The notes beneath the pieces were generated by a model. It ran no database searches, was not told where the DNA came from, and saw only the letters and a program-made list of their open reading frames with translations. Positions 1 through 64,000 of a stretch of 64,000 nucleotides of DNA are shown piece by piece. Within the stretch, counting starts at the first letter, position 1; every line of letters starts with the position of its first letter. The stretch is from assembly GCA_903903985.1 (NCBI GenBank), contig CAIVAT010000006.1:18635-82634 (forward strand). Reading direction: 5' to 3'. This DNA comes from an uncultured Bacteroidales bacterium. GTDB taxonomy: Bacteria > Bacteroidota > Bacteroidia > Bacteroidales > FEN-979. The position numbers were made by a program, and so were the translations under genes.

Positions 1-1
1 T

Positions 2-646
2 GCTGCCTATCCCCTGGTGAATACAACCTATTTTGTTGAAGCATCCGATGGCGTATTCCATGCCTATGATACAGTAAAAGTGACTGTTACCGAGGTTAAT
101 CCTTTGGTTGACATCCTGCCGCTCAACAACGTTACCATACCGGTCGGACAGGGTAACTGCTATAATGCTATACAAACTATCGCAGTTGCTGGCAGTGGGA
201 CAACATTCCTAGTTGAAAGTGGCGGCAGCGCTCAGTTTGTTGCCGGCCAGAATGTGAGATTCCTGCCTGGAACCAAAGGTAACCTGGGATCATACCTGCA
301 TGCTTATACCACCGCAACCGGACCATATTGCTGCAGTGTCGTGGCACCAGTTAAGGATGCCACCGTGGTTGAATCAGCTACGATATTGACAGATGGAAAC
401 AAACCATTTTACAAAGTCTATCCGAACCCGACTACAGGTACTTTCACTTTAGAACTTAACAACGTTGAGGAGTCTTCAATAATTTCCGTGGAGATCTACG
501 GGATCCTCGGTGAAAGAATACTGAATAAGGAAATGTCTGGTTTAAAACAACAGGTGTTTGACCTGTCAGGCAGACAGCATGGTGTTTACCTGATCCGTGT
601 GATCAATGGCGCTGAAATGGGAATAACAAAGATTATCAAGCAATAA
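2..646 (+). CDS. C-terminal part of a secreted protein ending in a T9SS (Por) C-terminal sorting domain; the 5' end lies outside the window
   Basis: The frame is open from the window edge; the track's M at 17 is a GTG inside an open frame. The last ~80 aa (YKVYPNPTTGTFTLEL...GVYLIRV...KIIKQ) fit the Bacteroidota T9SS CTD pattern. Confidence 0.8.
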   Translation, partial: AAYPLVNTTYFVEASDGVFHAYDTVKVTVTEVNPLVDILPLNNVTIPVGQGNCYNAIQTIAVAGSGTTFLVESGGSAQFVAGQNVRFLPGTKGNLGSYLHAYTTATGPYCCSVVAPVKDATVVESATILTDGNKPFYKVYPNPTTGTFTLELNNVEESSIISVEIYGILGERILNKEMSGLKQQVFDLSGRQHGVYLIRVINGAEMGITKIIKQ

Positions 647-745
647 GTGTTAATTGAATAAGTTGCTTTCTTTTTTAAACCCTCTTCAACCCAGCTATGC
701 TGTGAAAGGGTACCTTTGCAGGAAAAATATCAGAAACTGAAAATA

Positions 746-2509
746 ATGGAGGTCCAAAAGAAAATCACCCTTTCAGGATTGCGTAAACTCATCAAGCTGT
801 ATAGTTATATAAAGCCATACAAATTTGAATATGGCCTGGGTATGCTTTTCCTGCTTGGGTCGAGCGGGGCCAGCCTGATCTTCCCGAAATTATTGGGTGA
901 ATTGGTCGATCTGGGAAACCAGGGAAAGCTTGCCAATGAAATTAACCGTATTGCCTTGATTCTGATTGCAGTGCTTCTTGCTCAATCTGTTTTTTCCTAC
1001 TTTCGCATATACCTGTTCGTTCATGTGGCTGAGAAGACCTTGGCCGATCTGCGGCAAAGCACTTTTAACCATCTGATCCGCCTTCCGATGACTTTCTTTC
1101 AGCATCGAAGGGTCGGGGAACTCAACAGCAGGATATCCTCCGACATCACCTTGTTGCAGGATGCCCTGACAAGCACCCTTGCTGAATTCCTTCGACAACT
1201 GATCATCATCATCGGCGGAGTCAGCCTGCTGATGTTCACTTCTTTTAAACTGACTGTTTTCATGCTGGCCATCGTACCGGCAATCATGATCATGGTGGTT
1301 TTTTTCGGAAAGTATATCCGTAAATTAAGCAAACAGGCTCAAAGCCAGGTTGCCGATTCAAATACCATCGTGGAGGAGACCTTGCAGGGTATTCAAAGTG
1401 TGAAAGCATTTACTAACGAATTTTTTGAAATGGCCAGATATCGTGGTAAGACTATTGAGATTGCTCAAACAGGCATTAAAAATGGCAAACTGCGTGGGGC
1501 ATTTTCATCATTTACTATCCTTGGGCTCTTTGGCGCCATGGTTGCGGTAATTTGGAAAGGGTCGGCGTTGCTGGCTGCCGGGGAACTCGCTACCGGTGAA
1601 TTATTTTCATTCGTGATCTATTCGATGTTTATCGGTGGTACCATCGGAGGCATGGCGGATGTGTTCTCCCGGGTCCAGAAATTCATCGGTGCCACCGAAG
1701 ACCTGCTCGAGATTTTTAATGAACCTGAAGAGCAGATAGAAACAATTATCCAACTCTCCACAGATGAGATGCTGCATGGGGGAATTCGATTTAGCCACGT
1801 CTCTTTTCACTATCCGGGGCGCCAGGAGATGCAGGTACTTTCTGATGTGAGTATAAGCATTAAACCTGATACCCTCATTGCATTGGTTGGCCCGAGTGGT
1901 GCCGGAAAATCGACCTTTGTTTCCCTTTTATTGCGGCTTTACGACCCGGATTCAGGCCAGATTCTCTTCGATGAGCGGCAGAGCCGGCTGATGTCCCTTT
2001 CTGCCTTGCGCAGCCAGATGGCGGTTGTTCCCCAGGATATTTTTCTTTTTGGCGGCACCATTCGTGAGAATATTGCTTACGGAAAACCCGGGGCTACAAA
2101 CGATATGATTAAAAATGCTGCCATAAAAGCGAATGCGTGGGAATTTATTTCTTTGTTTCCCGATGGGTTGGATACATTTGTGGGTGAGCGTGGCACCCAA
2201 CTGTCTGGCGGACAACGTCAACGCATTGCCATTGCCCGTGCAGTGCTGAAGGATCCAAAGATCCTCATTCTCGATGAAGCCACATCCTCGCTCGATTCAG
2301 AATCAGAACGGCTGGTACAGGATGCACTGGAAAAGTTGATGAAAGGACGAACTTCCATCGTTATTGCCCACCGGCTTTCCACCATCCGCCAGGCAGACCA
2401 TATCCTTGTACTCAACAATGGACGTATCGTCGAACAGGGAACACATGAACAGCTGATCATGGTTGCCGACGGTTTGTACAGGAACCTGAGCGAACTGCAG
2501 TTTGCCTGA
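746..2509 (+). CDS. ABC exporter, fused permease/ATPase (MsbA-like type I exporter)
   Basis: N-terminal multi-TM domain, then Walker A GPSGAGKST, signature LSGGQRQR and Walker B ILILDEATS. I prefer the ATG at 746 (MEVQKK) to the TTG at 716. Confidence 0.9.
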   Translation: MEVQKKITLSGLRKLIKLYSYIKPYKFEYGLGMLFLLGSSGASLIFPKLLGELVDLGNQGKLANEINRIALILIAVLLAQSVFSYFRIYLFVHVAEKTLADLRQSTFNHLIRLPMTFFQHRRVGELNSRISSDITLLQDALTSTLAEFLRQLIIIIGGVSLLMFTSFKLTVFMLAIVPAIMIMVVFFGKYIRKLSKQAQSQVADSNTIVEETLQGIQSVKAFTNEFFEMARYRGKTIEIAQTGIKNGKLRGAFSSFTILGLFGAMVAVIWKGSALLAAGELATGELFSFVIYSMFIGGTIGGMADVFSRVQKFIGATEDLLEIFNEPEEQIETIIQLSTDEMLHGGIRFSHVSFHYPGRQEMQVLSDVSISIKPDTLIALVGPSGAGKSTFVSLLLRLYDPDSGQILFDERQSRLMSLSALRSQMAVVPQDIFLFGGTIRENIAYGKPGATNDMIKNAAIKANAWEFISLFPDGLDTFVGERGTQLSGGQRQRIAIARAVLKDPKILILDEATSSLDSESERLVQDALEKLMKGRTSIVIAHRLSTIRQADHILVLNNGRIVEQGTHEQLIMVADGLYRNLSELQFA

Positions 2510-2595
2510 CCTCTGCAAAACAGGTCCCTGGTAAAATCCGGTTTTTAACCTGAGCTAACCTTACAATTGCGATTTTCATCGATTTTCTATAAAAA

Positions 2596-2618
2596 ACAAC
2601 CAGGTCGGTTGTATTTTT
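2596..2618 (+). terminator. Weak candidate intrinsic terminator after the ABC exporter
   Basis: 6-bp stem acaacc/ggttgt with a 5-nt loop, followed by atttttac. Confidence 0.3.
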
Positions 2619-2708
2619 ACATTTCCAAATAACGTCATGTTTCTGTTCAGGAGGAAGTTTGCAAGGAGATATCAGATCGAAAATTTATATTAAAAAACCT
2701 GCATTAAA

Positions 2709-3479
2709 ATGAGAGCAAACCTGCTTATGGAATGTTTGCTGATATCACTCACCCCATTGCTGCTTCTTTTCTCATCAACTGTGAAGGCTCAGGAAGTAAA
2801 CCCTGAAATGGTTTTTGTTGAAGGTGGAAAATTCAAGATGGGTTCCAACGTCGGTGGAACAGATGAACATCCGGTACACTTGGTAGTGGTGAATGATTTT
2901 TATATTGGGAAATATGAAGTCACCCAGAGACAATGGAGGCTGATCATGGACCAGGATACCAACAAGTGCTACTTTGAAGGTTGCGACAGTTGCCCGGTTG
3001 AACGCGTGAGTTGGTTCAATGTGATGGAATTTATTGACCGGCTCAATCAGAAAACACAGATGAATTACCGCCTTCCAACGGAATCGGAATGGGAATACGC
3101 TGCAAGGGGAGGAATGCATTCCAAAGGATATAAATACAGTGGGAGCGATGTGGATATCACGGTAGGCTGGAAAGTTGGGACTTCCAATGCAAGGACCCAC
3201 CCGGTTGGCAGGAAAAATCCAAATGAATTGGGGATATTTGATATGACCGGCAATGTGTTTGAATGGTGTTCAGACTGGTATTCGTCAACGTGGTACGCGA
3301 TTTCACCACAAACGAACCCAACCGGCCCGGATGAGGGAAACTTTCGCGTAATCCGCGGTGGAAGCTGGTTTTATGACCATGCAGGTTTACGGGTAACAGA
3401 TCGTGAAAGCGCTAATCCATCCTTCAGATATGGATATGTCGGGTTCCGGTTATCCAGGTCGCCTTCAAAAATTCCATAA
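2709..3479 (+). CDS. Formylglycine-generating-enzyme (FGE/SUMF1) domain protein, secreted
   Basis: Signal peptide, then motifs YIGKYEVTQRQW, RVSWFN, RLPTESEWEYAARGG, GNVFEWCSDWY and RVIRGGSWF, all typical of the FGE-sulfatase domain. Confidence 0.85.
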   Translation: MRANLLMECLLISLTPLLLLFSSTVKAQEVNPEMVFVEGGKFKMGSNVGGTDEHPVHLVVVNDFYIGKYEVTQRQWRLIMDQDTNKCYFEGCDSCPVERVSWFNVMEFIDRLNQKTQMNYRLPTESEWEYAARGGMHSKGYKYSGSDVDITVGWKVGTSNARTHPVGRKNPNELGIFDMTGNVFEWCSDWYSSTWYAISPQTNPTGPDEGNFRVIRGGSWFYDHAGLRVTDRESANPSFRYGYVGFRLSRSPSKIP

Positions 3480-3909
3480 CCATATTTGTACCCGGTTTTG
3501 CTGCACTACAGCAATGAATTTCAATGACGAAGATCATCCAGGTCAGATAAAATCAAGTGACTTTATTACCATGATTTTATTTTGTCCCCTTATCTTAAAA
3601 TGACTTTTTATTGCCATGGTCCATAGCGCATTAAAACAACTCCACCTGCTTTTTCCTTCCTGCGATGGTTGTGTCCCCGGCGGAATAACGCTCATGATAT
3701 TAAAGTAATATCATTTGAGGCTGCAAGAGGATCTCCCCGGGTTTCTTTCCGATATCGCCTTCGCCAACCATTGCTAAATTCCCACCGGTTATCAGGTAAT
3801 ATATACCGACTGCCAATTCTCCCTTTTCTTCCCCTTTCTCACGACTTATATTTGTTTCATTACAAAACGTGAACCGTAAGTAAAGATATCGTAAATCAAA
3901 TCCCTGATC

Positions 3910-6900
3910 ATGAAAACAATTACTTTTCTTTCAGCAATCCTGCTTATTGCAGATGTATTGTTTGCCCAGATTATCCATATCCCGGCCGATTACGCCACCA
4001 TCCAACAGGGTATCAATGCTGCAAACTCCGGTGATACGGTATTGGTAAGTCCTGGAACTTATCAGGAAAATATCAATTTCAACGGAAAAATGATCACGGT
4101 GGCTTCCCTGTTCCTTACCTCGCAGGATCCTTATTATATATTACATACCTTGATTGACGGGCAACAACAGGGAATCGTGGTGACCTTTGGAAATGCAGAG
4201 GATTCTACATCCATATTGTCGGGGTTCACGATTACAAATGGTGGAAATGTAAATTATTTGATGATGGGGGGAGGCATTCATTGCTATACTGCGAGCCCAA
4301 AACTCACCAATTTAATCATCACGGGCAATTCGGTCAATTTTCAGGGTCCGTATAATAACTGGGGTGGAGGAATAAGTTGTACTTCTTATTCCAGTCCAAT
4401 ATTACTTAATGTTAAGATTACCGGCAATCATTCCAACTATGGCGGAGGATTAAAGTGTGATTATTACTCAAACCCGGTCCTCTCAAATGTATCGATCTCC
4501 GATAACAGTGCTTCTGCATCAGGGGGAGGAATATACTGTGATGAGACCTCGCGTCCTGTATTTGACAGTATCAACCTTTGTAATATATTTTTTAATTCGG
4601 CATCTGATGGTAATGATATTTATTCAAATGCTTTCCTTGATGTAATTGTGGATACCTTCTCCGTGCTCAACCCCACAGAATATTATGCCTCACCGTTTGC
4701 CAACTTTTCCTTCGATATCCGGCATGGAAATTTATTACCGGTAAATGCCGACCTGTTTGTTTCACCTTCAGGAAACAATAGTAACAGTGGTCTAACCGCA
4801 TCAGATCCGTTGAAGACCATTCATCATGCCATAGCGATCATGTCTGCCGACAGTTTACATCCACATACCATCCATATGCTGGAAGGGAAGTATAGTCCAA
4901 CCACCAACAACGAAATCTTCCCCATTCTTCTTCCCGCTTTCATGAGCCTTGCCGGGGTGTCTGATACCTCCGTCATCCTTGATGCGGAAAATTCTTCAAG
5001 GGTCCTCAAAGTTGTTAACAACACATCTTCACATATTTCGGGGATGACCATCACCCGGGGATCAATTTCCGGCGAAAACGGAGGTGGGGTTTTTTGCAGC
5101 AATTCAAACCCTGTTTTTGAGCATGTGATCATAACAGGCAATTCCGCTCAAAGAACTTTTACCGGATGGTGGGGTGTGGAATTTTGGTATGGCGGGTTTG
5201 GTGGGGGAATTTACTTTGAGAATTCCAGTCCCAAACTGCAGCATGTTCAAATTACCCATAATACCGCCAGTTATGGCGGTGGGATTGCATATTCCGGAAG
5301 CATTCCAACCCTGGAAGATATTGAGATTGCTGACAATTTTGCTCAAATTGCTTATGGTTGGTGGTATGGAAGCGATGGCGGGTTCGGTGGTGGTATGTAC
5401 TTCACTAACTCCAGCCCTAAGCTGCATCGCATCAAAGTGACTCAAAATACAGCTAATTCCGGAGGTGGAATCTCATATTCAGGGAGCAATCCGAATCTGG
5501 GAGAAGTTACGGTAACTTACAATAAAGCTGCATCACGAGGTGGCGGGATTCTTTTTGGCGGGTCTGGCGGGGTTTTCGACAGTATTAACCGTTGCAATAT
5601 CTATTTCAATATAGCACCCGAAGGCCGTGACCTGTATTCGGATTCGTACGTTAAAGTGGTTGCCGACACATTCACCGTGCAGCATCCAACAGCCTATTAT
5701 GCCGAACCGTTCAATAATTTCTCTTTTAATGTCCTGCATGGAAAGATTCCGCAGGTAGATGCCGACCTTTTTGTCTCAGCTTATGGGGATAATGCCAACA
5801 GTGGACTTTCAGACACTGTTCCGCTAAGAAATATCAGCTATGCATTCCCCTTCCTCCGTGCCGACAGTTTGCATCACCATACCATTCATATGCTTGTAGG
5901 ATGGTATAATTACTGGAGTACGAGCGAAACTTATCCGATCATGATTCCTGATTACATTGACCTTGCCGGAATAAATACCAGAAATGTACTGGTTTACGGT
6001 AACGATACATCGGAAATCTTTCTTTTCAGGAACAACACATCATCCCATCTTTCAGGTATGACAATCGGGGGAGGAAAAAATAGCGGCGTCGTATGCCTCC
6101 ATTCAAGTCCCATCCTGGAAAATTTATATATTTCGTACAATTCAGGTAACAAGGGCGGAGGCGTGAATTGTGATCAATCAAGTCCGACCCTGCGAAATGT
6201 AACAATTACAAACAATTCGGCTATTGATTTTGATTGGTCACTGGGGAATGGTGGCGGAATTTATTGCGGCGCCAATTCAAACCCTGTCCTGGAAAATTCA
6301 ACGATCAGTTACAACCAGGCTTCTTCCGGGGGAGGAATTTACTGCGGGATCAATTCCAGTCCCATTCTGAAAAATACTGTTTTATCTCACAATTCAGCTG
6401 TTGCATCTGGTGGTGGTGCCTGCATTGACAATTTTTCCGGTGCATTATTTGACAGTGTAAAGGTTTTTGGAAATTCAGCTTTCTATGGAGGTGGGGTTGG
6501 CTGTTTGCCGAATGCAATGCCAACTTTGAAAAATGTGTTCATTACGAGCAACACTGCTGAATATGGTGGTGGAATGAGTTGTACCAACAGTAATTCCGGG
6601 TTATTGACAAATGATTTCATTTCCGGAAATACTGCATCCCGGCAAGGTGGCGGGATCTTTTTTGATGGACAATTCTCGGTTTTTGACAGCATCAACCGCT
6701 GCAATATTTATTTTAATGAAGCACCGGAAGGTCGTGATTTATATTCAGCAACGAAAATCAAAGTGGTTGCAGATACCTTCTCTGTATTGCATCCAACTGC
6801 CTACTATGCAGAACCGATAGACAATTTCACTTTTAATATCCTCCACGGGAAAATTGCACAGGCTGATGCCGACCTGTATGTTTCCCCAGCCGGGAATAAT

Positions 6901-8439
6901 GCCAACAGCGGCATCACCGCCGGCAAGCCGCTGAAAACCATTCAGCATGCCAATGCAATTATGCGGGCCGACAGCAGCCATCATTACAGGATTCATCTTG
7001 CCGATGGCCGGTATAGTCCTTATACCAACAATGAACCTTTCCCGCTTAAGATCATTAATTACATCGACCTCCAGGGCACCGACGCCAATAACGTCATCCT
7101 CGATGCCGAAGGAAAAGCAAGGGTTGTTGTGTTTAATAACAATTCAACCTCGCACCTTTCTGGCATTACCATCACAGGGGGATCGGTTACCAATGAAAAT
7201 GGTGGTGGTATATTGTTTACCAATTCAAGTCCCACCCTCGAAAATATGACTATTACCGGTAATATTGCTGCGTCAGGTGGCGGAATTTTGTGCAATGTGA
7301 GTTCCAGTCCGAAATTTCAAAATGTCATCATTTCCGGTAATAATGCTTCTTTATCAGGCGGAGGAATTGAATGTCATTCCACCTCCAGCCCGACCTTTGA
7401 AAATGTTAGCATTACAGATAATTCAGCTCCACGTGGAGGCGGAATCGGTTGTTATGATGTTGCTGCACCTGTTTTTAAAAACGTGAACATAACGGGAAAT
7501 TCAGCCTTTGATGGTGGTGGTATCATCATTTCGGGTTCCGGAGATATTAGTTTCTGGCCCCTGGTTAAAATTGAAAACGGAACAATCTCTGGAAATTTTG
7601 CAACGAGGGGTGGCGGATTGTATTGCGAAAATTCAAAACTGACAGGCATCGATCTGGCAATCACCGACAACGAAGCTACGTGGGGTGGAGGCTTTTTCCT
7701 GAACAGTTCGAGGCCCACACTCAGAAACATGACCCTTGCCGGAAATAAGGCCGACAGTGCCGGAGGGGGCATTTATAGCCGCAGCGATAATAAATTTACA
7801 ATGTCAAAAATAGTGAACAGCGTTCTCTGGAATAATCTTCCCCAGGAAGTCTATTTCAGTCAAAGTTATAATATGAATGCAATGATAATTTCTTATTCCG
7901 ACCTCAAAGGAGGACAAGGAAGTATTATTACCTCAGGGATGGATACGGTCGTATGGCAGGAAGGAAACATCCCAGCTGATCCATTATTTGTCGGCGGTGG
8001 TGCCTATCCCTATTCATTCATGGCGGGCTCGCCTTGCCGCGATGCAGGCATGCCTGATACGACCGGGCTCCGACTTCCATTGACCGACCTTGCTGGCGGC
8101 CCCAGGATATGGAATGAGCGGGTCGATATGGGCGGGTATGAGTGGAATAACGTGGGTATTGGGGATTTACGTACTACGAATTACGATTTGCGAATTACCA
8201 GTTATCCAAATCCTTTTTCTGACCAAACAACATTCTCCTATGAGGTGCCTGAATCCTCAAGGGTAACCCTTCAGGTATTCAATAGCATCGGGCTTTTGGT
8301 AGCTGATCTGGTGAATACCACTCAACCCAAGGGAACATATAAAATTGAATGGAATGCTGGCGGACTGCAGGCAGGAGTATACTTTTACCGGGTTCAGGCC
8401 GGGAAACTGGCAGGGGGAGGGAAATTGGTGAAACTATAG
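3910..8439 (+). CDS. Giant secreted right-handed beta-helix repeat protein with a T9SS C-terminal sorting domain
   Basis: Signal peptide. Dozens of N/S-x-A-x-x-GGGI beta-helix turns. Three ~340-370 aa modules start at nt 4561, 5575 and 6682 (FDSIN[LR]CNI[FY]FN...DADL[FY]VS..G.N.NSG...ADS.H.H.IH). The tail YPNPFSDQTTFSY...GVYFYRV is a T9SS CTD. Confidence 0.9.
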   Translation: MKTITFLSAILLIADVLFAQIIHIPADYATIQQGINAANSGDTVLVSPGTYQENINFNGKMITVASLFLTSQDPYYILHTLIDGQQQGIVVTFGNAEDSTSILSGFTITNGGNVNYLMMGGGIHCYTASPKLTNLIITGNSVNFQGPYNNWGGGISCTSYSSPILLNVKITGNHSNYGGGLKCDYYSNPVLSNVSISDNSASASGGGIYCDETSRPVFDSINLCNIFFNSASDGNDIYSNAFLDVIVDTFSVLNPTEYYASPFANFSFDIRHGNLLPVNADLFVSPSGNNSNSGLTASDPLKTIHHAIAIMSADSLHPHTIHMLEGKYSPTTNNEIFPILLPAFMSLAGVSDTSVILDAENSSRVLKVVNNTSSHISGMTITRGSISGENGGGVFCSNSNPVFEHVIITGNSAQRTFTGWWGVEFWYGGFGGGIYFENSSPKLQHVQITHNTASYGGGIAYSGSIPTLEDIEIADNFAQIAYGWWYGSDGGFGGGMYFTNSSPKLHRIKVTQNTANSGGGISYSGSNPNLGEVTVTYNKAASRGGGILFGGSGGVFDSINRCNIYFNIAPEGRDLYSDSYVKVVADTFTVQHPTAYYAEPFNNFSFNVLHGKIPQVDADLFVSAYGDNANSGLSDTVPLRNISYAFPFLRADSLHHHTIHMLVGWYNYWSTSETYPIMIPDYIDLAGINTRNVLVYGNDTSEIFLFRNNTSSHLSGMTIGGGKNSGVVCLHSSPILENLYISYNSGNKGGGVNCDQSSPTLRNVTITNNSAIDFDWSLGNGGGIYCGANSNPVLENSTISYNQASSGGGIYCGINSSPILKNTVLSHNSAVASGGGACIDNFSGALFDSVKVFGNSAFYGGGVGCLPNAMPTLKNVFITSNTAEYGGGMSCTNSNSGLLTNDFISGNTASRQGGGIFFDGQFSVFDSINRCNIYFNEAPEGRDLYSATKIKVVADTFSVLHPTAYYAEPIDNFTFNILHGKIAQADADLYVSPAGNNANSGITAGKPLKTIQHANAIMRADSSHHYRIHLADGRYSPYTNNEPFPLKIINYIDLQGTDANNVILDAEGKARVVVFNNNSTSHLSGITITGGSVTNENGGGILFTNSSPTLENMTITGNIAASGGGILCNVSSSPKFQNVIISGNNASLSGGGIECHSTSSPTFENVSITDNSAPRGGGIGCYDVAAPVFKNVNITGNSAFDGGGIIISGSGDISFWPLVKIENGTISGNFATRGGGLYCENSKLTGIDLAITDNEATWGGGFFLNSSRPTLRNMTLAGNKADSAGGGIYSRSDNKFTMSKIVNSVLWNNLPQEVYFSQSYNMNAMIISYSDLKGGQGSIITSGMDTVVWQEGNIPADPLFVGGGAYPYSFMAGSPCRDAGMPDTTGLRLPLTDLAGGPRIWNERVDMGGYEWNNVGIGDLRTTNYDLRITSYPNPFSDQTTFSYEVPESSRVTLQVFNSIGLLVADLVNTTQPKGTYKIEWNAGGLQAGVYFYRVQAGKLAGGGKLVKL

Positions 8440-8973
8440 TGTGTAAATTCCAATTTCGTCACGGCATTTCGGGCAAAGATGCTGATCTTTCAGGTCTATG
8501 TCTTCCACATAGGTGCTTGAACGCATGACACAGGTTGGATGATGGCAATGGATCAGCCCAAGCGTATGTCCGAGTTCATGAATTACCTCCTTCCTGAAAC
8601 GATCCAATACAAAACGGCTGTCTTCAATCATTCCGTATCGTTCGTTGCTAAACCGGTAGAGTGAAGCAATTCCAGACCGGCCTCCTAAATAGGCCTGTCC
8701 GAAGATAAAAGTAAGGATGGGAATAAAAAGGTCGACGTTAAATAATCCAAGAGTTTTTGAATAATCAGGAACAACCATGGAATCGACCTGTCTCAGCAAT
8801 GAGTTCCCATCGTATTGCCTGCGTGCCGCATCATAAAAATCACTCAGATCGATATGCCCTTCCTTTAACAAAACCGGAGTGGAAAACTCCTGTTTCACCG
8901 CGTCTGCGGTCATTTCAAGAAGATCTTTCTCGAAGTATCCAAAGGAGATTAAGGCGATGTTTTGCAGATTCAT
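8434..8973 (-). CDS. amzA: Archaemetzincin-type zinc metallopeptidase (family M54)
   Basis: Signature HELGHTLGLIHCHHPTCVM...CPKC, i.e. HExxHxxGxxxCxxxxCxM followed by CxxC. Confidence 0.8.
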   Translation of the reverse strand: MNLQNIALISFGYFEKDLLEMTADAVKQEFSTPVLLKEGHIDLSDFYDAARRQYDGNSLLRQVDSMVVPDYSKTLGLFNVDLFIPILTFIFGQAYLGGRSGIASLYRFSNERYGMIEDSRFVLDRFRKEVIHELGHTLGLIHCHHPTCVMRSSTYVEDIDLKDQHLCPKCRDEIGIYTL

Positions 8974-8979
8974 CAGACA

Positions 8980-10326
8980 CTATTGTTGGTCTGCGGGTTT
9001 TAAATCATATTTTTTGATTTTATGATAAAGTGTCACCCGGTCGACTTTTAATGCCTTTGCTGTACGGGAAATATTCCAATTATATTTATGGAGGACCTGG
9101 AGTATAAAGGCTCTTTCGAAATCATCAAGGCTTTCAGTGGAGTTGGTCACAATCGTTTTTTCAAGGGGGAGGTCTTTCAACCCGATTTTCTTGCCATCTC
9201 CAACAACGATAGCCCGTTCAACCATGTTCTCAAGCTCACGGATATTCCCGGGAAAACTGAAATCCTGCAATCGTTTTAAAGCCGTTTGATCTATTGGGAT
9301 CGGAGGTTTGTTCATGGAGGTGCAATACTTTTTAATGAAATAATCGACAAGCAGGGGGATGTCAGTTTTACGTTCTCTCAATGGTGGAATATGAATGTTT
9401 ACTACGTTGAGCCTGTAAAAAAGATCTTCTCTGAAGGTTCCATTTTCCACCATCATTTTCAAATCCTTGTTTGTTGCACAGATTACCCTGAAGTCGGAGG
9501 TGATTTCCTTGTTTCCGCCAACCCGGATAAACGTTTTCGACTCAAGCACCCTCAGCAGTTCAACTTGCATTTTTGTAGAAATGGTGGCGATTTCATCCAG
9601 GAAGATCGACCCGCTGTCGGCCATTTCAAACCGCCCTTTGCGATTGTACATGGCTCCGGTGAAAGCTCCTTTTTCATGGCCGAATAACTCGCTTTCGAGC
9701 AGGCTTTCGGTCAATGCCCCGCAATGGACACTTACAAAGGGAAAAAATTTCCTGGGTGAATTGGCATGAATGGCCCTGGCGACGAGTTCTTTTCCGGTGC
9801 CACTCTCGCCGGTAATGATCACGGAGGAATTGGTTTGTGCGACACTCTCAATTTCCCCAAGCACAATTCTCATGGCTTCACTGTTCCCGATCAGGTCTTC
9901 CACATTCTCCAGTGCGACCACCTTGTTTTTTAAGGTTTCATTTTCTTCAGATAAAGAAATTTGTTTGGTAGCGTTCCGGATCAAATGTGTTAAATCATCC
10001 GGATCAAAGGGTTTTGTGACATAATCAAAGGCACCGTCCTTCAGCGCCTTAACAGCAGTATCAACCGTTGCAAATGCGGTCATGACAATGACAATGGAAT
10101 CTTTTTTCAACGCCTTTATCCTGCGGAGCATCTCAAGTCCATCCATTCCTGGCATTTTAATATCAGCAAGAATGATATCAAACTGGTCGGATTCAAGCAT
10201 GGTCAATGCTTTCTTTGCATTTTCGGCGCATTCAACACGATATCCGTCTTCAATAAACCAGTTGAAAAGCGAATCTCTTACAGATTCTTCATCGTCCACA
10301 ATCAGTATGGAAATTTTTTTCGCCAT
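8980..10326 (-). CDS. Sigma-54-dependent response regulator (NtrC family: receiver + AAA+ + Fis-type HTH)
   Basis: Receiver motifs LIVDDE...DIKMPGMDG; Walker A GESGTGKE; sigma-54 contact loop ESELFGHEKGAFTGA; C-terminal HTH NISRTAKALKVDRVTLYHKIKKY. Confidence 0.92.
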   Translation of the reverse strand: MAKKISILIVDDEESVRDSLFNWFIEDGYRVECAENAKKALTMLESDQFDIILADIKMPGMDGLEMLRRIKALKKDSIVIVMTAFATVDTAVKALKDGAFDYVTKPFDPDDLTHLIRNATKQISLSEENETLKNKVVALENVEDLIGNSEAMRIVLGEIESVAQTNSSVIITGESGTGKELVARAIHANSPRKFFPFVSVHCGALTESLLESELFGHEKGAFTGAMYNRKGRFEMADSGSIFLDEIATISTKMQVELLRVLESKTFIRVGGNKEITSDFRVICATNKDLKMMVENGTFREDLFYRLNVVNIHIPPLRERKTDIPLLVDYFIKKYCTSMNKPPIPIDQTALKRLQDFSFPGNIRELENMVERAIVVGDGKKIGLKDLPLEKTIVTNSTESLDDFERAFILQVLHKYNWNISRTAKALKVDRVTLYHKIKKYDLKPADQQ

Positions 10327-10338
10327 CAGGTTTTCTCC

Positions 10339-12006
10339 TTAATTTTTTATCAAAGGTAACGTAACTGAAATGGTCGTACCATGCCCAAGTTCAGATTTGA
10401 CGAGTATTTTCCCTTTGTGGTTCTGAACAATTCCATGAACAATGGCCAGCCCTAATCCGATGCCGCTGGCATCCTGTTTTGTCGAAAAGAATGGTTCAAA
10501 AATGTGCGGAATATCTTCCGCGGCAATACCCAGTCCGTTATCAATAATTTCAAAGTTAACTGTTTCATCATCATTATTTTTGGTCTTGATCTGGATCTCC
10601 CCGTTTTCAAGTACCGCTTCGGAGGCATTTACGATCATTGCCACACATGCCTGCTTGATCTGGTTCGGGCTGCAGTATATCAGATCGGACCTGGCAGAAA
10701 GATCTGCAATGAAACTGATATTGGCAATTTTTATCGGATGGATCATCAAATCATAGGTATCCTGGAGTATGTCATGCAGATGCCTGGGCTCAAAATCATC
10801 CTGATCTTTTCTTGAAAAATCCAGCAGGCTTTTAACGATGTCTCCGCACCGTTTTGTTTCATTTTCTATCAGCTTTAAATGTTTGAGCATCGAATCCTTT
10901 TTAGCATCGTTCAATTCGGGGTTGCTCAATTGCTTATAGAGTAGTTTTGTGTAAATCAGGATTCCCGACAAGGGGTTATTGATCTCGTGGGCAACGGAAG
11001 AGGATAACTTTCCAAGCGAGGCCAGCCTCTCCACATGCATCAGTTCATTTTGCGCTGCACCCAATTCCTCCGACTTTTTCTGAACTTTGTATTCAAGTTG
11101 CTGCGACCAGTTTTCCAGCTCGTTCGTTGCTGCTTCAAGGTTATCAAGCATTTCATTGAATGCTTTGGAAACCATCCTCATATCGTCCAGCTGATTGGGC
11201 TTAATTTCAACCCGGGTGCTTTTATCTCCGTTGGCAACAGCAATGCTCGCTTTGATCAATGCGTTTAAGGGGTCTTTGATGCGCCTTCTCGTAAATAAAA
11301 TTAAAAATGAAAAAAGAAACAATGTAATGAAAATGGCAAGTAAATAAAATTCGATGGACGACTTTTTTACAGCCCTATCGAGCTCTTCCAGGGGAATTTT
11401 AATGATCAGTGAACCAAGCACTACATCAGTTGCCTTATGTGCATGACATGAACTGGCATAGCACGACTTTTCATTCAGGATAGGCGATCGGATCAACAGG
11501 TGCCGGCTCCGGTTATCATTTTGAATCATCTTGCAATCACTGTTTACATCGATGATTTTATAGGAAGTGTTTTTGCCGGGAAACATTGACCTGATGTTGG
11601 CATGGCAGCTGATACAATTGGGGTTGCTGTGGCTGCGGCTTGTATCAGAGGCAATGGATGAATAAACCAGGTAATCTTCATTATCATACATGTTCACTTC
11701 GTCGATTCCCGGCAGGGTGTTGATAATATCAAGCGTGAACTGGAGTGAACTTTTATTGTTCTCCAGCATGGAATGATACAACGCGCCCTCAACGATGGAG
11801 CCGATGTTGCTGCCACTCTGCCGGATGACCGTATTCAGGTACTGCTCATTGACCGATCTGAAGATGATGCTGAAGGATACAAAAAGGAAAACAGATAAAA
11901 TAGTGATCGCCAATACAACACGGCCATAAATCGAAGATCGGAATTTAACATACTTTTTATAAATTCCATTCCCATTGCTGTTCGGTTGTTTTTTCCTTAA
12001 AAACAT
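10339..12006 (-). CDS. Sensor histidine kinase (2 TM, periplasmic domain with CxxCH and Cx4CH motifs, HAMP, HisKA, HATPase_c)
   Basis: TM helices at about aa 28-50 and 219-238. CISCH at aa 131-135 and CYASSCH at aa 182-188 lie between them. H-box SSVAHEINNPL. C-terminal G-boxes DNGLGI and GIGLGLAIV. Confidence 0.9.
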   Translation of the reverse strand: MFLRKKQPNSNGNGIYKKYVKFRSSIYGRVVLAITILSVFLFVSFSIIFRSVNEQYLNTVIRQSGSNIGSIVEGALYHSMLENNKSSLQFTLDIINTLPGIDEVNMYDNEDYLVYSSIASDTSRSHSNPNCISCHANIRSMFPGKNTSYKIIDVNSDCKMIQNDNRSRHLLIRSPILNEKSCYASSCHAHKATDVVLGSLIIKIPLEELDRAVKKSSIEFYLLAIFITLFLFSFLILFTRRRIKDPLNALIKASIAVANGDKSTRVEIKPNQLDDMRMVSKAFNEMLDNLEAATNELENWSQQLEYKVQKKSEELGAAQNELMHVERLASLGKLSSSVAHEINNPLSGILIYTKLLYKQLSNPELNDAKKDSMLKHLKLIENETKRCGDIVKSLLDFSRKDQDDFEPRHLHDILQDTYDLMIHPIKIANISFIADLSARSDLIYCSPNQIKQACVAMIVNASEAVLENGEIQIKTKNNDDETVNFEIIDNGLGIAAEDIPHIFEPFFSTKQDASGIGLGLAIVHGIVQNHKGKILVKSELGHGTTISVTLPLIKN

Positions 12007-12074
12007 GGCATCACATTGTTTGGAATATGAACTAAATACTGAGGATCAACAAGTAACTTTTGATTGCAAATTAC

Positions 12075-12099
12075 AAAAAAACTGGTGGAAATACACCAG
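12075..12099 (-). terminator. Candidate intrinsic terminator closing the NrfCD/GcvH-like unit
   Basis: Minus strand reads ctggtg-tatttc-caccag followed by TTTTTTT. It lies between the stop at 12277 and the kinase start at 12006. Confidence 0.5.
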
Positions 12100-12276
12100 T
12101 TTTAAATTTATATTTTCAGGTCGGATGTCCGATATATATGGTAAGGTGAATTGCAATATTTGTCCCTGGTGCACTTAGAGCTTGTTTCGCTAACATTGTG
12201 GTTCAATGATTTAACTTATTGCCACCAATGGACGCAAAATTTTTTATAAATGGCACAAAGACTTTTCAACCTTCTG

Positions 12277-13005
12277 TCACACGGGCAAACGATAGAGGTT
12301 TAAAAATTCTTTCTGGAAATCCTTCCATATTTCCTCGGGCAAGGATGCCAGTGTGTGATCGGATAATTCGCCTCCATCCTGCAAAACAACCATGGATGTT
12401 TCCGGTGAGCAGGATTTCATGGTCGTTGCCAGGAAATCCTTGAATCGGAGTAGTTCATTGGCAGACCAGTTTGTTGCATCATCGGCAAAATAACATGATT
12501 TTATCTCCGCGATCCAGTTGGTGGGTTTAATCTTATAAATCCATCCTTTGCCATATGGATCTTCATTCAGCACTTCAGTGCGTTCACTCAGCAGGGAGTT
12601 CGTACTCAGGATTTTCCCTGAAACTGGTGAGAAAATGCTGAGCAATTTGCCGTTCTGATCTATTTCAGTCAGCAATTCCCCTTTGCTGATCATCTCACCG
12701 GGCTTTTTAAGGCTGGTGAATTTCACCTCTCCGGTAATATGCAGTAAAAGATCATCAAGCCCGATTGCAGCGGCTCCTGACTTTTCCATATACATCCACG
12801 TGTGGTTGTTGCTGTAAAACAATCCCTGCGGAATTTTCAGCATGCTGGCTGAAAGGATACCCAGTGCTTTTTGAATCCGGGTGCCAATTTTTACCTGTTT
12901 GTTCAATGCGATCGAAAAAGGGACCAGCAAGGCCAGGAAAGCGATGATAATGAGATATTCCAACCCCTTGGTTGCGAAAATATCGTAATAACTGAATCCG
13001 TCCAT
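12277..13005 (-). CDS. N-terminally membrane-anchored GcvH-fold (glycine-cleavage H-like) protein with a conserved C-terminal extension
   Basis: One TM helix (LEYLIIIAFLALLVPFSIAL) followed by a K/R-rich stretch. HTWMYMEK..AAIGLDD...PVSGKI...EDPYGKGWIYKIKP aligns by eye with the E. coli GcvH pattern HEW...VGIT...PVSGEI...PYAGGWIFKIK. Confidence 0.8.
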   Translation of the reverse strand: MDGFSYYDIFATKGLEYLIIIAFLALLVPFSIALNKQVKIGTRIQKALGILSASMLKIPQGLFYSNNHTWMYMEKSGAAAIGLDDLLLHITGEVKFTSLKKPGEMISKGELLTEIDQNGKLLSIFSPVSGKILSTNSLLSERTEVLNEDPYGKGWIYKIKPTNWIAEIKSCYFADDATNWSANELLRFKDFLATTMKSCSPETSMVVLQDGGELSDHTLASLPEEIWKDFQKEFLNLYRLPV

Positions 13006-13013
13006 AATTTTAT

Positions 13014-14240
13014 TTATTTGTTTTCATTAACCCATGATGGTGAATCACGCAATACTGGCATGCGTTGAATGACCCACCTGAAAATCCATATTTCTGTAAA
13101 TATCACGGCCAGGGTAACGGTAAATTCCATCCATGACGGAACATATCGAATGGCCATATCCCACCTGAACCCGATAACCGTGACATTTAACCTGTTTAAA
13201 ATGACGCCTGCCATGGTGATGATGGCTGCAATTTTAATTAGTTTAATATTATTGGTCCTGTAACTGATGAAGAACAGGATCATTGGAAAAAGGACAAACC
13301 CGAGCATTTCAAGCAGGAACCAATACCCCATCGGGGTGTTGAGAAGATCCCAGTTTTGCCCGTGAATAAAGACAAGCAATTGAAGGAAAAAATAAGCAAA
13401 CATGGCACCTGCACAGATCTTGGATAACCCGCGTATGATGTCTTTCTGTGCCTGATGATTTTTTTCACTGATCTGCGCGAAAAAAACCTTGTGGCTGATG
13501 GATCCTTCAAAAATGACCATGGATAACCCGGCGAAAATACTGGATACCAAAAACATGATTGGAATAAATTCCGAATACCACAGCGGATGTATCTTATCTT
13601 TGGCCATGAGGTAAAGCGCACCCAATCCCGATTGATGAAGGGTCGACAGGGTGATTCCAAAAATAACAGCAGCAATGGTCATCCCTGAAAGGATTTTTCG
13701 GGCTCGTCTTGCCCCAAGCCATTCTGCCACAGCTGGTGAAAATTCAATCAATTCGGCAATCATGTATAAAAGAAAATGCCACGCCACCAGGAAAAGAACA
13801 GAACTGGTACCAAAACCGTTCCCGATAATAGGGTTGATCACATGCCATGGCCGCCCCAGATCGAGAAGGAGCGCCCCGGCATAGAACACATAGGCGAGAA
13901 AACCATTCAAAACGGTAACTCTGACGATTGAATGGTACTTGCGCATATTCAGAATATAAACCATGAACGTAAGTACATAGGCCCCGCCGGCAAAAGCTAC
14001 TCCGGTGACCACATCGAAACCAATCCATAATCCCCACGGGATCTCCTGCGTCAGGTTTGTAATAGAGCCGATTCCCTTCCAGAAACGGATGATAATTAAC
14101 ACCAATCCCAAAAGCATGACCGGAATCGAAATAATGTTAAAAGGCGTCAGCCACTTTCCTTTGGGCCTGAATTCGCTTACCAGGAATTTCCACATGGAAT
14201 TCCCATCGCGGTCACCGATGATCTGAGGACTGTTACTCAT
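13014..14240 (-). CDS. NrfD/PsrC/HybB-family polytopic membrane (quinone-interacting) subunit
   Basis: About 10 hydrophobic helices and the position directly after an NrfC-like Fe-S gene. I prefer the start ATG at 14240 (MSNSPQ), which overlaps the upstream stop by 8 nt, to the ORF-track extension to 14315. Confidence 0.8.
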   Translation of the reverse strand: MSNSPQIIGDRDGNSMWKFLVSEFRPKGKWLTPFNIISIPVMLLGLVLIIIRFWKGIGSITNLTQEIPWGLWIGFDVVTGVAFAGGAYVLTFMVYILNMRKYHSIVRVTVLNGFLAYVFYAGALLLDLGRPWHVINPIIGNGFGTSSVLFLVAWHFLLYMIAELIEFSPAVAEWLGARRARKILSGMTIAAVIFGITLSTLHQSGLGALYLMAKDKIHPLWYSEFIPIMFLVSSIFAGLSMVIFEGSISHKVFFAQISEKNHQAQKDIIRGLSKICAGAMFAYFFLQLLVFIHGQNWDLLNTPMGYWFLLEMLGFVLFPMILFFISYRTNNIKLIKIAAIITMAGVILNRLNVTVIGFRWDMAIRYVPSWMEFTVTLAVIFTEIWIFRWVIQRMPVLRDSPSWVNENK

Positions 14241-15099
14241 CTTCTTTCTCTTCGTTAAGGTGACTGTCTTTTGTGGATTGATGGATTCCCAGTAACAATG
14301 CCGGTACAAGCACAAATACGGAAGGAACGGTGTAGAGAAATCCTTTTGTCAGTGCGGGGTAAGAAGACTGCTGAAGGTTTGTATTCATCCCCAATTCTTC
14401 AAAAGGAACCGGCGAAAGGTACAACCATCCCGTACCACCCGCGGCATGTTCTCCATAGATTTGATCGACATACAACCCTGGCTTTTCTGAAATTCTGCGA
14501 TGTCCTTCTTTGATCAGGTCCCTGCGCTTTCCATATAGCAGTGCTTCATTGGGGCAATTGAAGGCACAGGCAGGGCTTTCTCCGGTTTTCAGCCTTTCAA
14601 AGCACATGTCGCATTTTTGAATTTTCGGGTTTGCACTGTGAAATTCAAATTTCGGCATGTCCCAGGGGCAGGAAACCATGCAGTAACGGCATCCCATGCA
14701 TTTATTGCCATCCCAGGTAACCGGTCCCATTTTTGTTTTATGCATGGCTTGCGTTAAACATGCAGCGACACAGGCCGGTTCATTGCAATGCATGCATTGC
14801 CGTTTTATAAAAACTTCCCCTTTAGATGTTTTATACTTGTTAACAACGGTGTTACAGGTTTCATCTGTTTTACGCACGGCTGCGATCTTATTTGAGGGCA
14901 GAGGTTCCGGTAAATGATGCGCCTCCTCGCAGTCATATTCACATCCACGGCAACCCTTGCAACGGGTTGAATCGTAAAGGATGCCGTAGAATTCCACATC
15001 ATTTTTGCCTTTGGAAGCGGCAATCGTATCTTTCCCAATGGCCAGTGTCATCCCAGTGACGCCCAACACTTTTAAAAAGCCTCTTCGGTTAAGTCCCAT
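14233..15099 (-). CDS. Tat-exported 4x[4Fe-4S] ferredoxin-type subunit (NrfC/HybA/DmsB family) with a C-terminal TM anchor
   Basis: Twin-arginine signal NRRGFLKVLG. Four Cys groups: CKGCRGCEYDC, CMHCNEPACVAAC, CMGCRYCMVSCP and CDMC...CAFNCP. C-terminal helix LYTVPSVFVLVPALLLGI, as in HybA. Confidence 0.88.
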   Translation of the reverse strand: MGLNRRGFLKVLGVTGMTLAIGKDTIAASKGKNDVEFYGILYDSTRCKGCRGCEYDCEEAHHLPEPLPSNKIAAVRKTDETCNTVVNKYKTSKGEVFIKRQCMHCNEPACVAACLTQAMHKTKMGPVTWDGNKCMGCRYCMVSCPWDMPKFEFHSANPKIQKCDMCFERLKTGESPACAFNCPNEALLYGKRRDLIKEGHRRISEKPGLYVDQIYGEHAAGGTGWLYLSPVPFEELGMNTNLQQSSYPALTKGFLYTVPSVFVLVPALLLGIHQSTKDSHLNEEKEDE

Positions 15100-15120
15100 G
15101 ATTCAACATTTTTTATATAA

Positions 15121-15200
15121 AACCACCTCTCCCGAACCCTATCGTCTAAGAAAGGGAATACTCCCGTCTCCCATGGGAGACGGGGTTGGGGGATGAGATA
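15121..15200. repeat. REP-like intergenic element, family D copy 1
   Basis: agggaatactcccgtctccc-at-gggagacggggttgggggatgag shares its flanks and a hairpin with the copies at 34421-34496 and 53560-53735. Confidence 0.8.
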
Positions 15201-15203
15201 AAG

Positions 15204-16901
15204 TTATCTTGCGTTGTCAATAAATTTTGTCTGAAAATCTTCCCAAACCTCAGGTCCCAGATCTGCAAGCAAGTTGTCTTTCAATACACCACCATCCTGG
15301 AGCACAACAGTGGCAAATTCAGGAGTGGTGATCTTTGCCATAAAGGATGCCAGGAAATCTTTTAGCCTTGAAAATTCTCCTTTTAACCAGGTTGTATATT
15401 TTTCAGACATATTAAGAAATTGGATTTCACGCATCCAGTTTGCAGGCTCGATCGTGTATACCCAGCCATCCGTATAAGGTGCGGAGTTAAGGAATGTGGA
15501 ATTGGTAACCACCGCTTTATTATGCGTGGTAATCGTACCGGATACAGGAGCGTAAACCTTCAATTGCTTTCCTTTCTGAACCAGGGTGAGCAACCAATCT
15601 CCTTTTTTTATCTTGTCTCCGGCATTTTTCAATTCGATTCGTGTGATGGGGCCTGTTACATGCTGAAGGAAATCATCGATGCCAATTTTCACCAGGCCAT
15701 CCTTTTCCATGAAAGCCCAGGTATGGGTTTTATCAAAATATAAGCCCTTCGGGATTTTCACGGAATTTTCATCAAACGCAGCAGTAAAATGGGTAGGAAT
15801 AGGAGCGGCAGCCCCTTTATTCTTTCTGGTTTGCCTGTAAGCCTGCATCATGATAACACCAATTACCCCTAATGCGATTAAAACTAAAAGCAATATCCTG
15901 GTATTGGCGTAAGATTTATTTTCCGTGGGGGTTAAATAAATTGCAGAACCATTGATTTTAGCAAGTTGTGTTTCTCGTTCATTGTTAACAAGATCACAAT
16001 ATCCATTCATGCTCAAATACTGTTGTCCATCAGCGAGTACCCAATTCAGGAATGACACTGCCGTTGCATTTATCGGTTTTGCGGGAGAGATAGAATAAAT
16101 ATTGCCAGAGAGGGCTTTGGGATATTTTCCAATCCAGACTCCCCGGGAGAAATCCTTGAGGTTGTCATAAATATTTTCCATATAATCAATCTTCCTGTTG
16201 CCATTTTTATCAATCGGTAGAAGTTGAATATTTTCGCCAAAACATTGTTTATGAACATCAACAATATCAACCAGTTTGCAAAAGCCAATTGCATCCGGAT
16301 CATTTTGCACAGCTGAGATCATTTCTTTACTGGTCGTTAATTTTATTCCTGGAAATTTACCCTGGCTGGTTTTCAGAAAATGTTCCACAGCAGACCCAAC
16401 AGATGCCTCATCCGTGTAATATAAATGCAATGGACGATCATGGCCGGCTCCAAGGACCATTTCCCAATTTTGTTTATCCGGATTGTTAAATATTCTTGAT
16501 AAATCTTCTGTTGCAACCCCCTTCCGGTTGATTTCATCCAGAAAAGGATTTTTTGAATTTATTATGGGTACGGTCACGTCGCGGCCTACAATTATTGTCC
16601 AGAGGGATTGATTGTCAATTGCTGTAATTGATTCACCCGTGACAAATCCAACTTCAGCATTGTTGGCCGACATATCGGACATATTGATAACCGGAGATTT
16701 AATCACATTGATTTTCAAGCCCGGGTTCAATTTAGAATATTCACTGGCTAACCTTTGGGTCAGATTATATAAATCCGGTGAGGACAGCACATTCATTGAA
16801 CCATTCTGGGAGAGACGGCTATCAGTTAATGTTTTATTACTGATTGCAATACTGCAATTTAGCAGTAAAAATCCGATAATTAAAAAGATCCAGGTTTTCA
16901 T
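15204..16901 (-). CDS. Fusion protein: periplasmic PstS/PBP-like-2 substrate-binding domain, one TM helix, then a cytoplasmic GcvH-fold domain
   Basis: Signal/lipobox-like N-terminus. PBP-like blocks (IFNNPDKQNWEMVLG...PLHLYYTDEASVGSAVEHFL...AIGFCKL). TM helix ILLLVLIALGVIGVIMM followed by RQTRKNK. Then HTWAFMEK..VKIGIDD...APVSGTI...PYTDGWVYTIEP. Confidence 0.8.
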   Translation of the reverse strand: MKTWIFLIIGFLLLNCSIAISNKTLTDSRLSQNGSMNVLSSPDLYNLTQRLASEYSKLNPGLKINVIKSPVINMSDMSANNAEVGFVTGESITAIDNQSLWTIIVGRDVTVPIINSKNPFLDEINRKGVATEDLSRIFNNPDKQNWEMVLGAGHDRPLHLYYTDEASVGSAVEHFLKTSQGKFPGIKLTTSKEMISAVQNDPDAIGFCKLVDIVDVHKQCFGENIQLLPIDKNGNRKIDYMENIYDNLKDFSRGVWIGKYPKALSGNIYSISPAKPINATAVSFLNWVLADGQQYLSMNGYCDLVNNERETQLAKINGSAIYLTPTENKSYANTRILLLVLIALGVIGVIMMQAYRQTRKNKGAAAPIPTHFTAAFDENSVKIPKGLYFDKTHTWAFMEKDGLVKIGIDDFLQHVTGPITRIELKNAGDKIKKGDWLLTLVQKGKQLKVYAPVSGTITTHNKAVVTNSTFLNSAPYTDGWVYTIEPANWMREIQFLNMSEKYTTWLKGEFSRLKDFLASFMAKITTPEFATVVLQDGGVLKDNLLADLGPEVWEDFQTKFIDNAR

Positions 16902-16936
16902 TTTTTTTCAAATTATTTTGATGATGACACTTGCTG

Positions 16937-16952
16937 TTCAATTATAGTGCCA
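16937..16952 (-). promoter_or_regulatory. Candidate sigma-54 (-24/-12) promoter for the PBP-GcvH/NrfCD unit
   Basis: Minus strand reads TGGCAC-TATAA-TTGAA about 36 nt upstream of the ATG at 16901. The -24 box is perfect, but the -12 box is TTGA rather than TTGC. Confidence 0.4.
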
Positions 16953-17008
16953 AACCATAATTCAATGCTTAAATAGCATATAATCAATGTTATATAGAAT
17001 TAGTGTGG

Positions 17009-17058
17009 AAAAAATAAGCAAATGAAAGTGCTGATATTTTCAACACTTCCATTTGCTT
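17009..17058 (-). terminator. Intrinsic terminator after the choice-of-anchor-L gene
   Basis: Imperfect ~14-bp stem (aagcaaatgaaagtg / cacttccatttgctt) followed on the minus strand by a TTTTTT tract. Confidence 0.55.
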
Positions 17059-17155
17059 GTGAATCTAATAAACAGATTATTAGGAGTTTAACGATGGTGT
17101 AAATATTTTATACACCTGTTGAATTATTCAACATATTCTCTGTCTCAACTAAAAA

Positions 17156-19534
17156 CTATTGAATAACCAGTTTTGCTGAACCGGTGAAATTCTCACTTTG
17201 GACACGTAAAATATACATCCCGGGAGGAATGCCTGAAATATCGAAAACATGCTCCATCATTGGATTTGTATCTCTTTTGATTGTGGCACCTAATAATTTT
17301 GTACCGAACATGTTAATGAGTTCTGCATATACATGGTCACTGACATTCCGGATAAACACCCTGAAAGTTCCATGTGCCGGATTTGGATAAACTGAAAAGT
17401 TGGCGTTCCTGGTGTGTTCCTCCAGTCCAACACAATTATCGAAGACAAATGCAATATGGATCGTTGCTGTATTGCTGCACCCATCTTTGTTGGTCACCAT
17501 GACGGAATAGGTTTGCACATCGTAACCGATTCCGGCTGTTGAAACTGTAAGATAGCGGCTTGTTGATCCGGTCGACCATGAGTAGGCGATCCCCTGGTTT
17601 CCTGCATCAAGGCGAATTGTGTCATAAATGCAAACAGAAGAATCGGCCGGACCGAGATAAACATAAGGCAAAGGATAAACCACCACGCTGGTATACCCGG
17701 TAAGCTGGTTGAAGCCATCGGAGACTACAACATGGTAAGTGGTTGTTTCATTTGGGGTAACCAGTGGATTAGCCTCCTGTGATGTAAAATCACCCGGAGC
17801 AGAACTCCAATGATAGGAATAGTTGCCGGAACCACCCCCGGATAAAACAAAAAGTTGCGCCGTATCACCGAGGCATATTGCATTGGGAGTTGAAACGGGG
17901 TTGATCGAGAGTGGTCCTCCCTCTACCGTTATGATCACCTGCGAAGGAAAACTTTCACAACCACTTGCAAGGTCTTTAACCCGGAGAATATAAATTAATG
18001 TCTGGCCCATGTTGCCCGTGGACGGGTCAGGTACCGATGAGTTAAATCCGGAAGGATTTGAAGTCCAGGAGTAGCTGTAGTTTCCATACCCTCCACTTGC
18101 GGTTCCATGCAACGTAGTGCTGGTACCATTGGCAATGGTAACATTGCTGCCGGCATCGGCCAATGGAACCGGATGGACCAAAGCGATGGTCGTATCGTAT
18201 ACCGAATGAGCACACACATCAGTTACTTTCACCGTATATATATTGGTCCCCACGGGCGGAGTAATGACAACAGTGCTGTCATTTCCCGGGATATTCCAGT
18301 AGTAATTCAATGGCATAATCCCTCCGCTGGTATTTGCCTTTAGTTCAACAGTACCGCCATAACACAGGGTTGTATCCGGATTTGGGACAAGAGACATAGG
18401 GGTATAATCATCAATGTAGACCGTATCCCTTTTGATTATTCCATCGCAGGATATCTGATTCAATGTGATGATGACCATCTTTTGGCCTTCAGGAATGTTG
18501 TCAGGAATAGGGTGGATGACAACATTGACACTATCCTGTCCTGGACGAAAAGTCACGAAATCGCCGATTGTTGAATAATCAATGCCATTCACGGCAGTGC
18601 CACCGATTGTATAATGAATGGTGTAAGGGTAATCAAGTAATGCCATCAGCCTGAAATTAATGGCAACATCATTGCATCCTTCAACTGCTTTGCTGCCAAG
18701 TTGAAGGATTGAATTGCTGTTGATCATATTTACACCCGGGCTGCTGAAACTGTTTTGTTCAAGAAAAACCCCGGAGTCCAACTTTTTATCAACCGCATCA
18801 CCGATGGCCAGTTTGATATGGTATGTTGAACAGGGTTGAACCACATGCCAGGCACTGAAAACATAGGTCAGTCCATCGTACTGGTAATATTGACCACCCG
18901 GGTTCGCCCACCTGGATGCAGTGTTCGCACAAATATTGTTGATGGTCACAAACGTGTTCATGGAACCGGGCATGAGAGCGATATTGACACTGTTGTTGGA
19001 ATAAGGTCCGCTGATCCCGGGTCCGCTGAGGAAAAATCCGAATGCGTCGTTAAATTCGTTACAATATTCGAAAAACTCCTCAGAACCAAAAACATAACGG
19101 AACCGGACTGTGTCAAATTGCGGAATGAAATCAAATTCTATCACAGCTTTGTCAAGCGTGTTTGACCCTGACAGGGAATTCAGGTCCGGGTCACCTGGTC
19201 CTCCAACCTGAGCACCTGCACCACTTTCATCATTTGGTCCAATGGCAATGCTTGCACTTCCCGTTGTCATAAGGATTCCGCCTGTCAGGCCTAACTGTGA
19301 GGCGGCAACACCTGCAGTGGCGAAGGATCCAACCTGGTTGGATGAAATGACACCCGATGTACCGTTAAATGTAACGTTACTGATGGTAATGCCTTCGCCA
19401 ACCAGGTAATTCTGAACCAATTGCTCGGGAGTCATGTTCATAGCGGAACCCTGTACCACCGTCAGTTGCGCATGTACAAGGCTGGTGAGCATCAGGCATG
19501 TTCCAATGATAAATATGTTAAAATATTTTGCCAT
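17156..19534 (-). CDS. Secreted choice-of-anchor-L domain protein with a Calx-beta-like domain, Ig-like repeats and a T9SS CTD
   Basis: GDPDLNSL...IEFDFIPQFDTVRFRYVFGSEEFFEYCNEFNDAFGFFLSGPG (choice-of-anchor L). YTIGGTAVNGIDYS...VIHPIPDNIPEG (Calx-beta-like). Tail VYPNPAHGTFRV...GMYILRV. Confidence 0.85.
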   Translation of the reverse strand: MAKYFNIFIIGTCLMLTSLVHAQLTVVQGSAMNMTPEQLVQNYLVGEGITISNVTFNGTSGVISSNQVGSFATAGVAASQLGLTGGILMTTGSASIAIGPNDESGAGAQVGGPGDPDLNSLSGSNTLDKAVIEFDFIPQFDTVRFRYVFGSEEFFEYCNEFNDAFGFFLSGPGISGPYSNNSVNIALMPGSMNTFVTINNICANTASRWANPGGQYYQYDGLTYVFSAWHVVQPCSTYHIKLAIGDAVDKKLDSGVFLEQNSFSSPGVNMINSNSILQLGSKAVEGCNDVAINFRLMALLDYPYTIHYTIGGTAVNGIDYSTIGDFVTFRPGQDSVNVVIHPIPDNIPEGQKMVIITLNQISCDGIIKRDTVYIDDYTPMSLVPNPDTTLCYGGTVELKANTSGGIMPLNYYWNIPGNDSTVVITPPVGTNIYTVKVTDVCAHSVYDTTIALVHPVPLADAGSNVTIANGTSTTLHGTASGGYGNYSYSWTSNPSGFNSSVPDPSTGNMGQTLIYILRVKDLASGCESFPSQVIITVEGGPLSINPVSTPNAICLGDTAQLFVLSGGGSGNYSYHWSSAPGDFTSQEANPLVTPNETTTYHVVVSDGFNQLTGYTSVVVYPLPYVYLGPADSSVCIYDTIRLDAGNQGIAYSWSTGSTSRYLTVSTAGIGYDVQTYSVMVTNKDGCSNTATIHIAFVFDNCVGLEEHTRNANFSVYPNPAHGTFRVFIRNVSDHVYAELINMFGTKLLGATIKRDTNPMMEHVFDISGIPPGMYILRVQSENFTGSAKLVIQ

Positions 19535-19538
19535 TTTG

Positions 19539-22500
19539 CTACTTCGCTATTTCGCTATATCCTTCTTTCATTACCTCGCTGCTCAATAATGCTTCATAAA
19601 GCACCTCAATGGGATGAAGCGCCTTTCTCCCGGTACCATCCATGATCTGGTGACGACAGGAAGTTCCGGGTGCGGCGATGATTACATCCCTTGCGGCCTT
19701 TCTGATTTCAGGGAATAACACGAGTTCTCCGACCTGCATCGACACATCATAATGTTCTTTCTCATAGCCAAATGACCCGGCCATTCCGCAACAACCCGAC
19801 TTAATTTCCTCCACCCTGTAGTTCACAGGAATTGACAGCATCCTTTTCATCGGCTCCACCGATGCCAGGGCTTTCTGATGGCAATGCCCGTGTAGTTTGA
19901 TGATCCTTTCCCGATCCGTAAAAAGTCCGGATAAGGGGTGAATATGCTCCTGCTCCTTTATGGGGGAGGACCGAGTTGGGTGTTGCAAAATAAACTCATC
20001 AAACATAAGTGCGTTCTTTGCAAGTTTTAAAGCGGCTTCTTTCAAAGGGGCATCGACCAGGTCGGGATATTCATCACGAAAAGTAAGAATCGCGGATGGT
20101 TCAATCCCAATTAACGGGGTCTCCGGTGTGATCAGGTCTTTTAACTTCTGAACATTATCATTGGCCAGCTTTTTAGCTTTTCTGATGAGTCCTTTCGAAA
20201 GAAAAGTACGGCCACTTTCACAATGATCCGGAATGAGGACGCGGTAACCGAAAGCATTGAGCAATATGATCGCCTTTATGCCAACCTCCACATCGTTGAA
20301 ATTTGAGAATTCATCAGCAAACAAATAAACGATCGGTCCTGAAGTTCCTGCGCCGGCAGCTTGTGGTGAAATTCTGCCATCGTAAAGATTTTTTACGGCC
20401 CATACACGGAGTGTAGTATTGTATAGCAATGGAACATGCCTTTCCGGTGCAAACCGAAGGAGTTTTTTTGTGATCCCTGAAAGGAATTTATTTGTCTGGA
20501 AGATATTGAAGAGGGCAGGAGATATGGTTCCCAATTTGTTGATCAGGCTGATGTTAGCGATAAGCCATGACCTGAGCGGAATTCCATTGGAGTCATACCA
20601 GTGCTGAAGGAATTCTGCTTTTAATTTGGCGATATCCACGTTCGAAGGGCATTCTGATTTGCAGGCCTTGCAGGAGAGGCAAAGATCCATCACTTCATAA
20701 ATCTCCTTATGATCAAAGGGATTCGTTTTGGATGAATTGGTGAGGAACTCCCTGAGAATGTTCGCTCTTGCACGGGTAGAAGTATTTTCATCTTTTACAG
20801 CCATATACGACGGACACATATATCGGCCGGTGATCACGGTGTTACGGCAGTCGCCTGAGCCGTTGCACTGTTCTGCCGCACGCAGGATCCCATGGCTTCC
20901 CGAAAAATCAAATGTTGTCGGGATGTCACGCGATGGTTTTCCAGGCACAAACCGCAGGCTGGTATTCATTTTAGGAGTATCAACAATTTTATTGGGATTA
21001 AAAATGTTTCCCGGATCCCAAACCTCCTTTATACTCTTGAACAGGTCGTAATTCTTCTGTCCGAGCATGAATGGGATAAATTCACCTCGCAGCCTGCCAT
21101 CGCCGTGTTCTCCTGAGAGCGATCCATTGAATTTTTTCACCAGTTTTGCTGTCTCCTGGGCTACGGTATGAAAGAGTTCAACATCTGCAGGATCTTTGAG
21201 ATTCAGTACAGGCCGGAGATGCAGCTCCCCTGAACCGACATGGGCGTAATAAACGCAGTCAAGTCCCAACCGGGCAAGCATAGTATTGAATTCTCCGATA
21301 TACTCAGGAAGTACTTCCGGGTTTACAGCGGTGTCTTCTGTTACCGGAACAGGCTTACGGTCGCCGGGATAGTTGGAAAGCACTCCCAGTCCTGCCTTAC
21401 GCAGATCCCAAACTTTTTTAACATCCGGCGGAAAGATGATCGGGAAGTGATATCCAAGGCCGGCAGCGCGCATCTCTGCTTCAAGCCGGTGAAAAATGTC
21501 CATGATCTCCTCCCTTGAATCGCGGGCAAACTCAACAATCAGGATTGCCCCGGGATCGCCATCAATGAAAAAACGGTTCTGCCGCTGCGTAATGTTATCT
21601 TTGGTGCAGTCCATGATGGCTTTATCCATCAATTCCACCGACCCCGGTTGATATTTTAATGCTACAAGATTGGCTTTCAATGATTCAGCAATAGTGTGGC
21701 AATGAATACACACCAGGGCTTTCTCCACCGGAGGCAATGGAACAAGGTTCAGTTTTATTTCGGTGATAAACATGAGCGTACCTTCACTGCCGGCAATAAG
21801 TTTGCTGAAGTTGAACCGAGACGGGTGACGGGTGACGGGTGACGGGAATCCTGATATATGTGATTCGTGAAGGGTGGTGGCTGATTCATAATTTGGTTCC
21901 AGGTGATTTTCACTTGTCACCCGGATCGCATCACCTTCAAATGGTTCTGTTTCCAGCAGCAGGTCAAGCGCATAACCGGTATTTCTCCTGTGAATAGAAG
22001 GATCAGGGTATTCTTTGCGGATGTTTTCCTGTGTCGCGGGGTCTGAAAGAATTTCATGTATTTGCCGGTAGATTTTATTTTCAAGAGCATTCCCCTGGCA
22101 TTTGTTCCTGAACTCATCTGTGGAAAGTTCCTTAAATTCCACGTCGGAGCCATCACTCAGGAACCCTTTTACAGAAATCACGTGATCACGGGTACTGCCA
22201 TAAAGGATTGAGTGGGCTCCGCAGGAATTGTTTCCAACCATGCCCCCCATCATGCAACGGCTTGAGGTACTTGTTTCGGGGCCAAAGAAAAGGCTGTATT
22301 TTTCAACTGCTTTGTTGAGTTCATCCAGGATCACCCCGGGTTGTACACGGACCCATTTTTCGGCGGGATTGATTTCCAGGATGTTGGTCATATAACGCGA
22401 TATGTCCACTACCAGTCCCTGCCCGACCACCTGACCGGCAAGGGAGGTGCCTGCTGCACGTGGAATCAGGGGGATTTTTATTTCATTTGAGAACCGGATC

Positions 22501-22676
22501 AGTTTCTGAATGTCCGATGAATTCCTGGGACGGGCCACCCCTGCCGGGACTTCGCGATAGGCAGATGCATCGGTGGCATAAAGCAGCAGTTGAATTTCAT
22601 CAGTATAAATCTCCCCCTCGAGGTCAGGCAGTAATTTTGCTATTTTTTCAATAAACTCTTTATGCTGCATCATCAT
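19539..22676 (-). CDS. YdiJ-like fusion: FAD-linked (PCMH-type) oxidase + 4Fe-4S + cysteine-rich GlcF/GlpC-like domain; probable D-2-hydroxyacid dehydrogenase
   Basis: 1045 aa. FAD-binding N-terminal half (IPRAAGTSLAGQVVG, GSEGTLMFITE). CLSCKACKSECP Fe-S motif. C-terminal CCG-type motifs (HGHCHQKA, SGCCGMAG). Confidence 0.85.
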   Translation of the reverse strand: MMMQHKEFIEKIAKLLPDLEGEIYTDEIQLLLYATDASAYREVPAGVARPRNSSDIQKLIRFSNEIKIPLIPRAAGTSLAGQVVGQGLVVDISRYMTNILEINPAEKWVRVQPGVILDELNKAVEKYSLFFGPETSTSSRCMMGGMVGNNSCGAHSILYGSTRDHVISVKGFLSDGSDVEFKELSTDEFRNKCQGNALENKIYRQIHEILSDPATQENIRKEYPDPSIHRRNTGYALDLLLETEPFEGDAIRVTSENHLEPNYESATTLHESHISGFPSPVTRHPSRFNFSKLIAGSEGTLMFITEIKLNLVPLPPVEKALVCIHCHTIAESLKANLVALKYQPGSVELMDKAIMDCTKDNITQRQNRFFIDGDPGAILIVEFARDSREEIMDIFHRLEAEMRAAGLGYHFPIIFPPDVKKVWDLRKAGLGVLSNYPGDRKPVPVTEDTAVNPEVLPEYIGEFNTMLARLGLDCVYYAHVGSGELHLRPVLNLKDPADVELFHTVAQETAKLVKKFNGSLSGEHGDGRLRGEFIPFMLGQKNYDLFKSIKEVWDPGNIFNPNKIVDTPKMNTSLRFVPGKPSRDIPTTFDFSGSHGILRAAEQCNGSGDCRNTVITGRYMCPSYMAVKDENTSTRARANILREFLTNSSKTNPFDHKEIYEVMDLCLSCKACKSECPSNVDIAKLKAEFLQHWYDSNGIPLRSWLIANISLINKLGTISPALFNIFQTNKFLSGITKKLLRFAPERHVPLLYNTTLRVWAVKNLYDGRISPQAAGAGTSGPIVYLFADEFSNFNDVEVGIKAIILLNAFGYRVLIPDHCESGRTFLSKGLIRKAKKLANDNVQKLKDLITPETPLIGIEPSAILTFRDEYPDLVDAPLKEAALKLAKNALMFDEFILQHPTRSSPIKEQEHIHPLSGLFTDRERIIKLHGHCHQKALASVEPMKRMLSIPVNYRVEEIKSGCCGMAGSFGYEKEHYDVSMQVGELVLFPEIRKAARDVIIAAPGTSCRHQIMDGTGRKALHPIEVLYEALLSSEVMKEGYSEIAK
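21818..21924. repeat. Family C 'GGGTGAC' word element lying in frame inside the YdiJ-like CDS
   Basis: gagacGGGTGACGGGTGACGGGTGACGGgaatcc ... cacttGTCACCCGgatc has inverted ends. It encodes about 36-39 aa (GDAIRVTSENHLEPNYESATTLHESHISGFPSPVTRHPS) just before the conserved FN..KL.AGSEGTL block. Confidence 0.6.
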
Positions 22677-22679
22677 ACG

Positions 22680-24095
22680 TCATTTGATTGATTTCAGCAG
22701 GTCGATCCATGCTGGAGAACTTTGCATTGCCAGGAACTCAGGCTGGACGGATAACCGCTGTTTATCAGAAAAACCTTTGGATGCAGCAATTTTAAGCTGG
22801 TCAATTGCATGGTCGTATTCAGTACGGCGTGCGAAAAGGATGGCTCGCATATAATTAGGCTCTGCGTTGGGGGCGTCTGCCATCTCGTAAATTGCAATGA
22901 TCTTTATGGCTGCATCTTCATTTTGCTTAGCAAGTGCGGCGTTGGCATTCATGTAGCAATAGAGGCTGAGGAAGGCAAGCAACCTTCTGTCCTTCAAGGT
23001 GTCTTCAGGGTTGATATTTTCGTGCCGCGTGACATGTGCCGCGTGACTTCGAATCCATTCTTTCCACCATGACAGGTCCTTTGACTGCAACGCCTGCATG
23101 AGTTGCTGCTTTTCTTCTCCCTCTTTTTTCAGGACATTATTGCGATAGGCGACCTGTGATTGGTATGCCGGTTTCATCTCCAGGGATATCAGTTCTGATT
23201 TCCATTTTTCGGCAGAGCCCAGGCCGGTTATAAAAACAACCGCTTCCCTGCATGCATCGGCCGCAGCGATCAATTGGTTTTTCGCCGTTAACATCTCAAT
23301 CCGTGAGTTGAAGGTGTTCATTAAATTTGATATGAACGCATCATCCTTTTTAATCATGCCGTCGCGCATGGCATTCAGGGTGATCCATGAAAATGCTTCG
23401 TCCATTTCTTCAACCGGTGGCCATTCATGTTTGCCGGGGAAGGCAGTGATGACATGACGCACACCGGCATGTGATAAAGGTTCGTCCAGTTCAAGCAATT
23501 CGCTCATGTTGAAATCAGCTGTTCCGGCTATGCCGAAATAATCAAATTTATAACGGATCGGCTGGTCTCCGCCGCCAAACCCTGCACCACACCCGATCAC
23601 CCCTTTCACAGGGACCTGGTACATCGCAGCCATGGTGGCGACCCTTGCCCCGCCTGAAAATCCAAGAAAATAGATCCGGTTCGTATCGACCGGATATACG
23701 GTGAAAACCTCCTTTATCAGGGCAGCGACGATTTCCCTTACTTCTTCCTGTGGGAGCCCGTTCTTTGCATCCATTGAGCCCATCATGATAAAGCCGAATT
23801 TGTCGGCGAGTTCTTTGTACAAGGACAAGGGCAATTTTCCATCTCCATGCGGATCAAATGCTATGATCACGGGATAAAACTGTTTCCCATTCTTCCCGCT
23901 CCCTTGTGGGGTCTGTAAAGGGGGAACATACAAGGCATAAGACCTGCCGGGATTATCGGTACAGGCAATTGTATGCAATACACCTGCCTGCGGCAATGAC
24001 TTGTTTGTGCAAACCCGGTCGTGACCTTTATAGGTGCAGGAAATAGAAAAGGCTGCAAGGACGCAACCTGCAACGAGAATTGAAATGGCCCTCAC
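22680..24095 (-). CDS. Lipoprotein alpha/beta-hydrolase (esterase/depolymerase-like) with a helical TPR-like C-terminal half
   Basis: Signal with Cys (FSISC). Nucleophile elbow GFSGGA. Helical repeat-like C-terminus. Confidence 0.7.
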   Translation of the reverse strand: MRAISILVAGCVLAAFSISCTYKGHDRVCTNKSLPQAGVLHTIACTDNPGRSYALYVPPLQTPQGSGKNGKQFYPVIIAFDPHGDGKLPLSLYKELADKFGFIMMGSMDAKNGLPQEEVREIVAALIKEVFTVYPVDTNRIYFLGFSGGARVATMAAMYQVPVKGVIGCGAGFGGGDQPIRYKFDYFGIAGTADFNMSELLELDEPLSHAGVRHVITAFPGKHEWPPVEEMDEAFSWITLNAMRDGMIKKDDAFISNLMNTFNSRIEMLTAKNQLIAAADACREAVVFITGLGSAEKWKSELISLEMKPAYQSQVAYRNNVLKKEGEEKQQLMQALQSKDLSWWKEWIRSHAAHVTRHENINPEDTLKDRRLLAFLSLYCYMNANAALAKQNEDAAIKIIAIYEMADAPNAEPNYMRAILFARRTEYDHAIDQLKIAASKGFSDKQRLSVQPEFLAMQSSPAWIDLLKSIK

Positions 24096-24901
24096 TTCTT
24101 GTAAAAGTTCGTAGATTCAAAGATCTTGTCGGCCGACTTTGCAATAAACCCACTGTAAATCTTTCCATTGCTGTCGGGATATCGTTTGGCGAATTCGTAA
24201 TAGCAACCTGGTATTTCAAACAGCCCTTCCCTGAAATTGAACTGAACCATTCCGGCACGAATGCTTGACTGTTCAAGCAACTCTTCAGGAGTTCCCTGGA
24301 TTTCGCCACCTGCATCATTCATCTGAAATCCATGCGATTTCAGGAATGCATTTACTTTCTGTAAAGAGTCAAATTTTTTAAGCCGGTTCACACTCACCGT
24401 GAAATGGTTGGCACAAAAACCGTTCACATAAAGCCAGGCCGCGTATTCTGATTCCGACCGCAGTTTCTCATAGATCTCAAAGGATGGGATTCCCGACAGG
24501 TTGCCTGCATAAATCAAATCATCAGAATTGTGAACAGTGGCAGGGATTTTGACGATCCAATCCCAGATGGTTTGCTGCAAAAACGGGCTGAACTCTTCGG
24601 TAAGCAGTTCGCTGATGAACACCCTCGGTGCTTCCCTGTCGGTTTTATGCTCAAAATGTTTCGCATACAATTTTTTTGCATCGAAATGGTAGTCGCCCTT
24701 GAATTCATAGCCGTTTTTCAGGAAAATCCCTGCCAGTTTATTCACACCGATGGAAGGATGTCTGAATGTACGGAATGCGATGTGGTCGTTGATTACGGTT
24801 TCACCCTCGTCAACGAAAAGATCAAAAATCTTCTTGGTTGATGGATTCTGCTGGATGTAACCAGACCAGAGACGGTCGAAGATATCGGAGTAGAGCATCA
24901 T
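24092..24901 (-). CDS. DUF1338 family protein (HglS-like 2-oxoadipate dioxygenase/decarboxylase)
   Basis: The length and the motifs NDHIAFRTF, ISELL, ANHFTVSV and YYEFAKRY are characteristic of DUF1338. Its stop overlaps the next gene by 4 nt. Confidence 0.7.
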   Translation of the reverse strand: MMLYSDIFDRLWSGYIQQNPSTKKIFDLFVDEGETVINDHIAFRTFRHPSIGVNKLAGIFLKNGYEFKGDYHFDAKKLYAKHFEHKTDREAPRVFISELLTEEFSPFLQQTIWDWIVKIPATVHNSDDLIYAGNLSGIPSFEIYEKLRSESEYAAWLYVNGFCANHFTVSVNRLKKFDSLQKVNAFLKSHGFQMNDAGGEIQGTPEELLEQSSIRAGMVQFNFREGLFEIPGCYYEFAKRYPDSNGKIYSGFIAKSADKIFESTNFYKK

Positions 24902-25027
24902 GATTCAGGATTTACGATTTACGATTGAAGTGCTGATTTCAGGTTTCGGTACAAGAATTTTCTTTTCGATTTACCGGGGCATTTGGTTCTTCAAAAATCG
25001 AAAATCCAAAATCGTATATCCGAAAAC
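24902..25027. repeat. Family A MITE-like spacer element with TTACGAT-word inverted ends
   Basis: The left end is ggatttacgatttacgattgaag. The reverse complement of the right end is ggatatacgattttggattttcgatttttgaag. It is the same family as 59454-59582. Confidence 0.65.
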
Positions 25028-25459
25028 CTACAGATATTCCGGGAACCTTTTTAGAATGATCTCATTGAGCATTTCAAGCGTCAATGGTTTATAATGAAAA
25101 CAGCCATTTTCCAACATTTTTTCAGCTCGTATTTTATCGGTAGGATTTAAGGAGGTGGTGAGCATAATGAAAACGATTTTACCTTTTTGTGCCTCTTCCA
25201 GTTTGCGATATTCTTCCAGGAATTCCCACCCATCCATCACAGGCATGTTGATATCCAGGAAAATCAATTCCGGTTGGGCATATCCATTTTCATCATGAGC
25301 TGATTTCGATCTATTGGTCAGGAAATCAAGTGCTTCCTTGCCATTCAAGGCGATTTCAATGCGGTTGGCAATATCAGCTTTTGCAATAACCCTTTTATGG
25401 AGAAAATTGTCAGATTCATTATCATCCACGAGCAACACACAGTTCAGTTTTTTCTTCAT
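25028..25459 (-). CDS. Stand-alone CheY-like response-regulator receiver
   Basis: LLVDDNESDN...FLDINMPVMDGWEF...MLTTS...KP. There is no output domain. Confidence 0.9.
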   Translation of the reverse strand: MKKKLNCVLLVDDNESDNFLHKRVIAKADIANRIEIALNGKEALDFLTNRSKSAHDENGYAQPELIFLDINMPVMDGWEFLEEYRKLEEAQKGKIVFIMLTTSLNPTDKIRAEKMLENGCFHYKPLTLEMLNEIILKRFPEYL

Positions 25460-25691
25460 CTGTTTATCGTTTGGAGATTTTAAAACTAAATTCGTTTGTT
25501 TGCAATATTTACCAATGCCATCGATGGAACTTTCAACCGTTCTTGTAAATGGTCAAATTTGGTTCCGGTGTTAGGGCGTAAAGGTAACATAAAATTCAAA
25601 GAAATGGGGTACCATTCAAATGATTTCTTTCACTTCGCTTTCCACTTTTCAGAGCCTGCCGGCCGGATAGCCGTTACAGCCATTCAAAACC

Positions 25692-27143
25692 TTATCCCAT
25701 GGCTGGTATCGTAAACATGAAGGTCGCTCCAACCTCCTTTCCAGGTTCCACCCAAATTTTACCCCCATGCAGCTCTACAATTTTTTTACAGTGGGCTAGG
25801 CCGATACCTGTTCCGGCATATTCATTCCGGTTGTGCATTCGTTTGAAAATATCGAAAATTTTCACTGCATCTTTTTCATTAATTCCGATTCCATTGTCTT
25901 CAACCGAAAACAGCCATTCCAACCCAAAAATTTCGGCGGAGACTTTAATGACGACAGGAACATTTTTTTTCCGGAATTTTATTGCGTTATTTATCAGATT
26001 CTGGAACAGCAATCGCAACTCTGTCGGATACCCATTGACCATGGGAAGATTCGTAACAGATATATCCGCGCCACTTTCCTTAATCGAATCGGCCAGGTCA
26101 TCAAGTACCTCTTCCACGATTATATTGCAGTCAACGAGGGTCACCATCCGCTCTTTACCCAGCAGGGCATAGGTAAGCAGCCCATTTACCAGTTCATTCA
26201 TCCGCCCTGCCGAATTATAAATAAACTCAATGTATTTATTGCCGTTTGCATCCAGGTTCCCGGCATACTCCTCCTGGATGAGCTGTGTGAAATTGGTAAG
26301 TGTGCGCAATGGTTCCTGGAGGTCATGTGAAGCGATATATGTGAACTGTTCTATTTCCCTGGTGTGAATAGCCAATTCCCTGTTGATGGTTTCCAACTCG
26401 CTGGTGCGTTCGGCAATCCGGGTTTCAAGTGTTTCATTCAATCGGGAGATTTTTTCCTCCGCCGCAAGGTGCTCTGCGACAGCCTGACGCAATGAGTCGT
26501 TTTTTACACTGATGAAGATAACTAAAAGGATGGCCAGAAACAGGAGGAATGTCAATACACTGGATTCAATTATTTCGTACAATAACATTTCATCCCATGA
26601 TTGAGCACTAAAATCAAGTCCCAAAACGCCGATTGTTTTGCCGGAGTATCCATCTTTTAATGGGATCAGCACACTCCGCCATGTCCCCCATCGGTCGGTG
26701 GTTGGCCCCGAAAACAACTCTTTGCCGGTCCTGAATGGCAGGAAATCCTCATGTTTGGCCTCTGTATACTCTTGTCCCGGAGGTGAATAGTCTTTGGAAT
26801 CTTCCGGTTCAGAATCTGCCATGAAAAATATCTTCCCATTTTGTTCGGCATAGATATAGGCAAATCTTGCTTCTGGATTAACACGGATTATTTCTTTGAG
26901 GATCTTTTTTACGACTTGATATTGTGGTTTACCGGTATCGCCGGGTTTTACCTCCAACACCTTCAGATTCTCTAATGGAAAAGTCGCCGCAATCGACCTG
27001 GCTACCTGCAGAATATCATCCTTTTCATCCTTTTCAAACCGGGTATAAGTGAATCGGATGTAAAAGAAAGAAAGAACGGAAATTGCTAATAGCAGAATTA
27101 TTTCCGGTATTGGTTTTCTTATGAATTTGAGCAACTTCATCAA
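25692..27143 (-). CDS. Sensor histidine kinase with a periplasmic Cache/PDC-like domain
   Basis: Two TM helices flank a ~170-aa extracytoplasmic domain. Coiled coil, H-box FTYIASHDLQEPLR, and GTGIGLAHCKKIVELHGGKIWVE. Confidence 0.9.
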   Translation of the reverse strand: MMKLLKFIRKPIPEIILLLAISVLSFFYIRFTYTRFEKDEKDDILQVARSIAATFPLENLKVLEVKPGDTGKPQYQVVKKILKEIIRVNPEARFAYIYAEQNGKIFFMADSEPEDSKDYSPPGQEYTEAKHEDFLPFRTGKELFSGPTTDRWGTWRSVLIPLKDGYSGKTIGVLGLDFSAQSWDEMLLYEIIESSVLTFLLFLAILLVIFISVKNDSLRQAVAEHLAAEEKISRLNETLETRIAERTSELETINRELAIHTREIEQFTYIASHDLQEPLRTLTNFTQLIQEEYAGNLDANGNKYIEFIYNSAGRMNELVNGLLTYALLGKERMVTLVDCNIIVEEVLDDLADSIKESGADISVTNLPMVNGYPTELRLLFQNLINNAIKFRKKNVPVVIKVSAEIFGLEWLFSVEDNGIGINEKDAVKIFDIFKRMHNRNEYAGTGIGLAHCKKIVELHGGKIWVEPGKEVGATFMFTIPAMG

Positions 27144-27382
27144 AAAGCAGTTTTTAGTCCATGATTGGATAAAACATCCCTGTTTTCAACAATATGGATC
27201 ATCCCCTGCCGGGCCATCCCGGGCTTCCACTGGGATAAAAGCGGGAATCCGGGATATTTCTTTTTCTGTGCATTCGGAAATTTCATAAAGCTCTTGCTGG
27301 CGGTGACAATCCCGGAACCATCTGCATATAGCCGGTAACTTCCTGCAGGAGAATTTTTAGAGAGGTGGCTGTATTTCATCAT
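27140..27382 (-). CDS. Hypothetical 80-aa protein
   Basis: It fills the gap between two kinase genes, and its stop overlaps the downstream start by 4 nt. No recognisable motif. Confidence 0.3.
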   Translation of the reverse strand: MMKYSHLSKNSPAGSYRLYADGSGIVTASKSFMKFPNAQKKKYPGFPLLSQWKPGMARQGMIHIVENRDVLSNHGLKTAF

Positions 27383-27394
27383 GAAGTTTCAAAA

Positions 27395-29842
27395 TTAACA
27401 CGGAATCGTAAAATGGAAAGTTGATCCTGCCTCCCTGTCGCTTTCAACCCAAATCCTGCCACCGTGCAGTTCGACTATCTTTTTACAATGTGCCAGACCG
27501 ATCCCGATTCCCGGATAGTCCTTTCGGTTATGCAATCGTTTAAAAATAATGAATATCTTTTCTGTGTCTTTTTCATCGATCCCGATGCCGTTGTCTGTTA
27601 CTGAAAAGTGCCAATCAAGATGGTTTTTAATGGCTGAAATTTTTATTTCCGCAGGAAGATCCTTTTTCCGGAATTTGATTGCATTGTCTATCAGGTTGTA
27701 GAACAGTATTTTCAAGGTTCCGGCGTCGCCATAAAAGGAGGGCAGATCAAGGACTGTTATTGTTGCATTATTTTCCCTGATCATCGAGTTCATGCTGCTA
27801 AGCGTTTCATCAATTATTTTATTGCAGTCAACGATTGTTTTCAAACTTCCTCTTCCCAACAACGAATACTCAAGCAAGCCTTTAATCAGGTCTTTCATCC
27901 TGTCTGCTGCTCCGGTGACAAAGTCAAGGTATATATTGCCGTTCTCGTCCAGTTTTCCGGGATATTCCTCTATAAAAAGTTTGGTAAAGTTGGTTATGGT
28001 CAGCAACGGTTCCTGGAGGTCGTGGGAGGCGATAAAAGTAAACTGTTCCAATTCCTTGTTTTTCAATTCAAGTTCCTCATTCAATGTTTGTAGTTCAAGC
28101 GTTCGTGCCGCCACTCGTTGCTCCAGTGCATTGGTTGCATCCAACAGCGCCTTTTCTGCCAGTTTCCGTTCCGTGATATCCCGGATAATCAATTGAACAG
28201 CCGGTTTATTTTCAAGCCGGATGGCGATCGCTTTTACCTCCACATCAACTTCTGACCCATCGAACCGTAAAAATCTTTCTTCAGTGAGCGGCAAGACATG
28301 TTCATCATTTGCAATTTTTTTCATTCTATCAATTACCACAGGGCGGGAATCGGGGTGCACGAACCGGATCACCGGTTTCCCGATCAATTCTTCCGGGTTT
28401 GATGCAGCCATCAAACGGAGACATTCCTTGTTTATGAACACAATGATCCCATCCACATAAATCGTAATGGCGTCGGGAGAATTCTCAACCAGGTTGCGGT
28501 ACTTGATTTCACTTTCTTTCAGGGCCTCCGCTGCCTGTTGGCTGGTGGTGATATCGAGGAACGACCATACCCTCCCTTTGGGCACACCCTCTAAGTACAT
28601 TGGCTTTGAAATGCGTTCGAAGATTCGTCCATCCTTGAAGTACAACAAATCGTATGTTTCAGATTCGGGTTTACGGTATATATCAGAGATGTTGCCAATA
28701 AATTTTTCGGGATCGATGAGTTGGTTCTCCACAAAATCCAACAGCATTTTGTCGTTTCCCGATGAAAGAACCTCCTCGGTTATACGCCACATCCTGACAA
28801 ATTCAGCGTTCGTTTTGATAACCGATCCGTTGCGATCGACAGCAAGGATGCCACTGCGGATTGACTCAATGGTTGCCTTTGTCAGAGACAGTGAATTTTG
28901 CAATGCCTCTTCTGCCTTTTTGCGACTGGTAATATTTTCGATAAAGCCCTCTATACGCACCAAACGCCCTTCTGAGTCAAGGACCGGCATGGTGTTCAGA
29001 TTTCCGATAAATGAACTGCCGTCCTTGCCGCGATATAAATTCTCGAACGTTTTCAAATCCGGGTTTATCTCCATCTGCCGGATTATTTCCGTACGGCGGT
29101 TTGGGTCAACAAATACATCGGTAGAGATGTTTTTTATCGTTTTAAGGGCATCTTCCACTGAATCGTAGCCAAACATTGCTGCAAATGCCGGATTGACTGA
29201 AATTACTTTCCCATCAGGAGTCGATTGAAAAATTCCGAAACTTGAATGTTCAAAAAGCCTCCGATATTTCGCCTCACTTTCACGCAATGCCTCCTGTATC
29301 CTCATCCGTTCGGTGATATCAACCATGGTAACAATAGCATGTTCGCCATTTTCGCCGACAACACCTGACATGTGAACCCGTGTTGACCTTTTTTCATCAT
29401 AAGAGAGCGTCACATCACAGGTGTTTTTTGTTTTACTTTCAAAGATATTTTCGAGAAATTGATTGAATTCTGGTATTGTATCAACGAAGAGGAAAAAGCG
29501 GATCTTTGTGTTTTTCAATCGCGATCGCTCTCTGCCCAATAATAGAGAGCCATGCAGGTTAATTTCAACAATGCTGCCATCCCTGGTCAGTGTAACGTAC
29601 CCGGTAGGGGCATGGTCATACAGTTCAGTATACCGGTTGCTGGCAACCTCTGCCATGGCCCATGCATGCCGGAGTTCACTGTTCTGCAACTCCAGCTCCA
29701 TCTTGTTGATTTCAAGTTCGCGAATGAGTTCCTGGGTTTCGGCTTCAGTCAGTTGGTGGCTGAATGCCGTTGCCTTTCTTTTATACAGTTCTTCTGCCCT
29801 CTGGCGATTGATTGATACGGGTTTTTTATCGTCTTTTTCCAT
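27395..29842 (-). CDS. Multi-PAS sensor histidine kinase (cytoplasmic)
   Basis: Several PAS-like repeats (ITERK/ITSRK junctions), H-box FTFIASHDLQEPL, and GIGIGLAHCKKIVELHGGRIWVE. Confidence 0.9.
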   Translation of the reverse strand: MEKDDKKPVSINRQRAEELYKRKATAFSHQLTEAETQELIRELEINKMELELQNSELRHAWAMAEVASNRYTELYDHAPTGYVTLTRDGSIVEINLHGSLLLGRERSRLKNTKIRFFLFVDTIPEFNQFLENIFESKTKNTCDVTLSYDEKRSTRVHMSGVVGENGEHAIVTMVDITERMRIQEALRESEAKYRRLFEHSSFGIFQSTPDGKVISVNPAFAAMFGYDSVEDALKTIKNISTDVFVDPNRRTEIIRQMEINPDLKTFENLYRGKDGSSFIGNLNTMPVLDSEGRLVRIEGFIENITSRKKAEEALQNSLSLTKATIESIRSGILAVDRNGSVIKTNAEFVRMWRITEEVLSSGNDKMLLDFVENQLIDPEKFIGNISDIYRKPESETYDLLYFKDGRIFERISKPMYLEGVPKGRVWSFLDITTSQQAAEALKESEIKYRNLVENSPDAITIYVDGIIVFINKECLRLMAASNPEELIGKPVIRFVHPDSRPVVIDRMKKIANDEHVLPLTEERFLRFDGSEVDVEVKAIAIRLENKPAVQLIIRDITERKLAEKALLDATNALEQRVAARTLELQTLNEELELKNKELEQFTFIASHDLQEPLLTITNFTKLFIEEYPGKLDENGNIYLDFVTGAADRMKDLIKGLLEYSLLGRGSLKTIVDCNKIIDETLSSMNSMIRENNATITVLDLPSFYGDAGTLKILFYNLIDNAIKFRKKDLPAEIKISAIKNHLDWHFSVTDNGIGIDEKDTEKIFIIFKRLHNRKDYPGIGIGLAHCKKIVELHGGRIWVESDREAGSTFHFTIPC

Positions 29843-29956
29843 GTTCTTCAGGTTGCGTTAACCCGGTAAATTCTTCAGCGGCTGAAAAATCCCTCTTGTA
29901 AAGGTAATCAATAAATCAATGGTTAGTAAACAGAACCTAAAAAGAGGGTGAATAAC

Positions 29957-32425
29957 TCATTCTGCAAAAGGAATCGTAAATCTGAAAGCTGATCCGGTAC
30001 CTATTACGGATTCTACCCAAATTTTGCCGCCATGCAATTCGACAATTTTTTTACAATGGGCCAAGCCGATGCCGGTTCCTTCATAATCGCTTCTGTTTTG
30101 CATTCGTTTAAAAATTACAAAAATCTTTTCGTAATCTTTTTCACCGATTCCGATGCCATTGTCCTTTATCGTGAACAGCCATTCGGTTCCGAGGGATTCT
30201 GCAGAAACAGTTACCTCCGGGCGAATCTCCCTCTTACTGAATTTGATCGCGTTGTTGATCAGGTTCTGGAATAACAGCCGTAACTCAGTCGCAAAACCAT
30301 ACACCCTTGGAAGTTCGTTTACTGTGATGACCGTATCGTTCATTTTAATGGAATCTGCGATGTCATCGAGCACCATTGCAACAACTTGATTGCAATCCAC
30401 CATGGTGCGTTCACTTTCTTTTCCCAGCAAGGAATATTCGAGCAATCCGGTGACCAGTTCGCTCATCCTGGTAGCAGATTTGTTTATAAAATCAATGTAA
30501 TTATTCCCATCGTCATCCAACCTGCCGGCATATTCCTCGTGGATCAACCTGGTAAAGTTTTTAAGGGTATTCAGCGGTTCCTGGAGGTCGTGTGTGGCAA
30601 TATAAGTAAACTGTTCAATTTCCCTTAGATGGAATGAGAGTTCCCGGTTGATGGTTTCAAGTTGATGGGTGCGTTCGGCAATACGTTGCTCAAGGGTCGC
30701 ATTGACATTTTGCAGTTCCTCCTCAACTTTTTTACGCATGGTAATATTTTGGCCTTGTGCGATGGTGGCGATCGGCGTCTGGCCATCCGGCGTAAAGATT
30801 GTGGCCGAATTCCACAACACAGTGTTAATTGATTGGTCCAGGTTCAGGATTTCAATCTCGACGCTCTCCCATCGCTCACCAGAAAATGTTTTGCGGATAA
30901 GTTCCATATACCTTTCAACCTGTTCGGGAGGGAAGAGTATCTCCAGCGGTTGTCCGATGACATCAGCCTCCAGCCAGCCTGTAAGGAATTCAAAAGCGTG
31001 ATTGAAGCGAGTGATGCGGAATTGCGTGTCCCATACAATGATGGGTGCATTTGCATAGTTGATCAGGTTTTCCAGGTAGGCATTGGTCTCCCTAAGCACC
31101 TTTTCAGCGAGCTTTTTTTCGGTGATATCATGGTAGGTGATGACAACGCCATATCCGTCCAGTGCCAATGGCGCAGCCGATACGTTTATCCAGGTGACCC
31201 TGTCATCACTTTTAAAAATGCCCATCTCCACATTGTCCACCTGGGTTTGTTCTTTAAGTGCCCGGACACTGGCATACTCTTCAACCGGCATGGGTGTGCC
31301 ATCGGCCCTGACGATCGTCCATTCTTCACCGCTGATTGAACGACTCTCGTGTTCGTCACGCGAGATGCCCAACAGGTTTTCCGTAATCTTGTTTGTTTCG
31401 ATGATATTTCCGAGGGAATCCGAAATTGTGATGCCAACAGGAAAGATATCAAACAACTTCTGGTATTTGGTGAGGCTTATGCTTAACAGTTGTTCTGACT
31501 TTTTCCGCTCTGATATATCCTGGAATACCGTGGCAAAGTTGCCCAGTGAAGGACAATAGACCGAAATTGTGAAATATTTGTCAAGAGGAGGGAAGTAGGA
31601 TTCAAACTTAACAGGCTGGCCAGTTGTGGCCACATGTAAATAGACGTCAAAATAAGGCGGTTCACCGACGCTGTATGCTTCCCGGCCTGTTTTCCCGATG
31701 ACAGTTTCCCTGGAAATACCGAGGGTTCGCTCAAAAGCAGGATTGATTTCAATAATGATATAGTCATTCGGGATACCTTGATCGTTGTAGGTTAGTTTAT
31801 GAAGAGCCGCACCTTCTGCCATATTCATGAACAAATTTTGAAATTTGGCTTCACTTTCCTTTAACAACTTGTTATGATAGGCTTTTTCAGAAATTCCCCT
31901 GGCAAATGCAGCCAGCATTTTTGAAATTTTGTCAAACTGTTGGGTTGACATCACTGGAACTTCATTCAAAGCGGCCATGAAATCCTCCCTGTTTGCTCCA
32001 ATTTCATCCGCATATTTGTTCAGGCTCACTTCATCCAGATCTTCATTCCGAACCTGGCCGATCATCCAGTTGGCGATATGGCGTCCGCCAACGGTGATGA
32101 TCGTGCCAGTTTCCTGCAATCCCGCAATCAAACATGTGGAACTCGTCCTATCTGATGCACTTTGCAGGCCATGAGATGCAGCTGTCAGGTAGCATTTTGA
32201 GAGTCCTTTGCCCGTTTTCCTGATAATTTCCTCGCACAACCTGCAAAAATGACTGGGTTTGGTAATGGGTGTTCCATCAGGATGGGTAATGATGGAAGCA
32301 ACGCCGGTAGCATCAGAAAACAGATCCTGTAATTGCTGGATTTCATCCAGGTTGAAAATGTCTCCGAACTTCAGAGCGGTTTCTTTTTTTGCAGCTGAGT
32401 TTATATCATCATCCCCGGTTTTCAT
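29957..32425 (-). CDS. PocR-domain + PAS sensor histidine kinase
   Basis: The N-terminal FSDATGVASIITHPDGTPITKPSHFCRLCEEIIRKTGKGLSKC fits the PocR sensory domain. PAS repeats follow, then the same transmitter core as 25692-27143. The start is set at ATG 32425 by analogy with the paralog at 36588. Confidence 0.88.
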   Translation of the reverse strand: MKTGDDDINSAAKKETALKFGDIFNLDEIQQLQDLFSDATGVASIITHPDGTPITKPSHFCRLCEEIIRKTGKGLSKCYLTAASHGLQSASDRTSSTCLIAGLQETGTIITVGGRHIANWMIGQVRNEDLDEVSLNKYADEIGANREDFMAALNEVPVMSTQQFDKISKMLAAFARGISEKAYHNKLLKESEAKFQNLFMNMAEGAALHKLTYNDQGIPNDYIIIEINPAFERTLGISRETVIGKTGREAYSVGEPPYFDVYLHVATTGQPVKFESYFPPLDKYFTISVYCPSLGNFATVFQDISERKKSEQLLSISLTKYQKLFDIFPVGITISDSLGNIIETNKITENLLGISRDEHESRSISGEEWTIVRADGTPMPVEEYASVRALKEQTQVDNVEMGIFKSDDRVTWINVSAAPLALDGYGVVITYHDITEKKLAEKVLRETNAYLENLINYANAPIIVWDTQFRITRFNHAFEFLTGWLEADVIGQPLEILFPPEQVERYMELIRKTFSGERWESVEIEILNLDQSINTVLWNSATIFTPDGQTPIATIAQGQNITMRKKVEEELQNVNATLEQRIAERTHQLETINRELSFHLREIEQFTYIATHDLQEPLNTLKNFTRLIHEEYAGRLDDDGNNYIDFINKSATRMSELVTGLLEYSLLGKESERTMVDCNQVVAMVLDDIADSIKMNDTVITVNELPRVYGFATELRLLFQNLINNAIKFSKREIRPEVTVSAESLGTEWLFTIKDNGIGIGEKDYEKIFVIFKRMQNRSDYEGTGIGLAHCKKIVELHGGKIWVESVIGTGSAFRFTIPFAE

Positions 32426-32479
32426 ATAAACTTTGTTTTTAGCTTTGGCAATATAACCCGGAACCAAGAGCCCATGGGG

Positions 32480-34396
32480 TCATGGTTTGTATTCAACAGG
32501 AATGTCAAATCTGAAGGTCGAACCAGCATTTTTTCTTGATTCTACCCAAATATGCCCTCCAAGCAATTCAACAAACCCTTTTGCAATCGACAGTCCAAGG
32601 CCATTGCCTTCATGGGTGCGGTTCAGGTCGAATTCTTTTTGCATAAAGGGCTCATAAATTCTTTTTTGGGTTTCATCGCTCATCCCGATCCCGGTATCTG
32701 TCACGTACCATTCAAGAACCGTCTCTTTTATTTCGCAGCCCAGGGTGATCGATCCTGTACTGGTAAACTTTACGGCATTATCAACCAGTTGGCCTAAAAT
32801 ATTGCCAAGGATGTCTTTATCCGAACCGATGTAAAAATCAGCGGAAGGAACCTGTGTGGCAATGATCAGCGACAGTTTTTTTTCTTTACAGGGCTCCCTG
32901 AACTTTTTCTGAATTTCATGAAGTACGGTAACCGGAGAAAATGAGCTGATTTTCAGTTCTTTATTTCCTGAAACGATGAGTGAAATATCCATGATGTTGT
33001 TTACGGTTGAAATCAGCCTGTTGCTGCTGGTATTCAACATGGCAAGATATTCTTCTCTTTCCTGGCTTGAAAGGGATGGGTCGGCCAGCATGGGCCCGAA
33101 TCCAAGGATCCCGTTCAAAGGGGTGAGAATTTCATGCCTGATATTGCGGATAAAGGCAGTTTTTAGCCGGTCGCTTGCTTCTGCTTTTTCTTTTGCTTTA
33201 AGCAGTTCATCTTCAAACCTTTTCCGGTCAGTAATGTCTCTCGAAATTCCAAAAGTCCCGATGATCTTCCCATCTTTGTCACGGAGTGGCATTTTTGTTG
33301 ACAACGCCCAGGTGTCGGGCCGATCGGCCCAGGTTTCTTTTTCTTCGGTGATCAAAGGGTTCCCGGAACGGATAATTTCCTGCTCATCAAGGTAAGCGGC
33401 CTGGGCATGCTCGCTGGTGAAGAAGTCGAAGTCGGTTTTACCAATGGCTTCGGCGGAGTTGCTGATGCAGAACGATTTGTTGTTGGATTTGCTGATCCTT
33501 AAAAACCTGCTGTCCAGATCTTTGAAATACAGGTGGTCAGGGATATTGTTCATCATGGCATCCATCAGGTACTTTTCCATCCTCAGTGCATCTTCTGCCT
33601 CTTTGCGCTCGGTGATATCAATGAAGCTGATCACTATTTCGGTGATGGCATTGTTGTTGTCCAACACCAGGGAACCATTGACTGCAAGCCAAACGATGTC
33701 ATCGGTGGAAGGGCGATAAACACCGACCCGGAAATCTTTGATTGGTTTTTTGGCTGACAGGACCTGGTTCACCGGAAACTTTTCTACGGGCAATGTGGAA
33801 TAGTCTTCATTCAGAAATTTCCAGTACGGATCAACATCCATCCTGCCGATCATTTGGGCTTCACTTAATCCCAGCAATTCTGAAGCTTTAGGATTGCTGA
33901 TGATGATGGAACTATCCGGTGCATGAAGGATAACACCGGCATCAAGATTCATGAGCAAGCCCCGGTATCTTTTCTCGCTTTCGCGCAAAGCCTCCTCTGT
34001 AGCCTTTCGCTCCTGGAGCAATTCCGTTTCATGCATCACCCTGATGATGGAAGGCAACAGCCTTTCGTGTTTTGATTTCAGGACATAATCCGTTGCACCA
34101 TTCAGCAGTGATTCGATGGCAGCGTCTTCTCCCATTTTCCCCGTTACGAAAATAAACGGGATGTGCGGATAATGGTTTTTTACCAATTGTAATGCTTCCA
34201 ATCCTGAATAATCCGGAAGTTCATAATCCGATAAAACAATATCTACCTTTTTTTCCTTCAGTACCTTCTCAAAATCATCCTCATCATCAACAACATAATA
34301 CTCATTGATGTCGCATGCGTTGGTAAGATAGGATTTTATCAAAATAGCGTCTGCTTCCTGATCTTCGAGATGAAGAATGTTGATCTTTTTATTCAT
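32480..34396 (-). CDS. Hybrid protein: N-terminal receiver + PAS domains + histidine kinase
   Basis: ILHLEDQEAD...LSDYELPDYSG receiver, PAS repeats, H-box IRNIRHEILTPLNGI, and GNGLGLSIAKGFVELLGGHIWVES. Confidence 0.9.
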   Translation of the reverse strand: MNKKINILHLEDQEADAILIKSYLTNACDINEYYVVDDEDDFEKVLKEKKVDIVLSDYELPDYSGLEALQLVKNHYPHIPFIFVTGKMGEDAAIESLLNGATDYVLKSKHERLLPSIIRVMHETELLQERKATEEALRESEKRYRGLLMNLDAGVILHAPDSSIIISNPKASELLGLSEAQMIGRMDVDPYWKFLNEDYSTLPVEKFPVNQVLSAKKPIKDFRVGVYRPSTDDIVWLAVNGSLVLDNNNAITEIVISFIDITERKEAEDALRMEKYLMDAMMNNIPDHLYFKDLDSRFLRISKSNNKSFCISNSAEAIGKTDFDFFTSEHAQAAYLDEQEIIRSGNPLITEEKETWADRPDTWALSTKMPLRDKDGKIIGTFGISRDITDRKRFEDELLKAKEKAEASDRLKTAFIRNIRHEILTPLNGILGFGPMLADPSLSSQEREEYLAMLNTSSNRLISTVNNIMDISLIVSGNKELKISSFSPVTVLHEIQKKFREPCKEKKLSLIIATQVPSADFYIGSDKDILGNILGQLVDNAVKFTSTGSITLGCEIKETVLEWYVTDTGIGMSDETQKRIYEPFMQKEFDLNRTHEGNGLGLSIAKGFVELLGGHIWVESRKNAGSTFRFDIPVEYKP

Positions 34397-34420
34397 TTGA
34401 TTGTTACCAAAGTGATATAG

Positions 34421-34496
34421 ACCTCGCGCTAACCTTCTCCCTGCAGCAGCGGGAATTCCCCTTCTCTTTTGGGAGCAGGGGCCAGGGGATGAGACA
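34421..34496. repeat. REP-like element, family D copy 2 (overlaps the 3' end of the kinase CDS)
   Basis: ctaaccttctccc...gggaattccccttctcttttgggagcaggggccaggggatgag. Confidence 0.7.
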
Positions 34497-36588
34497 TATT
34501 CGGCAAACTAAAATAAAAGGTTGCGCCGACTTCCTGTTCGCCTTCGGCGCCACATCGGCCCCCATGACGGCCAATGATCCGCTTTACATTGGCCAGGCCT
34601 ATCCCGACTCCCTCGAAATCCCTGGTTTTGTGCAACCGCTGGAATACTCCGAATAATTTCTCGGTGTACTTCATCGGGAAGCCTGCCCCGTTATCTTTTA
34701 TAAAAAATGTTGTTTCATTGCCGTTTGAAGCACTGCCAATATGGATGAGTGCTTCAGGCTTTTTCCCGGTATACTTGATTGCATTTGAAATGAGGTTGGT
34801 CCACACCTGCCTGATCAGTTCTTCATCACCGTATACATCAGGCAAGGATTCTATTTGAAATGTGATCGACCTGTTTTGCAACTCGGGTTCAAAAAATTTG
34901 ATGACCTTCTGGACCATCGGAGCCGATTGGATCCTGGATTTTCGCAATTCAGCCTGGTTCAGTCTTGAGAAGGACAAAAGTGCATCAATCAGTTGTGCCA
35001 TCTCGAAGGCTGAACTTGAAATCCTTTGCAGGTACCCGATTTTTTCTTCAGTCAGTTCAGTGGATTGATTATTCATGATCAGATCGATAAAACCCCTGAT
35101 ATGCCGCAGGGGGGCTTTTAGATCATGTGATACCGAGTAAGAAAAGGTTTCAAGTTCCCTGTTGACCTCTTCAAGTTCGGATGTGCGTTGTTTGACGCGC
35201 TGATCCAACTCCTGATTTAGTTCCCTGATTTGATTCTCTGCGATCTTGCGTTCAGAGATATTCCGAAAGTTAATGACAATGGCCCCGACGCTGGGCTCCA
35301 TCAGTAAATTTTTAAAAGTGCTCTCAATCCATATCCAGGATCCATTCTGATGCCTGAAACGATATTCCAGGGTTAATATTCGCACCGGATTTACCATTAT
35401 TTCATTCAGAAGTTTCAGTACAGCAGGGAGATCGTCGGGATGCGTGAGGTCGTTTGGGCTCAGGTCATGAAAAGACTGATTCAAATATCCAAACATCGTA
35501 TAGGAGGAGGGGCTTGCGTATTTGAACTTTCCCTGAATATCGACCAACACAATGCCATCCGGGGCATTCTCGATCAGTGCCTGGAAGTGTGTTTCGGTTT
35601 GTTTTATTTGCTCCTGGGCCTGCTTTTGTGCGGTAATATCGGTTGTGATCCCTATGAGCGCGATCGGCTCGCCACTTTCATTATGAATGATGGATGATGA
35701 AACGAATACAGGAAATTCACTCCCGTCTTTTCTTTGATTCAACAGTTCGCCATGCCAGCCTCCGCGCAACGTTGCAGGAAGAATGTCTGCTACATCCGAA
35801 AGGGAATTGCCTGGCGAGCGAACAAAACTGATCGGCTGGCCCAGCAATTCATGTTCCTCATACTGGTATGTTTTCAGAAAGGCCCGGTTGACAAAGACAA
35901 TCCTTTCATCCATGTCTGTGATGCTCACACATTCACCGACGCTTCTGACCGCATGCGCAAGCATGAGTATTTTTTCTTCAGCCTCCTTCTGGGCTGCTAT
36001 TTGCATTTTAAGTTGCAAATTATTGAAAGCACTGATTGAAAGTTCGTTAGCAAGAGTATACAGCATGTCTGATACCTTGATGAACTGTTTCATCGACATC
36101 ATCGGAACTTCAGCCAGGGCCTTTATAAAATCCTCTTTATCGGCACCGATTTCTTCTGCATACCGCACTATCCGTTCATCATCCAGTTCTTCGTTCCTTA
36201 CCTGACCGATTAACCAGTTGGCAATGTGTTTGCCGCCAACGGTAATGTCAACTCCGGCATCCCACAATTCTCCGCTAAGGCATGGCAGCACAACCGGACC
36301 TGATGAATTCCTGCTGCCAAGTGCGGCATCGGACAGGTAACAGTTTGAAAGTCCTTTTTCAGTTTTACGGATGATGTCCTTACATAGCCGGCAAAAATTA
36401 CTGGGCCTGGTGATCGGTAAGCCGTCAGGATATGTAATGATTGAAGCAACACCTGTTGCATCAGAAAACCGATCCTGCAGAAGCTGGATGTGTTCAAGGT
36501 CAAAGATGTCGTTGAACCGGAGATCGTTGTTAATTTCAGCAGTTGAAAACTCCGAAATGGAATGTATTATATTCTGCGCATTTTTCAT
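34429..36588 (-). CDS. PocR-domain + PAS sensor histidine kinase
   Basis: FSDATGVASIITYPDGLPITRPSNFCRLCKDIIRKTEKGLSNC, PAS repeats, H-box FSYSVSHDLKAPLRHI, and GVGIGLANVKRIIGRHGG. The last ~23 aa are encoded by the family D repeat. Confidence 0.88.
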   Translation of the reverse strand: MKNAQNIIHSISEFSTAEINNDLRFNDIFDLEHIQLLQDRFSDATGVASIITYPDGLPITRPSNFCRLCKDIIRKTEKGLSNCYLSDAALGSRNSSGPVVLPCLSGELWDAGVDITVGGKHIANWLIGQVRNEELDDERIVRYAEEIGADKEDFIKALAEVPMMSMKQFIKVSDMLYTLANELSISAFNNLQLKMQIAAQKEAEEKILMLAHAVRSVGECVSITDMDERIVFVNRAFLKTYQYEEHELLGQPISFVRSPGNSLSDVADILPATLRGGWHGELLNQRKDGSEFPVFVSSSIIHNESGEPIALIGITTDITAQKQAQEQIKQTETHFQALIENAPDGIVLVDIQGKFKYASPSSYTMFGYLNQSFHDLSPNDLTHPDDLPAVLKLLNEIMVNPVRILTLEYRFRHQNGSWIWIESTFKNLLMEPSVGAIVINFRNISERKIAENQIRELNQELDQRVKQRTSELEEVNRELETFSYSVSHDLKAPLRHIRGFIDLIMNNQSTELTEEKIGYLQRISSSAFEMAQLIDALLSFSRLNQAELRKSRIQSAPMVQKVIKFFEPELQNRSITFQIESLPDVYGDEELIRQVWTNLISNAIKYTGKKPEALIHIGSASNGNETTFFIKDNGAGFPMKYTEKLFGVFQRLHKTRDFEGVGIGLANVKRIIGRHGGRCGAEGEQEVGATFYFSLPNMSHPLAPAPKREGEFPLLQGEG

Positions 36589-37012
36589 TGATTTCTGTTT
36601 AAATTAACAGTGTAATTGTTACCACCTGGAACTTTGGCTGGGAAAAATTACAGGTATAAACAGACACTATGAACTGTTCAATGTTATAGCAAATATATAA
36701 GTAAATATGTTAATTTGGCACGACTTTGTAAAATCTCCTGATGAATTTAAAAAGCTTGAATGTATATACCTCCCGCAGGCTCTGTAAAAAGGAATAAAAT
36801 TGCACTTTCGATCATCGTGTTTTGAAAGGAGAGATGCCAGGATGAAGATTCCCGATTTAGTCTTGAAAATCCCTGGAAAATTCAGTGAAAATCAGCAGGT
36901 AATAACTTATATCAGACATATCTGGGATGTTATCATTAAAATCCTCTATTTTTGATGCAGTGAAACGATGCATCGGTATTAAAATGAATATACCGGAATA
37001 AAAAAAATAACC

Positions 37013-37951
37013 ATGCAGACAATTTTAGGCGCCGGAGGGGTCATCGGCATTGAACTTGCCAAAGCCCTTCCCAAATATACAGGAGAAATTCGCCTGGCAG
37101 GAAGAAACCCTAAGAAAGTAAATGAAAATGATTCGCTTTTTATTGCAGACCTGACGAAAAGAGAGGATGTTTTCAAAGCAGTGGAGGGTTCTGAGGTTGT
37201 TTATCTCACGGTCGGTCTTGAATATAAAACCCGCATATGGCAGGAACAATGGCCGCCGATGGCAGAACATGTGGTGGATGCCTGTGTCCATCACGGGGCA
37301 AGGCTGGTTTTTTTCGATAATGTTTATGCAATCGGGCGGGATCATGTCAGTCATATTACCGAAGATTCGCCCATCAGCCCTACAAGTAAAAAGGGGGAAG
37401 TAAGGGCGATGGTCGACCGGATGATCCTTGATAAAATAGCTTCAGGCAGGCTGAATGCCATCATTGCCCGTTCTGCTGATTTCTATGGGGTCGGGAACAA
37501 CATGATGCTGATGGAATTGGTGTTTAAAAACCTTGAGAAGAATAAAAAGGCACAATGGTTGTATACGGTAAAAACTAAACATTCATTTACTTACACCCCT
37601 GACGCCGGTATTGCCACTGCTCTGCTCGGGAACACTCCCGATGCTTTCAACCAGGTGTGGAACCTGCCTACCGACCCGAACAGCATGACCGGAGCAGAAT
37701 GGATCGACCTGTTTGCCAAAGAAATGGGTAAAAGCAACAAATACCAGTTGATGCCATCCTGGATGGTAAAGGCCGCCTCTTTGTTTGTTCCGCTGTTTGC
37801 CGAATTATATGAAATGCGCTACCAGTTTGATCGTGATTTCTTTTTAGACAGCAGTAAATTCGGGAAACGTTTTAATTTTACACCAACCACTTACCAGGCA
37901 GGGGTAAGGGAGATCGTCTGTCAGTATTCCGGGATCCCCCGCATTGGTTGA
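37013..37951 (+). CDS. NAD(P)-dependent epimerase/dehydratase-type (atypical SDR) protein
   Basis: N-terminal Rossmann motif ILGAGGVIG and a length typical of extended/atypical SDRs. Confidence 0.75.
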   Translation: MQTILGAGGVIGIELAKALPKYTGEIRLAGRNPKKVNENDSLFIADLTKREDVFKAVEGSEVVYLTVGLEYKTRIWQEQWPPMAEHVVDACVHHGARLVFFDNVYAIGRDHVSHITEDSPISPTSKKGEVRAMVDRMILDKIASGRLNAIIARSADFYGVGNNMMLMELVFKNLEKNKKAQWLYTVKTKHSFTYTPDAGIATALLGNTPDAFNQVWNLPTDPNSMTGAEWIDLFAKEMGKSNKYQLMPSWMVKAASLFVPLFAELYEMRYQFDRDFFLDSSKFGKRFNFTPTTYQAGVREIVCQYSGIPRIG

Positions 37952-37994
37952 TGATTGCAAAGACAGCAGTTCCCTGGTTTAATTTTAATCATGT

Positions 37995-38615
37995 ATGATG
38001 GGAGATTATCGGTTACCTTTTACTGCAATGTTTGTATTTATGCTTGGAATTTCCATTTCGATGTTTGCCCAATCCTGGGATTTTATCAAAGAAAAGGATG
38101 GCATAAAACTTTATACCTGCAAGGATGCCGGAAAGTCATTGAAATCCTATAAAGGGGTTACTGATATCAAAGCGCCGGCAGATAAGGTTTTTGCACTGCT
38201 TGAGGACGTGAATCATACGGAATGGTGGGATAAGAACGTCAACCAGATCAAAGTGCTGCTTTATGAAAAATACAAACGGGCGCAGTACTACATGGTATAT
38301 GATTTACCCTGGCCGGTAACTGATCGTGACCTTTGTGTGGATGTGACCGTTACTACCGACCGGGTAACCGGTGTGAGCAGGATCATGGCGGTTCCGCTCA
38401 CCGGTGTCGTTCCTGAACGCGAGGGCATGATACGCATCAAAGATTACCGTCAAACCTGGACCGTCAAACCTGCCGGCAACGAGTTGACCCATGTGGTGCT
38501 CGAAGGTTTTGTTGACCCGGCAGGAAGCATACCTGACTGGATCTCCAACATGCTGATCGTCGATTCACCGCTGAAGGTCATCAATGGGGTCAAATTGCGT
38601 CTGGAAAAAAAATAG
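37995..38615 (+). CDS. Secreted START/SRPBCC lipid-binding domain protein
   Basis: Signal peptide, then W.FIKEKDGIKLY...YKGV..I.A....V..LL.D......W (a START-like pattern). Confidence 0.65.
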   Translation: MMGDYRLPFTAMFVFMLGISISMFAQSWDFIKEKDGIKLYTCKDAGKSLKSYKGVTDIKAPADKVFALLEDVNHTEWWDKNVNQIKVLLYEKYKRAQYYMVYDLPWPVTDRDLCVDVTVTTDRVTGVSRIMAVPLTGVVPEREGMIRIKDYRQTWTVKPAGNELTHVVLEGFVDPAGSIPDWISNMLIVDSPLKVINGVKLRLEKK

Positions 38616-38674
38616 GCCTGTTCATTATGGTTTCCCTGTTAAAAAAGGATCTGATCAAAAAATAAACCAGCATC

Positions 38675-39319
38675 ATGGATTCATACCTGCAAATATTCGA
38701 AAACAACAAAGCGTGGGTGAAAAGTAAACTTGCTCTTGATGAACATTTTTTCGAAAAACTTTCCAGGGAGCAAAAACCGCATTACCTGTACATTGGCTGC
38801 TCCGACAGCCGGGTACCGGCCAATGTGATCATGGGGCTGGATGAAGGCGAAGTGTTTGTTCACCGCAACATTGCAAACCTGGTTGTTGCTACCGACACCA
38901 ACATCAATGCGGTGATCCAGTATGCGGTTGAATTCCTGGAAATACAGCACATCATTGTTTGCGGGCATTATGACTGCGGTGGCGTGAAGGCGGCATTGCA
39001 CCCCACGGACATGGGACAACTGAACAGCTGGCTGCAAACCTTGCGCGATGTATACCGCATCCATCAGAAGGAACTGGATGAAATGACCGATCCGCATCAT
39101 AAATTCGACAGGCTGGTTGAACTGAATGTGATTGAGCAATGTGTCAATATTGCCAAGATCGATCATGTTCAGCGCAGATGGTACCAAACCGGCTTTCCAA
39201 AAATCCATGCCTGGGTGTACGACCTTCAAAACGGCCTTCTGAAAGAGCTGGACGTGAACCTGGGAGATTATTTCTCGGGCATCAGGAGTATCTATGACCT
39301 GCGCATTGCCGAGGATTGA
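38675..39319 (+). CDS. Beta-class carbonic anhydrase
   Basis: Zinc ligand motifs CSDSRVP and GHYDCGG, with a typical length. Confidence 0.9.
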   Translation: MDSYLQIFENNKAWVKSKLALDEHFFEKLSREQKPHYLYIGCSDSRVPANVIMGLDEGEVFVHRNIANLVVATDTNINAVIQYAVEFLEIQHIIVCGHYDCGGVKAALHPTDMGQLNSWLQTLRDVYRIHQKELDEMTDPHHKFDRLVELNVIEQCVNIAKIDHVQRRWYQTGFPKIHAWVYDLQNGLLKELDVNLGDYFSGIRSIYDLRIAED

Positions 39320-39358
39320 TCCTTGACAATTTACGATTTAAGAAACAGGAGTAAATGG

Positions 39359-40060
39359 TTATTGGACTAATTTCCTGAATGATAATTTCATTCCGATCAC
39401 CGGATTTTCGATGATGATTTTTAGCGGGAAACCATCTTTATATTTATCAAAGGTGATGATCGCCGGGTCGGCAATGTTTGACCTGGCAGCAATGCGATAC
39501 AGTGTGTCGCCTGCCGCAGAATAGGTTTGCCAGGCATGGTACTTCCCGGCTTTTCCTAAAACAACCAGGTTGTTGGTAGTGGCCTGGCGATAGAAATTCT
39601 CATTTTTTAATGCACCCGACCAGAGGAGAATTCTGAAATCGGTTTCGAAGATATGCATGAGTGCTTTTTTATTCAAAGATGCAAAACAGGAAATTACGTT
39701 AAAACTGTCCGCTTTCATTTCCAGGTCAAAAAAAGTCATCCCAACCTCATTTACAAAAACAATCCGATATGTGGCAGCACAAACTCCCCTCCCTGTTTGG
39801 GGAGGGGCCGCGGGTGGGGTATTCCCTTTTTGGGCCGGAGGCGGGGTGAACAGTGAATCCATCCTCTTTATGACCAGCAATCCTGTAAGATGGTGCTTTT
39901 TAATGTCGAGCGTGGCTTTGAAAACGTGGGACGTAAGACGTAAGATGTCCAAACTCTCATGTCTCATCTCTAACGTCTCACGTTTCAAGTTCTCCGGTTT
40001 AATCGAAACACAGCCGGCTATCAGCAACAGCATCAGACTAGCGTACCGTAAACATTTCAT
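39359..40060 (-). CDS. Hypothetical lipoprotein, last gene of the pigment-type cluster
   Basis: Lipobox MKCLRYASLMLLLIAGC at the preferred start ATG 40060. It contains the in-frame family B repeat. Confidence 0.6.
   Translation of the reverse strand: MKCLRYASLMLLLIAGCVSIKPENLKRETLEMRHESLDILRLTSHVFKATLDIKKHHLTGLLVIKRMDSLFTPPPAQKGNTPPAAPPQTGRGVCAATYRIVFVNEVGMTFFDLEMKADSFNVISCFASLNKKALMHIFETDFRILLWSGALKNENFYRQATTNNLVVLGKAGKYHAWQTYSAAGDTLYRIAARSNIADPAIITFDKYKDGFPLKIIIENPVIGMKLSFRKLVQ
39920..39986. repeat. Family B palindromic element (GAAACGTGAGACGTAAGACG words) in frame within a CDS
   Basis: gaaaacgtgggacgtaagacgtaagatg...catgtctcatctctaacgtctcacgtttc is an imperfect palindrome. A half-copy gaaacgtgagacgtaagacgt lies at 61230-61250. 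Confidence 0.65.
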
Positions 40061-40706
40061 CTGCAATGGGTTGGTTGAGTCTCTTGGCGGAGAAGCTGAT
40101 CCTGGTAAAATCGCCGCCGGCTTCATTTATTTCAATCCGGGTCACTGTAACATCTTTCCGGTCGAACCAGATCACAATTTCAGACAGAGATTCTTTCAGT
40201 TGAGGTGCCAGTGTTTTCAGCCTGACCATCCAGGAAGCCGGGGTTTCAAAAAATGAGGCACTGAAATTCTGTTCATCGGTAAGCAGGGTTCCCTGGATAC
40301 TGCCAAGGATAATGCGGTTGATTTCAAGAAAGATCTTGTTCGACTTCAGGCTGATCTGATTTATCTTTTCCTCATCCCTGATGTATATTTTGTCGTTGTT
40401 GATGATGATGAGATATGCAAACGGTGACAGGTATTCCCAACGGAGCTTTTTCTCTTTTTTGAGATAGAATTTACCTCTGGAAATGATTTTCTCTGATATC
40501 ATGTTCATCTCTTTTTCCTGGATGAAATCACAGGAAATGGTGGTAGTTTGCTGCGACACCTCTTTTACACGGTTCCTGAGTGAAGCGATGGATGGAGCAT
40601 CCATGGGTGTGTTCTGGGAAATGGCCCGGAGCGGGAACAGGGCCGGCAAACCGGCCATGATATATAAGATCAGCCTACAGGTAAAAGAAACTTTATTCTT
40701 GTGCAT
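40038..40706 (-). CDS. LolA-like outer-membrane lipoprotein carrier family protein
   Basis: Signal peptide, a size of ~200 aa and this position are as in flexirubin/aryl-polyene clusters. The pattern F.Q.K........S.G.....K....RW.Y is LolA-like. Confidence 0.65.
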   Translation of the reverse strand: MHKNKVSFTCRLILYIMAGLPALFPLRAISQNTPMDAPSIASLRNRVKEVSQQTTTISCDFIQEKEMNMISEKIISRGKFYLKKEKKLRWEYLSPFAYLIIINNDKIYIRDEEKINQISLKSNKIFLEINRIILGSIQGTLLTDEQNFSASFFETPASWMVRLKTLAPQLKESLSEIVIWFDRKDVTVTRIEINEAGGDFTRISFSAKRLNQPIADEMFTVR

Positions 40707-41499
40707 GAGCAGGTATATTCAGCAATTTATCCAGCGGTACAACCGTATATCCCGCTTGCCGGATGGCAACGAGCAGTTCATCGAGATGATTCCCGGTGAA
40801 GAGCGTATCATCGTGCAGCAGGATGATTGATCCGGGTTTCAGTTTCCTGATAATCTTTGTTTTAATTTTTTCAGGATTATTGTTTAAGGTGTCAAATGAG
40901 CGGATATTCCAGCAAACCGCCTTCCAGGGCATGTGTTTCAATGCATTGCTTACCATCGGGTTCACTACCCCGTATGGAGGCCGGAAAAACAACGGCGATT
41001 TGCCGGTGATATTTTTCAGGAGGTGGTCTGTCTCCAGCAATTCGGCTCTGATCTTGTGGGCCGGGAAAAAATCGAACCATTTGGAATGGGAAAACGAGTG
41101 GTTGCCGATCACATGTCCATCATCAATCAATCGCTTTACGATCCATTCATTGCCAGCAATTTTTTTGCCTATGACAAAGAAGGCGGCGTAAACCTGGTGT
41201 TTTCTTAAAATCTCAAGAACCAGGGGAGTTTTAACCGGGTCAGGCCCATCATCGAAGGTGATGGAAACTGATTTTTCATCAGTTGTTCCGCGGCAAAGAA
41301 CCGGGTGATGAAAATTGGAGCATGGAAGGAAAGCCATGGCGAAGGAACATCCAAAATAGCAGGAGAACAACAGGCTGTATAACAGGACGGCATTTATGTT
41401 TACAAAGCTCACGGCGGATTTACCGGGAATAACATTCCACAGGTTCAGGCAGAGGAGGATAATAAAGAAAAACAGGGTCAGGCGTCGAAATGTAAACAT
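40693..41499 (-). CDS. Membrane-anchored polysaccharide deacetylase (NodB homology domain)
   Basis: ITFDDGPDP, AAFFVIG, GNHSFSH and RPPYG motifs. Confidence 0.85.
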   Translation of the reverse strand: MFTFRRLTLFFFIILLCLNLWNVIPGKSAVSFVNINAVLLYSLLFSCYFGCSFAMAFLPCSNFHHPVLCRGTTDEKSVSITFDDGPDPVKTPLVLEILRKHQVYAAFFVIGKKIAGNEWIVKRLIDDGHVIGNHSFSHSKWFDFFPAHKIRAELLETDHLLKNITGKSPLFFRPPYGVVNPMVSNALKHMPWKAVCWNIRSFDTLNNNPEKIKTKIIRKLKPGSIILLHDDTLFTGNHLDELLVAIRQAGYTVVPLDKLLNIPAHAQE

Positions 41500-42588
41500 T
41501 TACGGGCGGCTTAGCAGGATGAATGCATGGTTGTTTCCCATGAAATGATTGTAAATGAGCACATGTTCATAAATGGTTGATTTTGGTGAGGATTTCAGAC
41601 ACACTGCCCCGGGAACCAACTGTGTGCTGATAACCTGTGCAGCCAACCAAGCAGCAAAAGCCGATGCTGTGTGATATTCGCCGCAAAGGTGCTTGAAATA
41701 AGCCAGCGGTGTATCCGCAAAATCTTTGCCTGCCAGGAACTTGTATACCTGGTCCGTTCGCGGATTCCCATTTAACCCCATGAACACCAGGTCTATATCG
41801 TTCGTGGTCAGTCCGGCGGTTGCAAGAAAATCATGGACCCTTTTGCTGACTTCTTTTTCTGACGCGGGTTTCAGAAAGGTGGTGACCCCCATCAGCCTGG
41901 CATATGTATGTTCATTCTGATAATTTTCGAGGAAAAAAAAGGTGGCGCCTTCACCGGCGATGGTCCCACGCTGCCGATCATCGAGCAGGTTTTTAGTATC
42001 AACAGGTTTTCGTTTCCAGTAGCCCAAACGGGATGTGATGGCAAAGGAATTCACCGTGAGTTCATCGGTGCCACCCACAAGGGCATCAGACAATTCACCC
42101 ATCTCAAACTGCGTCATGGCATCGAGCAGGGCGCTTTCGAATGAAACTCCCCGGTGCACATAGGTGAAATTATAACCATGGCATTTGATCAACAGGGCGA
42201 TCTGGCCGGCAACCGTATTGTGCGTGCTCTGAATAAAGGAAGTTGGAGTGAGAAACTCTTCCTTGTTCCTGATCATGGAAGTGAGGAATTTTTCCGTATC
42301 CTCCATGCATCCCAACCCGGTACCTGTGATGATGGCCTGGGGAATGATTTCCCGTTCCATGTTTGAACCGGAACTGCTGCCCGCATCCCTGAGGCATAAT
42401 TTTGATGCGGTGACCCCCATTTTGATGATGCGGCCCATTCTCCGGATCATTTCAGCCGGGATGAATTCCTTATAACCCGGGTCGGCACACCTGAGCTGAT
42501 TGGCCTCAAAAAACAGCGGTTCTACCAGTAATGCCTTTTGTGGCGATACACTGCCGAGCCCGTTGATGTATACTGGTGTGTTGGTCAT
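41500..42588 (-). CDS. KS-like protein lacking the active-site Cys (chain-length-factor-like partner)
   Basis: Thiolase-fold pattern, but the nucleophile position reads IQSTHNTVAG. It is a paralog of 44020-45078. Confidence 0.8.
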   Translation of the reverse strand: MTNTPVYINGLGSVSPQKALLVEPLFFEANQLRCADPGYKEFIPAEMIRRMGRIIKMGVTASKLCLRDAGSSSGSNMEREIIPQAIITGTGLGCMEDTEKFLTSMIRNKEEFLTPTSFIQSTHNTVAGQIALLIKCHGYNFTYVHRGVSFESALLDAMTQFEMGELSDALVGGTDELTVNSFAITSRLGYWKRKPVDTKNLLDDRQRGTIAGEGATFFFLENYQNEHTYARLMGVTTFLKPASEKEVSKRVHDFLATAGLTTNDIDLVFMGLNGNPRTDQVYKFLAGKDFADTPLAYFKHLCGEYHTASAFAAWLAAQVISTQLVPGAVCLKSSPKSTIYEHVLIYNHFMGNNHAFILLSRP

Positions 42589-42628
42589 TGGTGTTTATTG
42601 TTTTAAAGGGGTAAAACCTTGTCCCGGG

Positions 42629-43846
42629 TCACGCGTCACCTGTTACGTAACGTGACAGGACCACGGCAGAATTATTTCCGCCAAATCCGAACGAATTGGA
42701 CAGAACGTGGCGTATCGATGCGTTATGGTTGGTTGTTACCGGCCTGTTGTGCAATTCCTTCATCGGGATCGAAAAACCCAGGTTGGAAAAAACAACCTGG
42801 TGTTTCAACGCCAGGACAGAGATCACGGCTTCAACAGCCCCGGCGGCTCCGAGTGTATGTCCGGTAAATCCTTTGGTAGAACTGTAGGGTGGCACATGTT
42901 CCCCGAAGATACGCTCGATGGCAATCCCTTCGGAGAGGTCGTTGTTTTGCGTACCGGTGCCGTGTACGTTGATGTAATCGATGTCGTTGGGCTGAAGTTT
43001 GCTCATGGCAATGGCTTTCGACATGGCCATGAAGGCCCCTGTGCCGTCGGGCGAAGAGGCCGTTTGATGGTATGCATCATTGGCATTGCCATAGCCTGAA
43101 ACTTCCGCCAGGATGTTTTTCCCATCTTTCATGACAACCTCTTCCGATTCCAGTACCAGGAAAGCTGCTCCTTCGCCCAGCGTGAGCCCGGCCCTGTTTT
43201 CGTCAAAGGGATGGCAACCGGTTTTGTCCAGGATCATCAGGGTATTGAAACCATTGAGCGTGAATCTGGTAACGGCATCGGTACCACCCACTACCACTCG
43301 GTCAAGTTGACCGGTTTTGATGAGGTTCGAGCCGAACATCAGGGCATTTACCGATGAGGAGCAGGCCGTGCTGATGGTGGTGACCAGGTCGCTGATCCCC
43401 AGGTGGCTGGCAATCCGTTCGGTGCTGTCGCCACAGTCGTGGTTCACCACATCGATGAGGCGGCCTCTGGCTGGATCGGAGAGGAATGACGCGTAGAAAT
43501 CTTCGCTCCGGTCCATGCCGCCAACGGTAGATGCAGAAATAAGACCGGTTTTATATTGATGGATATTGCTGATTCCAGCTGATCCCAGCGCTTCCTTTGC
43601 AGCCTTCATCCCCAGCAGGGCGGTACGGGTGAGATTTTTTTTGCCTGCCTTGCCAACCTCTTCAAGCAATTCTTCTGTGGTCATTTTTACTTCGGCCATG
43701 GGGATGATCCCCTTATGCATAGTGTTAAACAATGTAATTTCTCCTATTCCTGTTTTCCCGGCAAGCAGGGATTGGAATGTTTCTTCAACATTTTTCCCGA
43801 TGGCACATACAATCCCGATGCCGGTAATAAAAACCCGTTTTGACAT
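42629..43846 (-). CDS. Beta-ketoacyl-ACP synthase (FabF-like KS)
   Basis: [12 protein letters not shown] (Cys nucleophile), [11 protein letters not shown] and [14 protein letters not shown]. Confidence 0.9.
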
Positions 43847-44019
43847 GAAGCAATTCAATAATTTAAATGCAAAATTAACAGAATAAAATCAACCAGGGAA
43901 ATCCGGGACGAATTGGTGAAGCTACCCACCACAGTTCCTTTGGCGAAACGATGCACCCCCGGACCGTTCGGTGAATCTAACGATCCCTGCTTCTTGGGTA
44001 ACAATAATTTACGAACCTA

Positions 44020-45078
44020 CTAACATCCCTGTACCAGCATAAACGAATGGTTCACATCCCTGAATTGGTTATAAATCAAAATATTCCTAAGCTTTCCAGG
44101 AACGACTTGATTTAAATGTAAAACCACCGGGTAAACTGGCCTCCTCAGGATATTGGCAGCAACATACAACCCGAAACCAGTGGCCGTGTGGTACTCACCA
44201 CACAGGTGTTTGTACCATGCCTGCGCTTTCCCGGGGAAAAATTGGTTGGCAAAATGTGTATAAACCTGATCGTATTTGCAATCACCATTTACCCCAAGGA
44301 TCACCAGATCTATGTCGTTCGGTGACAGTTCATTTTTAGCAAGAAATTCCGGTAAAACCACTTCGGGCCGGAATGAACCATTCAGGTTGATGCAGGTCGC
44401 TACATCTTTCAGTTCAGCATAGGTTGACGAGCGCTTTTCGGTACCCAACACAAAAAAAGCAGCGCCTTCGCCAGGAAGCGCCCCGGGCGATTTTGTTTCA
44501 AGCAAGGCCAGGTTGTTTACGGGCTCCATCTTCCATTGCCCGATGCGGCGGGTGATCTGAAGGTGGTTCATGGTCATCTCATCGATGGCGCCAATAAGCA
44601 CATTCCTGGCCATTTCTTCCTCGATCTGCATCATCCCGTCAATCAATCCGCTCTCAAAAGAGAAAGTACGATGCACGTAGGTTGAGTTGTAGTTGTGGCA
44701 TTTCAGCTGGATGGCCACCTGAGAGCTGATGGTGTTGTAAGTCGATTGAATAAAGGGAGTCGGGTTCAGAAACCGTTCTTCGCTGGAAAGATCACCGAGG
44801 ATTTTTTCAGTATCCTCCACACTTCCCAAACCCGTCCCGGTAATGATGGCATCCGGCATGCTGCAACCTGCATCAGCCAGGCTGATTTTTGCAGAAGCAA
44901 TCCCCATTTTAATCAGGCGGCTCATGCGCCTTGACTGGATCGGGTCGATATAGGTCCTGTATGCCGGTTCAATGCACTTCAGGTAATCGGACGTATATTC
45001 CATGATCTCCGGCAGAAATTCCGTCGGGTCCACAGTCTTTTGGGGGGAAATTAAACCGATGCCGTTAATATATGCCAT
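44020..45078 (-). CDS. KS-like protein lacking the active-site Cys (chain-length-factor-like partner)
   Basis: IQSTYNTISSQ at the nucleophile position. Collinear with 41500-42588. Confidence 0.8.
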   Translation of the reverse strand: MAYINGIGLISPQKTVDPTEFLPEIMEYTSDYLKCIEPAYRTYIDPIQSRRMSRLIKMGIASAKISLADAGCSMPDAIITGTGLGSVEDTEKILGDLSSEERFLNPTPFIQSTYNTISSQVAIQLKCHNYNSTYVHRTFSFESGLIDGMMQIEEEMARNVLIGAIDEMTMNHLQITRRIGQWKMEPVNNLALLETKSPGALPGEGAAFFVLGTEKRSSTYAELKDVATCINLNGSFRPEVVLPEFLAKNELSPNDIDLVILGVNGDCKYDQVYTHFANQFFPGKAQAWYKHLCGEYHTATGFGLYVAANILRRPVYPVVLHLNQVVPGKLRNILIYNQFRDVNHSFMLVQGC

Positions 45079-45089
45079 TAACCTGATAA

Positions 45090-46304
45090 TTATAAAATGT
45101 CAGCATTGACTTTTTTGAAGATCAATGAAGTATCATTTCCCCCAAACCCGAACGAATTCGACATCACCACATTCACCGGAATATTGGTCATGAGCTTTTC
45201 AACAGGGGAGAAGCTGAGTTCTTCAATGCGCTCCTGGAAATTCAGGTTGGGCCAGGCCACCTGGTGCTGCAAACACATGATCGAAAGGATCGCTTCTGCA
45301 GAGCCTGCAGCGCTGGTGGTATGCCCGGTGAATGGTTTGGTTGAACTGACCAGGGGCATGCGGTTACCGAAGAGTTTTTCAAGAGCACGGCCCTCGGAGA
45401 GGTCGTTGTTGTCGGTACCGGTGCCATGTGCATTCACATAATCAATATCTTCGGGAGCCAATCCGCTGAGTTCAAGGGCTTTTTTCATGGCCAGGTAGGC
45501 CCCGGTGCCGTCGGGAGAGGAGGCTGTCTGATGAAAAGCCTCGCAGGCGTTACCCCAGCCCACCAGCTCGCACAAGGGTGTGTTGCCGGTTTTCCCGAGG
45601 CTTTCTCCCGATTCAAGAACCAGGTAGGCAGCGCCTTCGCCCAGGTTGATCCCGGCACGGTTCTGATCGAATGGCCTGCATGGATTTTTATCCAGGATCT
45701 TCAGGGCATTAAATCCATTGAGATGGAATTTCGTGAGTGCTTCGCAACCGCCGGCCAATACACGGTCAAGCCTGCCTGTACGGATCATGCGTGCACCGAG
45801 CATGATGGCATTGGCTGCAGATGAACAGGCCGTGCTGATGGTGGTCACAAAATCACTGATACCGAGCAGGCCGGCAATTTTTTCCGTACTGTCAGCACAG
45901 TCATAAGAATCAATGTAAGCGTTGCGGCTATCGTTGGTAAGGAAATCGCTGTAATAATTTTCGCAACGATCCATGCCACCCACGGTTGTAGCGGAGATCA
46001 GCCCGGTTTTTAATTCCCGGCAGTTATTCATACGGCCATTGACAAAAGCTTCCCGCGCGGCAATGATACCTAGCAAGGCATTTCTTGAATAGCCATCGGT
46101 GGGAGGGATGGCCGCCAGGGTAAAAAGCTCTTCCAGCGTTTTTCGAACTTCGCCGACAAGCAATTCGTTCTTAAGATAGGTGTCAACATAATGAACACGT
46201 CCTGTTCCAGGTTTTGACTGAAGCAGGGATTCAAGATGTTCCTCGATGTTGTTGCCGATGCAGGAAATGATGCCGAACCCGGTAATGAAAATCCGCTGAG
46301 GCAT
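45090..46304 (-). CDS. Beta-ketoacyl-ACP synthase (FabF-like KS)
   Basis: [23 protein letters not shown] and STKPFTGHTTSAAG. Confidence 0.9.
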   Translation of the reverse strand: MPQRIFITGFGIISCIGNNIEEHLESLLQSKPGTGRVHYVDTYLKNELLVGEVRKTLEELFTLAAIPPTDGYSRNALLGIIAAREAFVNGRMNNCRELKTGLISATTVGGMDRCENYYSDFLTNDSRNAYIDSYDCADSTEKIAGLLGISDFVTTISTACSSAANAIMLGARMIRTGRLDRVLAGGCEALTKFHLNGFNALKILDKNPCRPFDQNRAGINLGEGAAYLVLESGESLGKTGNTPLCELVGWGNACEAFHQTASSPDGTGAYLAMKKALELSGLAPEDIDYVNAHGTGTDNNDLSEGRALEKLFGNRMPLVSSTKPFTGHTTSAAGSAEAILSIMCLQHQVAWPNLNFQERIEELSFSPVEKLMTNIPVNVVMSNSFGFGGNDTSLIFKKVNADIL

Positions 46305-46310
46305 CGGGAC

Positions 46311-46565
46311 CTATTTTTTATGCTCTGTAATGTATTCTGCCATGGAACGGATGGAGAAGAAAATTTTCTTACCGTCTTTCGGATCCTCAATTTTTATTCC
46401 GTAATTCTTCTCCAGTAAAACAATCAGTTCAAGTGCATCAATCGAATCCAGCCCTAAACCTTCGCCAAACAATGCGGAATCCGGATTTATGTCATCGGGA
46501 GTAATATCTTCCAGGTTTAATTGCTCTATTACTTCTTTTTTAAGTTTTAAAATCAATTCATCCAT
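46311..46565 (-). CDS. Acyl carrier protein
   Basis: 84 aa, with the phosphopantetheine site LGLDSIDALEL. Confidence 0.9.
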   Translation of the reverse strand: MDELILKLKKEVIEQLNLEDITPDDINPDSALFGEGLGLDSIDALELIVLLEKNYGIKIEDPKDGKKIFFSIRSMAEYITEHKK

Positions 46566-46574
46566 AATATCAGA

Positions 46575-47225
46575 TCAGTTACGTTTCATTATAAAATTGA
46601 GATTTTCTGCGTTAAAAAGCATCGGTTTCATCCCGGATGCTCCGCCATTGCGGCAATGGTCTTCCTTTTCAACCATTACCATCATGGCATCGCATTTGTT
46701 TGCCAATACTTCAATCCAGCCGCATAAACAGGCTTCCACCCGTTCATTGTTAAATAACTCAGAAACATAATCATGCAATAAGCTGGCATTGAATGTTTCC
46801 GAGATCAAAAAGGCATTTTCTCCTTTGATTTTATTCCTGATGCATACCTCCCCGATGACGATGTTGGGCAGGGTATAGACAAAAACAGAAGGGCTCGGGA
46901 AATAACCTGAACGGTCCCTGATCGTTTCGTTATGGGCAAGGTCAGTATCAAGACTTGAACTTGCGTTTGACAAAACAACCCCGACCGATTCTCCCGGGTA
47001 TCCTGCTAATTTTGCATCCTTTAAAACCAGTTCAGTTGCAATGAACCCAAGCTTACTAACGGCATCCATCTTGTAAAACTTGGGATAAACAGTCTGCTCC
47101 TGTTTGAACACTGTTTTTATAAAGTCTGCAAATTTAATAATATTTTCCTGATAAAAGATGAGACGCCCGTTCACAATAACCTTGTTATCATGGAGACGAC
47201 TGTAGGAAGTGATGAAACGGTCCAT
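46575..47225 (-). CDS. Short KS-N-terminal-like partner protein of the kind seen in aryl-polyene/flexirubin clusters
   Basis: About 216 aa and no Cys nucleophile motif. It starts 1 nt after the stop of the upstream KS. The assignment rests on context and weak thiolase-like patterns. Confidence 0.5.
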   Translation of the reverse strand: MDRFITSYSRLHDNKVIVNGRLIFYQENIIKFADFIKTVFKQEQTVYPKFYKMDAVSKLGFIATELVLKDAKLAGYPGESVGVVLSNASSSLDTDLAHNETIRDRSGYFPSPSVFVYTLPNIVIGEVCIRNKIKGENAFLISETFNASLLHDYVSELFNNERVEACLCGWIEVLANKCDAMMVMVEKEDHCRNGGASGMKPMLFNAENLNFIMKRN

Positions 47226-47226
47226 T

Positions 47227-48399
47227 TTAATCTTTCTGATAAATGATGGCGGCATTGCACCCGCCAAAGCCGGATGCAGTTTTCAAACAGGAAGTTAATT
47301 CCGCAGGCCGGTTGCTTGTAACAATATCCAGTGGTTCTGGAACTCCCGGAGTTTTAAAACCGGCAGATTTGTAGAGGATGTTATTCCTGAGAGAGGATAT
47401 TGCAGCAATTGATTCTACAATACCGGCTGCACCAAGCGTATGGCCCCAGTATCCTTTGAAACTGTTGACCGGGACCTCAGCCAATCCGCTCAGCCCGATG
47501 GCTTTTGATTCCATTTCGTCGTTGAACAGTGTTGCTGTTCCATGAGCCGAGATGTAACCGAGTTCCTTTGGTGTCAGCAAAGCCTGTTTCATGGCCTGGT
47601 TAATTGCCCAACTCAGTTCTTCCCCTGTGCGGGATGGCCCTGAAATATGATTGGCATCATTGCTGGTTGCAGCGCCTGCGACCCTGATCATTTGAGCAGC
47701 GGATGGGCCTGGCTCCGTTGAAAGTACCATGGTCCCGCACCCTTCACCGAGTGAAAGCCCGGTGCGGTTCAGGTCAAAAGGTTTGCAAGGTGCGGGGCTG
47801 ATTGCCTGGAAGGATTGGAACCCGGAGATGACGAATTCCGAGACAATGTCACCACCGGTCACCACGGCCTGGTCGTATGCTCCCGATTGCAGGAACCTGG
47901 TTGCAGTCATCACGGCCACCAACCCTGAAATACAGGCGTTGGAGATAATAACAGGTGTATTGGCGAATCCGAAGAAATGCTGAATAACCCTTCCCAATTC
48001 CCAGAGGTAAAGGCGTTTGTGACTGAATATTGCTTTGTACCGGTTTTCCAGTAAATTGATGTTGCCCTTGGTCGTGGAGATCACCAACAGGGTTCTATGA
48101 TTTCCCGGCATGATCGTACTGTTCCGGAGTACATCATTGATGGAAACGATAAAAAATTTTTCGAGACGCGTGAAGGATTCCGGAGAGATGTTCTTATTGA
48201 GGGCAGCAAGGATATCAGAAACTTTTTGATCCAGTTGAGCGGTATCAACCTGCGAAAGCGAAACCGGATTCGGATATAGAACTGGATCGTTCATAGTACG
48301 GATCCCGATGGCACCACCTGCGATGGCGGCAATATTTTCCGCTGTTGAAAATCCAAGCGAGGTGATGAAATTATCATTCAGGATGTAAACCGGTTTCAT
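47227..48399 (-). CDS. Beta-ketoacyl-ACP synthase
   Basis: ISNACISGLVAV (Cys), SAHGTATLFND and [12 protein letters not shown]. The start ATG 48399 (MKPVYIL) is preferred. Confidence 0.85.
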   Translation of the reverse strand: MKPVYILNDNFITSLGFSTAENIAAIAGGAIGIRTMNDPVLYPNPVSLSQVDTAQLDQKVSDILAALNKNISPESFTRLEKFFIVSINDVLRNSTIMPGNHRTLLVISTTKGNINLLENRYKAIFSHKRLYLWELGRVIQHFFGFANTPVIISNACISGLVAVMTATRFLQSGAYDQAVVTGGDIVSEFVISGFQSFQAISPAPCKPFDLNRTGLSLGEGCGTMVLSTEPGPSAAQMIRVAGAATSNDANHISGPSRTGEELSWAINQAMKQALLTPKELGYISAHGTATLFNDEMESKAIGLSGLAEVPVNSFKGYWGHTLGAAGIVESIAAISSLRNNILYKSAGFKTPGVPEPLDIVTSNRPAELTSCLKTASGFGGCNAAIIYQKD

Positions 48400-48472
48400 G
48401 CGATCAACCATTAGCTGCATTTTGAATCTGGCCTTTTACTTTTGCATTTTGCATTTTACCAATTTTACTCTT

Positions 48473-48886
48473 TTACACTCCCCATTTCCGTTTCCATCCG
48501 GTGAAAAATTCCGGGGCAGTCAGCAACAGTTCCCCCTGTGGCGTGAGGAATACCTGTGTAGATGTACCGGTGGCGGCCACTTCATTGTCTTTTTTCCGGT
48601 AAATGGTATAATCAAACATGATTTTGGCAGCCTCTGCCGGCACAAAGCGGGTTTCTACGATGGCAATATCTCCATATTCCAGCGGACGTTTGTATTCACA
48701 ATTGATCTTCACCAGCGGGATCATTACATTGTGTTTATAAACATCCAGGTAACCAAGGTTATACTTCAGACCGAACGATTCCCGGCCATCTTCAAAATAT
48801 TTCAGGTAATTGCCATGCCATACAATGCGCATGGAATCAACCTCTGAAAACCTCACAATTATTTCTTTCCGGTCGGATAGTATCAT
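48473..48886 (-). CDS. 4HBT/YbgC-type hotdog thioesterase
   Basis: VRFSEVDSMRIVWHGNYLKYFEDGRE matches the 4HBT N-terminal catalytic pattern. Confidence 0.8.
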   Translation of the reverse strand: MILSDRKEIIVRFSEVDSMRIVWHGNYLKYFEDGRESFGLKYNLGYLDVYKHNVMIPLVKINCEYKRPLEYGDIAIVETRFVPAEAAKIMFDYTIYRKKDNEVAATGTSTQVFLTPQGELLLTAPEFFTGWKRKWGV

Positions 48887-48888
48887 AA

Positions 48889-50190
48889 TCAGTTGTTCAT
48901 TGGACTTTTATACCGGTAGTAAATGCCGGTAATGAAGACAGTGGATAAGAAAAACAGGAATAATTTAATGGCCTGGGGAGCTATTTGCCACAGGCTGCCT
49001 CCGCGCAGAAAAATACTGTAATACCCGGTGATGGCCCAGTTCAGCGGACTGATCAGGGATACGGCCCGCATGAAGGGGGGCATGAGGTAGATTGGAACCC
49101 ACAACCCGCCCATGGCAGCAAGGATGATGACGGAAATAGACCCGAAGGCAGCTGCCTGCTGGTGTGTTTTCGCAATTGTTCCGATCATGAGACCGTACCC
49201 CACAGATGCCAGGGCAACAACCGTGGTCATGAGGAACAACCCAAGGATGTCGTCACCCAAAACCAGCGTTGGAAGTCCGAAAAGCGGCAAAAGCAGGATG
49301 CCGGCCAGTAACATGGCTACCGTTTGGGCAAGGCACACCATGAGGTACACGCCGACTTTTCCCATCAGCAGGGTCATATAGGATACGGGCATGGTGAGTA
49401 AGCGGAAAAGGCTTCCTCCTTCACGTTCCTGGATCAGACTTTGTGTTAGCGGTATCACGATGAAAAACATGGCAAATATCGTCCACGCCGGCACATTGTG
49501 CTGGGTTGAATTGGGTATCAGTTCCACTTCCCTGAATGATGGAAACTCCTCTTTAAATTGAAGGATTTCCCTGAAGCCTTCCCTTGGTGGTTTATACAGG
49601 GGCATTTGCATGGCAAGTTCCTTGTTGAATGTTGCAAAAACCCATTCAGTCTGTATCTTGTAGTAATTTTCCCTGACCGAGCTGATCAGTGCATTTTTAA
49701 ATGTTCTTTTAACCGTAGGGTCGAAGTAAATAATCACATTCACCGAATCCCTGAAAACGATCCCATCCAACAGCATCGGGTTACCTACCCCAAAGCCTGC
49801 CAGGGTTTTTGCAACATTAAGCCTGACATTGGCGCGCATGGTGCTGGTTGCACCTTTCGGAACAACGATGGCAATGAGGTAATCCCCTTTTTTTACTGCG
49901 TTTTTTGCATCAGCAGCGGTGATGGGCCTTTGGTTTAAACGATCGACAACTTCAAAAGATCCGGAACCATTGAACCCGTTTTTAATCCTCATCCCAAGGC
50001 TGTCGAGGTCGTTATCGACAAACAGCACCTGTACGCTGGGATCTTTTGTTAGCGTGCCCCATCCGGATTCCTGCATCAGCGATGAAATCACGATAAGCAC
50101 CACCGGCATGATAAAAAGCATGGCCAACCCCGATTTATCACGAATGAGCAGCAGCATCTCTTTGCGGCACACCGACAAATACTTCTTCAT
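48889..50190 (-). CDS. ABC-2 type exporter permease
   Basis: N-terminal TM helix, a large loop and a C-terminal 5-TM bundle. It lies directly downstream of its ATPase. Confidence 0.85.
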   Translation of the reverse strand: MKKYLSVCRKEMLLLIRDKSGLAMLFIMPVVLIVISSLMQESGWGTLTKDPSVQVLFVDNDLDSLGMRIKNGFNGSGSFEVVDRLNQRPITAADAKNAVKKGDYLIAIVVPKGATSTMRANVRLNVAKTLAGFGVGNPMLLDGIVFRDSVNVIIYFDPTVKRTFKNALISSVRENYYKIQTEWVFATFNKELAMQMPLYKPPREGFREILQFKEEFPSFREVELIPNSTQHNVPAWTIFAMFFIVIPLTQSLIQEREGGSLFRLLTMPVSYMTLLMGKVGVYLMVCLAQTVAMLLAGILLLPLFGLPTLVLGDDILGLFLMTTVVALASVGYGLMIGTIAKTHQQAAAFGSISVIILAAMGGLWVPIYLMPPFMRAVSLISPLNWAITGYYSIFLRGGSLWQIAPQAIKLFLFFLSTVFITGIYYRYKSPMNN

Positions 50191-50192
50191 GA

Positions 50193-50948
50193 TTAGTCCC
50201 TCATGTCTTTACCGGTGAGATGGATGAAGATGTTTTCCAGGTTTTTAAATTCCGGATGCCTGGCAAGAAGCTCGTTCGGATTACCCAGGGCAATGATGTT
50301 TCCCCGGTCGATGATCGCCACCCTTGTACAAAGGTGCTCGGCCTCTTCCATGTAATGGGATGTGTAAATGATCGTCACACCCTTTTTATTGATCTCCTTG
50401 AGATATTCGAGGATCACCACCCGCGACTGCACATCAATGCCGACAGTAGGTTCATCCAGGAAGAGAACCTTCGGATCATGCAACAACCCGGCGATGAGAT
50501 TTACCCTGCGTTTCATCCCTCCGGAATATTTGTTCACCGTTTTGTTTGCATGTTTTTCAAGTCCGAATTCATGCAGGTAATGGTTTATTTTGTCGCGCAG
50601 TTCCGAACCATACATCCCATACATGTTGCCGAAGAATGCAAGGTTCTCCCTTCCTGTAAGGGTTGGATAAAGTGCGATGTCCTGCGGAACAACCCCGATG
50701 ATCTGCTTGATTTTTTCAAGGTTTGTATGGCTGTCCATGCCATCGATCATCACACTCCCTTTTGTTGCAGGGAACAAACCGCAAAGGATAGAGATCGTCG
50801 TCGTTTTACCTGCCCCGTTGGGCCCAAGCAAACCGAAGATTTCATTGGGGAAAATATCCAGGGATATTGAATTCACTGCAGGTTCCTCTGCCCCTTTGTA
50901 AATTTTAGTAAGATCCCTTATTTCTATGAGGGGTTGCCCGGACATCAA
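50193..50948 (-). CDS. ABC transporter ATP-binding protein
   Basis: Walker A GPNGAGKTT, signature YSGGMKRR and Walker B LFLDEPT. Confidence 0.92.
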   Translation of the reverse strand: MMSGQPLIEIRDLTKIYKGAEEPAVNSISLDIFPNEIFGLLGPNGAGKTTTISILCGLFPATKGSVMIDGMDSHTNLEKIKQIIGVVPQDIALYPTLTGRENLAFFGNMYGMYGSELRDKINHYLHEFGLEKHANKTVNKYSGGMKRRVNLIAGLLHDPKVLFLDEPTVGIDVQSRVVILEYLKEINKKGVTIIYTSHYMEEAEHLCTRVAIIDRGNIIALGNPNELLARHPEFKNLENIFIHLTGKDMRD

Positions 50949-51973
50949 AATTTGATTTTTTTTAATTTCTGGTAAACTTTTTCTTCACTTACGGCGATGT
51001 CCAGAAGTTTTTCTGAGAGTGTCCCGTAATCTTCTTCGGGTTTTGAGCGGTTTTTACAATTTCGAGCACCCATATAGGTAAAATCGCGCCATTTGTTGGC
51101 GGTTTTACCCATCATATCCGATGCCTCTAGCAACTCCATATGATTCCCGAACATCTCACCGGCTTCTTTCAGGAAGGCTCCATAAATATATCGGAATCCT
51201 GCACCGCCGGTACCGAAATCTTCCGCCATGCGCAGAATTTGTCCCAGGTAAAAAGCAGCCTTGTCATCACCGTGTTTCCTGGGCCATTTTTTAAGGTCAC
51301 GTGCCATCCATCGCAACCCTTTCACGCCGATCAGCGGGAACGGGATACCAATCATTTCATAAACTGTCTTCTTTATCCCAAGGACGATGGCAGGTTTCAG
51401 GTCAACCGGTTTGTCAATGGCATGATTGATCCAGTACATCTTTCCCTGGGGAGCAAAAGCTCCTTTTGCATAACGCACGCGCAGAAGGTCTTCATAAGTG
51501 ATCAATTGGGGAAACTCCATCACCGTGTCACTCACATGATACATGTTTCCCTCCTTGCCGAAAACCACAAGGTTGTGCATGTTATAGTGCATGCGGTACT
51601 CGGGAGGAAAGAAAGTCAGTTGAAAAACACCCACCTGGCAGCCTGTGGGAATTCCCTTCTCCAGGTTGCGGTCAAGCATTTGCATGGCTTCCCTGGGGTC
51701 TTTGATCTTTTTAACCACGGTAGATTCGATGCCCAGGTATGCGGTAGACCGTTTAAATACCGTATTGGGAAGATTACGGAACGAGATCATCGGTGCAAAC
51801 TGGATCTTCAGAAAGGGAATATAACTGAAATACAGGCCATTCCCAATTCCAAAGGCCATCGGTTCAGATAATTCCAACCCATTGAATTTAAAAAGGTTCG
51901 ATGTGGCGCCGCTTTCACAATGCCCTGCCTGGCGGTGTGTATAGTTGATGATTGTTTTTGTTGCATCCATCAT
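50945..51973 (-). CDS. BtrH-N-terminal-like (papain/C39-like fold) protein, copy 1
   Basis: Conserved RQAGHCESG near the N-terminus, the candidate catalytic Cys. It aligns over its full length with 52511-53512. Its stop overlaps the ABC ATPase start by 4 nt. Confidence 0.65.
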   Translation of the reverse strand: MMDATKTIINYTHRQAGHCESGATSNLFKFNGLELSEPMAFGIGNGLYFSYIPFLKIQFAPMISFRNLPNTVFKRSTAYLGIESTVVKKIKDPREAMQMLDRNLEKGIPTGCQVGVFQLTFFPPEYRMHYNMHNLVVFGKEGNMYHVSDTVMEFPQLITYEDLLRVRYAKGAFAPQGKMYWINHAIDKPVDLKPAIVLGIKKTVYEMIGIPFPLIGVKGLRWMARDLKKWPRKHGDDKAAFYLGQILRMAEDFGTGGAGFRYIYGAFLKEAGEMFGNHMELLEASDMMGKTANKWRDFTYMGARNCKNRSKPEEDYGTLSEKLLDIAVSEEKVYQKLKKIKF

Positions 51974-52104
51974 TTGAATTCAATTATGATTAAACATTTG
52001 TAAAATATCATTGTCATTTTTTTCCGCGAAGATGCAAAGGTCCAAATTCAAAATTTTTTTACCTCTAAGCGCCTGAGCGGTGAAGGATAATTTTCATAGC
52101 AGGC

Positions 52105-52503
52105 TCATGATTCAATCTTCCGGAGTTGATCAACAGTAATGTTGAATGCTTCGGCATATTTCTGTAATGTTTTATCATTCAATCGTTTAAATACTCCGGG
52201 TTTAAAATGCCATTTGACCCGCCACAAAGAAATTCCGGCCATCATCGACAGGTTCATCGGGTCGAGCAGGTTTTTTTCCATGAAATAAACCACGGGGCTG
52301 GCTTTACCGGCCAGTACGCGTTGCCGCGCCTCTTCAATCCTTTCATGAAATAAATCCCATGCCTGTTGAAGGATAAGGCGGTCGGCTTCACCATGAAAAC
52401 CTACCGTTTTTTCAAAAGTGCCTCCATCCCCGTAGGAATAGGAGAGTTCACGATGTTGGCCATAAGCCTTGTCTTTGTAGACCGGATTGAGATTTTCTTC
52501 CAT
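52105..52503 (-). CDS. Small protein with a C-terminal HTH-like segment, copy 1
   Basis: Shares GKASP..Y.MEK...W.VK.H.K..VFK....L.KYA..F.ITV..L with 53736-54158. The start is set at ATG 52503 (MEENLNP). Confidence 0.55.
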   Translation of the reverse strand: MEENLNPVYKDKAYGQHRELSYSYGDGGTFEKTVGFHGEADRLILQQAWDLFHERIEEARQRVLAGKASPVVYFMEKNLLDPMNLSMMAGISLWRVKWHFKPGVFKRLNDKTLQKYAEAFNITVDQLRKIES

Positions 52504-52510
52504 TGTAAAT

Positions 52511-53512
52511 CTATTTGATGGTTGAAAGTTTTTTAAAGATCTTCTCCTCCCTGTTTGCGATTTCAATCAGCATATCTGCAAGAAAATCATATGATTGGTC
52601 AGGTTTTCCCCTTTTTTTGCAATTTCGCGAACCAAGATATGAAAATTCCCGCCAACTATTTGCATTTTCACCCATTTCAAAAGATAATTCCCTGAGCCAT
52701 GGCTGGTTCAATACCGTCGATGCTTCTTCAAGAAAAGCACCATAGATAAACCGGAAACCCGCACCTGCCGTGCCAACCTCTTCTTCCATGCGCAATACCT
52801 GGCCAAGATAATAGGAAGCTTTTGCCTCGCCAAGTTTTTTTTCCCATTTGCGCATCCGGCCGGCAAGATAACGGATCCCTTTCACCCCGATGAGCGGGAA
52901 GGGAATACCGACCATGTTATTTGCCGTTTTCCTGATACCTTTGACGATCGCTGGTTTGATATCGATCCTGGCAGGCACATGCGTGGGATAATACATCCGT
53001 CCCTGGGGTGCAAAAGCCCCTTTGGCAAATCGTACGCGCATCAGGTCTTCATAGTTGATCTCTACAAGGTTTTCCATCAGGGTATCGCTGATGAAATAGG
53101 TGCCGTTTTCATGACCATAAACAATCATGTTGTGCATGTTGTAATGCATGCGATACTCCGGGGGAAAGAATGGCAAATGAAAGGTGCCAACCTGGAGACC
53201 GACGGGATAACCCTGTTCCAGCACTTCGTTCAGCTTATCCATCGAATCCTTTGGATTACGGAACGTGTGAACCGCTGTTTTGACGCCAAGTTCCCTGGTT
53301 GCCCGGTCGAATACCTGTCCGGGCCAGACCCTGAAAGAGGTGGTTGGCGCATGTTGCATCTTCAGAAAGGGCAGGTAACTGAAAAAAAGCCCGGCGCCAA
53401 TTCCGAAAGCCATGGGCTCACTGATCTTAAAATGATGATAGTTGAGCAGGTTGCGTGTTACGCCACTTTCACAATGTCCGGCCTGCCTGTGTTCAAATGC
53501 TAGTTTTACCAT
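52511..53512 (-). CDS. BtrH-N-terminal-like protein, copy 2
   Basis: RQAGHCESG. Blocks identical to copy 1 include FFPPEYRMHYNMHN, AKGAFAPQG and GIPFPLIGVKG. Confidence 0.65.
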   Translation of the reverse strand: MVKLAFEHRQAGHCESGVTRNLLNYHHFKISEPMAFGIGAGLFFSYLPFLKMQHAPTTSFRVWPGQVFDRATRELGVKTAVHTFRNPKDSMDKLNEVLEQGYPVGLQVGTFHLPFFPPEYRMHYNMHNMIVYGHENGTYFISDTLMENLVEINYEDLMRVRFAKGAFAPQGRMYYPTHVPARIDIKPAIVKGIRKTANNMVGIPFPLIGVKGIRYLAGRMRKWEKKLGEAKASYYLGQVLRMEEEVGTAGAGFRFIYGAFLEEASTVLNQPWLRELSFEMGENANSWREFSYLGSRNCKKRGKPDQSYDFLADMLIEIANREEKIFKKLSTIK

Positions 53513-53559
53513 TTGTTGTCATTTTTTTACCTGTTCCGATCGATCCTTACTTGCCTAAC

Positions 53560-53735
53560 TCTGACCCTCTCGTCATGTACCTCACCCGGAGCCTCTCCTG
53601 AAGTACCTCATCCTAACCCTCTGCTGAAGTACCTCTCCCTAACCCTCTCCTTCAGGAGAGGGAATACTCCCCTTCTCCCCGGGGAGAAGGGGCTGGGGGA
53701 TGAGGTATTTACCCCATCGCCGGGGGATGAGGCAC
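53560..53735. repeat. Compound REP-like element, family D copy 3, with three 26-nt sub-repeats
   Basis: 26-nt units at 53577, 53603 and 53629 (gtacctc.c...cctct.c.t.a), then agggaatactccccttctcccc|ggggagaaggggctgggggatgagg (a perfect 12-bp palindrome) and an extra gggggatgagg. Confidence 0.8.
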
Positions 53736-54158
53736 TTACTTTAAAAACCCCGGATGCTTCAACTCCTCCACCGTTATTTCGAAAACCGAGGCATATTTGA
53801 CCAATGTCTCTGGTTTAATTTTTTTGAAAACTTTACTCTTCAAATGCCTTTTTACACGCCATTTTGGTATCTCCATATAAGCTGCAAGCATGGGAACCTC
53901 CATCAGAATCTTTTCCATGTAATATGCAATGGGACTTGCCTTTCCCTGGATGACAAGTTGCCTGACCTCGTCGAGACGCTGTTCTGCCGCATCCCAGCCC
54001 TGCTTGATGATCACCTGGTTGTTGGGATTCTGGTAGTCTACTTTTTGGGTAAACCCTTTGTCCTTGTCAAAATGGTAAAACAGTTCACGGTTATATTTGT
54101 ATATCAGTTCATTATCACTGGTCATTTTACCATTAGCTTCACTATTTGTATCTCTCAT
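53736..54158 (-). CDS. Small protein with a C-terminal HTH-like segment, copy 2
   Basis: Paralog of 52105-52503. The start is uncertain (54158 or 54125). Confidence 0.55.
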   Translation of the reverse strand: MRDTNSEANGKMTSDNELIYKYNRELFYHFDKDKGFTQKVDYQNPNNQVIIKQGWDAAEQRLDEVRQLVIQGKASPIAYYMEKILMEVPMLAAYMEIPKWRVKRHLKSKVFKKIKPETLVKYASVFEITVEELKHPGFLK

Positions 54159-54202
54159 GCATGTACATTTTAATTCCTGTTGCCTGGTGCCTCTTTTTTT
54201 TT

Positions 54203-54613
54203 CTAGCTGACCAGGAAAATTTTCAACTCGCAGCCTGCGATCAACTGGTTTCCTAAAAAGACCTCACCAAGCACAATGGTGGCATCAAACACCTCGTGCA
54301 ACACAGTCACGTGCGTCATGATCTCCTGACCGACCTTTGGAAAGGCATCAATTTTGAGGTTTCTGATCCCCCCTATAAAGCCCAGGGGGGCTTTCCCGTC
54401 TATAACTCCCGGTTTTGCCCCAACTCCGGCGGCAGCGGTCTGTGCCATGTTTTCGATCAGTCCGGGTTCCCGGAATTCACTGTTTACACAAAAAATATTT
54501 TCCTCACGGATCAGGAAAGCAGTCACCGTTGTTTTATCAACGATCTCCACCAACCTGTCCACCATCACCATCGGTGGTTTTTGCGGTATATTTACATTTT
54601 CAAATGATGCCAT
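54203..54613 (-). CDS. Hotdog-fold (FabZ/FabA-like) 3-hydroxyacyl-ACP dehydratase
   Basis: PQKPPMVMVDRLV...ENMAQTAAAG pattern, ~136 aa, and cluster context. Confidence 0.7.
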   Translation of the reverse strand: MASFENVNIPQKPPMVMVDRLVEIVDKTTVTAFLIREENIFCVNSEFREPGLIENMAQTAAAGVGAKPGVIDGKAPLGFIGGIRNLKIDAFPKVGQEIMTHVTVLHEVFDATIVLGEVFLGNQLIAGCELKIFLVS

Positions 54614-55956
54614 AAGGATCCTTTGCGTTTTCGTTTTCGCATGCGGTTCATTGCTGTTGCAACATCCTCATCAGGGAAAACCCATCTGCGCCCTGTATTG
54701 AGGGCACGTTCCTTGAGTGTTGCATAGTCGATGCCGGGAGCAATATAATATACCGGGGTCAGCAGGTTGTCGTCAGCATGAATGATTCCCTGTTCAATTG
54801 CAATTTTATGCAGTACGGTCCCTGGATAGATCCGCATGCCGATAAAGGGAAAAAAAACAGTATTTTCAATACGTTTTGAATTTTCAAAACTCTCATTGAT
54901 GGTTGCCTCCGTCTCGCCATAACCGCCGATGATCATGAAGTGGCAGAAATAGATCCCTGCCTGGTTGCAATAATCAGAAACCCTTATAACTTCCTCCACA
55001 TCAAAGTGTTTACCATATTTTTTCAAAGTGGTGTCGGAAAGTGATTCAGTGCCGAATTCGATATGTGTGAGCCCGGCTTCTGCAAACAATTTTAAATTTT
55101 CCAACGACAAATTATGCGGAGAAAAGTATGCTCCCCAGTGCATCGGAAGTTCGGCGGCGATCATCTTTTTAGCCAGTTCCACATTAAAATTGTTGCTGAT
55201 GTTGAACACTGAATCGGTAAAAAAGACATAATCAACCTTGTACTTTTCATAAAGCTGCCGCAATGTATGAACAATTTTATCCGGATCGAGCGTCCGCACA
55301 TTGTGGCCTTCAATGAGGGGATAGGTGCAATAAATGCAGTTATACGGGCATCCCCGCTTGGTCTGCACATTGACCATGCCTGCCTTATCCCAGTAAAATT
55401 CCAGGAGGTCTGTGTCAAAATCGAGGTCAGGAGTTTTGATGAAGTGTTGCCTGCCGTTCATATGGATCCCTTCTCCATCGCGGTACACAAGACCCTCAAT
55501 GAGAAGATCCGGGTTGCCCCTTTCAAGGCTGAGCAGGAGGTGGTAAAGGCTCTCTTCACCCTCACCCTGTATTCCATAATCGGGGTCAAGGTAGGAAAAT
55601 AATTCACGGGGATAAATGGAGAAGGCAGAACCACCAATGATCAGGCAGGTACTTGAAGTGTCGCGCACGATATCTGCAACCGACTTGTAACCATTGATGA
55701 AACTCTCCTGGCTGTAAAAATTCACATCATCGACATTCCGCAGGGACAGGCCAACATAATCCGGTTGAAAATCGCGGAGGCAGGCTCTGAAGGAATCGGG
55801 CACCTGGAGGTTGAAATCGAATATCCGTATATCGAAATCAGGGAGACGTTCGCTGAGGTAAGTGAAAAGGTATGAAATGCCCAATGGATAAACCGGGTAA
55901 GGATTGACATACCTGTTGGCCGAAACAAAGAGTAGTTTTTTCCCCGGCATTTTCAA
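54592..55956 (-). CDS. B12-binding-domain radical SAM protein
   Basis: N-terminal B12-binding-like domain and the radical SAM motif CPYNCIYC. Confidence 0.85.
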   Translation of the reverse strand: MKMPGKKLLFVSANRYVNPYPVYPLGISYLFTYLSERLPDFDIRIFDFNLQVPDSFRACLRDFQPDYVGLSLRNVDDVNFYSQESFINGYKSVADIVRDTSSTCLIIGGSAFSIYPRELFSYLDPDYGIQGEGEESLYHLLLSLERGNPDLLIEGLVYRDGEGIHMNGRQHFIKTPDLDFDTDLLEFYWDKAGMVNVQTKRGCPYNCIYCTYPLIEGHNVRTLDPDKIVHTLRQLYEKYKVDYVFFTDSVFNISNNFNVELAKKMIAAELPMHWGAYFSPHNLSLENLKLFAEAGLTHIEFGTESLSDTTLKKYGKHFDVEEVIRVSDYCNQAGIYFCHFMIIGGYGETEATINESFENSKRIENTVFFPFIGMRIYPGTVLHKIAIEQGIIHADDNLLTPVYYIAPGIDYATLKERALNTGRRWVFPDEDVATAMNRMRKRKRKGSLWHHLKM

Positions 55957-56867
55957 AGGTTCTTTTCTTGCACGTGTGCATCCGGAAGTTTCCAGAAATC
56001 ATAATAGTTGAACCATTGAAGCGGGTATTTACGCAGGATTTCTTCAAATTTCCGGGTATAAACCTCCAATGATTCTCTGAAATTTCCTTCCCGCTGCTTC
56101 AGGTTTGAAGTATAAGCTACCCTGATCAGGGGAGTCGCATAAAAATGGTAATGGCTGCTGGTCTCTTTTACTGCAAAAACAAATGAAACAGGAACTTTGA
56201 ATTTGGCAGCCATGTTCACCGGTCCGATGGGGAAAGCCGCTGGTTTGCCCATGAAATCCAGCGTGACTGTCTTGTTCCCTTCAATATACCGGTCGCCGTG
56301 CATGGCGATGATCTCTTTGTTGGCAAGTGCCTGCCTGATCTCAATGAGGTGTGAAAAATCATCGCGGATCACGATGAAGTTGACCGTGCGTGAGGTCATC
56401 ACATCCGACAGGTAGCCTTTGATCCGCTGATGTTCCGCATCGAATAAGATAATGTTGATCCGTTTTTCGAGCCGGGTAAGCAATTGTCCGGCTATTTCCC
56501 AATTTCCAACATGCGCACTCACCAGCAACCCTCCATCCTGCATCTGGCGCAGGTACTCTTCTCCTTCAAAATCAAATGTGAATTTTTGCTGGAAACCCGC
56601 GAGCATTGCTATTTTATCAAGCAGTATCTGCCCGAACATATAATAGTTCCGGTAGATACTGATGAAAGCCCTGAACCGGTTGTACTTCATCACCTGGTGG
56701 TAAAAGTTAAAAATTGCCCTAAAAGCTTTACCTGATGCGGCCACAAAATAGATGACGACGAAGGAGAGGAGGAAGTATGCGAAACGCAGCCCGAGGTGTT
56801 TCAGGGTCCAGACAAATATGCTATATCCCAGAACCCCTCCGCGGGTTTTGCCTTCCCATGATGACAT
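55953..56867 (-). CDS. LpxL/HtrB-family lysophospholipid/lipid A-type acyltransferase
   Basis: N-terminal TM helix and the acyltransferase motif SAHVGNWEIAG. Typical length. Confidence 0.75.
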   Translation of the reverse strand: MSSWEGKTRGGVLGYSIFVWTLKHLGLRFAYFLLSFVVIYFVAASGKAFRAIFNFYHQVMKYNRFRAFISIYRNYYMFGQILLDKIAMLAGFQQKFTFDFEGEEYLRQMQDGGLLVSAHVGNWEIAGQLLTRLEKRINIILFDAEHQRIKGYLSDVMTSRTVNFIVIRDDFSHLIEIRQALANKEIIAMHGDRYIEGNKTVTLDFMGKPAAFPIGPVNMAAKFKVPVSFVFAVKETSSHYHFYATPLIRVAYTSNLKQREGNFRESLEVYTRKFEEILRKYPLQWFNYYDFWKLPDAHVQEKNL

Positions 56868-56873
56868 GTACGA

Positions 56874-57131
56874 TTAATTTGGGTTGATGCGGTTGATGAT
56901 GTAACTGTAAAAATCCTGCAGCGATTTGACGTCTGCCATCTCCTCTGCCTTCATCTTGAAGCCAAAATTGTTTTCAACGATCACAAACAAATCAACAAAG
57001 TCAAGGCTGTCGATCCCGAGATCATTCTTCAGGTCGGCAGAGGGGTTTATCTGGGTTTCCTCAATTTCAATCTCATCGATCAGCAGTTGGTTTATTTTCC
57101 TGATGATCTCATCATTTTGCATCATAGTCAT
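56874..57131 (-). CDS. Acyl carrier protein
   Basis: 85 aa, with LGIDSLDFVDL. Confidence 0.9.
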   Translation of the reverse strand: MTMMQNDEIIRKINQLLIDEIEIEETQINPSADLKNDLGIDSLDFVDLFVIVENNFGFKMKAEEMADVKSLQDFYSYIINRINPN

Positions 57132-57399
57132 TCGTTAACCGATGCAAAAATAAGAATTTTTCTCGAAGAAACAGGAGCGAGCTTCAACTAATTCAGCGAC
57201 ATGATTTACAGATGGTTCTTACCAGGAAATATATGGGGTTTACTGAAACTCACTAAAGGGAGTTTCGTGCTGAGTTCCATCAGCCACACTCAAATATATA
57301 CCTGATAGCCAATAGTCTGCGAAAACCTGCGTAGAAAATCTGTGCGCATCTGCGTGAAATATTTTCTTTTTGGCCGGTTCCCCGGGTATGGTTGAAATT

Positions 57400-58620
57400 T
57401 TATCTGGATTTCCGGATAATCAGTGAAGAGTTAGTGCCGCCAAAACCAAACGAATTGGAAAGGAATGCATTGATTTCGAAGGGAGTAGTTTTTGTGGCGA
57501 TATTTAATTTTGCCGTCACCTCATCGGGATGGTCTAAATTGATGTTTGGAGCGACAAACCCGTTATTCATCATAAGGGTCGAATAGATCACCTCACTGGC
57601 CCCACCCATCCACATTTCGTGCCCGGTCATCGATTTTGTGCTGCTGACAAGGGGTCTTGAACTTCCAAAGACCGTGTTGATCGATTTTGCTTCGTTGCTG
57701 TCGCCTGCCGGTGTTGATGTGGCGTGGGCATTGATATAATCGATTTCAGATGATTTGATCCCCGCATCTTGGATTGCTTTCTGCATGGCGCGCACAGGGC
57801 CTTCCACGTTTGGCATGGAAATATGTTCCCCGTTCGATGAGAAACCGTATCCGATCACTTCGCCATATATCGTGGCGCCGCGTTTCATGGCCGATTCATA
57901 GCTTTCGATGATCACCGTGGCAGCGCCTCCGCTGGGAACCAATCCATCGCGGTCGCGGTCGAACGGACGGGATGCCCTGGTTGGCTCTGATTCCCTGATT
58001 GAAAAAGCATTGAGGGCATCAAAACTGGCTGTTGATTCGGGGTTGATCTCCTGGGCACCCCCGCAAATGATCATCTCCTGTAAACCTTGTTTGATTAAAA
58101 GATAACCGATGCCAATGGCATGTGAACCGCTGGCACGGGCCCCGCTGAGGGTGAAGTTGACCCCCTTGAGCCGGAAGATAACGGAGAGGTTCATGGAAAC
58201 AGTCGAATTCATCGATTGAAAGATGTATCCCGATCCGATCATCATGGTATCTTTCTTCTGCCGCAGGATGTCAACAGATTCCACCACCGGTAAAGCGGAA
58301 CTGTCATTGCCGAAAAGGATGCCGACCTCATGCGCATCCAGGTAGGATTGCTCAATGCCGGCATGTTTGAGTGCTTCCAGGGTCGAAATGTAAGCATATT
58401 CACCCTGTTCAGGCAAACCGATCCTCATCCTTCGATCAAGTACTCCCTTCAATTGCGGTCGTGAAACCATACCGGTCAAGGCAGAACGGAATCCCATCTC
58501 TTTTCGCACAGGATCAAAAATAATCCCCGACTTCCCCTGCATCAGCGAATCTTTGACCTCGGAGAGGTTCTGTCCGATTACGGAATAAATACCCATGCCT
58601 GTGATGACAACCCTGCTCAT
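57400..58620 (-). CDS. FabB/FabF-like beta-ketoacyl synthase with Arg at the nucleophile position
   Basis: MSRVVITGMG start. NAHATSTPAGD and STKSMTGHEMW (both catalytic His) are present, but the Cys position reads LSGARASGSHAIG (codon CGT at 58135-58137). Confidence 0.85.
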   Translation of the reverse strand: MSRVVITGMGIYSVIGQNLSEVKDSLMQGKSGIIFDPVRKEMGFRSALTGMVSRPQLKGVLDRRMRIGLPEQGEYAYISTLEALKHAGIEQSYLDAHEVGILFGNDSSALPVVESVDILRQKKDTMMIGSGYIFQSMNSTVSMNLSVIFRLKGVNFTLSGARASGSHAIGIGYLLIKQGLQEMIICGGAQEINPESTASFDALNAFSIRESEPTRASRPFDRDRDGLVPSGGAATVIIESYESAMKRGATIYGEVIGYGFSSNGEHISMPNVEGPVRAMQKAIQDAGIKSSEIDYINAHATSTPAGDSNEAKSINTVFGSSRPLVSSTKSMTGHEMWMGGASEVIYSTLMMNNGFVAPNINLDHPDEVTAKLNIATKTTPFEINAFLSNSFGFGGTNSSLIIRKSR

Positions 58621-58724
58621 ACTAATTGGCGAAATAGTGAAAAAGTGAAATAAGGTAGTGAGATAGCGAGGAGGTGTGGGAACGAGGTGGTGAAATTCAT
58701 AAATCAAAAATCGTTTATCGTAAA

Positions 58725-59453
58725 TTAAGTATAGAGTCCTCCATTCACATTCACGACCGTTCCTGTGATGTACGATGCTTCCTCCGAAGCAAGGAAACCA
58801 ACGATTGCTGCAACCTCTTCGGGTTTACCGAACCGTCCCATCGGGATCATGGCTTTCAGTTGTGCTTCATCAAGATCTTTGGTCATGTCCGTTTTGATAA
58901 AACCCGGTGCAACGGCGTTGACCGTCACATTTTTCTTGGCAACCTCCTGCGCGAGCGCTTTTGTTGCACCGATCACACCCGCTTTGGCAGCCGAATAGTT
59001 GGCCTGCCCAGGCAATCCCTTCAGTCCGGAAAGAGAAACCACATTGATGATCCTTCCCTTTTTATTGATGATCATCTCCTTGATCAGAAATCGGGTAACA
59101 TACAGGAAACTATGGAGGTTCGTATTCAGGACGTCGTGCCACTCTTCATTTTTCATCCACATCACCAGGGCGTCCTTCCTGATGCCGGCATTATTCACAA
59201 GTGCCTGGATATAAGCTCCTTCATGGGCGGTTAACCATTTTCCGAGCACATTTTCCACTTCCTCCTGGGAGGAAACATCGAAATTGAGGATCTCTCCGTC
59301 ACTGCCTTTCTCCCTGACCAGTTGCAAAGTGATTTCAGCTTCCTCCGGGCTTGCATGAAAGTTGACCAGGACGAAAAAACCCATCTCTGCAAGTTTGATG
59401 CAAACGGCCCTGCCAATGCCGCGGGAGCCACCGGTGACTAATGCGTATTTCAT
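58725..59453 (-). CDS. fabG: 3-oxoacyl-ACP reductase (FabG-type SDR)
   Basis: TGGSRGIGRA, NNAG and the YSAAK catalytic motif. Confidence 0.9.
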   Translation of the reverse strand: MKYALVTGGSRGIGRAVCIKLAEMGFFVLVNFHASPEEAEITLQLVREKGSDGEILNFDVSSQEEVENVLGKWLTAHEGAYIQALVNNAGIRKDALVMWMKNEEWHDVLNTNLHSFLYVTRFLIKEMIINKKGRIINVVSLSGLKGLPGQANYSAAKAGVIGATKALAQEVAKKNVTVNAVAPGFIKTDMTKDLDEAQLKAMIPMGRFGKPEEVAAIVGFLASEEASYITGTVVNVNGGLYT

Positions 59454-59582
59454 GCAATTTTCGATTTACGAATTTCGATTTATGGTTTAAGAGTTGATTT
59501 TATATTCTCCTTTTAATAGTTTTCTCTATGATTTTAGGAAAAGTACTTTTTCCCAAGCGTAAATCCCAAATCGTAAATCCAA
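59454..59582. repeat. Family A MITE-like spacer element
   Basis: The left end is tcgatttacgaatttcgattta. The reverse complement of the right end is ggatttacgatttgggatttacgc. Confidence 0.6.
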
Positions 59583-61133
59583 TTATCCTTCCAGCGGAAA
59601 CTTTGGTTTATTTTCCAGGATATAGTTGGCAATCTGCTTGATTTCCTTGTATTTGGTTGTGTCGTCGGTAAATTTCGGCACGATTTTCCGCAGGTCTTCA
59701 AATTTTTTGCGGGAATAACCCGAAAGTTTTGGTTTGAACTTCATGAAATCGATGGCCTGGAGAACGGCGATCATGTGAATTGACAACACGATGTAGGTAT
59801 GGTCAATCACGCGTTTGGTCATCATGGCTGCGTTGGTGCCCATGCTGACGATGTCCTGGTTATCGTTGTTATTGGTGATGCTGTGGATGGACATCGGAAA
59901 ACAAAGGGTCTGATTTTCAGCCACCGTGGATACCGCTGTAAACTGCATTCCCTGCATGCCAAGGTTGAAACCGAGTTTTCCTAGGTTGACAAACGGGGGA
60001 AGTTTTTGGTTTAATTTGTCGTTCATGAGGTAATTGAGCTGGCGTTCGGCAAGCATTGAAAGTTTCGTGACGGCAATCTTCAGTTTATCCATTTCCAGGG
60101 CGACATAATCGCCATGAAAATTTCCTCCATGAAATACGTTTTTTGCATCGCTGTCGATGATCGGGTTATCGTTGGTGGAATTGACCTCGTTGATCAGCAC
60201 CTTTTCAGCATACAAAATGGTGTCGAGGATCGGGCCCAGTACCTGCGGAACGCAACGCAGCGAGTAGTATTCCTGTACCTTATGGGTGAATACCTCCACC
60301 TGTTCTGTTTTTCCGTTGTACAGATGATCGGCCCGGCGGCGGATAAGCTGGCTGTCCTGGAGTATTGATCGCATCATCCTTGCCACCTGGTTCTGCCCGT
60401 AATGGCTTTTTACCTTGTTCAGTCCATCGGAAAAATGATCGTCATAGGACTCTACGATCTCGTTGATCATCGAAGATGCCAGTACAGCCCAGTCGAGCAG
60501 GTTCTTTGCGTGAACGAGGTTGATCATGCCGATGCCGGTCATGGCCGAAGTGCCATTGATCAGGGCAAGCCCTTCGCGGATGTGCATTTTCACCGGGGTA
60601 AGTTTTTCTTTCTGAAAAACCTTTTCGGTTGGCTGCAGCTCGCCATTGTACCAGATTTCGCCTTCGCCGATGAGGTTCAGTGCCAGGTGTGCCAGTTGGA
60701 CCAGGTCGCCGCTGGCGCCAACGCCGCCATGTTCGGGAATATGCGGATTGATGTTCCGGTTGATCAGCTCTTTGAGCAATTCAACCACCTCAATATGAAT
60801 TCCTGATTTAGCCTGCATAAAGGTATTGAGCCTTGCAAGCATGGTCGCTTTGGCGTATATCTGGGCCAGGGGCGTTCCGCATCCGGAACTGTGGCTGCGG
60901 ATCAGGTTGTACTGGAGTTGAAGTTCGTTGCTGCCGGTTATCTTATATTGTGCCATCGGCCCGAGGCCGGTGTTGATTCCATAAATGACTTTTCCCTTGG
61001 CAAATTCCTTAAGGAACTGATAATTTGCCTTTACTTTTACTACTGCTTTCGGATCCAGTTCGATCTTTTCATCCAGAAAAAGAATCTTGTAAAAATCGTC
61101 GGGAGTAAGTTTCTGTATTCCTACGCTTATCAT
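59583..61133 (-). CDS. HAL/PAL/TAL-family aromatic amino acid ammonia-lyase, probably tyrosine ammonia-lyase (flexirubin FlxA type)
   Basis: MIO-forming GASGDL. YGINTGLGPMAQY and LQYNLIRSHSSG blocks, as I recall them from Flavobacterium TAL. It is the first gene of the cluster. Confidence 0.85.
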   Translation of the reverse strand: MISVGIQKLTPDDFYKILFLDEKIELDPKAVVKVKANYQFLKEFAKGKVIYGINTGLGPMAQYKITGSNELQLQYNLIRSHSSGCGTPLAQIYAKATMLARLNTFMQAKSGIHIEVVELLKELINRNINPHIPEHGGVGASGDLVQLAHLALNLIGEGEIWYNGELQPTEKVFQKEKLTPVKMHIREGLALINGTSAMTGIGMINLVHAKNLLDWAVLASSMINEIVESYDDHFSDGLNKVKSHYGQNQVARMMRSILQDSQLIRRRADHLYNGKTEQVEVFTHKVQEYYSLRCVPQVLGPILDTILYAEKVLINEVNSTNDNPIIDSDAKNVFHGGNFHGDYVALEMDKLKIAVTKLSMLAERQLNYLMNDKLNQKLPPFVNLGKLGFNLGMQGMQFTAVSTVAENQTLCFPMSIHSITNNNDNQDIVSMGTNAAMMTKRVIDHTYIVLSIHMIAVLQAIDFMKFKPKLSGYSRKKFEDLRKIVPKFTDDTTKYKEIKQIANYILENKPKFPLEG

Positions 61134-61185
61134 CGTTTCGTTTAGTTTTACCGCACCGGACCTTCACATCCGGGAATCAAATTTG

Positions 61186-61193
61186 CAAAGGTA
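61186..61193 (-). promoter_or_regulatory. Candidate Bacteroidota -7 box (TAnnTTTG) for the pigment-type operon
   Basis: Minus strand reads TACCTTTG, about 55 nt upstream of the ATG at 61133. Confidence 0.35.
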
Positions 61194-61215
61194 CAATTTT
61201 TTTTGAAAAATATGT

Positions 61216-61223
61216 TATCTTTG
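61216..61223 (+). promoter_or_regulatory. Candidate Bacteroidota -7 box upstream of tRNA-Arg
   Basis: TATCTTTG on the plus strand, ~100 nt upstream of the tRNA. Confidence 0.3.
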
Positions 61224-61229
61224 CACCCC

Positions 61230-61310
61230 GAAACGTGAGACGTAAGACGTTCTATTAAATCGTTCATCGTACATTCTACATTGTCAATTGTCAATTGTCC
61301 ATTGTCATTT
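61230..61310. repeat. Family B half-copy followed by a TGTCAAT heptamer tract
   Basis: gaaacgtgagacgtaagacgt ... ttgtcaattgtcaattgtccattgtcattt. Confidence 0.7.
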
Positions 61311-61322
61311 ATAAAAAGACCA

Positions 61323-61396
61323 GGCCCCGTAGCTCAACTGAATAGAGCATCTGACTACGGATCAGAAGGTTGGGGGTTTGAATCCCTCCGGGGTCA
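61323..61396 (+). tRNA. tRNA-Arg (anticodon ACG)
   Basis: 74-nt cloverleaf by hand: acceptor GGCCCCG/CGGGGTC, D-arm GCTC..GAGC, anticodon stem TCTGA/TCAGA with loop CTACGGA, T-arm GGGGG-TTTGAAT-CCCTC (one internal G-T pair). CCA is not encoded. Confidence 0.9.
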
Positions 61397-61405
61397 CTGA
61401 AAATC

Positions 61406-61429
61406 AGCCACTTGGGAAAGTGGCTTTTT
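61406..61429 (+). terminator. Intrinsic terminator after the tRNA
   Basis: agccac-ttgggaaa-gtggct followed by TTTTT. Confidence 0.6.
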
Positions 61430-61631
61430 CTTTTATAGCAATAAAACATCGCGTCTGCCAGATTGCGTCCTTCCCATGTCTGCCATTACCCGCAGAAGAA
61501 ATGCTGCCAGATGAGCTGTCAAACCTAAAATCTCCGGCAGGAGGGATGCAAAGACAGTAATCCATTCCCCGATTGGCCAGTTGCCTCATCAAGAATCCTG
61601 GATGCTCCTTTAGAACCAGGCAAACAAGGTC

Positions 61632-61871
61632 ATGAAAACGGTGAAGGTTTTCGAATGCGGAATCTCCGGCACCGTGGTTGGTCCTAATAAGATATTCTGC
61701 ATTGACCTGGAGGAGCATGTATCATCAATTTTGCACGGTCACAACCACGCTTCTGGACAGCCAACCCCAGGTGAAGCCGATTTTAAGATCACTAAAAAGA
61801 TCAAAGATGCCGGCGCTTTTCTTGATACATCAGGACTTGATCACATCATTGTTGCCCATGATGACTTTTGA
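61632..61871 (+). pseudogene. radC: RadC-like JAB/MPN domain fragment (C-terminal ~79 aa only)
   Basis: ILHGHNHASGQPTPGEADFKITKKIKDAGAFLDTSGLDHIIV matches the RadC C-terminal HNHPSG...PS..D...T..L...L.I...DH.I pattern. There is an in-frame stop just upstream and no N-terminal half. Confidence 0.6.
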
Positions 61872-62061
61872 GGCAACCTCACACTGAATTGCCCGCAACA
61901 TATAATGATTGGTGTTTCCGCGGTAGGAAATGGTACTGCTTTATCGAACGTTGAATCATCCTCAATAAACGTTGAACGCTTATTGAAAATTATTTACGGT
62001 CCCTTACAATTAGTAAGCATACTTTGAGTTTATATAGCTGAAATACAATAAACTGAGTGCC

Positions 62062-63297
62062 ATGAAAGAACAAATCATTGAGAACATCGGCGACCCCGAA
62101 ATGCTTGAAATGTTGTACCGGAGGGATAAACCCGCCTTTATTCGCGATTTCAATGAAGCCACCCGCGGCACTGACACCGATCTCGTGAAATTCTGGCAGA
62201 TCAGGTTGACAAGTGCGGAGGGAACCGGGCAACATACGGCGCTGAAAACCGGAATGGTCGTTGTAGCGGTCATTTCCGTCATTACCGCCTTGCTGGCGAG
62301 ACTGCCCCTGGTCCTGAAGTGCATGACCCCGGAGGATTTTTACTTCCGTAACCTCTGCATCATCATCTTTGCCGGGCTTACATCCTGGTTCATCATTAAA
62401 AACAGGCTCACAGGCTGGAAGAACATCCTGTTTCTAGCCATTCCTTTCATGGCGCTGGCCATCTTTATGAATCTGCTGCCGGAAAAACTGACCGACACCA
62501 CCAAACTGGCAATGATCCATGCCCCGCTCTTCATGGGGTTCATTTTCGCACAGGCCTGTGTTTCCTTCGACTTCAGAAACACCGGTAAAGTTTCAGGATT
62601 CATCCGTTATTGCGGCGAACTGGCTATCATGACCGGATTACTGGCCATTGCCGGAGCGATTTTGTCGGGCATGACCATCAACCTGTTTGAAATCATCGGG
62701 ATGAAAATCGGCCCGTTCTACATGGAAAATGTGGCGATCATTGGCGTGACGGTTTTACCGGTGATCGCAGCATGGCTGATTGACATCTACCCGGGCATTA
62801 CCGACAGGATCGCACCGGTTATTGCAAGGATCTTTACTCCGCTGGTTCTCCTTTCAGCCGTTATTTACCTTGTGGCCATCTCCATCTCCGGGATCAGCCT
62901 CTCGGGAAACCGTCAATTCCTGATGGTTTTCAATATCCTGCTGCTGGGTGTAATGGCAATTATTGTCTTTTCCCTATCCGAACTGGATAAATCAGATGTC
63001 AGAAAACTGAACGTCATCATGCTGTTCCTTCTTGCGGTGGTCACATTGATGATCGACCTTTTTGCGCTCTCTGCCATCATTACCCGGCTGTCGGAAGGAT
63101 TTACCCCTAACCGGACCGTCATATTGGTTTCCAACATTTTGATACTGGTCAACCTGTTGCTTGTTTTACCTGACCTTTACCTTGCAGGTTTAAGGGGAAA
63201 ACCGCTTGACCGTGTGGAAAGGATCATCAACGGGTACCTGCCGGTGTATTTCATCTACAGCATCGTGGTGATTTTCCTTTTCCCTTTGATCTTTTAG
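62062..63297 (+). CDS. Hypothetical polytopic inner-membrane protein
   Basis: A ~60-aa soluble N-terminus followed by about 10 hydrophobic helices. No family recognised. Confidence 0.6.
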   Translation: MKEQIIENIGDPEMLEMLYRRDKPAFIRDFNEATRGTDTDLVKFWQIRLTSAEGTGQHTALKTGMVVVAVISVITALLARLPLVLKCMTPEDFYFRNLCIIIFAGLTSWFIIKNRLTGWKNILFLAIPFMALAIFMNLLPEKLTDTTKLAMIHAPLFMGFIFAQACVSFDFRNTGKVSGFIRYCGELAIMTGLLAIAGAILSGMTINLFEIIGMKIGPFYMENVAIIGVTVLPVIAAWLIDIYPGITDRIAPVIARIFTPLVLLSAVIYLVAISISGISLSGNRQFLMVFNILLLGVMAIIVFSLSELDKSDVRKLNVIMLFLLAVVTLMIDLFALSAIITRLSEGFTPNRTVILVSNILILVNLLLVLPDLYLAGLRGKPLDRVERIINGYLPVYFIYSIVVIFLFPLIF

Positions 63298-63344
63298 GAC
63301 GAACGGGCAATGTGCTGTAAATAAGCAGGATGCAGGCCTGATCC

Positions 63345-63450
63345 CCTGTCACCCTGTTCCCCTGTCACCCTGTCACCCTGTTACCCTGTCACCCTGTCAC
63401 CCTGTCACCCTGTCACCCTGTTACCCTGTCACCCTGTTACCCTGTCACCC
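63345..63450. repeat. Tandem array of 13 copies of an 8-bp unit (CCTGTCAC, with variants CCTGTTAC and CCTGTTCC)
   Basis: Counted directly: units start at 63345 and then every 8 nt up to 63448. Confidence 0.95.
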
Positions 63451-63896
63451 TTCCAGGTGGCAAGCACGCATCCGACCGCGCTCAGTCCGCAGAGGAACAG
63501 GGTATTGCTCCCTGTGGTTTTGATGACCTTGTCAAGGTCGGTCTTGTTGAAGCCGTCGGCGTAGGTTTTAAGCACTTTCGGATCGGTGGGCAGGATCTTT
63601 ACCGTTGCGGGGTATTCAAACCCTTCGGAGCCTGGAGTGACGCCATATTCATCATTGGTTTGGTAGACCCTGATAACAGGGTAGCCATGTTTGCGAAAGA
63701 GGTCGATCAATGCGTTGATGTATTCCATCGCCATCTCCTTATCCGGGAACATCCTCGGCAGGAAGGCTTTCTGGATGTCGATCACCAGCAGGGCGGGATT
63801 GATGGGTTCTTTAGGCTTTTCGGCTTTATCCTGGGCAAAGGATGGCATGGCAACGACCATTAACAGGATGGCCAGGAAGGTGGTCAGTTTTTTCAT
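63429..63896 (-). CDS. Secreted isochorismatase-family (cysteine hydrolase) protein, 3'-truncated by the 8-bp array (possible pseudogene)
   Basis: Signal peptide, LLVIDIQKAF and the catalytic-Cys block LFLCGLSAVGCVLAT. The ORF then runs straight into the repeat (WKGDRVTG-stop). The usual ~40-50 C-terminal residues are missing. Confidence 0.65.
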   Translation of the reverse strand: MKKLTTFLAILLMVVAMPSFAQDKAEKPKEPINPALLVIDIQKAFLPRMFPDKEMAMEYINALIDLFRKHGYPVIRVYQTNDEYGVTPGSEGFEYPATVKILPTDPKVLKTYADGFNKTDLDKVIKTTGSNTLFLCGLSAVGCVLATWKGDRVTG

Positions 63897-64000
63897 GGTT
63901 ATTGGTATTTGTTGGTTTTTTTCACGCTCTCCAAATTTACCGAATTCTTCTCAAATATCTGTGTTCATGCCATTTGCATTTTAATTATATACACAGCAAC

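Follow-up and report, generated by a model that had tools for sequence, protein, structure and literature searches.

A gene cluster conserved in anaerobic Bacteroidota and Marinisomatota encodes a predicted Hmc/Nhc-type Fe-S/NrfD pair and membrane-tethered GcvH-fold proteins

Genes and control elements of the locus

Four co-directional open reading frames (ORFs) occupy positions 12277 to 16901 on the minus strand of the window, by which we mean the whole 64-kb stretch of DNA analyzed (ORF listing of the window; Table 1). They encode an upstream-type (A-type) GcvH-fold protein of 565 aa, a 288-aa Fe-S protein, an NrfD-family protein of 408 aa counted from the ATG, and a downstream-type (D-type) GcvH-fold protein of 242 aa. 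The NrfD start overlaps the Fe-S stop by 8 nt (14233-14240), in agreement with the first-pass annotation, and the intergenic gaps are 104 nt between genes 1 and 2 and 8 nt between the NrfD and D-type genes. The longer gap holds a palindrome that possibly forms an RNA hairpin within the operon. Directly downstream is the sigma-54 two-component pair with a putative heme sensor that had been noted at first pass, now resolved as a kinase with CXXCH and CX4CH motifs followed by the activator, and then a gene for an M54 peptidase.

Table 1. Features of the cluster and its control regions
Feature	Position	Strand	Basis or remark
M54 (archaemetzincin-type) zinc peptidase, cytoplasmic	8434..8973	-	6 nt after regulator; syntenic, both phyla
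Sigma-54-dependent response regulator (REC, AAA+, HTH_8)	8980..10326	-	Domains; syntenic in nearly all loci
Sensor histidine kinase, periplasmic domain between two TM helices; HAMP, HisKA, HATPase	10339..12006	-	Domain search
Intrinsic-terminator-like hairpin, 10-bp stem and T run	12078..12103	-	Ends four-gene operon
D-type protein, TM-anchored GcvH-fold	12277..13005	-	Profiles, structure matches
10-TM NrfD-family quinone/proton subunit (HmcC/HybB-like)	13014..14240	-	Profiles, residue conservation, TM prediction
Tat-exported 4x[4Fe-4S] protein, C-terminal TM anchor (HmcB/HybA-like)	14233..15099	-	Profiles, Cys conservation
GC-rich perfect palindrome	15163..15184	.	In 104-nt gap, genes 1-2
A-type protein, PstS-like and GcvH-fold	15204..16901	-	Profiles, PDB sequence search, structure matches
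Sigma-54-type promoter TGGCACtataaTTGA	16938..16952	-	Begins 51 nt upstream of ATG
19-bp-stem hairpin and T run	17016..17058	-	After upstream T9SS gene
Proximal enhancer-type site, -93	17029..17045		Inside 17016-17058 hairpin; 12/14 match
Distal enhancer-type palindrome TGTTGAA-N3-TTCAACA	17117..17133	.	Perfect match, 181 nt upstream of promoter

The promoter motif, TGGCAY-N5-TTG, is found between -45 and -125 relative to the start codon in approximately 63 of 64 loci, and it matches the consensus at 9 or more of 11 positions in 59 of the 64, compared with 3.4% of shuffles; it is present in Marinisomatota as well. The distal palindrome is the sole exact match within the window, where sites of this type are confined to the region upstream of the operon. 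Palindromic sites recur at approximately -181/-162 and at -93 from the promoter in 65 of 66 loci, Marinisomatota included, and 97% of shuffled control sequences contain none. Given the conserved promoter and its two enhancer sites, the operon is probably the target of the adjacent two-component system, and the four genes very probably represent the sigma-54-dependent output of the kinase and activator. Co-conservation also suggests that the palindromes may be bound by this activator. The first-pass annotation placed terminators on both sides of the unit; a hairpin and T run are found at each, but the upstream hairpin also holds the conserved proximal palindrome and is perhaps not only, or even mainly, a terminator.

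Conservation and gene content

The cluster is real and widely conserved in anaerobic Bacteroidota and Marinisomatota. Scored where contig extent permits, the order PBP-GcvH, HmcB-like, HmcC-like, TM-GcvH, kinase, regulator, and M54 holds across essentially all of the 80 Bacteroidota loci. The same core is found in a second phylum, Marinisomatota, and in other metagenomic lineages, and relatives of the D-type protein occur in at least 511 species genomes. A survey of neighboring genes found no additional family common to more than 5 of the 80 Bacteroidota loci. The co-occurrence of the four families in a constant order bears out the original view of these genes as one unit, but the unit had been drawn too small, since by synteny the kinase, the activator, and the M54 peptidase also belong to it. 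The system would comprise seven genes in two transcription units, the regulatory three and the four-gene operon, as part of a best explanation that, taken whole, we consider about evenly balanced.

No gene for a catalytic subunit was found at this locus, at the 80 Bacteroidota loci of the synteny and neighbor survey, or at three Marinisomatota loci and four others surveyed through their Pfam gene tables, and in none of the Bacteroidota and Marinisomatota loci does the cluster contain a cytochrome, molybdoenzyme, or hydrogenase partner. Across the whole window, no ORF with a CXXCH motif and a plausible periplasmic location was found besides the kinase. The lack of a catalytic subunit, remarked upon at first pass, is therefore not simply a loss in this genome, because the subunit is missing in every related locus examined.

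The membrane pair and the GcvH-fold proteins

The Fe-S protein has a Tat motif (RRGFLK), a C-terminal TM helix (residues 254 to 272), a Fer4_11 match (E = 4e-18), and 16 Cys that are kept in 72/72 orthologs and all align with those of Escherichia coli HybA. Its neighbor matches NrfD (E = 8e-14), has 10 TM segments by hydropathy prediction, and is 29% identical to E. coli HybB. Equivalents of HybB proton-path residues R89, Y99, E148, and H184, which matter by mutagenesis (cited in PMC8076601), are kept in 63 to 66 of 66 NrfD orthologs, and most N-side channel residues are also conserved among them. The best NCBIfam matches of the pair are to HmcB (316 bits, versus 223 bits for HybA) and HmcC (400 bits, versus 250 bits for HybB), scores that fall below the equivalog cut-offs of 420 and 550. 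On these grounds, the pair is predicted to be specifically of the Hmc/Nhc type.

Like the Hmc and Nhc complexes of sulfate reducers (HmcABCDEF and NhcABCD), the cluster combines a Tat-exported, tail-anchored 4x[4Fe-4S] subunit with a 10-TM NrfD protein, and its D-type gene directly follows the HmcC-like gene, as hmcD follows hmcC. Unlike them, it occurs in Bacteroidota and Marinisomatota under apparent sigma-54 control and lacks a cytochrome b (HmcE), an HdrD-like subunit (HmcF), and the multiheme cytochrome c (HmcA/NhcA) that is the partner of the Fe-S subunit in those complexes (PMC8076601). The cluster also differs from E. coli hydrogenase-2 in having no HybO or HybC.

A further difference from Hmc/Nhc is that the single-helix subunits bear cytoplasmic GcvH-fold domains. 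The A-type protein consists of a signal/anchor helix, a periplasmic PstS-like domain (PBP_like_2, E = 6e-7, residues 38 to 290; E = 5e-16 against PstS structures), a TM helix (336 to 354), a GcvH-fold domain at approximately 380 to 490 (GCV_H, E = 3e-23, residues 387 to 507), and a helical tail. The PstS-like domain is dispensable, because it is absent from the Marinisomatota relatives. The D-type protein opens with a conserved motif (DIFATKGLEY) and a TM helix (15 to 33), followed by the GcvH fold (GCV_H, E = 5e-22) and the same conserved tail of ~75 aa, for which no match was found in Pfam or PDB. A PDB sequence search (1onl, E = 6e-16) and Foldseek comparison of AF2 models with GcvH structures (target-normalized TM score of 0.86 to 0.91, rmsd of 1.6 to 2.3 Å) also recover this fold. 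Thus, the initial GcvH-fold, NrfC-like, NrfD-like, and PstS-like assignments hold in both profile and fold tests. In both GcvH proteins, a Lys/Arg-rich stretch right after the TM helix (RQTRKNK; NKQVKIGTRIQK) places the H-fold domain in the cytoplasm, as had been predicted.

The N terminus of D-type proteins has sub-threshold similarity to NCBIfam HmcD (E = 0.001 to 0.07) in five of seven queries (full-length sequences of three relatives and N-terminal peptides of two). All of these matches fall on one stretch of the 38-position profile, from position 8 or 9 to position 33 to 37; the window's own D-type protein gave no match to it. A relative also has a weak precomputed match to Pfam DVU_0533, which is HmcD. 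Together these weakly suggest that the D-type protein opens with an HmcD-like helix.

Candidate roles of the module

We propose that the four-gene operon builds an Hmc/Nhc-type membrane module in which the Fe-S protein would shuttle electrons between a periplasmic redox partner, encoded outside the cluster or provided by the kinase's own heme domain, and menaquinone/menaquinol in the NrfD-type subunit. The latter would exchange quinone protons via its conserved cytoplasm-side channel, and two single-pass subunits, the downstream one HmcD-like, would complete the complex. Gene content, folds, conservation, promoter and enhancer sites, cofactor motifs, and channel residues are all shown by the sequence analysis. 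Because no periplasmic partner was identified, we infer the electron-transfer role by homology only, and we likewise infer the direction and partner of electron flow, the formation of a complex, and what the H-fold domains do. These domains and their helical tails would be structural, docking, or regulatory appendages on the cytoplasmic side and not electron carriers. The N-terminal barrel-sandwich hybrids of NqrA and RnfC, to which they have weak Pfam/NCBIfam and Foldseek matches, are likewise lipoyl-less and sit at the cytoplasmic face of membrane respiratory complexes, but these matches are far weaker than those to GcvH, and NqrA and RnfC belong to complexes of an unrelated kind, flavin/Fe-S pumps for Na+ or H+.

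The kinase, activator, and M54 peptidase would form a regulatory unit that responds to a redox or ligand signal in the periplasm by way of a domain with two c-type heme motifs and turns on the operon via the sigma-54 promoter and palindromic enhancer sites. The motifs, one CXXCH and one CX4CH in the periplasmic loop of the kinase, point to putative heme binding and are kept in 70 Bacteroidota orthologs and in Marinisomatota. The proposed mechanism leaves the conserved M54 peptidase without a role. A kinase and sigma-54 activator also stand beside a redox operon in NtrC-type respiratory control (HoxJ/HoxA of uptake hydrogenase; TorS/TorT/TorC), where a tethered periplasmic binding-protein domain and a heme protein near the sensor would be further parallels. 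Here, in contrast, the sensor domain itself has the heme motifs, and one of the operon products carries the binding-protein domain as a fusion.

A possible, though unlikely, alternative is that the Fe-S/NrfD pair serves, in place of any metabolic function, as an input device that equilibrates the two periplasmic hemes of the kinase with the menaquinone pool, reporting its redox state to a sigma-54 regulon; the Hmc/Nhc cytochrome subunit would in effect have become the sensor domain. Outside the kinase, the cluster has no heme c motifs and the window has no plausibly periplasmic ones; those of the kinase are retained along with the pair in both phyla, and the Hmc/Nhc Fe-S subunit has a multiheme cytochrome as its partner, as noted above. 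Furthermore, the PBP domain is missing from Marinisomatota, so that the cluster there encodes no periplasmic domain other than the kinase loop besides the pair itself. However, the four genes lie behind a sigma-54 promoter and enhancer of their own, and a terminator stands between them and the kinase gene, an arrangement typical of a regulated target and not of a constitutive co-sensor, and the loop has no detected sequence similarity to cytochrome c3 or HmcA.

It is rather more doubtful that the pair is the inducible quinone-coupling half of an enzyme whose catalytic genes lie elsewhere in the genome, for example a periplasmic [NiFe] hydrogenase, a formate dehydrogenase, or a soluble cytochrome network. 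HybA/HybB and HmcB/HmcC are its closest families, and three Marinisomatota loci have, at a distance of 4 kb, a Hyd-2-type hydrogenase with 56% identity to E. coli HybC. That operon carries its own hybO-hybA-hybB-hybC-hybD, however, and has no need for the GcvH-flanked pair; there is no hydrogenase inside the window or at the 80 Bacteroidota loci, and the two H-fold proteins would be left without explanation.

Improbable in our view is the first-pass idea of a swinging arm, in which the hairpin Lys of the tethered H-fold would bear a lipoyl-like or other prosthetic group and link the membrane module to thiol, acyl, or sulfur chemistry in the cytoplasm. The domains have the true fold, are 28 to 30% identical to the GcvH proteins of E. 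coli and Thermus, share the motifs HxW, PxSG, and PY..GW with GcvH and sHdr LbpA, and sit in the cytoplasm, where lipoylation enzymes work. The A-type hairpin G444-K445, kept in 110/111 cluster representatives, belongs to a small set of invariant polar residues, and the Lys may therefore have a specific function in chemistry or docking. Such near-invariance is a point against our best explanation, as a structural appendage does not account for it. However, the canonical lipoyl-lysine column is Gly, with Lys one residue later, and in lipoyl/biotinyl domains such one-residue shifts abolish modification by standard ligases. In D-type proteins, the shifted Lys is R, Q, or H in 6 of 30 cluster representatives. 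Unlike GcvH and LbpA, these proteins are membrane-tethered and have the long conserved tail, and no lipoate ligase, LipA-like, or Hdr-like genes were found at any locus examined, nor P/T/L-protein genes nearby. NrfD subunits have no redox cofactor, and it is established for the family that they and a Tat-exported Fe-S protein provide no electron route to cytoplasmic domains (PMC8076601). The H-fold domains thus probably do not supply the redox partner that the pair lacks, and the lipoyl analogy is weakened.

That the cluster is a decayed remnant of an operon of the Hmc, Nhc, or Hyb kind, its catalytic subunit having been lost in this genome, has the absence of that gene in its favor and nothing further; this reading is extremely improbable and was rejected, being refuted by a gene set kept at 38 to 90% identity, with cofactor motifs and channel residues intact, across the 80 loci and a second phylum, and by the spread of D-type relatives.

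A search of the literature found no published account of an NrfC/NrfD pair with tethered GcvH proteins, in line with the earlier inability to assign the arrangement to a described system, and the cluster is apparently new. We give even chances to the overall explanation that it would provide anaerobic Bacteroidota and Marinisomatota with a sigma-54-regulated, Hmc/Nhc-type quinone module whose H-fold appendages do not carry electrons.

The conserved gene set and its surroundings

Four minus-strand genes, encoding a PstS-like protein with a GcvH-like domain (protein 1), an HmcB-like Fe-S protein (protein 2), an HmcC-like NrfD protein (protein 3), and a membrane-anchored GcvH-like protein (protein 4), are separated, in order, by a 104-nt gap, an 8-nt overlap, and an 8-nt gap. 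The domain calls of the first-pass annotation are upheld for all four by Pfam and NCBIfam searches. It had also treated the four genes as one unit; their order is kept across relatives, but the extent was drawn too small, and genes for a sensor kinase, a sigma-54 regulator, and an M54 peptidase also belong.

Features of the cluster and of its surroundings (window positions)
Feature	Coordinates	Strand	Pfam	NCBIfam	Remark
Protein 1 (PBP-GcvH)	15204-16901	-	GCV_H (PF01597) E=3e-23; PBP_like_2 E=6e-7	GcvH subfamily NF002270, 83 bits (cut-off 117)	ORF call
Protein 2 (Fe-S)	14233-15099	-	Fer4_11 E=4e-18	HmcB 316 bits (equivalog cut-off 420); HybA 223 bits	ORF call
Protein 3 (NrfD)	13014-14240	-	NrfD (PF03916) E=8e-14, 52.3 bits (gathering cut-off 25.8)	HmcC 400 bits (equivalog cut-off 550); HybB 250 bits	ORF call
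Protein 4 (TM-GcvH)	12277-13005	-	GCV_H E=5e-22	GcvH subfamily NF002270, 81 bits (cut-off 117)	ORF call
Sigma-54-type element	16952-16938	-			TGGCACtataaTTGA; begins 51 nt upstream of first ATG
Distal palindrome	17133-17117				TGTTGAATAATTCAACA; perfect match
Proximal palindrome	17045-17029
Hairpin and T run	12103-12078				Between the four genes and the kinase gene
GC-rich palindrome	15163-15184				CCCGTCTCCCATGGGAGACGGG; within the gap between genes 1 and 2
EF-hand-like loop	16176-16211				Protein 1 residues 231-242
Cys208 of protein 1	about 16278-16280				In GFCKL
FAD-linked oxidase/4Fe-4S dicluster fusion	19539-22676				1045 aa; two genes upstream
Three more sensor histidine kinases	25692-32467	-			In a row; PAS and PocR sensory domains
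Large T9SS-sorted surface proteins	3910-8439 and 17156-19534				Either side of the cluster

A word-indexed search returned 1739 homologues of protein 4, and when the representatives of 50%-identity clusters were searched exhaustively, 305 clusters passed E ≤ 1e-30; they split into two architectures, one of about 240 aa and the other of about 560 aa. With one genome scanned per species, at least 511 genomes encode a relative, and the best 80 of these are nearly all Bacteroidota metagenome-assembled genomes (MAGs) from Bacteroidales, Prolixibacteraceae, and Lentimicrobiaceae. Wherever the contig extends far enough, these 80 loci hold the order PBP-GcvH, HmcB-like, HmcC-like, TM-GcvH, kinase, sigma-54 regulator, and M54 peptidase, at 38 to 90% identity, and no further gene family is common to more than 5 of them. 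The sole exception seen to this order is a locus on a 7.2-Mb chromosome (L171; OW818689.1), where the kinase gene is followed by a gene for an outer-membrane beta-barrel and not by those for the sigma-54 regulator and M54 peptidase.

Distant relatives (35 to 57% identity) with the same core occur in Marinisomatota and other metagenomic lineages. In the Marinisomatota-type loci, the first protein lacks the PstS-like domain, and there is an additional, third H-fold protein, soluble and rich in Cys. Its gene follows that of the downstream TM-GcvH protein and precedes the kinase gene (L084:10796-11503, L085:10834-11553, L088:10769-11479, and L090:2944-3699, from Marinisomatota and one other lineage). 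The product, apparently soluble, carries an N-terminal C..W.E...V.Y[QK][LI]C.L..NC..C motif and lacks the hairpin lysine discussed below.

The flanking oxidase and the upstream T9SS gene were considered as members and placed outside the unit because only close relatives have them; beyond the window, the oxidase fusion was found only in the closest relatives (L008 and L013).

The redox pair, its promoter, and the heme-motif kinase

At the core of many anaerobic respiratory enzymes, an NrfC/NrfD pair provides the coupling to quinone, and such pairs are usually defined by the catalytic partner. The pair encoded here is matched best by the HmcB and HmcC families, from the Hmc complex of Desulfovibrio, and next best by HybA and HybB; all four matches are below the equivalog cut-offs, and these are thus the closest families, yet the proteins are not members. 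Protein 2 has an RRGFLK Tat motif, a C-terminal transmembrane (TM) helix, and four Cys groups for 4x[4Fe-4S], with 16 Cys that align with E. coli HybA and are present in 72 of 72 orthologs. Protein 3 belongs to the NrfD/PsrC family, and its 10 TM segments, counted from hydropathy, are within the 8 to 10 expected there.

When E. coli HybB was aligned with 66 orthologs of protein 3, residues D58, D109, S129, Y77, Y84, H85, R89, Y99, Y141, E148, E155, and H184 were each kept in 59 to 66 of them. Mutation of R89, Y99, E148, or H184 impairs Hyd-2 (cited in PMC8076601); all four are conserved, as are most residues of the proton half-channel proposed on the cytoplasmic side and some of those at the quinone site. 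Because the residues tested in HybB and those of the channel are conserved, the pair looks like a working quinone/proton module and not a relic.

Protein 4 and its relatives (the downstream type, or short form) start with a near-invariant [ND][IL]FxTKGxEY segment followed by a TM helix. Scanned over seven queries, the NCBIfam HmcD profile (NF045712, 38 positions) gave sub-threshold, position-consistent matches to five (E = 0.001 to 0.07), namely three full-length relatives and two N-terminal peptides of relatives; the window's own N-terminal peptide, one of the seven, had no match. The segment also has a weak precomputed match to Pfam DVU_0533, which is HmcD (PMC10920352). In Hmc, hmcD follows hmcC, and the gene for protein 4 likewise lies directly after the HmcC-like gene. 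That protein 4 may be an HmcD-like subunit is a lead, backed by gene position.

The reading that we favor, with about an even chance of being right, is a quinone module of the Hmc/Nhc type, switched by the kinase and activator and fitted with non-redox H-fold appendages. The kinase/activator pair would turn on the module, which would mediate electron exchange between menaquinone in the pool and a carrier in the periplasm that is encoded outside the cluster, with proton exchange via the NrfD channel. Two single-pass subunits, one of them HmcD-like, would present H-fold domains without a redox role on the cytoplasmic side, for docking or regulation.

The operon has the layout of a classic sigma-54 promoter with upstream activator sites and the activator gene nearby. 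In about 63 of 64 loci, an element following the -24/-12 consensus (GG-N10-TTG[ACG], i.e., TGGCAY-N5-TTG) precedes the first gene by 45 to 125 nt; it reaches at least 9/11 in 59 of the 64, compared with 3.4% of shuffles, and was also found in Marinisomatota. Counted from this element as the anchor, a TGTTGAA-N3-TTCAACA palindrome occurs at about -93 and at about -181/-162 in 65 of 66 loci, whereas 97% of shuffled controls have none. The adjacent, co-conserved activator is the obvious candidate to bind these palindromes, and no other good enhancer palindromes, as would mark further regulon members, were found in the 64-kb window.

A terminator had been placed on each side of the four genes. Downstream, a clean hairpin and T run precede the kinase gene, as proposed. 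Upstream, a hairpin with a 19-bp stem is present, but it holds the proximal enhancer-type site. Within the operon, the perfect 22-nt palindrome between genes 1 and 2 is not directly followed by a T run and may form an RNA hairpin affecting relative gene expression; an Rfam search of 8000-17500 found no RNA families.

The kinase has two TM helices around a loop of ~170 aa that bears conserved CXXCH and CX4CH motifs; other His, Met, and Cys residues of the loop are conserved as well, and the pattern is shared with Marinisomatota. This periplasmic domain has no Pfam match even at E ≤ 10, and the kinase is the only ORF in the whole window with heme c motifs in a plausible periplasmic setting. In an alternative to the favored reading, the module would connect the putative heme groups of the kinase to the quinone pool, which we regard as possible and rather unlikely.

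Catalytic partners and the H-fold subunits

As noted from the window, the unit has no catalytic subunit, and none appears among the 80 loci either. The Hmc/Nhc complex has a periplasmic multiheme cytochrome c subunit (HmcA/NhcA); in contrast, the cluster is without one, and no multi-CXXCH ORF was found in the window. The 80 loci contain only two incidental cases, L047 and L055. The former, from a MAG binned as Chlorobiota, has an 827-aa ORF (L047:9817-12300) directly after the M54 gene, in which a membrane domain of several helices is fused to a part with 16 CXXCH motifs, an arrangement seen once among the 80 loci.

The operon of hydrogenase-2 (HybOABC) includes genes for both hydrogenase subunits, small and large; neither is in the cluster, and tblastn with HybC gave no match in the window or the Bacteroidota loci. 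In Marinisomatota, the large subunit of a Hyd-2-type enzyme, with 56% identity to E. coli HybC, is encoded about 4 kb away, and a metagenome scan centered on this subunit recovered self-contained, complete hybO-A-B-C-D operons. Since these operons have their own hybA and hybB, the pair in the cluster is not the anchor of that enzyme. For Marinisomatota, this rejects the hydrogenase version of a broader proposal, in which the pair would be the detached anchor of an enzyme whose genes lie elsewhere; the broader proposal we consider improbable. The hyb operon (L092:6520-12008, also in L093 and L094, and from about 18690 in L084, L085, and L088) is convergent to the cluster and about 3.5 kb from the M54 gene, with two SDR/epimerase-like genes between.

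AlphaFold2 (AF2) models of proteins 1 and 4 have the H-protein fold (Foldseek target-normalized TM 0.86 to 0.91 and rmsd 1.6 to 2.3 Å to GcvH structures), and the domains are 28 to 30% identical to Thermus and E. coli GcvH. Their scores against the GcvH equivalog TIGR00527 (66 and 73 bits) are below its cut-off of 115.85. Each domain is preceded by a TM helix with a Lys/Arg-rich C-terminal flank, and protein 1 also has an N-terminal signal or anchor helix; on these grounds, both domains should be cytoplasmic. The Fe-S protein lies in the periplasm, and NrfD subunits are devoid of redox cofactors (PMC8076601), which rules out these cytoplasmic domains as electron partners for its clusters.

The first-pass annotation had likened these domains to lipoyl swinging arms, an idea that the alignment weakens. 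Both window proteins have Gly at the lipoyl-lysine column of E. coli GcvH (ESVKA), followed by Lys (K445 in protein 1 and K120 in protein 4; hairpin pattern Q-x-G-K-x-L), and a canonical lipoylation site is unsupported. Among 50%-identity cluster representatives, Gly occupies this column in 110 of 111 long-form and 18 of 30 short-form proteins. The G-K pair is kept in 110 of 111 representatives of the long form (the upstream type, i.e., protein 1 and its relatives; shifted Lys in 99%), while the downstream type has K in 24 of 30 (80%) and otherwise R (4), Q (1), or H (1). Furthermore, no lipoate ligase, LipA-like, Hdr-like, or glycine-cleavage genes lie alongside the cluster in any locus examined; in PMC6067878, the LbpA/sHdr system is described as going with hdr-like genes and dedicated lipoate-protein ligases, which these loci lack.

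In the upstream type, the hairpin lysine is among the few invariant polar residues, along with H393, D409/D410, N461, E509, R512, and Q535, and it is likely to have some specific role. Its near-invariance would suit tethered arms that bear a modified lysine, whereas the Gly at the canonical column, with Lys one residue on, argues against them, and we find such arms very doubtful. Similarly, there is little likelihood that the upstream-type lysine holds a covalent cofactor or intermediate, with the complex linking quinone/proton and cytoplasmic chemistry. A decayed operon that has lost its catalytic subunit is scarcely credible, being ruled out by the gene order that 80 loci and a second phylum share.

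Proteins 1 and 4 share a conserved tail of ~75 aa (W..E..RFKDF ... LQDGGE ... W..FQ..F), predicted with low confidence to be helix-loop-helix (AF2 pLDDT 40 to 75), with no Pfam match and no PDB fold match. The periplasmic domain of protein 1 is modeled by AF2 as a type-II periplasmic binding fold (Foldseek E = 5e-16 to 1e-11 to PstS structures) and is below PstS family level (TIGR02136, 31 bits; cut-off 206.6); no ABC transporter genes, such as pstCAB, were found in the cluster in the 80-locus survey. Within it, the loop D-K-N-G-N-R-K-I-D-Y-M-E matches the 12-residue EF-hand calcium-binding pattern, and D231, N233, N235, D239, and E242 are invariant among 41 orthologs, as is Cys208, a single cysteine in the domain.

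Novelty and significance

No paper on this cluster came up in literature searches that combined NrfD, Hmc, or Hyb with GcvH, Bacteroidetes, or sigma-54; a review of NrfD names NhcC in two Bacteroidetes species with no further comment (PMC8076601). The component families are known, and it is the combination that is undescribed: an Hmc-like pair without a partner, two H-fold subunits that are tethered to the membrane and end in a new C-terminal tail, a heme-motif kinase, sigma-54 control, and an M54 peptidase. Anaerobic Bacteroidota and their relatives keep this partner-less version of the NrfC/NrfD pair in at least about 500 genomes at species level, where it is always accompanied by the two H-fold domains, the kinase, the activator, and the peptidase. 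The conserved promoter and enhancer sites offer a direct handle for experiments.

Learning what the cluster does would give the Hmc/Nhc family a new type of accessory subunit, show that a respiratory module has been recruited to redox sensing or, less likely, bring to light a new use for the H-protein arm. Were the lysine to carry a covalent cofactor or intermediate, this would be a new kind of membrane complex, in which quinone/proton chemistry of the NrfD type is linked to thiol, acyl, or one-carbon chemistry in the cytoplasm with no classical catalytic subunit involved. Public annotation calls the H-fold proteins “glycine cleavage system protein H” or “hypothetical,” and the former label, assigned automatically, misleads metabolic reconstructions of these common bacteria of sediments and anoxic waters.

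Follow-up and report, generated by a model that had tools for sequence, protein, structure and literature searches.

The gene at positions 15,204 to 16,901 on the minus strand of the window, which is the whole 64,000-nucleotide stretch of DNA that was analysed, encodes a real, widespread and unstudied membrane protein of the Bacteroidota. In this fusion protein two textbook folds, each without the residues that define its chemistry, are joined across the membrane. According to the ORF list, Pfam, AlphaFold2 and Foldseek, the 565-aa product consists of a signal peptide, a PstS-fold domain, a transmembrane (TM) helix, a GcvH-like domain and a C-terminal extension. Our leading explanation, which is held tentatively, is that the fusion serves as a bitopic accessory or adaptor, the third component of the two-component system formed by the adjacent histidine kinase and sigma-54 regulator, and that it works neither in transport nor in the cleavage of glycine. 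Should this be the case, a kinase that likely binds haem would be the means by which the Bacteroidota connect a quinone module of the NrfD type with sigma-54 transcription.

The four-part architecture proposed in the first-pass annotation was borne out by the Pfam domains PBP_like_2 and GCV_H, by hydropathy, by the AlphaFold2 model (mean pLDDT 82.7) and by the conservation of the extension. The hydrophobic N-terminus, approximately aa 1-21 (16,839 to 16,901; this and all features of the protein lie on the minus strand), is predicted to be a Sec-type signal peptide, and a lipoprotein reading of this segment (LLNC16) was rejected because Cys16 is not conserved in the family. It is followed by the periplasmic PstS-fold domain, a type II periplasmic binding protein (PBP) fold, at aa 34-317 (15,951 to 16,802), and by a single TM helix, which hydropathy places at aa 336-354 (15,840 to 15,896) and the model draws as a helix over aa 329-360, with a basic RQTRKNK segment thereafter. 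The cytoplasmic GcvH-fold domain occupies aa 381-507 (15,381 to 15,761), as delimited by Pfam, Foldseek and profile alignment. A helical C-terminal extension, family-specific as judged by conservation and the model, completes the protein at aa 508-565 (15,207 to 15,380). With a length of about 60-70 aa, it carries the strongly conserved motifs LQDGG (534-538) and GPEVWEDFQ (549-557), and it has no meaningful counterpart in Pfam and none, by sequence, in the PDB.

The topology was derived from hydropathy, the positive-inside rule and the AlphaFold2 model. Across 82 family members, the 15 residues preceding the TM helix contain a mean of 1.2 Lys plus Arg, compared with 4.2 in the 15 residues following it, and the count is higher on the C-terminal side in 95% of the proteins. 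This excess indicates that the PBP domain lies outside and the GcvH domain inside, so that the placement of the two domains across the membrane from each other, also claimed earlier, was confirmed. The sequence of the helix itself is poorly conserved, with a column identity of 0.31.

A search of clustered proteins, with one representative per 50%-identity cluster, returned 359 clusters at E<=1e-30, of which the best 150 were all full-length, at about 560 aa; with hundreds of such clusters, chance or a gene-calling artefact is ruled out. By searching databases for the same architecture, widespread full-length homologues were recovered: more than 2000 proteins, with identities of 34-61%, keep the arrangement, 293 species genomes contain it, and all of the 80 loci fetched are from Bacteroidota. 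Carriers of the conserved fusion number in the hundreds and are anaerobic and facultative members of this phylum from sediments and lakes. Public databases annotate these proteins as 'hypothetical' or 'substrate-binding domain-containing', and no description of a PBP-TM-GcvH architecture was found in the literature, including work on GcvH with NrfD/HybA, on sigma-54 and on Desulfovibrio membrane complexes.

In the window, the fusion gene is followed by genes for an HmcB-like Fe-S protein, an HmcC-like NrfD protein and a TM-GcvH paralog, and then by those for a histidine kinase and an NtrC-type regulator. A sigma-54 type -24/-12 element, TGGCACTATAATTGA, is located 37 nt upstream of the fusion ATG (16,938 to 16,952, minus strand), and 67 of 78 related loci share its consensus TGGCAY-N5-TTGA. 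A palindromic upstream activator site (17,028 to 17,046, no strand assigned; family consensus GTGTTGA-N5-TCAACAC), is likewise conserved, and in the window it lies 75-94 nt upstream of the -24 box. We infer that the adjacent NtrC-type regulator binds this promoter. When the palindrome was used to look for further regulon members, the site at the fusion promoter was the only one in the window. A terminator-like hairpin with a T-run (12,078 to 12,103, minus strand) closes the four-gene operon ahead of the kinase and regulator genes. The T9SS protein and the FAD/Fe-S oxidase encoded upstream were considered as functional partners and rejected, since their synteny is limited to close relatives. 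The cluster is compact, and cultivable carriers of it exist, e.g., Draconibacterium and Mariniphaga.

The Fe-S protein (14,233 to 15,099, minus strand) was recognised through Pfam/NCBIfam and hydropathy as a Tat-exported, HmcB/HybA-like protein with an RRGFLK signal, a C-terminal TM anchor at aa 254-272 and four Cys-cluster motifs, interpreted through homology with HybA/HmcB as the sites of four [4Fe-4S] clusters. Its gene overlaps by 8 nt that of the HmcC/HybB-like NrfD-family membrane protein (13,014 to 14,240, minus strand; 408 aa; PF03916; about 10 hydrophobic segments), from which the paralog gene is separated by 8 nt. The two proteins share with HmcBC, NhcBC and HybAB the combination of a Tat-exported four-motif Fe-S protein, anchored at its C-terminus, with a 10-TM NrfD-type subunit. 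However, they score below the equivalog cut-offs (HmcB 316/420, HmcC 400/550, HybA 223/263, HybB 250/450), they are accompanied by two TM-anchored GcvH-like proteins, and the operon lacks a cytochrome, hydrogenase or molybdoenzyme partner; no gene for a periplasmic cytochrome, a hydrogenase or a molybdoenzyme was found in the window cluster or in related loci.

The 242-aa paralog (12,277 to 13,005, minus strand), identified by Pfam and alignment, comprises a conserved N-terminal tail and TM helix, a cytoplasmic GcvH-like domain and the same C-terminal extension, and is 44% identical to aa 381-565 of the fusion. Among the best 120 matches listed for it, only close Bacteroidota orthologs appear. 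Its public name, 'glycine cleavage system protein H', is very probably wrong. Its tail and TM helix are highly conserved, whereas the TM helix of the fusion is not, a difference which fits a tethered adaptor in the case of the fusion and an integral subunit of a complex in that of the paralog.

The kinase (10,339 to 12,006, minus strand) is a HAMP histidine kinase with a periplasmic PDC/PAS-like sensor, as assigned from Pfam, NCBIfam, motifs and a structure match. The sensor fold resembles the extracellular domain of WalK, its best structural match, and the c-haem sensors GSU0935 and GSU0582; with its invariant motifs CxxCH, a lone Cys and Cx4CHxH, it probably binds c-type haem. A homologue search with the sensor domain only returned exclusively fragmentary Bacteroidota proteins. 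The regulator (8,980 to 10,326, minus strand) is an NtrC-type sigma-54-dependent response regulator with REC, AAA+ and HTH_8 domains by Pfam and NCBIfam (Sigma54_activat, E 6e-69).

The use of binding proteins as co-sensors of kinases has been reviewed (PMC8050422), and in the AioXSR and PgtABC systems a sigma-54-dependent regulator drives an operon for redox or transport functions from its sigma-54 promoter. The fusion shares with AioX/AioS/AioR, TorT/TorS, LuxP/LuxQ and PgtC/PgtB/PgtA an extracytoplasmic binding-protein fold encoded beside a histidine kinase, and the cluster resembles systems of the AioXSR type in pairing a sigma-54 activator with a sigma-54 promoter in front of the operon that it putatively controls. 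Unlike AioX-type co-sensors, the fusion has a PstS-family domain with degenerate ligand loops, a C-terminal TM tether and a conserved cytoplasmic GcvH-like domain, and it is encoded inside the regulated operon. Another possible comparison is with YycH/YycI, the modulators of the kinase WalK, which are also single-pass membrane proteins with an extracytoplasmic domain; these, however, have no sequence or fold relation to the fusion, belong to another phylum and regulon, and do not have a cytoplasmic domain. The Geobacter cbcBA/bccR locus was dropped as a similar case: its operon is of the sigma-54 kind, but genes for a binding protein, GcvH or NrfD are absent from it.

The order of the six genes is conserved in most of the 80 species loci, down to family members that are only 34% identical. 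Once the locus L001 is added to the 80 obtained from the genome scan, the kinase is found downstream of the cluster in 65 of 81 loci and the regulator in 58 of 81, most of the others ending at a contig edge. In eight short loci, the kinase and regulator follow the fusion directly, the Fe-S/NrfD/paralog block being absent at the locus. These eight represent at least five separate branches of the fusion tree, and they keep all of the invariant motifs as well as the sigma-54 box. The missing genes might lie elsewhere in those genomes; in one short locus, L019, the flanking genes have no relation to the cluster. The fusion has the kinase and the regulator as its only invariable neighbours. The first-pass annotation had pointed to the adjacent Fe-S/NrfD module, yet the strongest linkages, to the kinase/regulator pair and the TM-GcvH paralog, had been missed. 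Its proposal that the fusion delivers a substrate to that module is weakened, since the module is repeatedly missing from loci in which the fusion itself is still intact; ligand-gated control by the fusion, the other option it raised, is plausible.

Co-variation was assessed through partial correlations of distance matrices, controlling for the regulator, and its values are suggestive only. The strongest value for the fusion was obtained with the paralog (0.43-0.45), followed by a weak to moderate value with the kinase sensor (0.35). The cytoplasmic domain of the fusion gave a weak value with the cytoplasmic domain of the kinase (0.21) and values around zero with NrfD (-0.19) and the Fe-S protein (0.05).

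If the fusion is indeed an adaptor of the two-component system, its degenerate PBP domain would present, in the periplasm, a surface for docking or sensing that faces the kinase sensor and/or the Fe-S protein. The GcvH-like domain and its extension would act as a protein-protein module rather than as a lipoyl carrier, pairing with itself or with the paralog, and the paralog may be the subunit with the conserved TM helix in the HmcBC-like quinone module. In this manner the fusion could couple the presence or state of the quinone module, together with periplasmic cues, to the output of the kinase. As the fusion gene would itself be induced through sigma-54, we propose that the protein is a feedback element of its own regulon.

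A close rival, which we regard as a serious possibility short of an even chance, is that the fusion, the Fe-S protein, NrfD and the TM-GcvH paralog make up a membrane complex of four subunits, in which the role of the fusion is structural or regulatory. In such a complex the PBP domain would dock on the periplasmic Fe-S protein, replacing a cytochrome or a catalytic subunit, the two GcvH-like modules would decorate the cytoplasmic face, and the kinase and regulator would control expression only. The operon speaks for it: the predicted co-transcription of the four genes from one sigma-54 promoter, and the terminator that separates them from the kinase and regulator, are what would be expected of a complex subunit and count against an adaptor. 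The tight gene spacing, the order retained among distant members, the lack in the cluster of any other periplasmic partner for the Fe-S protein and the co-variation of the fusion with the paralog point in the same direction. These arguments have to be set against the absence of the Fe-S/NrfD/paralog block at the locus in five or more independent lineages, where the fusion stays intact beside the kinase and regulator, against the poor conservation of the fusion TM helix and the near-zero co-variation of its cytoplasmic domain with NrfD and the Fe-S protein, and against a PBP domain in which no redox cofactor motif was found.

The module proposed for pairing on the cytoplasmic side, under the adaptor explanation, has the fold of an H-protein. 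The GCV_H match (PF01597) covers aa 387-507 with an E value of 3e-23, and Foldseek superimposes the domain on the E. coli and Thermus H-proteins (3ab9 and 1onl) with TM scores of 0.93-0.95 and rmsd values of 1.2-1.5 A. In addition to this fold, most of the scaffold motifs of H-protein and of LbpA, the lipoate-binding proteins of sHdr systems, are retained, i.e., HxW, GIxDxxQ, PxSG and PY..GW. The fusion departs from both in its membrane tether, in the extra extension of some 60 aa and in the column of the canonical lipoyl lysine, which in gapless phmmer and profile alignments is occupied by the invariant Gly444, with the invariant Lys445 at +1 (G444-K445, at the hairpin; 15,567 to 15,572, minus strand; family alignment). 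The same invariant Gly-Lys pair is present in the paralog. The ESVK motif of H-protein is replaced by [IV]Q-x-G-K, and the GcvH family scores stay below the cut-offs (NF002270 83.4 vs 117; TIGR00527 66.2 vs 115.85). Thus the GcvH fold assigned previously holds, while the canonical lipoyl lysine does not.

It is unlikely, in our estimate, that both membrane-tethered GcvH-like modules are true swinging-arm carriers, with Lys445 lipoylated or otherwise acylated as in the LbpA of sHdr, shuttling either reducing equivalents or a group (acyl or sulfur) on the cytoplasmic side of the membrane. Such carriers would constitute a new kind of membrane-bound swinging-arm protein, and they would accord with the near-perfect H-protein fold, with an invariant Gly-Lys at the hairpin that usually holds the lipoyl Lys, with a conserved extension that could shield the arm and with the redox-related gene neighbours. 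On the other hand, the shift of the Lys to +1 occurs without indels in both single-sequence and profile alignments, and the replaced motif and sub-threshold scores add to it. No ligase or Hdr-like gene is present in the cluster, and no gcvT or gcvP gene was found there or among the flanking genes examined. Wallis and Perham are said to have found that moving the Lys by a single position abolishes the lipoylation of lipoyl domains. Moreover, NrfD proteins have no cofactor able to carry electrons to the cytoplasmic side (PMC8076601).

A broader scheme, which we consider speculative and similarly improbable, would make the six genes an unrecognised transmembrane redox-sensing device. The HmcBC-like quinone/Fe-S module would report to the periplasmic c-haem sensor of the kinase, and the cytoplasmic side would consist of the two tethered H-protein-derived modules, one of which has outside a pseudo-binding-protein with a Ca2+ loop; a non-canonical modification might sit on the invariant Lys. 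The states of the quinone pool and the periplasm would in this way be linked to a cytoplasmic swinging arm or adaptor.

The N-terminal domain scores as a PBP fold, as had been claimed: PBP_like_2 (PF12849) matches aa 38-290 with 29.9 bits, above the gathering cut-off of 27, and Foldseek retrieves PstS structures at E 1e-16 to 1e-13 with TM scores of 0.6-0.74 (top matches 4jwo, E 1.5e-16, and 4exl and 1twy, TM scores 0.71-0.74). The phosphate/oxyanion-type pocket of the first-pass annotation was not recovered, and the motifs quoted in its favour are generic scaffold motifs of PBP_like_2. In profile alignments to 1twy and 4pqj, loop 1 (GS[ST]T, after strand 1) is replaced by S-P-D/E, and loops 2 (GxGSxG, after strand 2) and 3 (R..SGT) hold no Ser, Thr, Gly or Arg conserved within the family. 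That the fusion binds phosphate or another oxyanion as a membrane-tethered protein and supplies it to an ABC transporter is highly improbable despite its PstS fold and weak TIGR02136 match (31.4 bits, far under the cut-off of 206.6), given that each of the three loops that would coordinate phosphate is either gone or not conserved, loop 1 containing an acidic residue, and that the conserved cytoplasmic domain would be left without a role. No pstCAB, permease or ATPase gene adjoins the fusion gene in the window or in any of the 80 loci, which together with the loss of the phosphate ligands upholds the earlier verdict against a role in transport. What remains in common with PstS is the type II PBP fold and its scaffold motifs (NP, W, aiGF, G-YP and GQ); the domain differs in its lost ligands, in being continued by a TM helix and a cytoplasmic domain without a transporter partner, and in an EF-hand-like insertion. 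This insertion is the loop D231-x-N-x-N-G-x-I-D-x-x-E242 (16,176 to 16,211, minus strand), which is invariant in the family and, judging from its motif, represents a putative Ca2+ site.

The 565-aa fusion protein, encoded on the minus strand of the window at 15204..16901, is a real, conserved and uncharacterised protein, in which a PstS-like domain is joined through a predicted transmembrane (TM) helix to a GcvH-like domain. With Pfam, PBP_like_2 was matched at aa 38-290, narrowly over threshold (29.9 bits, with a gathering score of 27), and GCV_H at aa 387-507 (E 3e-23). An AlphaFold2 model, built from an alignment of 35 diverse family members (mean pLDDT 82.7), presents a two-lobed alpha/beta domain at aa 34-317, a long helix at 329-360, a disordered linker at 360-372 and a beta-rich domain at 388-495, followed by helices at 499-523, 527-532 and 550-564. 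Through Foldseek comparison with the PDB, the first domain was matched to PstS phosphate-binding proteins (4jwo, E 1.5e-16; target-normalised TM-scores of 0.71-0.74 for 4exl and 1twy), and the second to the E. coli and Thermus H-proteins 3ab9, 3a8k and 1onl, with TM-scores of 0.93-0.95 and rmsd of 1.2-1.5 Å over about 126 residues. The first-pass annotation described this architecture correctly.

The N-terminus, MK followed by a hydrophobic core, is typical of a Sec signal; a lipoprotein was ruled out, because Cys16 varies across the family. By hydropathy, aa 336-354 form the sole strongly hydrophobic segment, and among 82 family members the 15 residues flanking it hold on average 1.2 Lys+Arg before and 4.2 after, the later side being the richer in 95% of members. 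Since there is a single TM segment with a Lys+Arg excess after it, the PBP domain is predicted to lie in the periplasm and the GcvH-like domain in the cytoplasm; hydropathy, the positive-inside rule and the model thus uphold the earlier proposal that the membrane separates the two, rather than both lying on one side of it.

A word-indexed search returned more than 2000 matches, the best 120 of which are all about 565 aa long, with 52-61% identity to the fusion. When clustered proteins were searched exhaustively, each 50%-identity cluster being represented by a single member, 359 clusters matched at E<=1e-30, and every one of the top 150 is full-length, at 34-52% identity. Relatives are encoded in 293 stretches when a single genome is taken for each species, and all 80 loci fetched from these belong to Bacteroidota (Prolixibacteraceae, Draconibacterium, Mariniphaga, Lentimicrobiaceae and Bacteroidales MAGs). 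Because full-length relatives are numerous across clusters and species genomes, the fusion is no gene-calling or assembly artefact. The relatives are named 'hypothetical' or 'substrate-binding domain-containing' at source, and JGI gives the composite 'glycine cleavage system H ... / ABC-type phosphate transport ... substrate-binding'. No description of the architecture was found in the searched literature, and GcvH-like partners go unmentioned in a review of NrfD (PMC8076601).

The cytoplasmic half is far more conserved than the periplasmic half: in mean family identity to the window protein, the GcvH domain (56%) and the extension (53%) stand well above the PBP domain (35%). When a profile from the PBP domain alone was aligned to the PstS structures 4pqj, 4omb and 1twy, phosphate loop 1 was found to read S-P-D/E in the family, against GSTS in 1twy, and the second phosphate loop (GvGSTaG) and the R..SGT loop had no conserved counterparts. 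The domain is PstS-like in fold, yet, with its phosphate loops replaced or unconserved, the phosphate-type oxyanion pocket anticipated in the first-pass annotation is not supported. The fusion falls outside the PstS functional family, whose defining residues were tested and are lacking, and transport of phosphate can effectively be excluded as its role. Most of the invariant residues belong to the generic family scaffold (N118-P119, W146, the aiGF motif, G258-K-Y-P261 and G292-Q293). Inserted in the domain is an invariant, family-specific loop, D231-x-N233-x-N235-G-x-I-D239-x-x-E242 (DxNxNGxIDxxE; 16176..16211, minus strand), recognised by motif conservation, which agrees at every position with the canonical EF-hand/dockerin Ca2+ loop and is a putative Ca2+ site. 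To our knowledge, a loop of this kind has not been described in the PstS family.

Around the hairpin of the GcvH-like domain, the alignment to H-proteins is free of gaps, with the single sequence and the family profile alike. The lipoyl lysine of 1onl and 3a8i aligns with Gly444, which is invariant in the family and directly followed by an invariant Lys445, and the hairpin motif is [IV]-Q-x-G-K, compared with E-S-V-K in H-proteins. The fusion scores under the NCBIfam GcvH cut-offs and, its defining residues having been tested and found wanting, stands outside the GcvH functional family. For the last 58 residues (LQDGG, GPEVWEDFQ), neither a meaningful match in Pfam nor any sequence match in the PDB was obtained.

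On the same strand, an Fe-S protein gene begins 104 nt after the fusion gene, the gene of a 408-aa NrfD-family protein overlaps it by 8 nt, and that of a 242-aa paralog of the GcvH-like region follows after 8 nt (12277..13005, minus strand); a hairpin with a T-run (12078..12103) closes the unit. The Fe-S protein, which carries four cluster motifs and is anchored at its C-terminus, is Tat-exported. Among NCBIfam models, HmcB and HybA score best for it, and HmcC and HybB for the NrfD-family protein, all under cut-off. In the paralog, an N-out TM helix is followed by a cytoplasmic region that shares 44% identity with fusion aa 381-565; the matching stretch takes in the extension and the G-K, LQDGG and W..FQ motifs, and the GcvH-like/extension module is common to both proteins. 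Its short periplasmic tail and TM helix (M[DE]GFSYxNIFxTKGIEYL..IIAFL..LIPFW) are nearly invariant, and the TM helix of the fusion is weakly conserved (column identity 0.31). NCBI and JGI records give both the paralog and its orthologs the name 'glycine cleavage system protein H', yet Gly fills their lipoyl-lysine column and they bear the nearly invariant tail and TM helix; the public name is probably wrong, and the misannotation is probably systematic.

Past this unit, again on the fusion strand, lie a HAMP histidine kinase gene (after 270 nt) and, 12 nt further, the gene of an NtrC-type sigma-54 activator. The periplasmic sensor of the kinase (kinase aa 46-222; 11341..11871, minus strand) has no Pfam family, and a homologue search found its relatives in Bacteroidota only. 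Its invariants are C131-x-x-C-H135, C158 and C182-x4-C-H188-x-H190, and its model (pLDDT 72) adopts a PDC/PAS-like fold, best matched by the WalK extracellular domain (TM-score 0.71) and the Geobacter c-haem sensors GSU0935 and GSU0582. Given the CxxCH-type invariants and the fold match to c-haem sensors, it is likely a periplasmic c-type-haem sensor of redox state or gas.

A sigma-54 type element, TGGCACTATAATTGA, lies at 16938..16952 (minus strand), 37 nt 5' of the fusion ATG, and among 78 related loci 67 show TGGCAY-N5-TTG[AC] about 50 or about 95 nt 5' of the start codon. By anchoring upstream regions on this box, a second conserved element was found 80-110 nt 5' of it, the palindrome GTGTTGA-N5-TCAACAC, whose copy in the window (17028..17046) sits within a longer inverted repeat. 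To judge from these motifs, the region is organised in the classical way of a sigma-54 promoter preceded by its enhancer site, and the obvious inference is that the adjacent NtrC-type regulator activates it. The inverted repeat (17016..17058, 19-bp stem), which encloses the palindromic upstream activator site, could also be the terminator of the upstream T9SS-cargo gene.

Across 81 loci (80 from the genome scan plus the related locus L001), the order fusion, Fe-S, NrfD, paralog, kinase, regulator is kept in most of those with enough flank, and also in a member only 34% identical to the fusion; genes beyond these six are not conserved. In eight 'short' loci of other genomes (L019, L023, L024, L045, L046, L054, L059 and L078), the fusion is directly followed by kinase and regulator. 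On a neighbour-joining tree of fusion sequences they are scattered over at least five positions, and they keep every invariant motif and the sigma-54 box; the flanks of one are unrelated genes. Fe-S, NrfD and paralog are always present together or absent together in the 81 loci. The suggestion of delivery to the Fe-S/NrfD module is not supported, this block being missing from the 'short' loci while the fusion stays intact; the first-pass annotation, sound on architecture, had also missed the link to the paralog, to the sigma-54 regulator and to the kinase with its likely haem sensor. In a crude mirror-tree analysis of 49 complete loci and the window (distance-matrix partial correlations, regulator controlled for), whose figures are suggestive only, as pairs are not independent and paralogs share constraints, the strongest value in the cluster was that of Fe-S protein and kinase sensor (0.64); fusion and paralog gave 0.43-0.45, PBP domain and kinase sensor 0.35, and the fusion cytoplasmic domain values near zero with Fe-S (0.05) and NrfD (-0.19). 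The first of these is a hint that the redox state of the Fe-S module may be what the kinase reads.

By its conserved TM helix and co-inheritance, the paralog looks like an integral subunit of an HmcBC-like module, and the fusion, by its variable TM helix and lasting kinase/regulator linkage, resembles a tethered accessory to the signalling system. On these grounds, an adaptor or co-sensor of the kinase/regulator system is the reading we tentatively favour. Outside, the degenerate PstS-fold domain with its Ca2+-type loop would be turned towards the kinase sensor or the Fe-S protein, or towards both. The H-protein-derived module on the inside would mediate protein-protein interaction, by pairing either with itself or with the paralog, and the whole protein would be under sigma-54 feedback. 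Binding-protein co-sensors of kinases have been reviewed (PMC8050422). TorT/TorS and LuxP/LuxQ are among the nearest in function, AioX/AioS/AioR and PgtC/B/A, which have sigma-54 regulators of their own, are especially near, and YycH and YycI, single-pass accessory proteins of WalK, are also close. Set against this accessory role in a two-component system, the main rival, a fourth subunit of the NrfD membrane complex, is only slightly less likely: the fusion is the first gene of the Fe-S/NrfD/paralog operon, and relocation of that block might explain the 'short' loci from which it is missing. A true swinging-arm carrier is improbable: an invariant Lys adjoining the canonical lipoyl position speaks for it, but the shift from that position, the altered motif and the absence of partner enzymes speak against it.

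Locus L036 carries two tandem kinase copies (12695..16126), and in L022, from a long-read MAG, matches for NrfD, paralog, kinase and regulator are split (10523..15905), most likely by frameshift errors, or else the locus is decaying. In the window, three proteins bear type IX secretion C-terminal sorting domains (17..646 and 3910..8439, plus strand; 17156..19534, minus strand), among them a 1509-aa beta-helix and a 792-aa 'choice-of-anchor L' protein, which is consistent with a Bacteroidota origin. A 1045-aa protein (19539..22676, minus strand) combines FAD-linked oxidase domains with a 4Fe-4S dicluster domain and has a long region at its C-terminus, and resembles a fusion of a D-lactate or glycolate oxidase with an Fe-S subunit; its gene is syntenic with the cluster in close relatives only.

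Follow-up and report, generated by a model that had tools for sequence, protein, structure and literature searches.

A gene for a YdiJ-like oxidoreductase in an uncultured Bacteroidales bacterium (GTDB lineage FEN-979) carries a lineage-specific in-frame insertion of 105-109 nt, built of 7-nt repeats and situated in a loop that is a hotspot of insertions among the relatives of this organism. The insertion is present in a single copy, has a period of seven nucleotides, and its product is predicted to be disordered. It is probably a neutral, STRR-like heptamer array, and in the reading that we favor with fair but incomplete confidence this array is translated and has grown in situ. All coordinates refer to the window, that is, the whole analyzed stretch of 64,000 nucleotides of contig CAIVAT010000006.1.

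The host gene and the insert

The host gene occupies positions 19539..22676 on the minus strand and, according to the list of open reading frames and its translation, encodes 1045 aa. The protein contains the Pfam domains FAD_binding_4 (residues 44-179), FAD-oxidase_C (323-564), and Fer4_17/Fer4_8 (601-681), the latter in line with two 4Fe-4S motifs, and in fold it is closest to D-lactate and D-2-hydroxyglutarate dehydrogenases. Thus, it is a YdiJ-like FAD-binding and 4Fe-4S oxidoreductase.

The hypervariable loop, bounded by the invariant anchors GYALDLL and FNFSKLIAGSEG, spans 21816..21956 (minus strand; 141 nt, 47 codons), and the heptamer-built insert proper, 21816..21924 (minus strand; 109 nt). 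On the coding strand the insert consists of CCGGGTGAC, approximately 70 nt, and (GTCACCC)x3 followed by GTCTCGG, with no stop codon; with the adjacent letters it reads GAT CCG GGT GAC AAG TGA AAA TCA CC ... GGATTCCC GTCACCC GTCACCC GTCACCC GTCTCGG TTCAAC. The peptide of the minus-strand frame across the insert is ...GYALDLLLETEPFEGDAIRVTSENHLEPNYESATTLHESHISGFPSPVTRHPSRFNFSKLIAGSEGTL..., with VTSENHLEPNYESATTLHESHISGFPSPVTR as a predicted tryptic peptide; the insert is probably translated.

The perfect array (21820..21846, minus strand) is (GACGGGT)x3.9 on the plus strand and (GTCACCC)x3 on the coding strand, where it encodes SPVTRHPS; TRF reports it with score 54, 3.9 units and 100% matches. 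The 14-mer GGGTGACGGGTGAC occurs twice (0.04 expected), and the word CGGGTGAC is found five times in the window (0.96 expected), four of these occurrences being at the insert. The inverted copy of the word, CGGGTGAC at 21916..21923 (minus strand), is translated as R-V-T and forms a short left arm of only one to two units, GGGTGAC and then the degenerate AAGTGAA (21909-21915, minus strand), the latter already inside the decayed tract described below. The inverted arms comprise 14 nt with 86% complementarity (21829-21842 and 21910-21923), or 30 nt with 77% complementarity if the conserved flanking codons are counted in. The DNA fold of the 141-nt loop has an energy of -18.5 kcal/mol (z = -2.17), and 6 of 200 shuffled sequences fold equally well; hence, the hairpin is modest.

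An earlier, sequence-only reading of this DNA had reported three tandem heptamers, about 70 nt and the inverted word within the YdiJ-like coding sequence, in a stop-free, in-frame segment between GYALDLL and a conserved strand. Both the arrangement and the open frame were reproduced here by the repeat search and by the translation of the 1045-aa frame. The same reading took the segment for a palindromic element with approximately 70 nt between the words; the inverted arms are short and the fold modest, and the tract between the arms (21847..21915, minus strand), an apparent spacer, is itself 7-periodic. For the 81 nt of the insert outside the perfect array the autocorrelation at lag 7 equals 0.43 (shuffle p = 0.0007), which exceeds that of all windows of equal length in the remainder of the gene (maximum 0.378). 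Thus, the apparent spacer is a decayed heptamer array. The excess of the loop over the 36-nt loop of other genera, 105 nt, happens to equal both 15 heptamers and 35 codons, a coincidence that we note and to which we attach no weight.

The two orientations of the word are not equivalent for a coding sequence. An array of GTCACCC has no stop in any of the three frames and yields V-T-R-H-P-S-P, while a GGGTGAC array of at least three units yields TGA in every frame. On the coding strand, the inverted arm can therefore reach only about two units, longer GGGTGAC arrays creating an in-frame TGA.

Two further assemblies, obtained from JGI and ENA samples, contain the whole gene with 0 mismatches, so that three independent assemblies are identical, and we conclude that the sequence of the insert is real and, at the sampling so far, fixed. 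One short Logan contig departs from it within the array and is probably an assembly tip.

An AlphaFold2 model of the host protein, built on 109 homologues, has a mean pLDDT of 82.4 and a pTM of 0.81. For residues 248-282, which are 250-284 when counted on the 1045-aa protein, pLDDT falls below 50 and the model shows coil; this segment is exactly the insert, which accordingly occupies a predicted disordered surface loop, the very location that had been proposed for checking on a structure model. The insert comes after a helical region (residues ~181-246) that the solved D-lactate dehydrogenase relatives lack, and before the strand FNF.... No solved YdiJ structure was found for mapping the loop; the best available ones, those of D-lactate and D-2-hydroxyglutarate dehydrogenases, are without the entire 181-280 region. 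The model has a second low-confidence loop, at residues 900-908, which is likewise hypervariable among homologues.

The loop in related genomes

The orthologous gene was taken from 29 related genomes, and 30 genome loci were compared between the two anchors; in addition, 118 metagenome homologues formed the database set. Loop length is 12 aa in the order's other genera, ranges from 5 to 56 aa among members of the genus (47 aa in the window), and spans 5-93 aa in the 118 database homologues. The 12-residue loops of other genera contain nothing equivalent to the insert, which agrees with its earlier interpretation as a lineage-specific insertion. The sequence-only reading would have been refuted by a similar segment of equal length in homologues from genomes lacking the repeat, and no such segment was seen in them. 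The reading frame is kept in all 30 genome loci and in the database homologues.

At the DNA level, the longer loops are made up of short tandem arrays whose units vary from one species to another: genome G023 carries (TTTCCAA)n and (GTCCACCC)n; in G014, (GGGACRC)n lies opposite (GYGTCCC)n; G010 and G020 both have (AAATGCA)n and (AATCAGTC)n; and G005 has (GTTCACCC)x4. Read in all three frames, such arrays give peptides with a period of 7 or 8 residues, and in 20 of the 53 loops of at least 25 aa the strongest self-match of the peptide is at lag 7 or 8. When the tree was computed with the loop columns removed, sister sequences frequently had loops wholly different in both length and content. Thus, the insert of the window is a lineage-specific in-frame insertion at a hotspot loop.

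Some continuity is seen closer to the window. One subclade shares ...RVTRH.SR immediately ahead of FNF, and the nearest row of the tree for which DNA is available, P0009 (locus L039), has at the same site GGTCACGCGTCACGTGTCACG, a direct (GTCACGN)x3 array with no inverted arm. This array of a related word points to array turnover in situ; the DNA comparison with the nearest relative rests on P0009, the close homologues P0007 and P0003 being left out of it.

Heptamer arrays in the genome and in congeners

A blastn-short search of the 5.2-Mb genome (87% complete) with a 171-nt segment covering the insert returned only its own locus. In the DNA of 39 congeners the core of the insert had no match, all matches being confined to the heptamer array at query positions 18-47. 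No direct repeat that could be a target-site duplication was seen at the borders of the insert, and the Rfam scan of the window at gathering thresholds found no known RNA family except a tRNA at 61323-61396. An origin of the insert from the flanking coding sequence was also considered and rejected, as local alignments with 90 nt on each side, on both strands, gave p values of 0.4-0.9.

What does recur is the word. In the genome, TRF finds 708 arrays with a period of 6-9 and at least 2.5 copies (period 7, n = 302; period 8, n = 196), of which 548 are outside long open reading frames and 160 are inside open frames extending at least 80 codons to both sides. An exact inverted partner within 200 nt exists for 35 arrays, vs a direct partner for 8. 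The GTCACNN-GTCAC word pair GTCACNNGTCAC is found at 70 genome loci, compared to 5-11 in shuffled sequences, and 13 of these loci are in long ORFs. Those identified by Pfam encode AlaRS, DnaE (the alpha subunit of DNA polymerase III), IspG, Mfd, an M17 aminopeptidase, an NAD-epimerase, an amino-acid permease, and an Fe-S protein; the peptides at the word-pair sites include CVTRHVSQ, HASRVTRH, and KRVTRHAS. In the alignment of IspG with 3noy there are 20 extra residues near KRVTRHAS, with the exact insertion point being ambiguous, and in MurB an array of 13 8-mer units separates the two domains. The census thus bears out the dispersal of the word that had been anticipated from the window, including its in-frame occurrence in other conserved genes. 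Two further occurrences of the word proposed within the window, an 8-bp array at 63345-63450 and a hairpin at 42628-42659, were partly right: the array (63344-63451) has the unit CCCTGTCA, which is GTCACCC plus T, and the site GGGTCACGCGTCACCTG at 42628-42659 is one of the 70 word-pair loci. Hence, the colonization of ORFs by a word family is real, and the recurring thing is a 7-nt word, not an element of conserved sequence.

The arrays are also associated with genes of the family PF05635 ("23S rRNA intervening sequence protein"), which encode a four-helix bundle held to be homologous to Avd, an accessory protein of diversity-generating retroelements (PMC10053308). In this genome, inverted arrays of 7-8-nt units flank five of the eight PF05635 matches, and four of the five flanking words (AACAGGGT, AAAATGC, AATTGAC, and AATATTC) stand at the head of the array families as ranked for this same genome. 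Of 22 PF05635 loci in three (GGGTGAC)n-rich congeners, 15 have arrays on both sides. By a rough estimate, at a density of about one array per 10 kb, well under 1% of random sites would be expected to have an array within 450 nt on each side. At locus L076 of genome G052, the order is (GTGACGG)x17.6, the PF05635 gene and (TCACCCG)x14.6, with GGGTGAC and GCGTGAC units intermixed; these arms have the same word and the same polarity as the YdiJ insert. The arms of loci L079 and L084 resemble those of L076, and similar arms are present in G023 and G053. Thus, the array word is linked to PF05635 genes, although in this genome itself no PF05635 cassette with the GTCACCC word has been assembled. The 72-nt center of the insert was compared with three cassettes as a possible product of internal deletion (six tests, p from ~0.02 to 0.8, none significant after correction). 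As the center has no significant similarity to the interiors of the cassettes, the derivation of the insert by internal deletion is unsupported.

Ready-made repeats do enter the same loop in other species. The insert at the YdiJ loop of G010 and G020 is a composite of a heptamer arm, a (GGCATTA)n core, and (AATCAGTC)n, and this composite is found at no fewer than 10 other loci in each genome, with core identity 72-86%; these loci include intergenic sites and a further long ORF. In P0057 and in P0061, two separate loops of one protein contain the composite. Since composite repeats insert in this loop, the possibility that the insert of the window arrived in a similar way retains some weight.

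Origin of the insert and its significance

Two kinds of known repeats are relevant for comparison. Heptanucleotide repeats are, according to PMC4679880 and PMC4692102, the commonest class of long simple sequence repeats (SSRs) in many bacteria, with polymerase slippage proposed as their source; these sources report them, mostly from intergenic regions, in cyanobacteria (the STRR type; Calothrix), Xanthomonas, Beggiatoaceae, and a few Bacteroidetes, and TAACTGA repeats in Beggiatoaceae, Cyanobacteria, and five Bacteroidetes. The arrays studied here share with them the tandem 7-nt units, beyond chance in number, the many loci scattered across the genome, for the most part intergenic and near gene ends, the lineage-specific words, and the proposed role of slippage. 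They differ in being often arranged in inverted pairs, in being read through in frame in conserved enzymes at recurrent loop hotspots, and in that the word also flanks PF05635 genes, while the two papers deal mainly with intergenic repeats and do not describe such behavior for Bacteroidota. We searched the literature for heptamer repeats residing in frame in genes of Bacteroidota and found no relevant description.

The other kind are the Rickettsia palindromic elements (RPEs), families of copies of ~150 bp that have entered Rickettsia genes in frame, with 44 insertions in R. conorii (Ogata et al., in PMC10969869). The insert resembles them in its size (~100-150 nt), palindromic tendency, and in-frame, stop-free position in an unrelated, conserved metabolic gene, at a site compatible with the fold. 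RPEs are families with conserved sequences and conserved peptides, whereas the insert is single-copy and built of simple repeats, only the 7-nt word being recurrent. The RPE-like behavior suggested by the sequence-only reading was therefore seen in part: the frame is kept, the loop is tolerant, and the word is dispersed, yet neither multiple conserved copies in the 87% complete genome nor a target duplication was seen, and the core has no counterpart in the 39 congeners. The PF05635 cassettes, in turn, resemble the insert by the arms, which in congeners are long GGGTGAC / GTCACCC arrays of the same polarity, and differ from it in that the insert has no gene and no similarity to the cassette interior.

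We thus had to weigh growth of the array in place against the arrival of a preformed element. If a hairpin element of the RPE or MITE kind, a gene-less relative of the PF05635 cassettes, had been inserted as a unit and later diverged, its inverted arms would have the word and polarity of the G052 arms, as they do, and the two-sided arrays at PF05635 genes here and in three congeners, as well as the multi-copy composite in the loop of G010 and G020 and in two loops of P0057 and P0061, are consistent with such insertions. The size of the insert is inside the range of the paired arrays of this genome, and its architecture, with inverted arms ~70 nt apart and ~105 nt overall, is that of the gene-less hairpin elements of the genome; this architecture, together with the clearly multi-copy composite, we count against growth in situ. 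On the other hand, the core is single-copy and unlike the inner parts of the cassettes, the borders show no target-site duplication, the left arm has just one or two units, the supposed core is itself heptamer-periodic, and the nearest relative with DNA has a direct array only. On balance, we consider the insertion of a preformed element unlikely, but a serious competitor. We hold it probable, at the confidence stated at the outset, that the insert is a local product of a genus-wide repeat-making process rather than a copy of a dispersed element of the Rickettsia type.

The two remaining explanations ascribe a function to the insert. The extra 35 residues could be an adaptive linker, docking site, or regulatory segment, as the loop is kept in frame, occurs in one version or another in many representatives of the genus, and comes after the YdiJ-specific helical subdomain; but neither its sequence nor its length is conserved even between sister taxa, some members are nearly loopless (5 aa), the composition is set by the repeat word, and the segment is predicted to be disordered, making this explanation very improbable. 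Slightly less credible still is a contingency (phase-variation) locus, in which gain or loss of one 7-nt unit would shift the frame and switch the dehydrogenase off and on. Three perfect non-triplet units do lie within the ORF, and heptanucleotide repeats are known substrates of slippage (Mrazek et al. 2007, as cited in PMC4679880); however, three units are short for efficient slippage, the copy number is the same in the three independent assemblies, the frame is kept in all genome loci and database homologues compared, and the host is a redox enzyme of the housekeeping type, not a surface structure.

Under growth in situ, the genus would make and turn over 7-8-nt arrays genome-wide, many of them paired as inverted arms and some bracketing PF05635 genes. 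In conserved genes, only frame-keeping, stop-free versions would persist, and these only at sites where the fold can accommodate additional residues; the YdiJ loop would be such a tolerant place, and hence different species carry different arrays there. In the window, this permissive and presumably disordered surface loop would have been filled by tandem repeats of GTCAC(C/G)C. A small GTCACNN array was probably already present in the ancestor of the subclade; it may then have undergone slippage-type expansion to +105 nt relative to the 12-codon loop and mostly decayed, with the three perfect GTCACCC units representing the latest expansion. We infer an old GTCACNN array with lineage-wise expansion and decay as the simplest history, the compared relatives being too distant to provide intermediates. 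Growth in place and slippage are likewise the mechanism that would best fit these observations, and the lack of conservation together with the predicted disorder suggests that the insert is neutral.

For annotation, such segments should be taken neither as functional domains nor as assembly errors. The link between the array word and the PF05635 (Avd-like) genes makes an old puzzle, the role of these small four-helix-bundle genes, testable at the bench. More speculatively, the heptamer-armed hairpins of the genus, including the one in YdiJ, could be non-autonomous products of an undescribed self-propagating system whose gene-bearing form is the PF05635 cassette with arrays of the same word; we regard this as doubtful, but if true, such a system, by seeding and expanding arrays, would keep rewriting permissive loops and would be a Bacteroidota counterpart of RPE-driven protein evolution. 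Arrays of a non-triplet, 7-nt unit can live inside conserved enzymes given a disordered loop, a preserved frame, and a stop-free orientation. One loop serving as a recurrent landing pad over more than 100 homologues thus constitutes a natural experiment on how repeat dynamics make and erase protein segments.

Repeats in the loop of the YdiJ-like gene and in other conserved genes

The hypervariable loop of the YdiJ-like dehydrogenase that carries the heptamer-built insert is occupied in congeners (L050 in genome G010 and L051 in G020) by a multi-copy composite repeat, in which a heptamer arm is combined with a (GGCATTA)n core and (AATCAGTC)n. In two homologous proteins, P0057 and P0061, this composite repeat is present in two separate loops of the same protein.

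A 953-nt Logan contig of ERR4194899 (L062) agrees with the YdiJ-like gene as far as the second heptamer unit, beyond which the two sequences differ. This divergence within the heptamer array is probably an assembly tip; alternatively, it could be caused by heterogeneity at the array.

Arrays in frame are also observed in other conserved genes of the source genome, G000. In MurB (L072), 13 units of the 8-mer CTGTTACC (contig C34, 102942-103046) encode a repeated QGNRVTGL peptide between the FAD-binding and C-terminal domains, a junction analogous to the site of the YdiJ insert. The DNA polymerase III alpha ORF (L069; C178, 55159-58263) contains four separate in-frame arrays of 7-8-nt units, at 55579, 55613, 57562 and 57786.

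Arrays and bounded spacers in the window

An 8-mer array, CCCTGTCA/CCCTGTTA, comprising 13.5 units, is situated between convergent genes at window positions 63344-63451. The minus-strand ORF at 63429-63896 has its 3' end inside this array, and hence its last residues, KGDRVTG, are array-encoded. The same 8-mer family also flanks a gene of the PF05635 family ('23S rRNA IVS protein', Avd-like) at position 200876 of C18 in G000.

The architecture of the YdiJ insert is shared by two spacers of approximately 125 nt, at window positions 24902-25027 and 59454-59582, both having inverted heptamer words of the TTACGAT type at their borders. This family (AAATCGT) forms the commonest 7-mer arrays in the genome (n = 71).

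Arrays flanking PF05635 genes

At five loci of G000, small PF05635 genes have 7-8-nt arrays on both sides (L031, C18:200876; L033, C166:15150; L035, C139:29742; L036, C57:138849; L038, C54:8458). At L036 the two arms match as inverted copies only approximately; at the other four loci the inversion is clear. Examples of arm pairs are (GACAATT)x4.7 with (AATTGTC)x10.6, and (AGGGTAAC)x5 with (ACCCTGTT)x3.6.

In three congeners, PF05635 genes (L076, G052:C77; L079, G023:C165; L084, G053:C9) are flanked by GGGTGAC/GCGTGAC arrays and their complement, reaching up to 30 units, and the flanking word at these genes is the word of the YdiJ insert.

Follow-up and report, generated by a model that had tools for sequence, protein, structure and literature searches.

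The closest described counterparts of the region studied here are the darG-darH-darI-darJ genes of Chitinophaga pinensis and Flavobacterium johnsoniae (Fjoh_1098-1095), which lie in the same kind of pigment cluster and encode, in this order, a small protein, a BtrH_N protein, an ABC ATPase and an ABC-2 permease. The corresponding genes of Azoarcus BH72 are darD-darE-darF, and two canonical relatives (L076 and L041) have the order DarA-DarB-DarG-DarH. Curated NCBIfam models exist for both proteins of the pair, namely DarG_fam (NF053536) and flexirubin_DarG (NF053545) for the small one and DarH_acyl ("BtrH-related acyltransferase DarH", NF053550) for the large one. Searches of the accessible literature found no experimental work on DarG or DarH proteins, and Schoner et al. 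proposed a different protein, the ligase-like FlxW, for the joining of polyene and dialkylresorcinol.

The window, by which we mean the entire 64-kb stretch of Bacteroidales DNA analyzed, contains the same genes in the same order but with two tandem cassettes rather than one. Unlike the known loci, its cassettes lie within the polyene (flx) portion of the cluster, no darA or darB occurs within the 64 kb, neither DarG copy reaches the flexirubin_DarG cut-off (DarG2 scoring 112.6 against 170), and repeat elements lie inside a cassette. A sequence-only reading of this DNA had found the pairing of a small with a large protein inexplicable from known systems. That view did not hold, as the pairing is already known from the Chitinophaga, Flavobacterium and Azoarcus clusters and it is the doubling that is new. 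By sequence comparison, the region is a doubled variant of the known module, made up of two old sister copies of darG-darH.

The enclosing flexirubin-type aryl-polyene cluster (39359-61133, minus strand) was recognized by the NCBIfam equivalogs FlxA (830 bits), FlxB (393), rSAM_ladder_B12 (423), LolA2_flexi (212) and LolB2_flexi (85). It opens with the FlxA tyrosine ammonia-lyase, the FlxB reductase, a KS, an ACP, an LpxL-like acyltransferase, a B12 radical-SAM protein and a hot-dog dehydratase. These are followed by darG2-darH2-darG1-darH1 with the ABC genes, a 4HBT thioesterase, a KS, a 230-aa protein of unknown function and the second of the two ACPs encoded (46311-46565), and the cluster ends with KS/CLF pairs, a deacetylase, LolA2 and LolB2. 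No homologues of FlxU, FlxV or FlxW were found anywhere in the window. DarA and DarB were likewise missing from every locus of this H1/H2 type, which weighs against the acyl-transfer explanation given below.

The two small and two large open reading frames have the positions, minus-strand orientation and order first proposed for them. The first, darG2 (53736-54158, 140 aa), was identified as an open reading frame with a DarG_fam match, and is followed by darH2 (52511-53512, 333 aa), the darG2 paralogue darG1 (52105-52503) and darH1 (50945-51973, 342 aa). Next come the darI equivalent, an ABC transporter ATPase (50193-50948; PF00005, E 6e-33), and the darJ equivalent, an ABC-2 type permease (48889-50190; PF12698 and PF01061), both also on the minus strand. 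The open reading frame list started darG1 at a TTG within darH2 (52566). As the alignment to the DarG model starts at Met22 of that longer frame, the ATG at 52503 appears from the sequence to be the likelier start, giving a protein of 132 aa. The cassette is wired to the ABC exporter as the sequence-only reading supposed, the stop of darH1 overlapping the start of the ATPase gene at a junction that reads TTT TGA TG (TTTTGATG). This overlap is real and has the reported length of 4 nt if the ATPase starts at TTG, shrinking to only 1 nt with an ATG start.

The two large proteins can be aligned along their entire length (56% identity, E 4e-143), and their proposed BtrH-like nature is borne out by Pfam BtrH_N and DUF4872, each of which matches both proteins with the whole model covered (E 1e-40 to 4e-52). 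Both exceed the DarH_acyl cut-off of 300 bits, DarH2, the more like canonical DarH, with 421.3 and the derived paralogue DarH1 with 394.6. Candidate catalytic triads occupy matching sequence positions (Cys19/His133/Asp149 in DarH1, Cys14/His127/Asp143 in DarH2). Relatives retain the Cys in 110/110 and the His in 112/112 proteins, the conserved pair on which the BtrH-like assignment depended, and the Asp is conserved as well (110/112, the other two having Glu). Both proteins are basic (pI 9.3-9.4), which would suit the binding of an acidic ACP. The nearest solved structures to the AF2 model of DarH1 (pLDDT 91.8) in a Foldseek search were AziU3 (E 4e-10), CtaG (2e-9) and CcbD (5e-8), and the best full-length matches take in the DUF4872 helical domain.

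CtaG, the papain-like ligase of closthioamide biosynthesis (PDB 9QUZ and related entries; TM 0.63-0.70, 15% identity), depends on a carrier protein and handles an acyl group bearing a 4-hydroxyphenyl ring. The spacing of its Cys11/His128/Asp144 matches that of the DarH2 triad; the enzyme is inactive when any of the three is mutated, and an intermediate with the acyl group covalently bound to the Cys has been detected (PMC7183216; PMC12865890). Unlike the ester proposed for DarH, the CtaG product is an amide formed on an amine bound to a second carrier protein, and CtaG is described as acting alone, without a small partner, the passages on it mentioning no coupling to an exporter. The lincosamide condensation enzymes CcbD and LmbD (PDB 7YN1, 7YN2, 9DKR; TM ~0.62, 13-14% identity) have Cys19/His131 and an acidic residue, CcbD being carrier-protein dependent with a Cys-His-Glu triad and a ping-pong mechanism (PMC12945683). 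These enzymes take the acyl group from a carrier protein, which they contact through Arg-rich C-terminal helices, and pass it to a free acceptor; CcbD has also been solved in complex with its carrier protein. They belong to an actinomycete antibiotic pathway and acylate an amino sugar, the product again being an amide. BtrH of butirosin biosynthesis, the founder of Pfam BtrH_N, moves an ACP-bound acyl group onto a free acceptor. Its acceptor is an amine of an aminoglycoside, and the Bacillus pathway to which it belongs also includes an ATP-grasp enzyme and a decarboxylase. This context is missing at the present locus, and the DarH proteins are therefore not BtrH orthologues. The best match, AziU3 (TM 0.64-0.66, 18% identity), was solved with a separate AziU2 chain (PDB 8GS1, 7WUW) and provides a precedent for a two-protein enzyme of this fold, although this aziridine synthase of the azinomycin pathway eliminates sulfate and transfers no acyl group.

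The two small proteins share sequence as reported (115 residues aligned, 41% identity, E 5e-32) and pass the DarG_fam cut-off of 70 bits (DarG1 117.4, DarG2 104.1). Their suggested resemblance to XRE-type helix-turn-helix proteins was upheld by structure but not by profile. In the AF2 model of DarG2 (pLDDT 80.5 overall, >94 for residues 61-130), a disordered N-terminus leads into a beta-hairpin and a long helix, followed by a C-terminal XRE-like domain of five helices; Foldseek matched the model to SinR, DdrO, 434 repressor and the alpha-domain of HppE, whereas Pfam HTH models gave no match to DarG even at E <= 10. Neither 8GS1 nor 7WUW contributed a chain to the 50 listed fold matches of DarG. 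Conservation extends to Tyr28 and Trp55, which lie in the N-terminal hairpin and the long helix, to a G-x-x-S-P...M-E motif opening the domain, and to His105, near-invariant across paralogues, in the helix aligned with the HTH recognition helix.

DarG proved to be a conserved partner, lying directly upstream of DarH in 103 of 112 cases. The intervening gap is at most 20 nt in 85 of these 103 pairs, with overlaps of 1 or 4 nt in 11, and G2 always accompanies H2 and G1 H1. Behind each of three distant DarG representatives begins a DarH whose N-terminus carries HCESG, and one DarG homologue directly precedes an ABC ATPase without a DarH. The arrangement is broken in four relatives (L004, L006, L012 and L032), in which darG2 does not immediately precede darH2, indicating that co-transcription of the pair is not obligatory; three of them (L006, L032 and L004) have an opposite-strand gene block at this junction, which spans 8.5 kb in L006 and L032.

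Two cassettes, drawn from three paralogue types, are present in ~33 of 77 related Bacteroidales species loci. The reported duplication is real, although it is not a simple recent tandem copy: the paralogues are old, and many species retain the pair while others lack it. In our reading of a neighbor-joining tree, H1 and H2 fall into two distinct clades whose internal branching broadly agrees. They differ at 18 clade-fixed positions, at 8 of which DarH2 holds the commonest residue of other DarH proteins, and H1 is always the exporter-adjacent paralogue.

We favor an explanation, with a probability of about 60% for the whole, in which the two paralogous cassettes serve acyl off-loading by DarH with DarG as its partner and have two specificities. 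The sequence-only proposal of ACP-dependent acyl transfer ahead of export agrees with the NCBIfam name and would be in keeping with the folds of CtaG and CcbD. DarH would be a cytoplasmic enzyme of the BtrH/CtaG/CcbD fold, most likely ping-pong, whose active-site Cys accepts the finished aryl-polyene chain from the ACP as a thioester that is then attacked by the hydroxyl of a lipid acceptor (a dialkylresorcinol in classical flexirubins) to give an ester. Judging from gene names and order, the product would pass through the translationally coupled ABC-2 exporter to LolA2/LolB2 and the outer membrane. Against this, the characterized acyl-transferring relatives of DarH all make amides and AziU3/AziU2 is not a transacylase. 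DarG is probably a small XRE-fold accessory that serves DarH, the exporter or both as a partner or adaptor and is not a classical repressor, this being the least certain step, and the two cassettes most likely differ in acceptor or acyl chain.

It is possible, though clearly less probable, that DarG is an ordinary XRE-family DNA-binding regulator of the cassette or cluster, copied with darH by adjacency alone, and that DarH acts by itself. The C-terminal 60 residues of DarG superpose on SinR, 434 repressor/Cro, DdrO, HipB and C.AhdI (TM 0.6-0.78 by target length, rmsd ~2 A), and with a true XRE fold and a basic C-terminal half (pI 9.8) the modeled protein may bind DNA. One homologue is named "helix-turn-helix domain-containing protein" at NCBI, no small subunit features in the structures or descriptions of CtaG and CcbD, and some relatives have the 8.5-kb separation noted above. 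We nevertheless prefer a partner role, given the failure of Pfam HTH models, the conserved residues described, the tight G-to-H junctions, and the presence of two darG copies within one operon. Both copies are internal to it, darG2 starting 44 nt and darG1 7 nt behind the gene before, and neither has an upstream regulatory region of its own. Moreover, the XRE-like fold is a non-DNA-binding domain in HppE, HEPD and MPnS.

We consider it unlikely that DarH is a hydrolase, either a thioesterase freeing the polyene acid from the ACP or a C39-like peptidase serving the exporter to which darH1 is joined in register. The C39-like peptidase 3erv is among the weaker structural matches of DarH1 and Peptidase_C39_2 matches some homologues, but CtaG and CcbD, two of the three best matches, are transferases and AziU3 is neither transferase nor hydrolase. 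The ABC system is ABC-2/DrrAB-like and not a bacteriocin exporter, no precursor peptide is evident, and a dedicated 4HBT thioesterase gene already adjoins the permease gene. Flexirubin-type pigments also require an ester-forming step, for which no enzyme is proven. There is similarly little to recommend the second cassette as a redundant copy in the course of loss. Close relatives (L039, L055, L063 and L068) do have G1-H1 alone in an otherwise identical cluster (H1 87-91% identical), and the near relatives of the window have repeats inserted at the G2-H2 junction or other genes dividing it. However, H2 is retained in ~35 species at 69-93% identity with every triad residue intact, its divergence from H1 is substantial, and the replacement of H1 or H2 by the third paralogue type in L028 and L045 resembles module swapping and not decay.

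The "family D repeat" of the sequence-only reading is genuine, the 223-nt darG2-darH2 spacer (53513-53735) comprising four tandem 26-nt units, a perfect 24-nt palindrome and two 21-nt units, with an RNA folding at -93.7 kcal/mol (z = -3.7). The AT-rich darG1-darH1 spacer (51974-52104), unusually long for such a junction at 131 nt, showed no match to this element. The same hairpin repeat family fills the darG2-darH2 spacer in L003, L010, L005, L002 and L066, more distant relatives having gaps of at most 20 nt without it, and a related copy of the repeat lies at 15125-15165 of the window.

The two darG–darH cassettes occupy positions 50945 to 54158 of the window, on the minus strand, as four open reading frames in the order described in the sequence-only reading: darG2 (53736–54158, 140 aa), darH2 (52511–53512, 333 aa), darG1 (132 aa) and darH1 (50945–51973, 342 aa), followed by an ABC ATPase gene. 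The ORF list begins darG1 at a TTG inside darH2, but an ATG at 52503, 7 nt past the darH2 stop, is the likelier start, and the DarG family model begins exactly there. The 3' end of darH1 reads TTT TGA TG, so its stop overlaps the start of the ABC ATPase gene, by the 4 nt reported earlier if a TTG is taken as start and by 1 nt if an ATG is taken. The likeness claimed within each pair of proteins is also borne out, with DarH1 and DarH2 aligning end to end at 56% identity (E 4e-143) and DarG1 and DarG2 at 41% identity over 115 residues (E 5e-32). A scan of 50800–54300 found no terminator between the two cassettes; its sigma-70 promoter and terminator counts equaled shuffle expectation, under a consensus that is ill-suited to Bacteroidota.

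The sequence-only reading could not account for the pairing of a small and a large protein from known systems. A 2026 paper that compares flexirubin genes gives, for Chitinophaga pinensis and for Flavobacterium johnsoniae Fjoh_1098–1095, a hypothetical protein (G), a BtrH N-terminal domain protein (H), an ABC ATPase (I) and an ABC permease (J) (PMC12968099), and the Azoarcus arcuflavin paper lists darA, darB, the conserved hypothetical darD, the BtrH-like peptidase darE and the ABC ATPase darF (PMC3949708). The pairing is therefore that of a named and curated dialkylresorcinol (dar) gene pair, and it had seemed unexplained only because the dar names were not recognized. No experiments on DarG/DarH or Fjoh_1097/1098 were found in the literature searched. 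What the locus holds is a known and curated module with a predicted function, in a doubled form that is prone to rearrangement; the earlier description and its functional analogy to BtrH were sound.

BtrH_N and DUF4872 each match DarH1 and DarH2 over the full length of the domain (E 1e-40 to 4e-52), in agreement with the earlier assignment of the two proteins as BtrH-like, and both proteins pass the curated 300-bit cut-off of the NCBIfam equivalog NF053550, “BtrH-related acyltransferase DarH,” over the full model length (394.6 and 421.3 bits). An AlphaFold2 model of DarH1 (pLDDT 91.8, pTM 0.90) predicts an alpha/beta N-terminal domain and a helical C-terminal domain. Sequence searches of the PDB, run with profiles of DarH and of DarG and with DarG2 alone, gave chance-level matches at most, and the informative structural comparison came from fold searches only. 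With the DarH1 model, Foldseek matched AziU3 from the AziU2–AziU3 complex as the nearest solved structure (E 4e-10), CtaG (E 2e-9) and CcbD (E 5e-8), of which a complex with its carrier protein has been solved too, each over the whole length in 340 to 375 alignment columns. Both DarH proteins are basic (pI 9.3–9.4), and reading their sequences by eye showed no signal peptide-like N-terminus.

The candidate catalytic triad comprises Cys19, His133 and Asp149 in DarH1 and Cys14, His127 and Asp143 in DarH2. Among relatives in other genomes, the cysteine is present in 110/110 complete sequences and the histidine in 112/112, as expected from the proposed papain-like Cys/His pair; the third residue is Asp in 110 of the 112 and Glu in two. 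By sequence position, these residues parallel C11, H128 and D144 of CtaG. This enzyme takes a 4-hydroxybenzoyl group from its carrier protein and transfers it to an amine borne by a second carrier protein, through an acyl-Cys intermediate, and requires Cys11, His128 and Asp144 (PMC7183216; PMC12865890). CcbD works by the same ping-pong scheme with a Cys–His–Glu triad and uses C-terminal arginines to bind its carrier protein (PMC12945683), and BtrH itself was put into the structural class of CtaG by the CtaG authors (PMC12865890). The butirosin context (BtrI ACP, BtrJ ATP-grasp, BtrK decarboxylase) was not found around the cassettes, where the neighbors are flexirubin-type only.

DarG1 and DarG2 belong to NF053536, “DarG family dialkylresorcinol biosynthesis protein,” scoring 117.4 and 104.1 bits against a subfamily cut-off of 70. 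Neither reaches the 170-bit cut-off of the flexirubin DarG equivalog NF053545 (116.2 and 112.6 bits), and the DarB-linked DarG proteins of two other loci, L076 and L041, also fall just below it (155.7 and 167.2 bits). The AlphaFold2 model of DarG2 (pLDDT 80.5, and >94 for residues 61–130) has a disordered N-terminus, a beta-hairpin (24–42), a long helix (45–70) and a very confident helical domain (76–134). As modeled, this domain has the five helices of an XRE/Cro fold and superposes on SinR, 434 repressor, Cro, DdrO, P22 c2 and HipB; target-normalized TM scores for XRE-fold targets were 0.6–0.78 and rmsd values 1.8–2.6 Å, with weak E-values (0.05–0.4) because the domain is small. No HTH family (e.g., HTH_3, HTH_31) was matched in Pfam at E ≤ 10 by DarG1, DarG2 or one canonical DarG. 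The small proteins had been likened to an XRE-type HTH, and this stands at the level of the fold but not of the sequence profile. The modeled domain also superposes on helical domains of HppE, HEPD and MPnS, and we know of no DNA binding by that domain in these three enzymes. Residues kept across 107 DarG sequences include Tyr28, Trp55, G72-x-x-S75-P76...M81-E82, His105, Phe111 and Tyr122, and not all of these belong to the HTH domain. With 439 cluster representatives at E ≤ 0.001, the family is small; the best 150 of these are all stand-alone proteins of 63–176 aa, with no DarG–DarH fusion, which we had sought as a sign of physical interaction.

A survey of one genome per species gave 77 loci, all from uncultured Bacteroidales-like genomes. 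DarG lies directly upstream in 103/112 DarH genes, with G-to-H gaps of ≤20 nt in 85 of the 103 and overlaps of 1 or 4 nt in 11; the partnership proposed for the small and large proteins is thus conserved, and the darG–darH pair acts as one unit. The nine remaining DarH genes comprise four at contig edges and five H2 copies (L004, L006, L012, L013 and L032). By a hand tally that includes edge and rearranged cases, in a sample biased to DarH2 relatives, ∼33 of the 77 loci have two cassettes, ∼18 have only a G1–H1-type pair in an otherwise identical cluster, and ∼19 have a single, more distant pair. The G1–H1-only loci include very close relatives of the window (L039, L055, L063, L068).

In a midpoint-rooted neighbor-joining tree, H1 and H2 form separate clades whose internal branching is broadly similar by eye, and canonical DarH groups with H2; on this ground we rejected a recent tandem duplication. 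Eighteen differences between H1 and H2 are fixed by clade, and H2 has the commonest residue of other DarH proteins at eight of them, so H2 looks canonical-like and H1 derived. Of the two, the exporter-adjacent copy is always H1. The duplication is old; many species have retained it and others have probably lost it. A third paralogue type, with its own clade and Glu instead of Asp as third triad residue, occurs in two loci: in the place of the H2 type in L045 (8058–9495; G3H3–G1H1) and of the H1 type in L028 (8355–9784; G2H2–G3H3).

The junction between darG2 and darH2 is itself variable. The repeat recognized earlier in the 223-nt spacer (53513–53735) consists of four tandem 26-nt units, a perfect 24-nt palindrome and two 21-nt units, and the spacer RNA has a predicted folding energy of -93.7 kcal/mol (z = -3.7). 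Long G-to-H spacers are nearly confined to the closest relatives of the window. Members of this hairpin repeat family, in differing numbers of copies, also occupy the darG2–darH2 spacers of five loci (L003, L010, L005, L002, L066). We rejected a CRISPR-like reading of the 26-nt units, as they abut without spacers and belong to a hairpin family that relatives have at this junction too. In the close relatives L006 (1485–9820) and L032, darG2 and darH2 are separated by an opposite-strand block of 8.5 kb that fills exactly this junction, and the block is also found upstream of H2 in L004; darG2 and darH2 therefore need not be co-transcribed. The block encodes a C45 Ntn acyltransferase/hydrolase (FlxW-like), a phytoene-desaturase-like protein, an MMPL, acyltransferase and methyltransferase fusion, and a second LolB2 and LolA2, the latter 36% identical to the LolA2 of the window. 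No homologues of its first three genes were found within the 64-kb window.

The surrounding genes form a flexirubin-type aryl-polyene (flx) cluster: the tyrosine ammonia-lyase FlxA (830 bits, cut-off 700), the reductase FlxB (393, 340), LolA2_flexi (212, 125) and LolB2_flexi (85, 60) are encoded co-directionally with several ketosynthase genes and two ACP genes (56874–57131, 46311–46565). Further products of the cluster are an LpxL-like acyltransferase, a hot-dog dehydratase, a 4HBT thioesterase and a B12 radical-SAM protein. Homologues of FlxU, FlxV and FlxW were not found within the 64-kb window, and tblastn with DarA and DarB of L076 detected neither gene within it or in any H1/H2-type locus. 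The same search placed them beside darG–darH in seven distant loci (L041, L046, L062, L065, L073, L075, L076), with DarB directly before DarG–DarH in all and DarA too except in L046. In L062 (6851–9082), a more distant relative, darA and darB lie inside the flx cluster between the dehydratase gene and darG, the very slot that the second cassette fills in the window.

Usable contigs were available for four distant DarG representatives, three of which directly precede a DarH N-terminus with the HCESG motif. The fourth (L082, L083) follows a PagL-like gene and lies directly before an ABC ATPase gene, with a 4-nt overlap and without DarH; in L083 (3716–5407), one of the two contigs that carry it, the ORF of the ABC-2 permease ends in a phosphopantetheine-binding (ACP) domain, although the gene call may have merged two genes. 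This case hints that the exporter may be as much a working partner of DarG as DarH is, and that the exporter may be where ACP-bound cargo is handed over.

Taking these observations together, we favor, at a probability of about 0.6, a reading in which each DarH would off-load an acyl chain from its ACP by way of an acyl-Cys intermediate, pass it to a hydroxyl acceptor and deliver the product to the coupled ABC-2 exporter, with DarG as an accessory partner of XRE fold and the two cassettes supplying two specificities. In this reading, family membership, fold, triad positions and gene order are shown by the analysis; the substrates, the ester chemistry and the role of DarG are inferred. The two ACP genes of the cluster provide the context for the predicted carrier-protein-dependent transfer. 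That DarH is instead a hydrolase is less likely; the structural relatives CtaG and CcbD are acyl-transferring enzymes. Redundancy of the cassettes, which the loci with G1–H1 alone might suggest, is likewise less likely beside the long-separated H1 and H2 clades; if it were so, the locus would be merely a lineage-specific duplication of an annotated gene pair.

The main rival takes DarG for an ordinary DNA-binding regulator, which the repressor-like fold of the DarG2 model would allow; with the Pfam result on the other side, we regard it as somewhat unlikely. A bolder proposal, which we consider rather improbable, is that DarG is no DNA-binding regulator but an XRE-fold specificity or adaptor subunit. 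Each DarG would join its cognate DarH in a two-protein transacylase, in the way that AziU3 pairs with AziU2, and may also dock DarH to the ABC exporter; the G–H cassettes, of at least three types, would be swappable modules that each set the acceptor lipid esterified to the aryl-polyene, so that this Bacteroidales lineage, without darA/darB at these loci, would make aryl-polyene esters other than flexirubins.

Among the chemotaxonomic markers of Bacteroidota, flexirubin-type pigments are a classic. To our knowledge, the step that links aryl-polyene acid and phenolic lipid has not been demonstrated for any enzyme; the literature searched proposes an enzyme other than DarH, namely FlxW, which Schoner et al. 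guessed to join polyene to resorcinol (PMC3992019). For DarH, the favored acyl-transfer reading can draw on solved and mechanistically dissected structural relatives, CtaG and CcbD, which make a concrete ping-pong, ester-forming mechanism testable. Because the cassettes are doubled and swapped in a lineage that has no dialkylresorcinol genes close by, they provide a natural experiment on acceptor specificity and on the role of the small XRE-fold partner.

Repeats are also found elsewhere in the window. A copy related to the darG2–darH2 spacer repeat lies at 15125–15165, intergenic within a region (12277–16901) in which NrfD-like and 4Fe-4S dicluster proteins stand between two proteins with glycine-cleavage H-protein domains, one of which is fused to a periplasmic-binding-protein-like domain. 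At 3910–8439, a 1509-aa ORF has internal repeats with a period of ∼1 kb (234-nt segments of 68–76% identity) and a recurring 32-nt motif. Three consecutive minus-strand genes at 25692–32467 (483, 815 and 836 aa) share segments 62–74% identical at fixed spacings of 1697 and 2568 nt and so look like tandem paralogues; the third has a 231-nt repeat in common with the adjoining pair of sensor histidine kinases (32480–36588). Finally, a tandem array of ∼19 copies of an 8-nt unit (CCTGTCAC/CCTGTTAC) at 63321–63472 reaches the stop-codon (low-coordinate) end of the minus-strand ORF 63429–63896.
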